A stretch of 32,000 bases of DNA, taken from NCBI GenBank assembly GCA_038736825.1, contig JAVYME010000006.1:1-32000 (forward strand). The letters are read 5' to 3'. Source of the stretch: Candidatus Iainarchaeum sp. (lineage in GTDB: Archaea > Iainarchaeota > Iainarchaeia > Iainarchaeales > DTGL01). The stretch's first letter is position 1. Each line of letters begins with the position of its first letter. Positions 1-32,000 of this stretch are shown here, one piece after another. A program made the translations under genes and the position numbers. The notes under the pieces were generated by a model, which had not been told where the DNA came from, made no database searches, and saw only the letters and a list, made by a program, of their open reading frames with translations.

Positions 1-267
1 TTTGTATCCTGTTCCTGTTGTGAGAGTGTAGTTTGGATCAGTGGTTGTTATTTGTTCTTGGGTTATGGGATTCCAGTATGTGAGACTTGTTGTAGAGCAA
101 TGCTGGTTGATTGTTGCAAGGGTTAGGTTTGCGTTTTCCAAGGGAATTGAAACATAGTTGTCGCCGTAAGCGAACAAGTTTATAGTGAAAGAGTCTGCTA
201 GTGTGTTTTGCATTAACAATAATGCCGAAATGGCGAGTGCTGTGAAAAGGCTTTTTTTTGTTCGCAT
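1..267 (-). CDS. Secreted surface protein, N-terminal fragment (gene runs off the left edge); tandem paralogue of 371..2398
   Basis: The minus-strand frame is open from ATG (267-265) to position 1, 89 codons: MRTKKSLFTALAISALLLMQNTLADSFTINLFAYGDNYVSIPLENANLTLATINQHCSTTSLTYWNPITQEQITTTDPNYTLTTGTGYK. The N-terminus looks like a signal peptide. nt 1-167 match 2135-2301 with a single mismatch. It is absent from the ORF track because it has no stop in the window. Track ORF 38..301 is a different frame. Confidence 0.75.
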   Translation of the reverse strand, partial: MRTKKSLFTALAISALLLMQNTLADSFTINLFAYGDNYVSIPLENANLTLATINQHCSTTSLTYWNPITQEQITTTDPNYTLTTGTGYK

Positions 268-289
268 TCGCAAATAATAGGCTGTTTTG

Positions 290-298
290 TTTAAAAAA
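290..298 (-). promoter_or_regulatory. TATA-like box (TTTTTTAAA on minus strand) for the left-edge paralogue
   Basis: It lies 22 nt upstream of the ATG at 267. The element at 2421-2429 has the same spacing and near-identical surrounding sequence (TTTTTTAA-CAAAAC...TATTATTTGC-AATG). This is consistent with a leaderless archaeal transcript. Confidence 0.45.
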
Positions 299-370
299 CA
301 TTGCTGGCTGACTGAATATTGCCGGCTTTGAAAGTTTTTTGCTTAAAATCTTTAGGGTTTTTTCTTGAAA

Positions 371-2398
371 TCAAGACCAGTCAATTGATTCCAGTGTTTT
401 TTCAAGGTGTTCTATTTCTTCCAGTATTGGCAGTTCTTTCTCTTCTTTTGAACTTGGTTGTTTTTTTTCTTTTTTTGTCTTTTTTTTCAATTCTTCCTTT
501 TTTTCATTTAGTTTTTTTTGCAGTTCTTCCCCTATTTTTTCTTTTAGCTTGACAGTCTCTTCTTCTATGTTCCTGACTTTTATTTCCTCTATCCTTTTCT
601 CCCTAAACTTGGCTCCAGGCTGGAGTTCTTCCCAGGAAGTAACCACGTGTGTTTCCTTTTTTTTGAGTTTTGCTTTTTGGATTTTTTTATAAATTTCCTT
701 TGAAGCAACTGTCACCAGTATTAATAAACCTATTGCTGGAAGGAAAAACGGGTGTTCATAGAACGGTCTCTTGTAAAAGGAGAGGGGAATGCTTTTTTCT
801 CCTGCAAGCCCGTCTTTTAGTTTTATTGTAAGATTTTGAGCTGGAGGGTTTATTGGATTTGAAAGAGTTGCCCTATAAAGGCCATTGCTTTCATTGAATT
901 CCAGAATAATTTCCTTTTTTTCGTCTCCTGCAAATATGTCTGCCATTATTTTTTTTTCTATTTTTTGTTCTTCTTGGCTTAAAACTTTTAAGATTATTTC
1001 GTTCAATCCAGTGTCTTCTGGAATTCGCATTCCCTGAACTGGCAAAACCATTTCAATTTGCACTTGAATTGTTTTTTTAAGTGCTTTTGCAGTGGTTTCC
1101 GCTGGTTTGGACAGGTTTCCTGCATTGTCTTCTGCTTGAAGGGTATAGGAATAGGTTTGCCCGCCTTCCAGTTTTGTGTCCGTGAATTTTGTTTCTATTG
1201 TTTCATTGATTTTTTTTCCGTTTCTGTTGATTATGTATCCTTTTATGCCACTTGTTTCGTCGGTTGCTTCTGTCCATTCTAATAATATTGCTTCTTCTTG
1301 TGGTGTTGCAGTGAATTTTTCTCCAAGCACTGGCGGTTCTGTGTCCAGTCCAGCCCAAGCGGTTTTTGGGAGCTCGCTATTGTAGGCTGAATCAGTGGAA
1401 TAAAATAGTAGGTTGTATTTTCCATCCTTTTTTATTTCTATTTTGTTTCCTTCCATCCAATTCCAGTAGCCAAGCCGGTAATAAGTTTTCACGCATTGGG
1501 CTTCTGTTGAAATGCATTCCAGTTCAACTGTGAATGGCTGGTTGAACCATTGCCCTGTGTTTTTGGCTTTGGTTTCAATTGGAAGAATAGTGCTTGGTTT
1601 TTTTGGTGTTTCAATAGGAGTGATTGTTGGCTCAGGCGTTGGGGTTGGAGTGGGAATTGGCGTTGGTGTTGGTGTCGTGGTTGTTGTAGGGGTGGTTTTT
1701 GGTGTTGGTGTGATTGTTGGTGTTGGGGTTGGTGTTGGAATGATAGTTGGTGTTGTGGTTGGCGTTGGTGTTGGCGGTTGAGTTGGTGTTTGGGTTGGCG
1801 TGGTGGGGGTTGTTGGTGTGATTGTTGGTGTTGGGGTTGGTGTTTGGGATGGTGGTGTTTCTGGCAAGGATAATGTGCAATTTAGTGGAGTTGAAATAAA
1901 ATAGGATTTTCCTGGTTCTAGTTCTCTGGTTGTGATTGTTCGCAGGTATCCTTGGCTGTAATCGTAGTGTATTATGGTTAGGTTTTCTGGGTTGCAGGTT
2001 CCTTTTATGTTGTTTATGTTGGTTGTTTGGCTTGGTGCTGCTGTCAGGTTTTGTTTGGTGTTGTATAGGTTTGTTTGCTGGAATTGTGTTGGGTTGCCGT
2101 TTATTTGGATTGTGCAGTCTTTTCCTGGAATGATTTTGTATCCTGTTCCTGTTGTGAGAGTGTAGTTTGGATCAGTGGTTGTTATTTGTTCTTGGGTTAT
2201 GGGATTCCAGTATGTGAGACTTGTTGTAGAGCAATGCTGGTTGATTGTTGCAAGAGTTAGGTTTGCGTTTTCCAAGGGAATTGAAACATAGTTGTCGCCG
2301 TCCGCTTCAAGGGATATTGTGAAAGAATCAGCTAGAGCGGTTTGAATTAATAAGAGTGTTGAAAAAGCAATTATTGCATGAAGGGTTTTGGGTGTCAT
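371..2398 (-). CDS. Secreted, membrane-anchored surface protein (signal peptide, beta-rich N-domain, Pro/Thr linker, FN3 domain, TM helix, Lys/Glu-rich coiled-coil tail)
   Basis: Track ORF 371..2404 starts at TTG. The in-frame ATG at 2398 gives MTPKTLHAIIAFSTLLLIQTALA (signal peptide). A PT-rich linker of about 85 aa follows. The FN3-like signature is LLEWTEATDETSGIKGYIINRNGK...YSYTLQAEDNAGNLS. The TM segment is FFLPAIGLLILVTVA, followed by a KE-rich tail of about 130 aa. Confidence 0.9.
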   Translation of the reverse strand: MTPKTLHAIIAFSTLLLIQTALADSFTISLEADGDNYVSIPLENANLTLATINQHCSTTSLTYWNPITQEQITTTDPNYTLTTGTGYKIIPGKDCTIQINGNPTQFQQTNLYNTKQNLTAAPSQTTNINNIKGTCNPENLTIIHYDYSQGYLRTITTRELEPGKSYFISTPLNCTLSLPETPPSQTPTPTPTITPTTPTTPTQTPTQPPTPTPTTTPTIIPTPTPTPTITPTPKTTPTTTTTPTPTPIPTPTPTPEPTITPIETPKKPSTILPIETKAKNTGQWFNQPFTVELECISTEAQCVKTYYRLGYWNWMEGNKIEIKKDGKYNLLFYSTDSAYNSELPKTAWAGLDTEPPVLGEKFTATPQEEAILLEWTEATDETSGIKGYIINRNGKKINETIETKFTDTKLEGGQTYSYTLQAEDNAGNLSKPAETTAKALKKTIQVQIEMVLPVQGMRIPEDTGLNEIILKVLSQEEQKIEKKIMADIFAGDEKKEIILEFNESNGLYRATLSNPINPPAQNLTIKLKDGLAGEKSIPLSFYKRPFYEHPFFLPAIGLLILVTVASKEIYKKIQKAKLKKKETHVVTSWEELQPGAKFREKRIEEIKVRNIEEETVKLKEKIGEELQKKLNEKKEELKKKTKKEKKQPSSKEEKELPILEEIEHLEKTLESIDWS
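1612..1862 (-). repeat. Pro/Thr-linker coding low-complexity tract (plus strand reads as degenerate GGTGTTGG repeats)
   Basis: Degenerate (ggtgttgg / ggtgtggg / ggttgg) units are visible on the plus strand and encode PTPTPT-type linker on the minus strand. Similar tracts occur at about 9921-10014, 10133-10241, 20105-20225 and 20350-20420. They generate the spurious G/V/W-rich and N/T/H-rich ORFs in the track. Confidence 0.9.
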
Positions 2399-2420
2399 TT
2401 GCAAATAATACTGTGTTTTG

Positions 2421-2429
2421 ATTAAAAAA
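2421..2429 (-). promoter_or_regulatory. TATA-like box (TTTTTTAAT on minus strand) for 371..2398
   Basis: It lies 22 nt upstream of the ATG at 2398 and is paralogous to 290-298. Confidence 0.45.
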
Positions 2430-2459
2430 GATTGCGGAATGCTTTAATTGCCAAAAACA

Positions 2460-3104
2460 TTATAGTGGGCGTCTTGTCCTTTTTATGAGACTTTTCGGTG
2501 TTGCTTTTCTTTGAGCTGTTGCAAGCCTTGCCTGCCTTGCTGGTCTTTCAATTGCTCTGCGTTGCAGCATTTCAGCTCTATATTGCTCGCGTTGTTTTGC
2601 TCTCTCAGCTATGGCTTGCGCCAGTCTTGGTTCTGCCCGGATTTTTCCCAAGACAAAGCCTTGCCTTCCAACGCCAAAGCCTTGTCTTGAACGGTTTGCG
2701 ATTTCCTCTTTAGAAGGCTGCCTTAAAACCACATCACCAGTCCTTGTAATTGAAACAACTGGATGGGTTTTTGCAATGTTTGCCGGGTTTGTCCATCCCG
2801 GCGGAAACATTCCTGCAAACTGTGGCTGGAAAAAACCTGTTCGCTCCATTGCCTCAACAGCCCTTCTAAGACGCCTTTTCTCCATTCGGTAAAACCTTAG
2901 TGTTCTGGCTGCCTTGCCTTCGATTGCAATATTGCCCACAAACCGGTTTAGGGCTTGCGCTTGCCTTACCTGTCGCAAACTCCACTCTTTTGCTGGCTTT
3001 GATTCGAAACTGCCTTTAAATGTTCCTATAATCTTTTGCGCTTCAATTGGAAGAAATGCAAAAGGAATCCTGATTTTTTCAGGAATTTTTTCAGGTTGAG
3101 CCAT
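2460..3104 (-). CDS. Hypothetical Arg-rich basic protein (214 aa), no signal peptide or TM
   Basis: Complete ATG-started ORF. TTTTTAAAAA lies about 30 nt upstream of the ATG. The C-terminal third is strongly basic and helical (AERAKQREQYRAEMLQRRAIERPARQARLATAQRKATPKSLIKRTRRPL). I recognise no family. Confidence 0.7.
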   Translation of the reverse strand: MAQPEKIPEKIRIPFAFLPIEAQKIIGTFKGSFESKPAKEWSLRQVRQAQALNRFVGNIAIEGKAARTLRFYRMEKRRLRRAVEAMERTGFFQPQFAGMFPPGWTNPANIAKTHPVVSITRTGDVVLRQPSKEEIANRSRQGFGVGRQGFVLGKIRAEPRLAQAIAERAKQREQYRAEMLQRRAIERPARQARLATAQRKATPKSLIKRTRRPL

Positions 3105-3168
3105 AAAAAACCTATTCCGTGATTGTTTTTAAAAAATGACCTTTTTTTGCTTTAAAAAAGCGTTCAGC

Positions 3169-6100
3169 CTAATCTGCTTGTATGCCTCCAAAAAGCGTGA
3201 CAGGATTCCATGAAAAGTCAGTTCCATTTTCTTTTGTGTTAGCGCAAATTTTTTCTGATTCCACTCCTTCTGCAATTTCCTTTAAGGTTAACGGTTTTAA
3301 TTGTTCTGGCACAAGTTCGATTGGCTGTCTACGGAGATTGTAACTTGCCCCACCCCACTTTCTTTCAGTAATGGGTTTGCCGGCAGAATCCATGTAGGCT
3401 TGTAGGTTGAAAATTTCCTTTGAATTGCATTCCAAGACAATTTTTGTGTCAGGTGGCAGGAAAGCTATTGTTGCCAAGAGAGGCAACTCCACTACATTTC
3501 CTGAGGGCAAAGCCTTTCCTGTGACATCCCAGTAATCGATTATTGACTTGGTTGGCACTTCAAGCTTTGCTGCAACCGTTTTATAGGGAACTCCCAAGCA
3601 GTCAGTAATCTGTTCTGAAACCGTGTCCCCCAACATGTTTGCCTGGAAATCCCAAAAAGTGAAAATGCCTTTTTTTGTTCCATAATCTTCAAGCGAGAAT
3701 TTCTCTGAGGTGCTGTTTTTTGCAAGAGCGTAATAGATTTTTGCAATTTTTCTTGGTTCACCCTCTGCTGGCAGATACGGAGCAGCCAGAAAACCAATCC
3801 TTACAGGAATTGAATGTTTTAAAGTCATTTCAAATTCTTTTCCGTCACCTGAAACACTGAAGACAGAGCCCTCGCGTATGTCATCAATTGCTTTGGAATA
3901 AGCAAATCTGACTCTTGCAATGTTGTCATTGTCAGGGCCTTTTCCCGGCCTAACACGGTTTTTTTCCATGTTGTATTCATAGAAAATCTGGCTTGTTTTT
4001 ATTTCTGGAATTTGGTTTGTGTAATAGATTTTTGCTTCAGGGTATTGCGGGAATTCTATTCTGGCGCCATATCCTTGCCTGCCGTTTTCCAAGCCGAGTT
4101 CGCCGTCAAATGGAATGAACAGGAAGGGGTTTGATTTGTCGGAAAGCTTTTCGCTTAATTCAATGTAGTGGCTTGCTGCAGGAATTTCTATGCGGTCCTT
4201 GCTGTGAATGTTGAATGGGAAACCTGTTTTAAGCTTGTATTTTCCTGTTTCAAAGCGGTTGCCTTCCTTTAAGATTACATTCCAGTTTTCTGGATTTATT
4301 CTTGCATCGCTTAACTGGCTTGCAAAAAATTCCTTGAAGTCTTTTTTGAAGTCTTCGCTTATTGCGTCTGAAACAAGTTTTATTTCAATGCTGCTTGCCA
4401 ATGGTTCAGCCCAAAGCCAGCCATTCATTGCAATCGAATTTTTTTTAACAAATTCTATTTCTTTTTCTTCAAGTTTTGTTTCCGGTGAAAGCCCAAATTG
4501 AAGGAAGGAGTGTTTTTCAAAAAACGAGAAAAAGTTGCGCACTTCCTCTTCAGAAATCTTGAACCTTTGCATTGCAATTTCAAAATAGCAGTTGCCTGAG
4601 GCAAGATTGCAGTTCCGGCTTTGCTCGGCAATCCATTCCTGGTTTTCAAGGAAAACTGGAAGCGATAAAAGCCTTGCTCCCCCGTTTTTTGCAAAGTCTC
4701 CAGCATGCCAGCTGCCTCTTGAAACATAAAAGTCTTCTGTAAACCTTGCTTCCATTGCAGTCTGTTTCATTCCAGCCAAAATTTCCAGTTTTTTCAAGAG
4801 TGCGCTTTCCCCTTTTTTCCATTCAGTGTATTTTGCGCTTGCAGTATCACAAGGACTTGAATAGTCAACGTATATGTTTTCAAGACCGTATTGTTCTCCA
4901 AAGCATTTTTTGACAGATGCTTCCAGCACAGAGAGTGCAGTGCTTTCTTGGACTCTTTCAGTGCTGCCAATTGGTTGTCCTTGGAGGGCTTTTTGTCTTG
5001 CAGCTTGCAGGAATTCAATCCAGTCCCTGTCCAGAGTGCAATTCGGGTTTTCGAATTCTTTTCGGCTTCTTGCTGGCTTTTCTCCCGAAAATTCTAGGCA
5101 GTTTTTCCAGTCTGCTTCCATCCATTTTGCTTGAATTTCTATTCCGGCTTTCACTGAAGGGGGATCGCTCTCTTTTGGTTTTATCACTGGAATGCCTGTT
5201 TTGTCAGTCGGATAAGGGTATTTTTTTTGAAGCCAGTTTTTCCAGCCTGCCTTTTCAGTGGAATAAAACACCAGTTTGTTGTTATCAGAGGCTGCTGGCA
5301 GGACTATGAATTCCTTTCTTGAAAGATCCAAAAAGGTTTGTTCATGGGTTCTTTTTTCATTGGCAATGGAGTCATAAAAAAACTGTTTTTCTTTTTCGCT
5401 CATTTCAGCAAGGCTTTTTTCAGCAATTGCCTGCATTTCGGCAAAGAAAATGTAAAGTTGTGCTGCATCACAGTATTTTTCAGTGCAGTCCACTACCCTT
5501 TTGCTCTCGTTTTCAGCGCGAAGGTTCATTGCCCACAACCAATTCCTTTGTTCAACGAATTCCGGTGCACCTTCACCGGTTTTTTCGCATTGGCAGTTCA
5601 ATCCAGTGCCCTTTTTTTCTACAAGCGATGGACGATAATTGAGTGGAAGGAAGTCAACACTTTTCCCGCCCTTTCTGTCGTATACTGTCAGTTTGAGGAA
5701 TTGCTCTCCCTCGTTGGGGCCAAGCCACTTGTAAGGCGTGAAATCCTCAACTAGAACCCCAATGGCTGGAGTGCGGCTTTCCTTTACAAGATTCCATTGG
5801 ATTGTCCTATCGTTTTCAAGCGTGAAAGCTTGCACTGGAAAATAATAGTCTTGCGAAGCATTTGCAGTCTCATAGCTTAAGGCAAACCTGACCAGCAAGC
5901 TAATACTGGCTGTTGCAAGTTGTGAGCTGATTCCTAAAACGTCTCTGAACACATAGTTAAGTGCCTCTTTCCACGGGCTTTGAGCAGTATCCCAAGCAAT
6001 CCTGACAGCTTTTGCTATTTGCCCGATGGGTAATTTGCCAGCAGGAGTGCCTACAAAGACATGCTCTCCAATAGTCCCGCTTAGGAAGGACAGCACCCAG

Positions 6101-7992
6101 CTAACACCGTTCTGCCAGGTGAAAAATTTGATATCAACTCCTCTTGAATCTGTCCCAAAAACCTTTAATTGTCCAACTTCCACAGTATATTTTTCAAAAT
6201 CCCTTCCATACGCAATGCCTTTTATTTGATAAAAAGAAGTGCTTAACTCGTTGCCTTTCGTTCCAATCGGTTCAAGCAAGGCAACCGGTGGAGCGTTTGC
6301 AAGAGACAATGCTTTCTTTGCATTAATGAGTCCAAAGCCTTGAGCGGAAAAAGGAAGCTTTTTGTCCATGGCTGTATTCCTTATAGCCATTTTTATTTCA
6401 AGAGCCGACCAGTCTGGATTTTTTTCCTTTAAAAGCGCGGCAAGCCCTGAAACATATGCTGCGGAAACCGAAGTGCCGCTAACCGAATTATATCCTGGAA
6501 TGCTGCAAGCGCTTTCACCTGAAAAGATTGCGCTTGCCTGCCCGCACTCCAAAACACTAGCAGTCAAAGGCTTTGCAGCGCATTCACTGAATCCAGGCGC
6601 AATAACATCCGGTTTCATGATCACGCCTTCTTCCCATGAAACAATTCCAGTGCCTGAACCAGACATCAAAAAATCCGAACCGCCACAGTAAATCCCAGGG
6701 GTTTTTTTGGATCTATCGCTTCCACCGTAAGCTCCAACAGTTATTGCCTTTAATGAATTTCCGGGAGCACCAATTGAATTCGGAATTGTGTTTACCCTAT
6801 AATCTGGGTTATAAGGCCACAATTCAAGTGGACTGCTTTCAGCCTTTAAACCGTTGTTTCCAGCTGAAACCACTACTACAGAGCCTGCTTCCACTGCGCT
6901 GTCCACTGCCTTTGAAAGAGCTCCATAATGCTCTCCGTTTTTCGTGCTGTTCATGCTAATGTTTATAACATCAGCTCTATTGCCAAACTTGCACTCCATT
7001 GCGCTGTCTTTGCACAAATCTTGTGGGTCTATTGCACGCTTTAGTGCCTGAATTAAGTCGCTTTCAAAAGAGCCAGCTAGAAAACTCTCTTCACTCTTGC
7101 AATTCCAAGCTCTCAACGGAATGATTTCAGCTTCAGGGGCAACACCCCAAACTTCACCTTCATCCAATTTGTTGTTAAGGTTTGGGTCTTGTTTGGCTGT
7201 TGCAATTCCAGCAATTGCTGTTCCATGCCCAACCAAGTCCAGTGGTTGTTCAGTGGATCTAGGAAAGCTCATTATTGCAGTTCCAAGGCCACAACCCGGC
7301 GTGGTTTCTTTTAGTGCTTCAGAGCGAGTGCATCCGTCAACACCAGTTGTTATTTTTTTGCAGTTTCCTTTTTCGAATTCTTCGCTTGAGCATGATCCAA
7401 AGGCTGGGTGCGAGAAGTCTATGCCTGTGTCTATGAATGCTATTTTGACTCCTTTTCCCGTGTAAAAGCTAAGGGGTATTTGTATTCCTATATCTTCTAG
7501 TTGCACACAGCTTGGGCATTGAGTTGCGCTTGCTTGGATTATTGTGTTTGGGTAAACTGCTTGCACTTCTGGGAGTTGAGAGATTTTTGTTGCCTCTTCT
7601 TCTGATATTTTTATCGCTATTCCGTTGAACAAGATAGAGAATTTTGCGAAAATTTTTGAATTGCATTCTGTTGCAGTCAAGCCCAGCGTTGAACAGATTT
7701 TTTGAATTCCTTTTGTTTGTGCGTCGGATTCAATTCCGGTTCTTGCTGCAAGGCTCATTCCCCTTAATTCTATTCCTGTTTGTGCTAGCGCGCTTGATAG
7801 TGCACTCAGCACTGTGCTTGTTCCACCATGCCTTGCTGTTTGGCTTTGAAATCCAGTGATTGTTGTGTCAAGTGTAAGGTTGTATGCGGTGATTGTGCCG
7901 CTTTCCTTGAATTCCACTATCCAGCCGTTTTGCTCGGCAAAAGCCTGCGACAAGACTAGCAAAAAAAGCATGGCAAAGCAAGTTTTTTTCAT
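3169..7992 (-). CDS. Secreted subtilisin-like serine protease (peptidase S8) with ~1000-aa uncharacterised C-terminal extension
   Basis: Track ORF 3169..8001 starts at GTG. The ATG at 7992 gives MKKTCFAMLFLLVLSQAFA (signal peptide). Catalytic motifs in track numbering: Asp IAFIDTGID (D191), His VGHGTAIAG (H259), oxyanion SAGNNG (N382), Ser SGTSVSAAYVSG (S511). The S8 domain ends near aa 570. The remaining ~1040 aa have no motif I recognise and no C-terminal TM. Confidence 0.93.
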   Translation of the reverse strand: MKKTCFAMLFLLVLSQAFAEQNGWIVEFKESGTITAYNLTLDTTITGFQSQTARHGGTSTVLSALSSALAQTGIELRGMSLAARTGIESDAQTKGIQKICSTLGLTATECNSKIFAKFSILFNGIAIKISEEEATKISQLPEVQAVYPNTIIQASATQCPSCVQLEDIGIQIPLSFYTGKGVKIAFIDTGIDFSHPAFGSCSSEEFEKGNCKKITTGVDGCTRSEALKETTPGCGLGTAIMSFPRSTEQPLDLVGHGTAIAGIATAKQDPNLNNKLDEGEVWGVAPEAEIIPLRAWNCKSEESFLAGSFESDLIQALKRAIDPQDLCKDSAMECKFGNRADVINISMNSTKNGEHYGALSKAVDSAVEAGSVVVVSAGNNGLKAESSPLELWPYNPDYRVNTIPNSIGAPGNSLKAITVGAYGGSDRSKKTPGIYCGGSDFLMSGSGTGIVSWEEGVIMKPDVIAPGFSECAAKPLTASVLECGQASAIFSGESACSIPGYNSVSGTSVSAAYVSGLAALLKEKNPDWSALEIKMAIRNTAMDKKLPFSAQGFGLINAKKALSLANAPPVALLEPIGTKGNELSTSFYQIKGIAYGRDFEKYTVEVGQLKVFGTDSRGVDIKFFTWQNGVSWVLSFLSGTIGEHVFVGTPAGKLPIGQIAKAVRIAWDTAQSPWKEALNYVFRDVLGISSQLATASISLLVRFALSYETANASQDYYFPVQAFTLENDRTIQWNLVKESRTPAIGVLVEDFTPYKWLGPNEGEQFLKLTVYDRKGGKSVDFLPLNYRPSLVEKKGTGLNCQCEKTGEGAPEFVEQRNWLWAMNLRAENESKRVVDCTEKYCDAAQLYIFFAEMQAIAEKSLAEMSEKEKQFFYDSIANEKRTHEQTFLDLSRKEFIVLPAASDNNKLVFYSTEKAGWKNWLQKKYPYPTDKTGIPVIKPKESDPPSVKAGIEIQAKWMEADWKNCLEFSGEKPARSRKEFENPNCTLDRDWIEFLQAARQKALQGQPIGSTERVQESTALSVLEASVKKCFGEQYGLENIYVDYSSPCDTASAKYTEWKKGESALLKKLEILAGMKQTAMEARFTEDFYVSRGSWHAGDFAKNGGARLLSLPVFLENQEWIAEQSRNCNLASGNCYFEIAMQRFKISEEEVRNFFSFFEKHSFLQFGLSPETKLEEKEIEFVKKNSIAMNGWLWAEPLASSIEIKLVSDAISEDFKKDFKEFFASQLSDARINPENWNVILKEGNRFETGKYKLKTGFPFNIHSKDRIEIPAASHYIELSEKLSDKSNPFLFIPFDGELGLENGRQGYGARIEFPQYPEAKIYYTNQIPEIKTSQIFYEYNMEKNRVRPGKGPDNDNIARVRFAYSKAIDDIREGSVFSVSGDGKEFEMTLKHSIPVRIGFLAAPYLPAEGEPRKIAKIYYALAKNSTSEKFSLEDYGTKKGIFTFWDFQANMLGDTVSEQITDCLGVPYKTVAAKLEVPTKSIIDYWDVTGKALPSGNVVELPLLATIAFLPPDTKIVLECNSKEIFNLQAYMDSAGKPITERKWGGASYNLRRQPIELVPEQLKPLTLKEIAEGVESEKICANTKENGTDFSWNPVTLFGGIQAD

Positions 7993-7994
7993 TT

Positions 7995-8681
7995 TCAGCA
8001 CTTTTCCTTAAAGTATTTTATTGAGTTTTCCAAGAGCGCTATTTCTTCTTCTGCGTTTTTCCAGGGAAATTCCTCGCTTTTAAGGGAAATTGTTTCAGCT
8101 TCTGCTGGAAATTTTTCAATGAACTGTTTTGTTTTTTCATAAAACGCTTTAGCGGTTGCAGTCATTTTTTTTGCTGCCAACAAGAGTTTTTCGTATTCCA
8201 TGAATGTTTCACAGGTTGGTTTTTCATGCAATGTTTTTGCTTTTGCAAGCATTGTTTCATGCTCTTTTTTTGCAATTGCAAATTCAACAATTTCCAAATA
8301 AGCGCTTGCAAGCAAGGCAATTTTTTCATCTTTAACGGTTTTTTGTTTTTCCAGTGATTCAATTATTTGCCGGAGTTCCAAAGCATTCTTTTTTTCAAGC
8401 TCTGAAAATGCCTCGTGAAGCCTTTCAGCGCTCACTCCGTTTGCTTTCCAGGCTTGAGCCAAATCCGAGTATTTTTCAAGAAAGGCTTTTTCTTTTGAGG
8501 TTGGCGTTGGAGTTTCAATTCGTGGAAGTGTTTCCGTCGGGCTTTTGAATAAGATTAGTGCAGTCAAAAAAATTGCAAGTGCAATGCAAACTGCTATAAC
8601 AGCAATGCTCAAAGGTTTTAGTTTCCTTTTGCCCTTGGTGGTGAAAAGGAATGCCTTTGCTTCAGCAAAAGAGAAATTCAT
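7995..8681 (-). CDS. N-terminally membrane-anchored all-helical protein, tightly linked upstream partner of the protease
   Basis: ATG start with TATAAATA about 29 nt upstream. The TM segment is LSIAVIAVCIALAIFLTALILF. The rest is K/E/A-rich helical sequence. Its stop TGA (7997-7995) is 2 nt from the protease ATG (7992). Confidence 0.8.
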   Translation of the reverse strand: MNFSFAEAKAFLFTTKGKRKLKPLSIAVIAVCIALAIFLTALILFKSPTETLPRIETPTPTSKEKAFLEKYSDLAQAWKANGVSAERLHEAFSELEKKNALELRQIIESLEKQKTVKDEKIALLASAYLEIVEFAIAKKEHETMLAKAKTLHEKPTCETFMEYEKLLLAAKKMTATAKAFYEKTKQFIEKFPAEAETISLKSEEFPWKNAEEEIALLENSIKYFKEKC

Positions 8682-8975
8682 GTAATTGTTAAGTGTTGAA
8701 AGAAGTATTTATACTTGATGGTGGCTGTTGCCCTCTGGCTGAAAAAACTACCCTGGATAAAAGCTTTTAATCCATGGCGGTTTTTGCGGTTCTTCGCCTT
8801 TTGAAAGCATTTCCTTCCATTAACCAAGAAATGAAGTTATTGCTTGCATTTCTTGTAAATTTAAACCGGTCCGGCTGGCTTTCACTTAACCAGTAAGGAA
8901 ATTTTTCCTTTTTTTTTAATTCTTTTTTTCAAAAAAACCGGGATTGTCCTGAAGGACTGTTAATTGCCTGCGTGT

Positions 8976-10655
8976 TTATTGTTCTTTTTTTTCTTTTATC
9001 CTGATAATGGCAATTATGCAGGCTGCAATGATTGTTGCCAGCAATGGATTGGTTTCAGGGGTTTCAAGTTCTGGTGCTGGCATGCCAACAACTATGTTTT
9101 TTGTTTTCGGGCAATTAGTGCATTCTTCGCCTAAAATTGTTGCTTTCAAAGTGTAAATGCCTGGTTCTGGAAAGCCTTGCCTTGAAAAAACCAGGCTTTT
9201 TTCTTTGCAGGGAATGTTTTCGTGTGGAATGCTTGTGATTGCACTTCCGTTCTCGTGAAAGTATTCTATTCTTGCTTGTGCATCCTTGTTGCACGCAATT
9301 GTTATGGTTGTCGGCATTGTTGCATTTTCTGGGTTTGTGGCGTCAAATTTGGTTATTGTGGCTCTTTCAGTTACATTGATTGTTTTGTTTTTCGGGTTTG
9401 AAGAAGCGCCTGTATTGTCTGTTACTGTTAGCGATACAAGGAATTCTCCTTTTTTGGTGAAAACATGGGATGTTTTTGGATCGGTTTTTGTTTCAGTTGA
9501 ACCGTCTCCAAAATTCCAATTGTATTTTGCAATTGTTCCATCCGAATCACTGCTTCCAGAAGCATCAAATAAAACGGTTAGTGGAACAAGTCCTGAGTGC
9601 AAATTGGTTGTGAATTCCGCTTTAGGCTTGCAAGTGGCATTTCCGCCTATTGCTTGGCACCCATAAGGGCAAAGCACATCATTATGAATTTGGCTTGAAT
9701 TGGAATAACAAGAGCCTCCACTGCAACCCCTTTCAATGCAGTTTTTGCTTTGCCTTTTGCTGTTTCCATTGCAAGTGTAAAATGGCCCAAAGTTTGGGTC
9801 ACAAGTTGTGCCGGCATTGCAGTTGGCAGTCACACTCCAGCCATAGCAAGAGCCATTGTCACAGCAAGTGCCGGTTTCAACATTTTGTGCAGCATTGCAC
9901 CTGGAAGAGCTCCAGCAAACAGGGGTTGGAATTGGTGTTGGAGTTGGAATTGGAGTTGGTGGCGGGGTTATTGTTGGGTGAGGTGTTAGAGTTGGTGTTG
10001 GAGATTGTGGGGGGCAAGGCAGGCATTTGCCATTACTGCAACCACAAGGACAGGTTGCCACAAAAACTATATCACAATAAGTGGTTTGGTTCCAGAGATC
10101 GTTTCCCTTGCAAAAGGTTGAAAAATTGCAAAGTGTTGGAGTTGGTTTTGGTGTTGGCGGAGGGGTTGGCGGTTGAGTTGGTGTGGGAATTGGCGTTTGT
10201 ATTGGGGTTGGTGTGGGTGTGGGTGTTGGTGTTGGTGTTTGGCAGGCCAGGCATTGTCCGTTGCTGCAACCACAAGGACAGTTTTTCACAAAGTATTCGT
10301 CGCAGGACGAGTTTTTTTGCCATACATCTTTTCCCTTGCAAAAAGTTGAAGGAGTGCATTCCGGTTCCGGTTTTGTTTGGCATCTCCAATTTTCGCACTT
10401 GTAGTCATGACAGTCTAAGCAGCTCCCACAGGTGCTTGGCCTGCAATTGGAGCAAGAACCAAGGCAGTCATCGCATCCAGTGCAACCACACCACCAAAGA
10501 CAAATGCATGCTTCTTTGCATTGACAGCTTTCAGCTGTGCTTTGACAGTAGGGGCACCACCCAGTGCCTTTTATGCAGTTAGCTGCAAATCCTGGATTGA
10601 AAAGAAAAGCTAAAATTGTGAAAAGAGTCAAGATTGAAATTGATTTTTTTGCCAC
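8976..10655 (-). CDS. Cys-rich secreted surface protein with Pro/Thr linkers, PKD domain and C-terminal TM anchor
   Basis: Signal peptide MAKKSISILTLFTILAFLFNPGFA, with an apparent GTG start. A Cys-dense N-module follows. Two repeated modules are C..STFCKG.D.W......C...FV..CPCGCSNG.CL.C. The PKD signature is FDASGSSDSDGTIAKYNWNFGDGS. The C-terminus is NPLLATIIAACIIAIIRIKEKKEQ. Confidence 0.9.
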   Translation of the reverse strand: MAKKSISILTLFTILAFLFNPGFAANCIKGTGWCPYCQSTAESCQCKEACICLWWCGCTGCDDCLGSCSNCRPSTCGSCLDCHDYKCENWRCQTKPEPECTPSTFCKGKDVWQKNSSCDEYFVKNCPCGCSNGQCLACQTPTPTPTPTPTPIQTPIPTPTQPPTPPPTPKPTPTLCNFSTFCKGNDLWNQTTYCDIVFVATCPCGCSNGKCLPCPPQSPTPTLTPHPTITPPPTPIPTPTPIPTPVCWSSSRCNAAQNVETGTCCDNGSCYGWSVTANCNAGTTCDPNFGPFYTCNGNSKRQSKNCIERGCSGGSCYSNSSQIHNDVLCPYGCQAIGGNATCKPKAEFTTNLHSGLVPLTVLFDASGSSDSDGTIAKYNWNFGDGSTETKTDPKTSHVFTKKGEFLVSLTVTDNTGASSNPKNKTINVTERATITKFDATNPENATMPTTITIACNKDAQARIEYFHENGSAITSIPHENIPCKEKSLVFSRQGFPEPGIYTLKATILGEECTNCPKTKNIVVGMPAPELETPETNPLLATIIAACIIAIIRIKEKKEQ

Positions 10656-10697
10656 GTTAGAGTTAAGTTCATAACTTATTTATTTCTTTTGGTGTGT

Positions 10698-11249
10698 ATG
10701 CTTACTATGCTTGTGTTGGGTAAATGGCAAAAGCTTGGCTTGCTTGGCTTGATTGTTTTTTTTGTGGTTTTGTTTTTGGTTTATGTTTTTTTTCCTGTTT
10801 TTTTTGGGAAAAAACAGGCAATGCCGGCATGTGACTTGAGGTCAAGCGAGTGTGCACCGGTTGAGGTTGGTGGTGCCAAGGTTGTAAAGCTTTCTGGTTT
10901 TGAGAATTTGGAAAAACTAGAATTGAATGTTGTTATTGAAAACAGCGGGTTTAATGTTTCAAATTTTTTAATTGAAAAACAAAGCTTTTCCCTCAAAGTG
11001 AAAATCTCAAACAAGGATTCCGAAAGCCATAGAATTGCCTTGCTGGGAAAAACAGAAAAAAATTCAGAAATCTTTGAAACAATTGAACGCGAAAGAATCA
11101 TCGCTCCAAACGAATCAACAGAAATACTCATAATCTCGCCAGGAAAACTGGACACCGAGGGAAAATTCTCCAAATACGAAAACGACATGCTCTTATCATG
11201 CACAACCTGCAAATCAAATCCAAGACTCGATATTACTATAAAAAAATGA
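10698..11249 (+). CDS. Hypothetical N-terminally anchored membrane protein
   Basis: Track ORF 10689..11249 starts at TTG, with in-frame ATGs at 10698 and 10707. The TM segment is LGLLGLIVFFVVLFLVYVFFPVFF, followed by a K/E/N-rich beta-type ectodomain. The antisense ORF 10781..11278 is S/F-rich and was rejected. Confidence 0.65.
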   Translation: MLTMLVLGKWQKLGLLGLIVFFVVLFLVYVFFPVFFGKKQAMPACDLRSSECAPVEVGGAKVVKLSGFENLEKLELNVVIENSGFNVSNFLIEKQSFSLKVKISNKDSESHRIALLGKTEKNSEIFETIERERIIAPNESTEILIISPGKLDTEGKFSKYENDMLLSCTTCKSNPRLDITIKK

Positions 11250-11388
11250 TTTTGCAGTGTTTTGCTTAAAGATTGCATTAAGTCCTGCCTGTTTTTCTGC
11301 CACGAATTAAAACTTTTTTTAAGCGGATTAAAATCAGGAATAATGGAAAGGATAATCCTGCACAGGCAAACGGCATTGAATTCAAGTT

Positions 11389-14386
11389 GCGTTAAAGCGT
11401 AACCTCGGGTTTTTAGTGTCAGTGGACTGAAAAGCTCGCCGAAGCTTGCTTCTTACATCTCTGACCTATCAAGCCGGTGTTATACCGACACCCTTGTCCC
11501 TAGCGCTTTGCACCGAAGTGCAAAGTGTTCGGGATTGGCTGTCTATTTTCAGGGAACGCTTCAAGCTTAGATGCTTTCAGCTTTTATCGTTTACAGCGTG
11601 GCTACCCGGCTTTGCCTTGTCAGACAACCGGCAAACCAGTGGCTGCGACTCCAGGTTCCTCTCGTACTAATGGAATCTTTCCCTCAGACAACCAGCACTT
11701 CCAACAGATAGTATCCAAACTGGCTCGCACCGTTCTCAACCCAACTAACGTAGGGCTTTAATGAGTTAACACCTCCACCCTTGGCTGCTTATGCACAGCC
11801 AGGATGCCCTGAGACGACGGCGAAGTATCAAACCGCGGGGTCGATGTGGACTCTCACCCGCGACGGATCCATTACCCCCAAGGTAAGTTCACTATCAGAC
11901 TAGGGCCCCTTCAATGGGCGCACTAGCGTTCACTAGACCGTGCTTTCGCAACAAGGTTTCTTGCTGTGTGAAACCCTGTAAAGCCTGCTTTTACTCTTAT
12001 ATTCAAAGGCGGATTTCTGACCCGCTTGAGCAGACCTTTGGATACCCCTGATATCTTTTCAGGGGTGTACCGCCCCAGTCCAACTGCCCGGCTAATGGTG
12101 TCCTTTTGCAAGTTAGCAAGACAGTTTTGTAGGGATGGTGTTACATTGTCGCATCCAGATTTCCTGACGAAAACCCTTCGACTGCTCCCATCTACGCTAT
12201 ACTTACAAAACCGGCTCACAGCATCAGCTTGCAGTAAACCTCTGTGGGGTCTTCTCTTCCCGTTGGAAGTCCGCGGCATGTTCACCGCGTATCGCGTTCA
12301 TCGGACTGAAGTCAGGGACAGTGGGGATCTCGTTGCTTCATTGGTGCAAGCCGGCATTAAACCGGCAAGGTATTACGCTACCATGAGAGCCTCAGAGTTA
12401 GGCCCGCTCTTTACCAGCGCTTAGTCCCCTTGAACGGGGTTTTCACGTACTGGCAGTGAGCAGAGGTCAGCCCCTATTCACACCCTTGCGGGCTTGCAGG
12501 GACCTGTGTTTTTACTAAACAGTCGGACCCCCCTTGCTATTGAAACCAGGCATTCGCATGCCTGGCACCCCTTGTACCGAAGATACAGGGCTAATTTGCC
12601 GAATTCCCTTGACTTCATTACTCCGTTACGCCTAAGCTTTTTCAGCTAGGGGCACCCCTCTCGGTTCTCGGTACGGTTATTCGAAATCCTTGCCGCAAAC
12701 CTTTTCACTGGCTCCAGGCCTCAGCCGAACCTTGCGGCTATTCCCATTTTTTGTCCTTTTCACACCATTACAGTTCTCCAAGGACTTATAATGGTTAAGG
12801 CCATCGACACTAGGCCTCAGCCTAGCCCGAAGCAACAGTTTGCAGCCATTCGTTGCCGAAAGCGTATTCGAATAGTACAGGAATATGAACCTGTTTCCCT
12901 TTCTCTTTCACCGTGTTACGGGAAAGATTAGGACCGACTGACCCTTAGCTAATGGTTAGCGCTAAGGAACCCTGGCCCTTTCGGCGGAAGGGATTCTCAC
13001 CCTTCAATCGTTATTACTTGCCCAAGGATCCATACATCCAGCGGATTCACTGGACATTGCTGCCCAGCTTTCACTCCACCGGATTACCCCCTTACTGGTT
13101 GATAACTGTTACAGTTATCCCCAAAGGTTTCGGCAGCCGGTTTTAGCCCAGATTATCTTTCGGGGCCTTTGTCCTAGGTAGGTGAGCTATTACGCACTCT
13201 TTAGAGGGTGGCTGCTTCTAAGCCAACCTTCCTACTGTTTAAGGGCAGAGACACCCTTTGTGAGTGACACTTAACCGGCATTTGTGGGCCTTAACCTTTG
13301 TCCGGGTTGTTCCCCTCCAAGACTAGCGGCTTACCCGCCAGCCCCCACTCCAGCCTTCTACGGCGATTGTTGCTTCGGAGTTTGAAAAGAAAGCCGGTCC
13401 TTTCGAACCAATACTTTCTACTCAGTATCTCTACACAACAATCAGCCTCTGGCCAGGCAATCCTTCGGGATTCTTCAGGGGGAGCCTGCAATCGCCAAGC
13501 GCGACTCGTATATCGCGCCTATTCCCAGGTCACCCGAGCAGATAGACTAGTACCGGTTGAAGTCCTCCACCTCTCGGAAGAGAGGCTTCGACTTGCCCAG
13601 GAATAGATCGCTTGGCTTCAGGTCTTGACCCAGTGACTGGGGCGCGAGAACACCCGCTCTCTCGCCGCATTTCGCGGTTGCAGAGCCTTCGGTTTCCCTT
13701 CGGCTGCTCCATTGACAGGATTAGCCTTGCCACTAGGACAAACTCCCTTGGTCGTGATTCTAGACGAACGGCGCAACCCTGGTCTGCAAGCTCGCTTGTT
13801 TTTTTGCAAAAACTTGCTTCGCTTGCTTCTACCCTTTTGAGCCGCGCCCGCCTGTCGCCATCTAGTTTCAAACGCTTTTCAGCCCCCGTTAGGGGTGCTT
13901 TTCAACCTTCCTTCACAGTACTAGTACGCTATCGGTCTCAACACGTATTTAGGGTTTGAAGTTAAAGACTCCATTCTTCGCGCGCAACATCCGGTGCACG
14001 CTACTCTTGAACTTGGCAATAATCCATTGCATTTCAGCTTACACGGCTTTCACGCTCTATGGCGCTCTGTTCCAAGAGACTTCTGCTTCAATGCTTTGGA
14101 TTTAACCAAGCCAACACCACATCCACCATACATTGCTGTACGGTATTCGGTTTGCCCTCTGCCGTTTTTTCTCGCTGATACTCACGGCATCTCAATTGAT
14201 TTCTTTTCCTGCGGTTACTAAGATGCTTCAATTCACCGCGTATGCCCTCCCTTTCGGGATGATTCGGGAATCCAGGGTTCTAAGACTGCATGCGTCTCGC
14301 CCTGGCTTATCGCAGCTTGCCACGCCCTTCTTCGACAGTTGAGCCTAGTTATCCCCTAGATGGCTTTTTGTTCAACGCTTTACGCA
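11389..14386 (-). rRNA. rrl: 23S rRNA (about 3.0 kb, no large insertion)
   Basis: The 5' domain (revcomp of 14290-14386) reads GCGUAAAGCG...AAGCCAUCUAGGGGAUAACUAGGCUCAACUGUCGAAGAAGGGCGUGGCAAGCUGCGAUAAGCC. The sarcin-ricin loop AGUACGAGAGGAAC is the revcomp of about 11657-11670. The 3' terminal CGCUUUAACGC (11389-11399) can pair with the 5' terminal GCGUAAAGCG (helix 1). Ends are +/-15 nt. Confidence 0.93.
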
Positions 14387-14613
14387 TTCCAGTTCAAAAA
14401 AAACCGGAATTCGTGAAGTCAATGCCATTAACCTGTGCAGGATCATCTTCCGTTAACATGAAAACTACTGTTATGCTTGAGTTAACAGAATCACTATTCC
14501 ATTCCAAAAAAGCTTGGAATGGTCATCATCAACAATGATGAATATAACAAAATCCCGCTTGGATTTTTTTTTTACAACTTTCTTTTCTTTTTTTGTGAAT
14601 AGAAAGCTGTTAT

Positions 14614-14685
14614 TGGACCCAGCGGGAATCGAACCCGCGGCCTCAGCCTTGCAAAGGCTGCGTCATACCGCTAGACCATGGGCCC
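14614..14685 (-). tRNA. tRNA-Ala (anticodon UGC) in the 16S-23S spacer
   Basis: The revcomp is GGGCCCAUGGUCUAGCGGUAUGACGCAGCCUUUGCAAGGCUGAGGCCGCGGGUUCGAUUCCCGCUGGGUCCA. The anticodon arm is CAGCC-UUUGCAA-GGCUG, the T arm is GCGGG-UUCGAUU-CCCGC, and the G3:U70 alanine identity pair is present. The discriminator is A. CCA is not encoded. Confidence 0.95.
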
Positions 14686-14751
14686 AGCATTGTAATATTC
14701 CGTTAGAGAATATTTTTATTTCCTTTCCACGGGTTCGCTTTTTTTTTGTTT

Positions 14752-14784
14752 GTTGTTCAAAGAGCCTTTCGGGCCAGTGCACTG
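14752..14784 (-). promoter_or_regulatory. 16S processing-stem, 3' (trailer) strand with BHB bulge
   Basis: The RNA reads CAGUGCACUGG-CCCG-AAA-GGCUCUUUGAACAAC. It pairs with the leader strand at 17130-17163 through 11-bp, 4-bp and 15-bp helices. Confidence 0.8.
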
Positions 14785-15457
14785 TTAGTGCTTTAAATTA
14801 AAGGAGGTGATCCGTCCGCAGGTTCCCCTACGGACACCTTGTTACAACTTAGCCCGTCTCGCAGGACTCAGAATCGACTTTTTCTTTTGAAAAAGCCTCA
14901 TCAAAACCCTACTCAACTGGCTTGATGGGCAGTGTGTGCAAGGCGCAGGGACGTATTCATCGCGCGATAGTGACACGCGATTACTGGGGATTCCAAGCAT
15001 TCACGAGGCAGGGTTTCAAGCCTCGATCTGGACCGAGACTGGCTTTAGGGGATTGCCTTGCCCTTTCGGGTTCGGAGCCCATTGTTCCAGCCAATGTATG
15101 CCGCGTGTAGCCCAAGGCATTCGGGCCATACAGATCTACCGTCGACCACTCCTTCCTCCTTGTTTCCAAGGCGGTCCCATTAGAGTGCTCATCCAAAACT
15201 GGATAGTGGCAACTAATGGCGTGGGTCTCGCTCGTTGCCTGAGTTAACAGGACGCTTCATAGTACGAGCTGACGATGACCATACAACACCTCTCAGCGTG
15301 TCAGGTAAGCCCTTCAGGTTGACCATCATTCTGCTGTCGGCCCTGGTGAGCTGTCTGGCGTTGAATCCAATTAAACCGCAGCATCCACCCCTTGTAGTGC
15401 GCCCCCGCCAATTCCATTAAGTTTCGGCCTTGCGACCATACTTCCCAGGCAGCGGAC

Positions 15458-16245
15458 TTAACGGTTTCCCTTCAGCACTCCGGTGTCAAATGAGACCGGA
15501 ACACTTAGTCCGCATCGTTTACGGCTAGGACTAACCGGGTATTTAGTGGAAAGATGGAACTTTGCAAGCCTTGCCCTTTTTGCAGGATGCAAGGGCTGTG
15601 CAATGCCGAGAAATTTCTTCAAGTTTTGCTTGCCGTAAATGTAAAGCTCAAACTCTTCTCTTTTGCCTCTTTTTCTCTGCAATTCGCTTGTTTTGATTCC
15701 TTTGCTTGAAAGGAATTTTTTCGCGAAATCCCAGAGCGGTTTTGAGGTGGTGGAGAAAGAGATTCTGGCTTGTTTTTTTCCAATGCTTGCCTCGGCGTCA
15801 AAGAGTCCCGCGAGATAAGCACCCTTATGTCCGTCAGACCATTTTGCAATGGAGGACGGGGGCGACAGGTGCTCCCTCACAGAGCCCTTTGGAACTTCAA
15901 GCACTTCTGTCAAATACTTGTATACAGCCTTGCTTTTTGTGTGACTGTAATAGGAATTCCTGTTCTTGTCATGGAATAGGTTTAATTTCACCCGAAAACC
16001 TTCAAAAACAATTTTTGCAATACCAAATGGTATTCCTTGTTTTTGTCGGTTATAAGGATTCTGCCGTAAGACGTGTTGCCGTCACCGTGCAATATGCCCA
16101 AAATCCTGCACAATTCTTTTGAAAACTGCGCTGGCAGTTTTACAATGAACTGCGAGTTTTTGTGCCTGAACCCTTTTCCAGTTTTCTGGATTTCAGGGTG
16201 TTTTTTCAGGAACGCATTCAATTTGCATTCCAAAACCTGTTCCAC
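15458..16245 (-). pseudogene. Double-motif LAGLIDADG homing endonuclease, interrupted by a frameshift (ORFs 15988..16245 and 15458..15991)
   Basis: Motif 1 is LCRILGILHGDGNTS in the 85-aa ORF. Motif 2 is GAYLAGLFDAEASIG in the 177-aa ORF. The break falls inside the first domain (..LQKLFLKVFG* / (V)KLNLFHDKNRNSYYSHTKSKAVYKYL). The stop and start overlap as GTGA. The last ~27 codons of the second ORF lie in 16S exon sequence. Confidence 0.8.
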
Positions 16246-16291
16246 AAATTAATTTGTGCCTGAAGTTCTTAAAAGTTCCCCTTTTCCATAT
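15541..16291 (-). mobile_element. Archaeal BHB-type rRNA intron carrying a LAGLIDADG homing endonuclease gene
   Basis: It splits the conserved GGAUUAG/AUACCC 790-loop sequence. The junctions fold as CCGG/CCGG, then a 4-bp UUAG/CUAA helix flanked by 3-nt bulges on opposite strands, then UGGAAA/UUUCCA. The length is 749 nt. A shared AU leaves a 2-nt boundary ambiguity (15541-16289 or 15543-16291). Confidence 0.85.
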
Positions 16292-17129
16292 CTAATCCGG
16301 GTCGCTCCCCTAGCTTTCATGCCTCACTGTCAGGCCAGTCCTGGTCAGGCGCCTTCGCTACCGGTGGTCTTCTCGGGATCTTAGCATTTCACCGCTACTC
16401 CGAGAATTCCCCTGACCTCTTCCTGCCTCGAGCTTCCTAGTTTCCCTTGCGCGCCAACCCGTTAAGCGGGCTGATTTCACAGGGGACTTTTGAAGCTAGC
16501 TACGCATGTTTTAAGCCCAATATTAGTGGGCACCACTTGTGGAGTACGTGTTACCGCGGCGGCTGGCACGTATCTTGCCCCCCACTTATTCGCCAAGTTG
16601 TCTGGGCTTGGCAAAAGCCAGCAGTGCTGGCACTGGGAATCCCCCTATCGCGCTTTCGCGCATTGTAGAGGTTTCGCGACTGCTGCACCCCGTAGGGCTA
16701 GGGACCTTGTCTCAGTTCCCTACTCCGGGCTCCCTCTTCCAAGGCCCGTACAGATCTGAGGCTTGGTGGGCAGTTACCCCGCCAACAACCTATTCTGCCG
16801 CAGGCTCGTCCTTGAGCGCAACTTGCAGCATGAAGCAAGCGCTTTTTGGCAACAAGACATTCCAGTGCTTGTTGCCTATGGCACATTATCCCCAGTTTCC
16901 CGGGATTAATGCCTCTCAAGGGTAGATTGCCCACGTGTTACTGAGCCGTTCGCCAGAGGCCCTCGTGGCTGGCCTCTAAGACTTGCATGTCTTAATCGGA
17001 TTCCCATAGCAGTGCCCTCCAGCAGGATCAGCTGGAATCGGAAGAAACTCAATGGAATTTTTTTCCAGAAAACCTGAGCACTTTTTTTAATGCTTTCAAG
17101 TTTTCTTTGTTATGTTGAAAGCACTTTTT

Positions 17130-17163
17130 CAGTGCACTGGTTTCCCGTGGCTCTTCAAACAAC
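17130..17163 (-). promoter_or_regulatory. 16S processing-stem, 5' (leader) strand with BHB bulge
   Basis: The RNA reads GUUGUUUGAAGAGCC-A-CGGG-AAA-CCAGUGCACUG and is complementary to the trailer strand 14752-14784. Two AAA bulges on opposite strands are separated by the 4-bp CGGG/CCCG helix. Confidence 0.8.
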
Positions 17164-17436
17164 CTCACGCCAAAAAAAGCTTTGGCGCTCATTTCGTGAA
17201 TCTTAGCACATTTTCTCGAAAGGCAAAAAATTGCCAGCCGAGTGTTATGTGTAAGCGTGAAATTTTTTTTCCGGCGCTTTCGCGCCATTGCTTGAACCGC
17301 CAAAACGGTTCAAAAATGGTTTCCAGTTTTTTGTGCTGGGTTTCGGTGCCGAAAACACCGAAACATATCATTATGTGGAAGTCAGTAATTATCCCAATAA
17401 TTACCTCATTACCCGTATAATATACTCACACACAAA

Positions 17437-17444
17437 TATATAAA
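17437..17444 (-). promoter_or_regulatory. Candidate rRNA operon TATA box (TTTATATA on minus strand, preceded by CGTAAAC)
   Basis: It is a near-consensus archaeal TATA in the 600-nt non-coding stretch upstream of the 16S. A second TATATTATA lies at about 17415-17425. It implies a leader of about 370 nt containing the processing stem. Confidence 0.4.
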
Positions 17445-17640
17445 GTTTACGGTGACAGATTCAATCTGCAAAAAACTGCTTTTAATGGGTTTTAGTGCAA
17501 TGGTTTTTAATGATGAAGCGTTAAAAAGCAGGCACTGATTATGTAGAAAAGTCTTTCTTTACTAAAAGAAGCGCTCTTTCCTTTTTCTTGCATGGTCTTT
17601 TGCGTCTGGTTCGGTAACCAAAAACTCTGGACGTGGCCAC

Positions 17641-17895
17641 CTAATGCGTTTGGTATGCAGGGGCGCGGTGTTTTACGCTTAAGAGTGTGATTTTCTTTTC
17701 GCGCATGTTAATTTGCGCTATCAGCCTGTATTTGCCCACCCTGAGCTTGAACAAGTCGTGGCCTGTTAAGCGTTCGTAGAAGAGAAAGGGGGTTTTCGTT
17801 GTTGCGTTTAACTTTTTCTTTATGCGCTCGCGTTCGGTTTTTTCCAGTTTCTTGAATTCGCGGGCAAAGGCCTCAGTCAAAAGCAATTCGAACAA
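17641..17895 (-). CDS. RelE/ParE-family type II toxin
   Basis: 84 aa with an apparent TTG start abutting the antitoxin stop (TGATTG). The family-typical pattern is F..E..KL.......I...L......P......L.G.....KLRVGKYRLIAQI....K.I.LLSVKHRAPAY. Confidence 0.8.
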   Translation of the reverse strand: MFELLLTEAFAREFKKLEKTERERIKKKLNATTKTPFLFYERLTGHDLFKLRVGKYRLIAQINMREKKITLLSVKHRAPAYQTH

Positions 17896-18123
17896 TCAAA
17901 CGCCCCACTTTTTCTCGGCATCCTTCAAAGACAAAACTCTGCCCTTCTTGATTTCTTCAAGCGAAGCCTCGATCTGCATTATTTCCTCTCTGGAAAGAGG
18001 CTCTTCGCGTGCGACATTCAAAAGGCGCTTTATCACGTCATCAAACGGCTCGCGCTCGAAATTCTTGAACTTTGCCAGTTCTCGCTTTACGGGAAGGCTA
18101 ACCCTTAAAGTTGTAGTAGTCAT
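17896..18123 (-). CDS. Antitoxin (ribbon-helix-helix / VapB-DUF217-like N-terminus) paired with the RelE/ParE toxin
   Basis: Track ORF 17896..18144 starts at TTG. The ATG at 18123 gives MTTTTLRVSLPVKRELAKFKNFEREPFDDVIKRLLNV.... TTTTTATATA lies 25-33 nt upstream of that ATG. The gene sits immediately upstream of and abutting the toxin. Confidence 0.7.
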   Translation of the reverse strand: MTTTTLRVSLPVKRELAKFKNFEREPFDDVIKRLLNVAREEPLSREEIMQIEASLEEIKKGRVLSLKDAEKKWGV

Positions 18124-18220
18124 AAAGTATATCAATGTATACAAAGGTATATAAAAATGGTGTTGCCTTGTATTTTTCTGTCAATTTGGCTGCTTTTTTT
18201 GTCCAACCCTCTTTTTTTCC

Positions 18221-18850
18221 TTAACTTGAGGAATTGCCTTTTTTGTCAAAATGGGTTATTTTTAGTGGCACTCCATGGCGGTTTTCGCCGTCAACTATTT
18301 CTGTTTCCAGCCTGCCCTCTGAATCAAAAACCCTGGAAATCTCTGTAATACTGAAAAAAGAGCTCTGTTTTTCCTTTTTACTTTTTCCAGAAAAACGCGC
18401 CATTAAATCCAAAACCAGCCTGTAACCGCGCTTGGTTGTCCATTCACCGGGCTTTGAGCCTGGCGAGGGAAGGTTGAAGGCATAACCTTTCCATTTTCCA
18501 AGTTGAACGAATGGCGGTTTTGACTGGTTTGAAGGTTTGCGTTCAAGCGCTTTATCCATTAAAGCCATTGCTTTTTTTGAGAGCTGGAATGCTTTTTTGT
18601 CCAAGACAGTAAGTTCAGGCCCGCCTGGATAAAAGGCAGGAATTTTGAGTTTTCTTGCTTTGGTTTTTTTTCTTGAAGTGGCAGCACTTTCAAGGGTATC
18701 ACGGTTTCCTGCAAGGCGGAATTCTTTCACTGTTTTCATTGTTTTTCTTTTTCCAAGAATTGCCTTTACAATTTTTCTTGCCAAAAAAACACCGCTTTTT
18801 TTTGCTTGAAATATCTTTGCTTTCCCCTGTTTATAAAGAATTTTTTGCAT
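18221..18850 (-). CDS. Hypothetical basic protein (209 aa)
   Basis: Complete ATG ORF with a Lys-rich N-terminus (MQKILYKQGKAKIFQAKKSGVFLARKIVKAILGKRK). No TM and no motif I recognise. Confidence 0.65.
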   Translation of the reverse strand: MQKILYKQGKAKIFQAKKSGVFLARKIVKAILGKRKTMKTVKEFRLAGNRDTLESAATSRKKTKARKLKIPAFYPGGPELTVLDKKAFQLSKKAMALMDKALERKPSNQSKPPFVQLGKWKGYAFNLPSPGSKPGEWTTKRGYRLVLDLMARFSGKSKKEKQSSFFSITEISRVFDSEGRLETEIVDGENRHGVPLKITHFDKKGNSSS

Positions 18851-18870
18851 TCCGCTTTAGTTTTAAAGGG

Positions 18871-19212
18871 TTATTTTGTTCTTTTTTCAAGTTTTCTGCA
18901 ATAGTCTACTGAATGCCTTAGCTCTTCTTCCAGCCGCCTTATCATGCGCTCATAAATTTCAACCAGTTTTTTGTTTGATTCAATTAAGGCTTTTTCCCTT
19001 TCGGTTATTTTTCTCTTGTTGAGGATTTGCGAGTTTTTATCCAAGCATTTTTTCCTGTTGTCTTTTTCAATTTTTATTTGTTCGTGCAATTGTTTTATTC
19101 TTTCATTCAACCTTGCAATTTTGTTTTTTCTTCTTGCCCTTGCTGCCAGCACTGGATGAAAGGCAGCGGTTTTAATTTTATTGCAAACACGGTTTTTGCC
19201 CTTTAAACCCAT
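18871..19212 (-). CDS. Hypothetical basic coiled-coil protein (about 113 aa)
   Basis: Track ORF 18871..19221 starts at GTG, with an ATG at 19212. It has heptad-like K/E/R-rich sequence (ARLNERIKQLHEQIKIEKDNRKK...LVEIYERMIRRLEEELRH). Confidence 0.6.
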   Translation of the reverse strand: MGLKGKNRVCNKIKTAAFHPVLAARARRKNKIARLNERIKQLHEQIKIEKDNRKKCLDKNSQILNKRKITEREKALIESNKKLVEIYERMIRRLEEELRHSVDYCRKLEKRTK

Positions 19213-19332
19213 GAAAAACACTTCTAAATATAGTAATCCAAACGCCTAAAAAATGTTTTGAAGAGATTTTTTTGCATTGATGGGGGAACGCCATTCAAAC
19301 CCCTGCTTTTTGGGGAATTGGTTGACTGGTTT

Positions 19333-19339
19333 GAGGTGA
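19333..19339 (+). promoter_or_regulatory. Shine-Dalgarno (GAGGTGA) for 19347..19580
   Basis: It is perfectly complementary to the 16S 3' end (..GGAUCACCUCCUU, this window) and lies 7 nt upstream of the ATG. It is the clearest SD among the starts I inspected. Confidence 0.6.
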
Positions 19340-19346
19340 AAAAAGA

Positions 19347-19580
19347 ATGGATTTGAAAAAACTGTTGTTAGAGGAAAACGTTGGCGGAATGGACCTTTTT
19401 TTGAGAGCAATAATTGGAACAATTTCAGTTTTTGCTTTGGCGCTGGGAATTGTTCCATCCGGAACAATGGCACTGGCAGTTGCACTTGTTGGCGCAATTG
19501 GATTGTTTTCTTCCCTGACAAGGCATTGCACTCCGTATGCCTTGATTGGTTTTAGCACTGCAAAAAAGCCTTTTCGCTGA
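19347..19580 (+). CDS. Small two-TM membrane protein, DUF2892 (YgaP-like) family
   Basis: NVGGMDLFLRAIIG...two hydrophobic helices...SSLTRHCTPYALIGFST matches my memory of the DUF2892 pattern (N.g..DR..R...G ... CP.Y.l.G.sT). Confidence 0.7.
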   Translation: MDLKKLLLEENVGGMDLFLRAIIGTISVFALALGIVPSGTMALAVALVGAIGLFSSLTRHCTPYALIGFSTAKKPFR

Positions 19581-19649
19581 AAAAAGCAGTCAATTAAAAA
19601 AGACTTTTTTTTCTCGCAATTGTACTGGGCTTCTTTTTTGTTTATTCTT

Positions 19650-21126
19650 TTATGTTTTTTGTTGCTGGTTTTTTTTGAGTTCTTTTATTTCTGCTTGGAT
19701 TGCAAGGGTTTGTTTTTTGAATTCTTCTTCTGTGATGCGTCTTTTATAATAGTCTATTTGGAGGTCTTTAAGCATGCGGTTTCTTTTAGCAATCTCAAAA
19801 CGCTGTTGTTCGCTTAACAGGTTTTGTTGCTTGAAATGGTTAGCCAGCCGGTTTAACAAGAATAAGGCAATAATTATGAATGCCAATAGCGCGCCTACTG
19901 CAATTATTGGCGCAGTAAAATCTGCTATTTGAGTTATTATTTTTTGTTGTCCAGGAATGCACTTGTTTTCTTCTATACTACAATTGTATCCTTCAGGGCA
20001 ACCGCATTCTTGGCAGTTTTCAACCCATTTTTGGTTCAAGCAATAATATGGCTTGTAGGGACCGCAACCGGTTTGAGTGCATTGCGCTCCAACCAAAGGC
20101 TGTTGTGGAGCAATCGTTGTGGCTGGTTGCATTATTGTTTGGGTTGCAGTTGGCTGGATTGCAGTGGGAGTTGCTGTAATGGTTTGTGTTGAAGCAATGG
20201 TTTGAGTTGGAGTGGTTGGCTTTACGCATTTTCCGTTTGAGCACACTAGGTTTGCAGCGCAATTGCCACACAAAACCTGGTTTCCGCAACCATCATCCCA
20301 ATAATCGCATTCTTTGCCCAATTGCAAGCAAGACTTGGGAGTGCACTGTGGTGTCCAAATTGCAGTCGGTGTTGGCGTTGGAGTTTGTGTTATTGTGGGT
20401 GTTGTTGTGGGATTTGTAGTGCTCGCTGTGCTGGTGAAATTATTGAAATCCAGGATTTTACCTGATGCTTTTTGTTCGCCTTTTTCAGCAAGGGCTTTAA
20501 AATAGTATTTCGAATTTGCTTCAATTGGAATTTCTTTAGAAAAAGAACTCCTCCCTGCACTAACTGTTTTCTTTTCCGTATGCTTGAGCTCAGTTGTTCC
20601 CTCCTTCCAGTATTCAAACCAAACAGAACAACCATTTGGACAATCGAATTCACCCCGCAAGTTTGCTTTTGAAGAAGAAATGTCAATGGCTTTCAATGTT
20701 TTGACAAAAATAGGGATAACCCACTTACAATAATAATATTTTGAGCACTCTTCTTGGTTACTCAAAGAAGAACAAGCCCTTGGAGTGCCTTGGCATTTGG
20801 ATTCTAAATAACAGCCTTGTTGTTTGCTGCAATCGTTTGCTGAAAAAAAACCAGCAAGGCTCGAGTAGTCCAGTACAGCCAGTTCTGTTGTCCCACGAGC
20901 ACCATTTCTGCTCAACACATTCGACTGTATTATTAAGGTCTTCGCATGGCGTTGGATTGCCAACACAGTCTAGACCCCACATGCAATCAAATTTTAAACA
21001 CTCGGATTGGTTTGTAATTGTATAACAATTTGGTGGCTCAGATTTTTGAATGCATTCTGCTTGCGCGCTTGCAGTGAAAAAAGCAATTACAACAAACACC
21101 AGTGAAAGCAAAAAGCCTTTTTTCAT
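19650..21126 (-). pseudogene. Cys-rich secreted surface protein (Pro/Thr linkers, TM anchor, coiled-coil tail) interrupted by a frameshift at an A8/T8 run
   Basis: ORF 20758..21126 supplies the signal peptide MKKGFLLSLVFVVIAFFTASAQA and two C..L.N...C.....C.W repeats. ORF 19650..20966 supplies a third repeat (CSSLSNQEECSKYYYCKW) and the rest of the protein. The frames swap across the homopolymer at 20843-20850. Removing one base joins ..EPCWFF-SANDCSKQQGC... Confidence 0.75.
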
Positions 21127-21275
21127 TTCAAAATAGAAACGCTTTTTTTGAATAAAAACCTTTCCTGGGAAAAATTTTGCATTTTTTTAAAGGCAAGGCT
21201 GAAAAAAAACACAGTGAACTCAATAAAGTTCTCTGGATAATTTCAGCAAAACCGGTTTGTGCTAATTCCAAGCAA

Positions 21276-21707
21276 TTATTTTTTCTTTTGCTCTGGTTCA
21301 GCTTTTTTCCATGCAAGGAAAACAAAAAAGCAAAGCAAGAGCACTCCCAACACAATCCTGCCAAGGATTTCACTGACTGCAACTGAAAAAGACAGTGCTC
21401 CAAAAACAAAAAGCAACAGTCCTCCAAGCAAAAAACCCATTTGGATTACGGGTTGCGCTTTCAAGAACTTGCTTGCAAGCAGGATAGTGGCAAGCCCTGC
21501 AATAAAAATTACAATTGCCTGGTATGCTCTAACCTCTTCCTGTCGGGCATAGCAGGCTTGCATTTGCACTGAATCCTGCAATTCATAGCATTCTGGAAGT
21601 GAAATAATGGCTGACACTGTCATTGTAACAATCAAAATGAAAAGCACTGCAATTACTAGGGCAAAAACAACCCCTGTGAACCACAAAGCGCTTTCCTTCA
21701 AATCCAT
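21276..21707 (-). CDS. Hypothetical 4-TM membrane protein
   Basis: ATG start with TTTAAATA about 27 nt upstream. Four hydrophobic segments. The C-terminus is KKAEPEQKKK. Confidence 0.75.
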   Translation of the reverse strand: MDLKESALWFTGVVFALVIAVLFILIVTMTVSAIISLPECYELQDSVQMQACYARQEEVRAYQAIVIFIAGLATILLASKFLKAQPVIQMGFLLGGLLLFVFGALSFSVAVSEILGRIVLGVLLLCFFVFLAWKKAEPEQKKK

Positions 21708-21799
21708 GTTCTAAAATATGCTTTTGCCCTATTTAAACCTTTGCCTTCGTTTTTTTTTCGCAAAACCTTAAATATAACTTATTCAATTGATAAATAAGC

Positions 21800-24700
21800 A
21801 TGCAATTGTTGTCTTTCCACAAAAAAAACCCTTTGCTTTTTTCACTGCTTTTATTTCTTTTTTTTGAAATTCCTGTTTTTGCAGCCAATCCTCCAGGCGA
21901 TTGGAGCATGTACTGGTGGGAAAACGGTCAGCTCAAAAGATGGAATTTGGACACAGCGACAACCACTATTGTTGAAGGCGCTGTCAAGTCAGGCGAAACC
22001 ACTCTTTTCATGAATCCTGACACAGGCGAACTCCAAATGATGACTCCGGAAACCCACGGAGCAGTGTTCGTAAAAGAAGAAGACAAAGACGCAATGACCG
22101 CAGAATACTATAAGGCACTAGAGGCGCACTATAAAGAGGAAGTAGACCAAGGACAAAAGGATTTTGCAGTTTGGACTGGTTCAGACGGAAAAACCTATGC
22201 TTACTCAAAGGGAGACTCATCGCCCAAAGAAGTGGAGTTAAAAGAAAGCGGGTATTTTGAGAAAGACGGGAAATACTATAAAGTGAATCCTGACACTAAA
22301 AAGGTTTATTCTGTTAGTGAAGAGGAATTCTTTGTTCATGGTACTAAAGAAGAATTTTGGGCTGTGAGTGAAGGCGATGAAGTTTTTTTGCTTAAGCGCG
22401 GTGATATGGAAGGAGAAGTTGAAAAGTATTCTGATGGGTGGCAAAGAACGGATGGAACTTATTTTTGGACTGGCAGTGAGAATGATCCAATTTTTTATCG
22501 AGTAAGCCTAGATGGTAAAACAGTTGAAAAAATTGGAGTTGAAGAATACGTTGGTTTGTCGCCTGATTTAAGTCTAGAACAAAAGGCTTTTTTCAAAGAC
22601 GCGCTTTTGTCTATGGCTTACGAATTAGTCGGTACCCCCAAGCAAGCTAAATTGGAGTATTTTTGCAAACTGTGTTTTGGAGAAGATACTGCTGAAGAGA
22701 GTTCTTATCTTTTGGATAGCATGACTAGTAATAACGTAGAGGGTTTGAATCTTACAGTTTTAGATAATTTAAGTTATGTTGATAGTGGAAAGGGAATATT
22801 GTGTGGCCTTAACGGGATTTGCTATCCATACAATCCTGTTGGAGAGGCAAATTCACAACCAGTTGGTAGGATAGTGAAAGTTGGCAGTCAATATGTGTAT
22901 GTTAGTGACAATGATAGCCAGCAGTATAAAGAGCAGCATGGAACGCAGTTAAGTGCCCTAGCAACACAAGCTGAATTAAGTGCAAGTGACAGAGTGGTTG
23001 TTGAAAAGCAAGCTTCAGGTGGCGCATCACCAAGTGATAGTAAAATAGGAGACCAAGATTTAACAGGCGTTGCATCTGGTTGCAGTGGTTTTGGTTGTAG
23101 TGGGGGGGATATAGGGGAAGAGCAGCAACCTGGTCTTGAAAGTTGCGCTACAGCGCTTTCTTGTTCTCATTATTATGCTCAAAATGTTTGCGGTTATAAT
23201 TTGGATAATGGTTGTGGTGGCACTATTTCTTGTGTTTCCTGTCCGACTGGTTTTGTTTGTAGGAATGGTTCTTGTGCTTGCACTCCTAAAACCGCTTGTT
23301 CTTTGCAAAGCAAGTGCGGTGAAGAGGATAATGGTTGTGGTGGTAAAATTTTTTGTGGTTCTTGTCCTGCTGGCTTGCAGTGTGACTTGCAATACAGGGA
23401 GTGCGTTCCAGAAAAGGAAAAAACTTATTTGGATTTGAGTGAAATAAGTGTTTTTGCTTATTCCAATTATGCAGTGCTTTCTTGGAATACTTCTGTTCCG
23501 TCTGATTCCATTGTTTTTCTTGGCAAAACGCCAGCACTTGGATTGCAGCAAAATGTTTCTTTTGCCACTAAAACCCATTCTCTTTTGTTGGAGGGTTTGC
23601 AGCCAGACTTAGTTTATTATTATAAAGTGCGGGTTGTTGCTGGCAGTGAATCTAGGGAAAGCTCTGGTTCCTTTAAAACGCTCAAGGTTGGCGCTGACAC
23701 TGGACCATTGAAGGTGTTAATGGTTTCAGTTGACCCGCCTGGAAGGGCTGAATACGAGGGTTATGCTTTTTCTTTTACTGCTTTAACCAATTCTTTGAAT
23801 CCTTCAGAGCTTGAATTTGAATGGGATTTTGGTGATGGTTTTGTTTCAAAGAAAGCAGGCTATGTTGTTTACCATTCATATTATGGTTTGACTGAAAAGG
23901 AAAAAGATTTCAATGTAAGGGTGATTGCAAGGGATAAAAACGGTTTTAGTGCTGAAAGCAGTTTGACTGTCAAGGTTTTAAAAGCGGTTTTCAAGCCAGT
24001 TGTTTTGTCGCCAAGCCAGTTTGAATTGTTGTCAAAAAAAGGCAAGCTGGCTTTTTCAATTGTTTTTTTGGATGAACAGGAAAAAATGATTCCTTGCAAA
24101 AAAATAGTCTTAAAGGCTATTTTTGCAGGGCAAAGCATTGAAATGAAGTGCGATGACGGCAATCTTTTCAGTGGCTCTGTTTTGGGTTGGCATGGCTTGG
24201 ATGAACTGGAATTGCTGGCAATTTATGCAAGCTATACTTTGGGTGAAAGGACTTATTTTGTTAAAACAAGGGCGCCAGTTTATTTGGCTCCAGCCAGGAT
24301 TTCTGTAAGTGACATTTTCAGGCAAAAAAAATATTTTTTGAATGATTCCCTTGGAAAAGCCAAAGCCAGGTTTTTGATTGAAAAAATAATGCTGGTTTTT
24401 CCCCAAAACCTAAAGGCACAGCTTGTTTCAAGCAATTGGTCAAAGGATGTAAACATTGAAAGACAGGAATACGATTACATTCTCTCTTTTGACCATGTTG
24501 TAAGTGAAACCGATTTATTGGAGGGCTTAAAGCTGAAATTGGAGGGCAGGGATTCGCATGGAAACATTGTTGCAGAACTAATAGAATTGCCTCTTGAAAA
24601 AAGCAATCCAGAGCTAAGAATTGAATTGATTGAACCAATAGAGGGCAGTAGTGGTTTTGCTTTTGGGCAAAGGCTTAGGGTTAGAGCCAAAGCAATTCAT

Positions 24701-25693
24701 AAAAGCCCTTCCCTTAAAAACAAAGCCTTGTTTTTGGAATGCGGGCGCCTTGATCTTTTTACTGGAATGGAGTTTGATTCAACCAAAAAAGAATATTTTT
24801 CTGAAATATTGCTGCCATTGCCTGGTTTTGGTAATGCAACAATTTTGTGCAGTGTTCACGCTTACGGTTTTGAGGGCGAAAGGCAAGTGGAAAGCGTTGC
24901 CCACTTCACAGTAAATCTTTCAGGCAACCTTGGAATAGAATTTGTTTTGCCATCACAAGGCAATTTCAAGGTTTTTGGTGGGCGCGTGGGACAATTAAGG
25001 GTTAAATTGTTGCAAGAGAACGGCAAACCCTTTGAAGGACTGGATGTCAATGCAGTTTTAGTGGTTGACGGCAAAACAATGGAGAAAACCTTAAAGTTTG
25101 ATTCTTGGAGTGGAGTGCACTATGCAGACCTTGATTCACCCCTTGAAGCAGGCCAGCATTCTCTGGCTGTTTCGTTATCCCAGCCATTCCAGGGAAACAA
25201 TGAAATTTTGACAGTGATTGAAGAGGATGTTTTCGCTGGCTTTTTGCTTTCAAGCTTGGTTTTGCTAATTGTTGTTGGCTTGCTTGTTTGGTTTTTTTGG
25301 TTTTTTTCCAGAAATGCTTTGGCTGAAAGAAAGGCGTTGTTGGCTGAAAAGCAAAAGCTTTTGGGTTTAAGGAAAAAATACAAGTTTGAGTTTTTCAAAA
25401 GGCATATAAGTGAAAAGGAATTCAGAGAGCGCTCGAAGGCAATCGACAAGTCCTTGGAATTGGTTTCTGGAATGCTAAGGCATGGCGCATGGGTTCGCGT
25501 TGGATTAATGAAAACAATTTATCGAACAAATGATATCAAAAAACTGCCTTTGAAAGCGCAAGCGGAAGCGCTTTGCATAAGGCTTGCTGGCAAAAGCGGA
25601 GAGTTTTCCAGAATAGAGGTTGCCAAAACGCTTTTAAGCGAAGGCTATCAAGAAAAAACCATAAACGAGGTATTGGACAGGCTTTTTAAGTGA
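21800..25693 (+). CDS. Giant surface protein (1297 aa): signal peptide, Cys-rich modules, FN3-like and PKD domains, Ig-like repeats, TM helix, about 125-aa cytoplasmic tail
   Basis: Signal peptide LLFSLLLFLFFEIPVFA. Cys modules are CGYNLDNGCGGTISCVSCPTGFVCRNGSCAC and CGEEDNGCGGKIFCGSCPAGLQCD. The FN3-like segment is AVLSWNTSVPSDSIVFLGK...LQPDLVYYYKVRV. The PKD signature is LEFEWDFGDG. The TM segment is FAGFLLSSLVLLIVVGLLVWFFWFF. TTAAATATAA lies about 27 nt upstream of the ATG. Confidence 0.92.
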   Translation: MQLLSFHKKNPLLFSLLLFLFFEIPVFAANPPGDWSMYWWENGQLKRWNLDTATTTIVEGAVKSGETTLFMNPDTGELQMMTPETHGAVFVKEEDKDAMTAEYYKALEAHYKEEVDQGQKDFAVWTGSDGKTYAYSKGDSSPKEVELKESGYFEKDGKYYKVNPDTKKVYSVSEEEFFVHGTKEEFWAVSEGDEVFLLKRGDMEGEVEKYSDGWQRTDGTYFWTGSENDPIFYRVSLDGKTVEKIGVEEYVGLSPDLSLEQKAFFKDALLSMAYELVGTPKQAKLEYFCKLCFGEDTAEESSYLLDSMTSNNVEGLNLTVLDNLSYVDSGKGILCGLNGICYPYNPVGEANSQPVGRIVKVGSQYVYVSDNDSQQYKEQHGTQLSALATQAELSASDRVVVEKQASGGASPSDSKIGDQDLTGVASGCSGFGCSGGDIGEEQQPGLESCATALSCSHYYAQNVCGYNLDNGCGGTISCVSCPTGFVCRNGSCACTPKTACSLQSKCGEEDNGCGGKIFCGSCPAGLQCDLQYRECVPEKEKTYLDLSEISVFAYSNYAVLSWNTSVPSDSIVFLGKTPALGLQQNVSFATKTHSLLLEGLQPDLVYYYKVRVVAGSESRESSGSFKTLKVGADTGPLKVLMVSVDPPGRAEYEGYAFSFTALTNSLNPSELEFEWDFGDGFVSKKAGYVVYHSYYGLTEKEKDFNVRVIARDKNGFSAESSLTVKVLKAVFKPVVLSPSQFELLSKKGKLAFSIVFLDEQEKMIPCKKIVLKAIFAGQSIEMKCDDGNLFSGSVLGWHGLDELELLAIYASYTLGERTYFVKTRAPVYLAPARISVSDIFRQKKYFLNDSLGKAKARFLIEKIMLVFPQNLKAQLVSSNWSKDVNIERQEYDYILSFDHVVSETDLLEGLKLKLEGRDSHGNIVAELIELPLEKSNPELRIELIEPIEGSSGFAFGQRLRVRAKAIHKSPSLKNKALFLECGRLDLFTGMEFDSTKKEYFSEILLPLPGFGNATILCSVHAYGFEGERQVESVAHFTVNLSGNLGIEFVLPSQGNFKVFGGRVGQLRVKLLQENGKPFEGLDVNAVLVVDGKTMEKTLKFDSWSGVHYADLDSPLEAGQHSLAVSLSQPFQGNNEILTVIEEDVFAGFLLSSLVLLIVVGLLVWFFWFFSRNALAERKALLAEKQKLLGLRKKYKFEFFKRHISEKEFRERSKAIDKSLELVSGMLRHGAWVRVGLMKTIYRTNDIKKLPLKAQAEALCIRLAGKSGEFSRIEVAKTLLSEGYQEKTINEVLDRLFK

Positions 25694-25742
25694 AAAAAGC
25701 CAATCCCGTTTTTTTTTAATCCTTTCACTCTTATATATTGGC

Positions 25743-26693
25743 ATGCAAAAATGCGCTTTTGTTGTTACAAGGCAACAAATAGATGGTTATTTGAAATTAA
25801 TGCGTCCAATGGAGTGGAGCAAGAGCGCTGGCAACATGATTATTGCGGGCGTTATTGCGGCTTTCGCTTACCCTGGAATTGCTTCTTTTTTGTCGCTTGA
25901 ATTTGCAATGGGCTTGATTTCAGTTATTCTCTTGTGGTCTGGCTTGTATGCTTTGAATGATGTAATGGACTGGCAAGAGGATGCCCAGCACGCAGTTAAA
26001 AAGAAAAGACCAATTCCGGCTGGAATTGTTTCACCAAACGCTGCACTCACTTTTTCCTATTTATTGTTGTTTTTTTCTCTTGGCTTGGCGCTCTTATTGC
26101 ATAACTCTTTGTTCTTTTTATGTCTTTTGGCAATGTTCATAAACCAGATAATGTACACTTCTGAGCCTTTTTCTTTCAAAAAGAGACCGTTTTTGGACAT
26201 TATAAGCGGTTCTGTCATAAACCCTATTTTCAGGTTTTATTCTGGTTGGATTTTGCTGGTTGGCTCTTTCAATGCACCACTCTTGGCTTTAGTGTTTGTT
26301 GTTGGCTTGCAAGTTGGCGGTTATGGCTTGTATCGCTTGATGAGCATAGAGCATGAAAAAAAACTCGGGTATGCTGGAAGCATGACGCGCTTTAATGAAA
26401 GAGTGCTTAAATGGTTTTTTTATTTTGCAATCCTTGCCGGCGGCTTAGCATATTTTGCCATGTGCTTGAGCCCAATTCTTTTTGAGGGAAAGATTCTGCC
26501 AAGCCTTCCAGGTTCTGGCAGCCTGCCACCCAAATACAGTGTGCTAGGCATAGCCTCAATTTTGTTGTTTCCATTCTATTTGCCTTTTTTGAGAAAACCG
26601 GAAAAGGCGGCAATGGAAAAAGCCTACAAACTCCTTTATTTCCATTATCTCTTCTTTATAGGCGGTTTTTTGCTCTTGTACTTTTTGTTTTAA
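25743..26693 (+). CDS. UbiA-family prenyltransferase (archaeal DGGGP-synthase-like)
   Basis: The N-terminal GYLKLMRP is typical of the family. The first motif is NDVMDWQEDAQHAVKKKRPIPAG (N-D-x-x-D-x-x-x-D ... R-P-I-P-x-G). There are about 8 hydrophobic segments. Confidence 0.85.
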   Translation: MQKCAFVVTRQQIDGYLKLMRPMEWSKSAGNMIIAGVIAAFAYPGIASFLSLEFAMGLISVILLWSGLYALNDVMDWQEDAQHAVKKKRPIPAGIVSPNAALTFSYLLLFFSLGLALLLHNSLFFLCLLAMFINQIMYTSEPFSFKKRPFLDIISGSVINPIFRFYSGWILLVGSFNAPLLALVFVVGLQVGGYGLYRLMSIEHEKKLGYAGSMTRFNERVLKWFFYFAILAGGLAYFAMCLSPILFEGKILPSLPGSGSLPPKYSVLGIASILLFPFYLPFLRKPEKAAMEKAYKLLYFHYLFFIGGFLLLYFLF

Positions 26694-26819
26694 AAAAAAG
26701 CGTGGTTTTTCAATTCAAGAGCGAAAAAATTCACGACAAAGGCATTGTTGAAGAAAAACTTGACACAATCCAGCCCAATATTAAAAACGATAAAAGCAAA
26801 AACAAAACAACAAACACTA

Positions 26820-27332
26820 TTAGTGGAAGATTATTGCTGCCAAAACCGCTTTAAAAGTGCTGATTTCCTGAACATGTTTTACCAAAAGCACGCTCAATGC
26901 CATCCAGTAAAGGCCGGCTGCAACCAAAGCCAGAAAAGCTAGGGGTGTAATGCCGGCAAGCCCTGGAAAAAGCTTTACTAGAATTGAAAAAATTGAATGC
27001 AATAAAAGGATTGTGCCAGTAAAGGCTGCTTCCAAAGTGAAAATGGCTGCAAGGGTTGAATGAAACGCTTCCTTTCCCCCCAAAAACCTGCAAAAAACAA
27101 AAATAAGGGCATTGCCAAAAAAAACTGTTGCAAGAGACACAAAAAACCCAATAATTAAAAACAAAAAATCTATTTGCTTTGAAAGAAGAACCCCTTCAAG
27201 AAAGAAAGTTACAAGATGCCATGTCAAAAGAGCAAAAACAAAGCCAGCAATTGCTTTGCTTAGCTCGGTATTGTCAGTTGCAATTTGTTCTGGTTTTTTT
27301 TTTGTAAAAAACAATGTTAAGCCAGTCGCCAA
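26820..27332 (-). CDS. Polytopic membrane protein (possibly Yip1-domain type)
   Basis: 170-aa ORF with 5 hydrophobic segments. The only available start is TTG, so the start is uncertain. The family assignment is a weak impression. Confidence 0.6.
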   Translation of the reverse strand: MATGLTLFFTKKKPEQIATDNTELSKAIAGFVFALLTWHLVTFFLEGVLLSKQIDFLFLIIGFFVSLATVFFGNALIFVFCRFLGGKEAFHSTLAAIFTLEAAFTGTILLLHSIFSILVKLFPGLAGITPLAFLALVAAGLYWMALSVLLVKHVQEISTFKAVLAAIIFH

Positions 27333-27517
27333 AAACTGACACTCAAACTCCCCACAAAAATTCTCAAACTCTTGTTTTAGAGCTTTTTAAAGCCAATACT
27401 CTAAGGGCAATAGAGGTATTTAATTCTTTTTATTGCTTGAAATTTGCAGAAAAAAAGTTTTTTGCAATACTTTGCACTGAATTGGGGTTAAAAGAATATA
27501 AGTGTGCAAAAGCTGGC

Positions 27518-27562
27518 AAAAAAAACAGGGTTTTTAGTTTTGAGCGGAATGTCAACCCTGTT
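27518..27562 (-). terminator. Hairpin plus oligo-U terminator downstream of the small basic ORF
   Basis: The minus strand reads AACAGGGUU-(21-nt loop)-AACCCUGUU followed directly by a U run (plus-strand A8 at 27518-27525). It starts 15 nt after the stop at 27577. Confidence 0.55.
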
Positions 27563-27576
27563 TAATTTTTGAGCCT

Positions 27577-27708
27577 TTAAGTCTTGGCTCTTTCCCTCAA
27601 ATACTTGTGCTTGCGGTGTTTTCTGCGATACTTTTTTTTAGTCCACTTCCAGCGCTGTCTTGCCCTGGTTTTTTTAAAGCGCGATGAATCTTTTGCTCTT
27701 CTGCTCAC
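27577..27708 (-). CDS. Untracked 43-codon highly basic ORF
   Basis: GTG start. Translation: MSRRAKDSSRFKKTRARQRWKWTKKKYRRKHRKHKYLRERAKT. About half the residues are K/R/H. TTTATAAA lies about 47 nt upstream and GGGGA lies 5 nt upstream of the GTG. A hairpin plus U8 follows the stop. It is too short for the ORF track. Confidence 0.45.
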   Translation of the reverse strand: MSRRAKDSSRFKKTRARQRWKWTKKKYRRKHRKHKYLRERAKT

Positions 27709-27770
27709 AAAATCCCCAAAAACAATATTGCTTTCAATAAATTCGCTGAAACAAATTTATAAACATTGCG

Positions 27771-28148
27771 CTAAAAATCCTTTTTTTGCTTTTTTGCATA
27801 AAACGCTTTCAAAATGTCTTGTCCAAGCATTTGCTCGCACAAATCCATTTCCTCTCTTGAAGCCTCAAACTCCTCCAAAAACAATACAAACTCTTTAAAC
27901 CATTCCTTTTGAAAATGATAACAGCCATTCACTCCAACAATAAAGCCATTCAATTCCAGTTCTTCAAGCGCTGCAAGCAAGGAATTAAGGCTTGCGCTCG
28001 CACTCTTTTTTGAAACCAAATCCATTATCTGGCTTTTGTTCAAGCCTTCCTCTCTTGCAAGACAGGACAATGCCTCCCGAAAAGGGCTTTTTCCCAAATA
28101 TGACAAGAATTGAAGTTCTTCCATGACAATAACCAAAACACAATTCAT
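27771..28148 (-). CDS. Possible winged-helix DNA-binding protein
   Basis: LSYLGKSPFREALSCLAREEGLNKSQIMDLVSKKSASASLNSLLAALEELELNGFIVGV resembles an ArsR/MarR-type wHTH. TTTAAATAT abuts the ATG at 28148, so the real (leaderless) start may be the ATG at 28124 (MEELQFL..). Confidence 0.55.
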   Translation of the reverse strand: MNCVLVIVMEELQFLSYLGKSPFREALSCLAREEGLNKSQIMDLVSKKSASASLNSLLAALEELELNGFIVGVNGCYHFQKEWFKEFVLFLEEFEASREEMDLCEQMLGQDILKAFYAKKQKKDF

Positions 28149-28285
28149 ATATTTAAAGATTGCGGTTTCTCAAGCAAAGCATTTTAAATCCCAGAACAGC
28201 AATGTTTGCCATGCATTGGCTCAAGCCAAACAAAATAAAGCCCTGCTTGAAGGTTTTTCCATTGCAGGGTTTTTCTGAAACCGTT

Positions 28286-29167
28286 TTATTGCTTTTGGAA
28301 TGCGTTTTGCACTAGGTTTGGCTCGAATGCCTCTGGCACTTTGCCGGTTTTCGCATAAATGTATAATGCTGCGTTGAAAATGCCTTCAATGCTTGCTTTC
28401 AGTATGCTGAGAGCCAAAACATAAATTATGAAGACAACCAAGGCAATCATAATGAAAAGCGAGTTGCCTAAAACAATGGCTGGCACAATCAGCACAATGC
28501 CCCCAAAAAACATTAAAATGAAAAAAATAAAGCCAATTGAAGCACCGCCTACCACTTGTTCACCCCAGGTTTTCTTTAAGAGTTCGCCTGACCTCTTGAT
28601 TGCCTCAAAAGGCCCAATTCCTTCAAAAACCATTATGGGTACCACGAAAAAGGTTAAAAGGCTCCAAGCCATTCCCATTGCTGAAACCAGTATTTGGGCC
28701 AAAAAATTGCCTCCTCTTCCGTTCCTGCCTGAGGCTGCGTTTTGGAGGGTTTTAAGCAATAAACCGATTGTGGCGGCAATCAAAGCCCAAACAAAGATTT
28801 TGCCAATGTTTTTGAAGGCATTGTTCAAGCCGTCACTGACAGTTGGATCGCCGCCGTTCAATCTTATGTGCGCGCAAGTGATTAAACCGACATTGAAAAA
28901 AATAACTATAAAATAACTCAAAAAATAAAACGCAAAAAGTGATAAAATAAGGATTGGAGTGAGAGGGGAGTTTTCTTCAGTAACAGCAATGTTGCCGTAT
29001 TCGTCAGATGGCGGGGATAAAAGAACTATTGGAACAATAAAGGAAACCAGCAATAAAATTGTTGTTATTCCAGTAAGGACTGGGAAAAGCATTATCTCCT
29101 TGTCTTTTTTCAAAACCTCAAGGCTTGCCTTAATCAAATCAATGCTTCTGGAAATGCTTCCAAACAT
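28286..29167 (-). CDS. Multi-pass membrane protein (N-terminus resembles DUF6159-type proteins)
   Basis: Track ORF 28286..29173 starts at GTG, with an ATG at 29167. MFGSISRSIDLIKASLEVLKKDKEIMLFPVLTGITTILLLVSFIVP matches my recollection of that family. There are about 6 TM segments. A possible terminator hairpin (CCCTGC/GCAGGG) lies at 28241-28269. Confidence 0.7.
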   Translation of the reverse strand: MFGSISRSIDLIKASLEVLKKDKEIMLFPVLTGITTILLLVSFIVPIVLLSPPSDEYGNIAVTEENSPLTPILILSLFAFYFLSYFIVIFFNVGLITCAHIRLNGGDPTVSDGLNNAFKNIGKIFVWALIAATIGLLLKTLQNAASGRNGRGGNFLAQILVSAMGMAWSLLTFFVVPIMVFEGIGPFEAIKRSGELLKKTWGEQVVGGASIGFIFFILMFFGGIVLIVPAIVLGNSLFIMIALVVFIIYVLALSILKASIEGIFNAALYIYAKTGKVPEAFEPNLVQNAFQKQ

Positions 29168-29527
29168 TTTCACATCACCGCCAAAAATATAATTAATAAG
29201 TAAAGGTTAGGGGTTTTTTATTGTTTCGCTTTTAGGAAAGCACTTCGTTTTTTTTTTAATCCTTTTCAGCATAGAATGTAATTATATGCTGGCTTGAGCG
29301 CACGCAAGTTGAACCTTCAGTCAAGCGTTCCTTGAAAGAAGTAAAGCAAAATTTAAGGCAAATGAGTGGCATAATGGTTTCAGAAAAGTTTTACCTTTTT
29401 GCAAGAAACCCAGGGGGCAAGGGCATTGCTTGCAATGGGCTTGAATGCCCATTTTCTTCAAAAAAATTAGCCTTTTTTTGTGCACAGTCCTTCCTAAAGC
29501 AAAAAATTATATATAAGGTAGAATAAT

Positions 29528-31156
29528 ATGCCTATTGTGAAGAAATTAAAGTTTTTGTTTTTGACTGCAATTTTTTTGGCTTTTTTGCCAACAGTTTTTG
29601 GGGACTGCCTGGTTTTAGACCAGCAAGTGAAAAGCGGAGATAAAATCAAAACTGATTGCTTAAAGCTCACTGGTGCAAACACAGAGCTTTTCAAAAATGA
29701 CAGCGAGCTTTATTGCATTGGCTCGTCAGTTTATTTTGCCACAACCGTCCTCAACCCAGCAACCGGCAATATAGTTCAAGCATACAATTGCCAGTGCGAA
29801 GACAAGCAAGTCCACCACCCTTGGTTTGTGAGGTCTGAAATATCAATGCCGGTTTTTTCAAAGAAAAAAGTTTGCCCTGGAGAAAAAATCACTGTTTCCG
29901 TAGCGCCTTTTACAATCCAGTGCATTGATGGCGCGCTATCCTCTTTTTCGCCGGCTTTCCTTGTAGGCTACGAATTTGAGGGAAAGCCCCAAATTATTGG
30001 ACATAACTGCAATCATCTTTCCTCTAATGGTTGCAATTTAGTACCCCATTCACAGGGCGGGCAATCCATCACAATAACAATTCCGCAAAACCTTTCAAGC
30101 GAGAAAAAAATCAGGCTCTTCACTGCAATGCAGGCAAAATACGATTACCAGATAACGGCAAACTCTATGTCTTTGCCGATAGTCCACTGGCAAACAATAG
30201 AACTGGAATCAGACAACTATTTTGATTTTGCAACAGACAAGTTAACATATTGCAGGGATGACGCTGTACTGGTTACAGGCGAATCTGTTTGCTGTGGCTC
30301 TGTTGGTTCCACTGTTGAGATTGTATTGAAAGACAGTTCTGGGAAAAAAGTGAAAACTGTTTCAGTCCAAATAAAGGCAGACAACAGTTTTTCAGCCACA
30401 ATTCCCTTGAACAATAACCCGGCAGGCCAATACATTGTGAGCGCAAAAAGCACTGAGGGGGGCTGTTCTGCTGAAAGGCCCATAAATGTCATTGAATATT
30501 CCTCTTCCATTCTTTCCAATAACTTTTCCTTTGCCCCCAATTCGCCTGTAACAATTTCAGGTTCAACAGAGTGTTGTGCCAAACCATCGCAAAAAGCTAA
30601 CATCAAACTTTTAGACACAACCAAAAATGTTATATCCAGTGAAAGCGCTGTCATAAAAAACAATGGTTCTTTTGAAGCCACAATGCTTGTGCCGGGAAAA
30701 GCCGGTGAATACTTTGTTGTCGTCGATTTCCCTAATCCAGTGCCAGAATGCACTGGAAAAAGCTTAAAAGTGAGCGTCTATGACCCCTACATTATAACCT
30801 CGGTTGAGGCGGAAAACAGAGAGGAAGGCCAAAAGGCAAGAGTGAGGGTTTCCTGCAACAAGGAAATGCCTGTTTTATTGAAATTGTTCTCTGAACCGGT
30901 TGGCAAAAGCGAAGAATTGCTGGCAGAACAAAACTATCAATGCAATACCGGCTTTGTAGAGATTGGGCCAGAGCTTTCATCCGGAATATACCGCGTTGTT
31001 GCAATTTCAAAGATTGCCACTTGTGAAAAGTGCGAGGGCATAAAGCGCTTTGTTGTTTCAAAAGGAGTTGTTTTAGATGTGCCTGATTTCAGTCTTTTCC
31101 TTTTAGGGTTAATTCCGCTGAGCATTCTTTTTTTGACAAAAAAAAGGGAAAAATAA
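29528..31156 (+). CDS. Secreted surface protein with repeated Ig-like modules and C-terminal TM anchor
   Basis: Signal peptide FLFLTAIFLAFLPTVFG. Two similar modules are CCGSVGSTVEIVLKDSSGKKV...NSFSATIPL...AGQYIVSAKS and CCAKPSQKANIKLLDTTKNVI...GSFEATMLVPGKAGEYFVVVDF. The C-terminus is VPDFSLFLLGLIPLSILFLTKKREK. Confidence 0.88.
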   Translation: MPIVKKLKFLFLTAIFLAFLPTVFGDCLVLDQQVKSGDKIKTDCLKLTGANTELFKNDSELYCIGSSVYFATTVLNPATGNIVQAYNCQCEDKQVHHPWFVRSEISMPVFSKKKVCPGEKITVSVAPFTIQCIDGALSSFSPAFLVGYEFEGKPQIIGHNCNHLSSNGCNLVPHSQGGQSITITIPQNLSSEKKIRLFTAMQAKYDYQITANSMSLPIVHWQTIELESDNYFDFATDKLTYCRDDAVLVTGESVCCGSVGSTVEIVLKDSSGKKVKTVSVQIKADNSFSATIPLNNNPAGQYIVSAKSTEGGCSAERPINVIEYSSSILSNNFSFAPNSPVTISGSTECCAKPSQKANIKLLDTTKNVISSESAVIKNNGSFEATMLVPGKAGEYFVVVDFPNPVPECTGKSLKVSVYDPYIITSVEAENREEGQKARVRVSCNKEMPVLLKLFSEPVGKSEELLAEQNYQCNTGFVEIGPELSSGIYRVVAISKIATCEKCEGIKRFVVSKGVVLDVPDFSLFLLGLIPLSILFLTKKREK

Positions 31157-32000
31157 TGCTGCCAAAAAGAGTTTTTTTAGCCTTAATAGTGCTATTTGCT
31201 TTTTTTCCCCTGCCTGCTTGTGCTTGGAAAGAAGAGTTTTTTGCAGAAGGCCAGCTTTCAGCATCGCTTGACCGAAATTTTGCTCTTGCCGGCGAAACAT
31301 TGACAGCAAACCTTTTGATTGAAAACCTTTCAGGAGTGCCACTCTCTGAAGCATACCTGGTTGCCCAGCTTGTTCTTGAAAAAACCGCTTTAGGGCAGCC
31401 AAGGGAAAACATTGTATTGGAAACCATGAGCAAAAAATATTTTTTGAATGCAGGCGAGTCAAAGCCGGTTGAAATGAAGATTGCAATCCCAAAAAAAGCC
31501 AGTTCTGGCAGTTACAGGATTGACTTTTACCTTAAGACTCCGCGCTCCTTTATTGTCGGCATTCCCTTTATTTTCTTGAACCCTCACTCTGAAAGGCTTG
31601 AGGTCAAGAACAATGCGGTTTCCAGTGATGTCTTGATTGACAGAGAAAAAACCATTTTGTGCGGTGCACTGCCTGAAAAAAACTACGAGTATGGCTGTTA
31701 TCCCGGGCCTGTTGGCGTTGTCGGCAAGGCTGGGGAAAAAAACACGCTCAATCTTGCAATAAAAAACAATGGCTCCTTTTCTCAGCAGGTTTCACTCAAA
31801 ATAAGCTTTTACAGGTATGATGACACTGTTGAAGAAATGCTTTTGGCTGAAAAAACAGTCCAGGCAAAAACAGTCATTGGAGCAGGAGAAACAATTGAAC
31901 ACCCTGTTGAATTTTTTTATCCAGAAAAAGCGGGCGCTTATGCTTTGAGGCTCGAGGTTTTTGACAGCGAGGGCGAACTCCTTTCACTTTACAGGAGCAG
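31156..32000 (+). CDS. Secreted protein with CARDB/Ig-like repeats, partial (runs off the right edge)
   Basis: The ATG at 31156 overlaps the upstream stop (TAATG). The N-terminus is MLPKRVFLALIVLFAFFPLPACAW. Repeated beta-sandwich-like segments include TLTANLLIENLSGVPL.. and TLNLAIKNNGSFSQQVSLKISFY... The frame is open to the window end. It is absent from the track because it has no stop. Confidence 0.8.
   Translation, partial: MLPKRVFLALIVLFAFFPLPACAWKEEFFAEGQLSASLDRNFALAGETLTANLLIENLSGVPLSEAYLVAQLVLEKTALGQPRENIVLETMSKKYFLNAGESKPVEMKIAIPKKASSGSYRIDFYLKTPRSFIVGIPFIFLNPHSERLEVKNNAVSSDVLIDREKTILCGALPEKNYEYGCYPGPVGVVGKAGEKNTLNLAIKNNGSFSQQVSLKISFYRYDDTVEEMLLAEKTVQAKTVIGAGETIEHPVEFFYPEKAGAYALRLEVFDSEGELLSLYRS

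Follow-up and report, generated by a model that had tools for sequence, protein, structure and literature searches.

Why is the 16S rRNA gene of this archaeal contig about 750 nt too long, and what is the extra sequence? The whole stretch of DNA analysed here (the window) spans 32,000 nt, and its 16S rRNA gene, with an end-to-end match to Rfam SSU_rRNA_archaea, measures 2237 nt. A preliminary description of the locus had recognised the excess but put the gene at 2238 nt, and had ascribed it to one insert splitting the gene in the 790 loop. Covariance-model (CM) alignment of positions 15380-16440 agrees with the latter and places a single insert of ~750 nt between ...CCGGAUUAGAUA and CCGGUUAGUCC. 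In conventional E. coli numbering, by which primer 806R covers 787-806, the insertion site in the 790 loop falls at U793/A794 (792/793 when bases are simply counted along a 1541-nt copy of E. coli rrs). The gene is thereby divided as follows.

14802..17038, minus strand: interrupted archaeal 16S rRNA gene (Rfam RF01959, SSU_rRNA_archaea, 1311.9 bits, model positions 1-1478)
16290..17038, minus strand: exon 1, 749 nt, 3' end ...CCGGAUUAGAU (U793), from the CM alignment and the cut rule of the family comparison
15541..16289, minus strand: putative bulge-helix-bulge (BHB) intron, 749 nt, from the CM alignment, the MFE fold and the BHB cut rule
14802..15540, minus strand: exon 2, 739 nt, 5' start ACCCGGUUAGUCC (A794), from the CM alignment and the cut rule

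The intron length of 749 nt, obtained by applying the BHB cut rule (15541..16289), is the one given earlier. Removal of the intron yields an rRNA with the invariant GGAUUAGAUACCC; this canonical sequence had been predicted, with a total of 1489 nt that we correct to 1488 nt. The operon 16S-tRNA(Ala)-23S is intact around the interrupted gene. The best 16S matches among the fetched loci are the metagenome contigs L001 and L022 (87-89% identical), and exon 1 shares 82% identity with an Iainarchaeum MAG; judged from these sequences, the host belongs to the DPANN archaea, and the named genomes nearest to it are Iainarchaeum and Micrarchaeota MAGs. We consider it highly likely that the insert belongs to the mobile archaeal rRNA introns of the BHB class and sits at U793/A794 of a DPANN 16S rRNA, for which we infer processing by the tRNA-splicing endonuclease (EndA) and a ligase, circularisation and past homing.

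The class assignment starts from the junctions, which had been folded by hand into a canonical BHB. An unconstrained MFE fold of 806 nt across the intron reproduces this drawing, with a z-score of -9.3 compared to shuffles and in the order GG. A. UUAG [AUA] UGGAAA ... UUUCCA CUAA [AUA] CC, and an 84-nt mini-substrate adopts the same fold as the whole intron. Thermodynamic folding, in which failure of the BHB had been named as grounds for refutation, forms the BHB in both contexts. A 4-bp UUAG/CUAA helix separates two 3-nt AUA bulges on opposite strands, with a long inner helix beyond, and the elements are positioned as listed.

16289..16291, minus strand: 5' splice-site bulge AUA, unpaired in MFE folds; predicted cut 16290/16289, after bulge nucleotide 2
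16292..16295, minus strand: central 4-bp helix, exon strand UUAG (U788-G791, 790 loop), pairing with 15543-15546 (MFE)
15543..15546, minus strand: central 4-bp helix, intron strand CUAA (MFE, family pairing)
15540..15542, minus strand: 3' splice-site bulge AUA, opposite the unpaired exon A787 (16296), from MFE folds; predicted cut 15541/15540
16271..16288, minus strand: inner helix, 5' strand, UGGAAA, an unpaired A and GGGGAACUU(UU) (MFE, compensatory changes)
15547..15563, minus strand: inner helix, 3' strand, AAAGUUCC, AUC and UUUCCA, overlapping the C-terminal codons of the endonuclease (MFE, covariation)
16297..16300, minus strand: outer helix, exon 1 strand CCGG (helix 24, 783-786), pairing with 15535-15538
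15535..15538, minus strand: outer helix, exon 2 strand CCGG (796-799), from family pairing

In the MFE fold of the 806 nt the register of the outer helix is shifted by one. The inner helix is continuous, and the invariant exon A787 is left unpaired facing the 3' bulge, which can be drawn as an internal loop (1x3 or 1x4) or as an A-C mismatch. Because the 3' bulge faces this one unpaired exon nucleotide, the motif appears mildly relaxed compared to the strict hBHBh' form, in which continuous outer helices directly flank both bulges. What had been drawn holds in its geometry, both in the MFE folds and in the covariation of the family, but not in its strict canonicity. The definition of the BHB and the processing of archaeal rRNA by EndA and a ligase are well established; a point against the assignment is that the strict alpha4 and alpha'2 EndA enzymes are reported to need hBHBh' (PMC7714728, PMC5829648). 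The flanks of the 16S processing stem form 11-bp and 8-bp helices with a 4x2 internal loop between them, which is not a canonical BHB.

To compare the junctions between relatives, we fetched 58 related loci, which yielded 41 more distinct introns inserted at exactly this position (42 with the window copy), from MAGs labelled Micrarchaeota, Iainarchaeum, Aenigmatarchaeota, Woesearchaeota and Nanoarchaeia and from one Promethearchaeota-labelled MAG. The family is widespread in DPANN archaea, an aspect absent from the preliminary description. Every same-site intron possesses the 4-bp helix, a 5' bulge that is AUA or AUU (42/42) and an NNA 3' bulge, in which A794, the third base, never varies and the two before it read AU, UU, AC, AA or AG; both bulges measure 3 nt in 41/41 distinct junction sequences. 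Over these 41 sequences the junctions are paired in 92.1% of cells compared to 70.8% after shuffling, a level reached by 0 of 500 shuffles, and slid registers pair in 34-54% of cells. The central helix is paired in 100% of cells, compensatory (double) changes occur at all eight inner-helix pairs tested, and the outer helix (helix 24) is paired in 95% of cells, with two of its four pairs covarying. Judged by this sequence comparison, the BHB pairing at the junctions is not a product of chance. The comparison also bears on the claim that cutting after the second bulge nucleotide restores the exon sequence: applied to both strands, this is the only rule that gives GGAUUAGAUACCC in 42/42 introns, and in 6 of them it is the unique solution. 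A 5-bp central-helix register (A787-U), possible in three relatives with a UUA 3' bulge, was rejected, as its product would lose A794.

These elements suggest the following course of splicing. In the pre-rRNA, UUAG of the 790 loop would pair with CUAA of the intron 3' end, the intron ends would form the long helix and helix 24 would close the other side, so that two 3-nt bulges lying 4 bp apart are presented to EndA. EndA is predicted to cut after nucleotide 2 of each bulge (after U16290 and U15541), upon which an RtcB-type ligase would join the exons to GGAUUAGAU-ACCC, the intron probably being circularised. The predicted spliced junction reads GGAUUAGAU followed by ACCCGG, or in its longer form by ACCCGGUUAG, and the circular intron would join ...CCACUAAAU to AUGGAAAAGG. 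Splicing, ligation and circularisation are what we infer for the window intron from its sequence. Alternatively, the BHB could be cut without re-ligation, giving a 16S rRNA of two pieces (~749 and ~739 nt) that stay associated within the ribosome; sequence alone is silent on ligation, and fragmented rRNAs exist in other organisms. This is very unlikely, since in every archaeal case studied a ligase joins the EndA products and the introns of rRNA and tRNA form circles (PMC7714728, PMC3326292), since the break would fall in the universally conserved 790 loop, and since 42/42 introns keep exactly those nucleotides that rebuild this loop upon ligation. In the 32-kb window, no endA, rtcB or other RNA-processing genes were found. 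The neighbouring genes encode a UbiA-family prenyltransferase, an S8 subtilase, PKD and fn3 surface proteins and unknowns.

Next to its splicing motif, the intron carries a gene that had been overlooked: ~94% of it consists of a double-motif LAGLIDADG homing endonuclease gene, and only 44 intron nucleotides lie outside this ORF. The ORF matches PF14528 (LAGLIDADG_3) at 6.8e-16 and is broken by two lesions.

15988..16245, minus strand: endonuclease fragment 1, 85 codons, GTG start, motif LGILHGDGN, ending at a premature TGA
15541..15991, minus strand: endonuclease fragment 2, -1 frame, motif YLAGLFDAEA; its 177-codon ORF extends to 15458
15990..15994, minus strand: first 1-nt deletion, TTCG-GGTGA compared to TTCGCGGTA in L001 (DNA alignment)
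15561..15564, minus strand: second 1-nt deletion, GC-AAAG compared to GCAAAAG in L001, removing the family's usual ...H-UAA ending

Once repaired, the protein is 76% identical to an intact homologue of 234 aa and colinear with 22 intact homologues, with G54, D55, G56, D150 and E152 invariant across the 23 sequences. Its relatives of solved structure are PI-PfuI, the PDB 2dch enzyme from an archaeal 16S intron (E=1.4e-6), which we take to be I-Tsp061I, and I-DmoI (E=0.0026 to the family profile). On the contigs read, all endonuclease homologues lie inside 16S genes. Of the other 41 family members, 40 keep one long ORF, and in most relatives the UAA of the CUAA strand serves as the endonuclease stop codon.

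An endonuclease gene of this kind might also travel in a self-splicing intron. LAGLIDADG-bearing group I introns are known in DPANN rRNA genes (PMC6125680), the 16S gene of one relative (L005) holds both a member of the position-793 family and a group I intron near its 3' end, and eukaryotic group I introns are known at S788, which lies 5 nt upstream. We nonetheless give a group I or II identity of the window insert next to no probability. In 15380-16440, neither Intron_gpI (RF00028) nor the group II models matched at E<=1 with permissive filters, whereas the same library, as a positive control, scored the group I intron of L005 at 58.9 bits; moreover, 44 non-coding nt are too few for a ribozyme core, and the structure that is conserved and covaries is the BHB. 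The earlier assertion that the intron belongs to neither group is upheld by this search. Highly improbable, too, is that the mature rRNA keeps the 749 nt as an expansion segment or that the gene is a dead rRNA copy, since the insert splits the invariant 790-loop sequence and encodes a mobile-element nuclease, the splicing motif is conserved in 42 introns from several phyla, and the exons make up a complete, well-conserved 16S within the intact operon. A BHB intron with its own homing endonuclease remains our preferred reading.

As to the state of this endonuclease, an intact ORF was looked for and not found. The frame is split by the first deletion and the stop codon is removed by the second, fragment 2 continuing into exon 2 to 15458, and the start codon is GTG compared to ATG in relatives. 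Both LAGLIDADG motifs, with their acidic catalytic residues, come together in one polypeptide in the repaired translation only. By its sequence, the window copy is classed as a pseudogene of the two-motif LAGLIDADG (PF14528) family. The gene could still be functional and the intron mobile if the frameshifts were assembly or sequencing errors or were bypassed by recoding, a reading that bears on the state of the ORF alone and not on the intron type. It draws on the position of both deletions in short homopolymer runs, (C)GG and AAA(A), on the intact motifs and invariant family residues of the repaired translation, and on the long ORF of nearly all other members. We consider it unlikely: two independent 1-nt deletions fall within ~700 nt and are accompanied by the GTG start, whereas ORFs of 4.8 kb (1610 codons) and 3.9 kb (1297 codons) elsewhere in the window are uninterrupted. 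Programmed frameshifting at the first lesion was rejected, as the site lacks a slippery heptamer and the gene has a second, independent deletion. Decay after fixation is moreover the expected life cycle of homing endonuclease genes, a concept reportedly due to Goddard and Burt and to Burt and Koufopanou in 2004, the latter being cited by PMC4496867.

With a decayed endonuclease as the preferred reading, the intron would have arrived at this site, and its kind spread among lineages, by means of the double-motif LAGLIDADG homing endonuclease acting on the intron-less target CCGGATTAGATACCCGGTTAGTCC; an indirect sign of such homing is the recurrence of the same insertion site across all of the host labels mentioned above. 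Because its endonuclease gene has decayed by two 1-nt deletions and a lost stop, the window intron is probably immobile, and it may be kept only because ribosome production still depends on a working BHB.

The insert also affects the primers used in amplicon surveys. It had been claimed that no intact 806R/785F site exists in the genomic DNA, which is right in substance: 806R has 3 mismatches on genomic DNA, including the penultimate 3' base, compared to 1 on the spliced sequence, and 785F has 6 compared to 2. The intron would lengthen any 515F-806R product by 749 bp. On DNA of these DPANN lineages, amplicon primers across 785-806 (806R, 785F/805R, Arch806R) would fail or give a product longer by ~750 bp, which adds to the known DPANN blind spots, a problem that is already familiar. 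Both this kind of BHB element and its effect on primers have long been known (PMC4496867).

Relative to the literature searched, the window intron is a fresh insertion site for a long-known kind of element. No described archaeal 16S intron at 793 or in the 790 loop was found in that search, which extended to papers outside subscription journals and therefore gives weak evidence. Tentatively, and with slightly less than even confidence, we propose that the position-793 intron represents an uncatalogued mobile BHB lineage across phyla (Micrarchaeota, Iainarchaeota, Aenigmatarchaeota, Woesearchaeota/Nanoarchaeota and perhaps Asgard), which takes half of its motif from the invariant exon UUAG, normally has its endonuclease stop in the central helix, and removes the V4 reverse-primer site wherever it has settled. 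If true, this lineage would add systematically to DPANN under-detection in 515F-806R surveys, and the window copy would stand near the end of the cycle, its nuclease degenerate but its BHB still in place. For the window organism and dozens of DPANN MAGs a two-exon 16S annotation is warranted, and ORF calls inside the window's 16S gene, one of which enters exon 2, should be read as a homing endonuclease pseudogene and not as a cellular gene. The 42 distinct copies with their strong covariation provide a clean comparative data set for intron biology. While the family leaves the understanding of how archaeal introns work unchanged, it illustrates a BHB built partly from invariant exon sequence and, in the window copy, a splicing signal outliving its endonuclease.

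Among known systems, the classic archaeal rRNA intron, which encodes I-DmoI in the 23S rRNA gene of Desulfurococcus mobilis, is a protein-spliced BHB intron, with a monomeric two-motif LAGLIDADG enzyme and a stable stem between the intron ends, and it is reported to circularise. It differs in its host gene (23S, not 16S), in its weak similarity to the family and in its active enzyme compared to the frameshifted window copy. CPR bacteria have insertion sequences in their rRNA genes (PMC11270868 and Brown et al. cited there) that resemble the window intron in bearing LAGLIDADG genes, in residing in ultrasmall symbionts and in defeating amplicon primers. These inserts have no BHB framing and count as group I-like, group II-like or unclassified; their hosts, being bacteria, lack EndA. 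Within the cultivated Micrarchaeota, ARM-1 and ARMAN-2 also have a 16S insertion in a DPANN archaeon; however, it lies at E. coli position 1093, encodes a hypothetical protein without a LAGLIDADG match, and its splicing was left open by the authors (PMC8784108). The host lineages are shared with the DPANN rRNA BHB introns occurring beside group I introns (Nawrocki, Jones and Eddy 2018, PMC6125680). As far as its accessible text and supplement go, that study catalogues group I introns and presents BHB introns in a figure, with no BHB site list; its source contig MNVE01000016.1 carries a member of the position-793 family (L014). L005 shows the arrangement described there, a BHB intron together with a group I intron near the 16S 3' end, and its group I position is taken to be their SSU/1498 site.

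Host gene and BHB framing are the same in the crenarchaeal 16S introns of Pyrobaculum, Thermoproteus, Caldivirga and Vulcanisaeta (Jay and Inskeep 2015, PMC4496867), which are like the window intron in size (~700 nt or more), carry a LAGLIDADG gene or its remnants and likewise interrupt 'universal' primers. Their 2dch endonuclease is detectably, though only distantly, related to that of the window, and their hosts are thermophilic Thermoproteales, as opposed to the mesophile-type DPANN lineages here. Their sites differ as well: the 13 catalogued crenarchaeal loci (374, 548, 722, 781, 803, 901, 908, 919, 978, 1093, 1205, 1213 and 1391; PMC4496867) do not include 793/794, the nearest being 781 and 803. 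None of the catalogued loci is listed as interrupting Ab779F, Ab789F and Arc806R jointly (PMC4496867), whereas an insert at 793 would, reckoned from the primer spans, interrupt all three together.

The interrupted 16S rRNA gene lies on the minus strand in an archaeal rRNA operon, of which the following parts were mapped:

Features of the rRNA operon (intron and exon ends follow a cut after nucleotide 2 of each bulge)
14802-17038, minus strand: 16S rRNA gene (Rfam SSU_rRNA_archaea, 1311.9 bits, model positions 1-1478 covered)
16290-17038, minus strand: exon 1 of 16S
15541-16289, minus strand: intron, 749 nt
14802-15540, minus strand: exon 2 of 16S
14613-14686, minus strand: tRNA-Ala(UGC)
11393-14382, minus strand: 23S rRNA gene, 2990 nt compared to a 2987-position model

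The interrupted gene measures 2237 nt and the spliced 16S rRNA 1488 nt. In the preliminary description, a bulge-helix-bulge (BHB) intron of 749 nt was proposed to split the gene at the 785F/806R primer site; this observation is confirmed and its interpretation supported. Covariance-model alignment of 15380-16440 returned a single insert of ~750 nt between ...CCGGAUUAGAUA and CCGGUUAGUCC, within the 790 loop, the break being U793/A794 by the usual numbering (806R = 787-806) or 792/793 when counted directly along a 1541-nt E. coli rrs copy. No 5S rRNA gene was found 3' of the 23S gene (11250-11392) or elsewhere in the 32-kb window, and the 5S gene seems unlinked from the operon. The sequences flanking the 16S gene (17118-17140 and 14774-14794) pair into a processing stem whose 11-bp and 8-bp helices have a 4x2 internal loop (AAAA/AA) in between (z = -6.0); this stem lacks the canonical BHB that most of its archaeal 16S counterparts contain. 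On both sides of the operon (371-10655 and 19650-31156), there are genes for very large proteins that are predicted to be secreted or anchored in the membrane and have linkers rich in Pro and Thr, among them a 1610-aa S8 subtilase, PKD-domain proteins of 559 and 1297 aa and an fn3 protein, while several ORFs in these flanks have no family match. Such gene content is typical of DPANN genomes; the overall G+C content is ~41%.

Unconstrained folding of the 806 nt from 15515 to 16320 gave, as minimum free energy structure, GG. A. UUAG [AUA] UGGAAA ... UUUCCA CUAA [AUA] CC (z = -9.3), and an 84-nt mini-substrate adopts the same fold, bearing out the proposed BHB. Its 4-bp central helix pairs U788-G791 of exon 1 with the last intron nucleotides and is flanked by two 3-nt bulges on opposite strands, beyond which lie a long helix joining the intron ends on one side and 16S helix 24 on the other. 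The BHB motif is the target recognised by the archaeal splicing endonuclease, EndA (PMC7714728, PMC5829648). The fold departs from a strict BHB in that A787, an invariant base of the exon, has no partner across from the 3' bulge, so that the 3' side can be described as a 1x3 or 1x4 internal loop, or as an A-C mismatch beside a 3-nt bulge.

A search with the repaired intron protein, in which the two fragments of the frameshifted ORF are joined at the frame break, yielded 30 homologues, whose gene lies inside an archaeal 16S gene of ~2240 nt on every contig examined. Scans of one-genome-per-species contigs and metagenome contigs added 52 further loci. By record title, the hosts are Micrarchaeota, Iainarchaeum, Aenigmatarchaeota, Woesearchaeota and Nanoarchaeia MAGs, and one homologue comes from a Promethearchaeota-labelled MAG. 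Taking junctions from all loci that contain both intron ends, we obtained 42 distinct introns, 544-818 nt in length. All occupy the identical exon position and have a 5' bulge AUA or AUU, a central helix of UUAG with CUAA (or, through G-U pairs, with CUGA or CUAG) and a 3' bulge NNA followed by CCC. In a gapless 65-column alignment of the 41 distinct junction sequences, standard pairs occupy 92.1% of cells compared to 70.8% in column shuffles, a level reached by 0 of 500 shuffles; shifting the 3' partner by 1-3 columns leaves 34-54% of cells paired. Pairing is complete in the central helix (100% of cells), changes on both sides occur at each of the eight inner-helix pairs tested (e.g. pair 22/43: AU 13, CG 9, GC 8, UA 5, UG 2) and two of the four helix-24 pairs covary. 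Pairing and covariation across these 41 sequences thus show that the BHB structure is real and under selection.

On the contig from the Promethearchaeota-labelled MAG (L007:251-2101), the 16S gene is best scored by the bacterial SSU model and only ~280 nt align upstream of the intron (window exon-1 positions 467-749); its 5' part looks truncated or divergent, and neither the taxonomic label of the MAG nor the gene's completeness is certain. In five other relatives (L009, L013, L016, L020 and L028), BLAST places window exon 2 several hundred to ~2000 nt downstream of its expected position, and for this reason their 16S genes seem to carry additional large insertions downstream of the 793 intron.

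With AUA at both window junctions, four cut pairs are equivalent. Across the family, a cut after nucleotide 2 of each bulge is the only position pair that yields GGAUUAGAUACCC in all 42 introns, and it is the sole possibility in the six that combine a 5' bulge AUU with a 3' bulge AAA or ACA. EndA reportedly cuts BHB bulges at this nucleotide (Thompson and Daniels; Xue, Calvin and Li 2006).

The preliminary description does not mention that the intron is almost wholly coding. Pfam LAGLIDADG_3 is matched (6.8e-16) by two neighbouring ORFs taken together (15988-16245 and 15458-15991), which contain two LAGLIDADG motifs, LGILHGDGN and YLAGLFDAEA. The repaired protein is colinear with 22 intact homologues of ~233 aa (best 76% identical) and retains all family-invariant residues; some family ORFs are already annotated as homing endonucleases in public sequences. 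Against solved structures, the family profile matches the PI-PfuI intein endonuclease (4.8e-13), the archaeal 16S-intron endonuclease of entry 2dch (1.4e-6) and, weakly, I-DmoI. A self-splicing group I or group II intron was rejected: neither family matched in Rfam at E<=1 with permissive filters (15380-16440), and the 44 nt of noncoding intron sequence upstream of the ORF could not accommodate a ribozyme core.

DNA alignment with the closest relatives revealed two 1-nt deletions in the window copy. The first, at ~15990-15994, introduces a premature TGA. The second, within a run of As at 15561-15564, abolishes the ...H-UAA ending usual in the family, whose UAA stop belongs to the CUAA of the central helix, and the ORF therefore continues into exon 2. 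The ORF opens with GTG, compared to ATG in the aligned relatives. Sequencing error could produce such frameshifts, an explanation we consider improbable: a single long ORF is retained in 40 of the other 41 introns, and ORFs of 1610 and 1297 codons are unbroken elsewhere in the window, so that the lesions read as real decay of the endonuclease gene. The intron length is 2 mod 3. Were the intron circular, fragment 2 would read through the junction back into the fragment 1 frame and end at a UAA located 6 nt upstream of the fragment 1 GTG; this is probably an arithmetic coincidence (1 chance in 3).

By analogy with established archaeal RNA processing, EndA would cut both bulges and an RtcB-type ligase would join the exons and circularise the intron (PMC7714728, PMC3326292). 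Neither endA nor rtcB lies in the 32-kb window; DPANN EndAs are reportedly diverse, often with loops tied to broader specificity (PMC5829648). Endonuclease-mediated homing may have brought the intron to the highly conserved site GGATTAGAT^ACCC, which would explain one shared site in hosts whose 16S exons are 65-89% identical to those of the window. After decay of the nuclease, selection would act on the splicing motif only.

The proposed disruption of the genomic 785F/806R site is borne out by mismatch counts. Both common versions of 806R and Arch806R have three mismatches on genomic DNA, including the penultimate 3' base, versus one on the spliced sequence; the counts are six versus two for 785F and five versus one for an 805R-type primer. 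515F matches perfectly, and a 515F-806R product, if obtained, would exceed the expected length by ~749 bp. The same primer warning was published in 2015 for Thermoproteales (PMC4496867). Because the intron 3' end ACUAAAU (15541-15546) resembles the exon-1 end AUUAGAU (16289-16295), near which it pairs, 17 of the 20 positions of 806R are still matched in genomic DNA where the intron meets exon 2.

BHB introns with LAGLIDADG genes have long been known from archaeal 16S and 23S rRNA genes. Position 793 is missing from the 13 16S insertion loci, mostly of Thermoproteales, that Jay and Inskeep catalogued, and no listed locus interrupts Ab779F, Ab789F and Arc806R together (PMC4496867), which, reckoned from the primer spans, a 793 insert would do. 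The insertion at position 1093 in Micrarchaeota 16S (Sakai et al., PMC8784108) is unrelated. A literature search, with most subscription journals outside its reach, found no description of the 793 site. Nawrocki et al. (PMC6125680) report BHB introns beside group I introns in DPANN rRNA genes, cataloguing only the latter, and one source contig named there, MNVE01000016.1 (our L014), carries a member of the position-793 family. Another relative's 16S gene (L005) combines a family member (~2948-3701) with an Rfam group I intron near its 3' end (58.9 bits; 4392-5133) containing a second LAGLIDADG ORF (4555-5109); this looks like the SSU/1498 group I site of Nawrocki et al. (2018, PMC6125680). The window intron is an element of a well-understood type, not mechanistically surprising, at a site absent from the literature searched, and is useful for annotation and primer-bias awareness.
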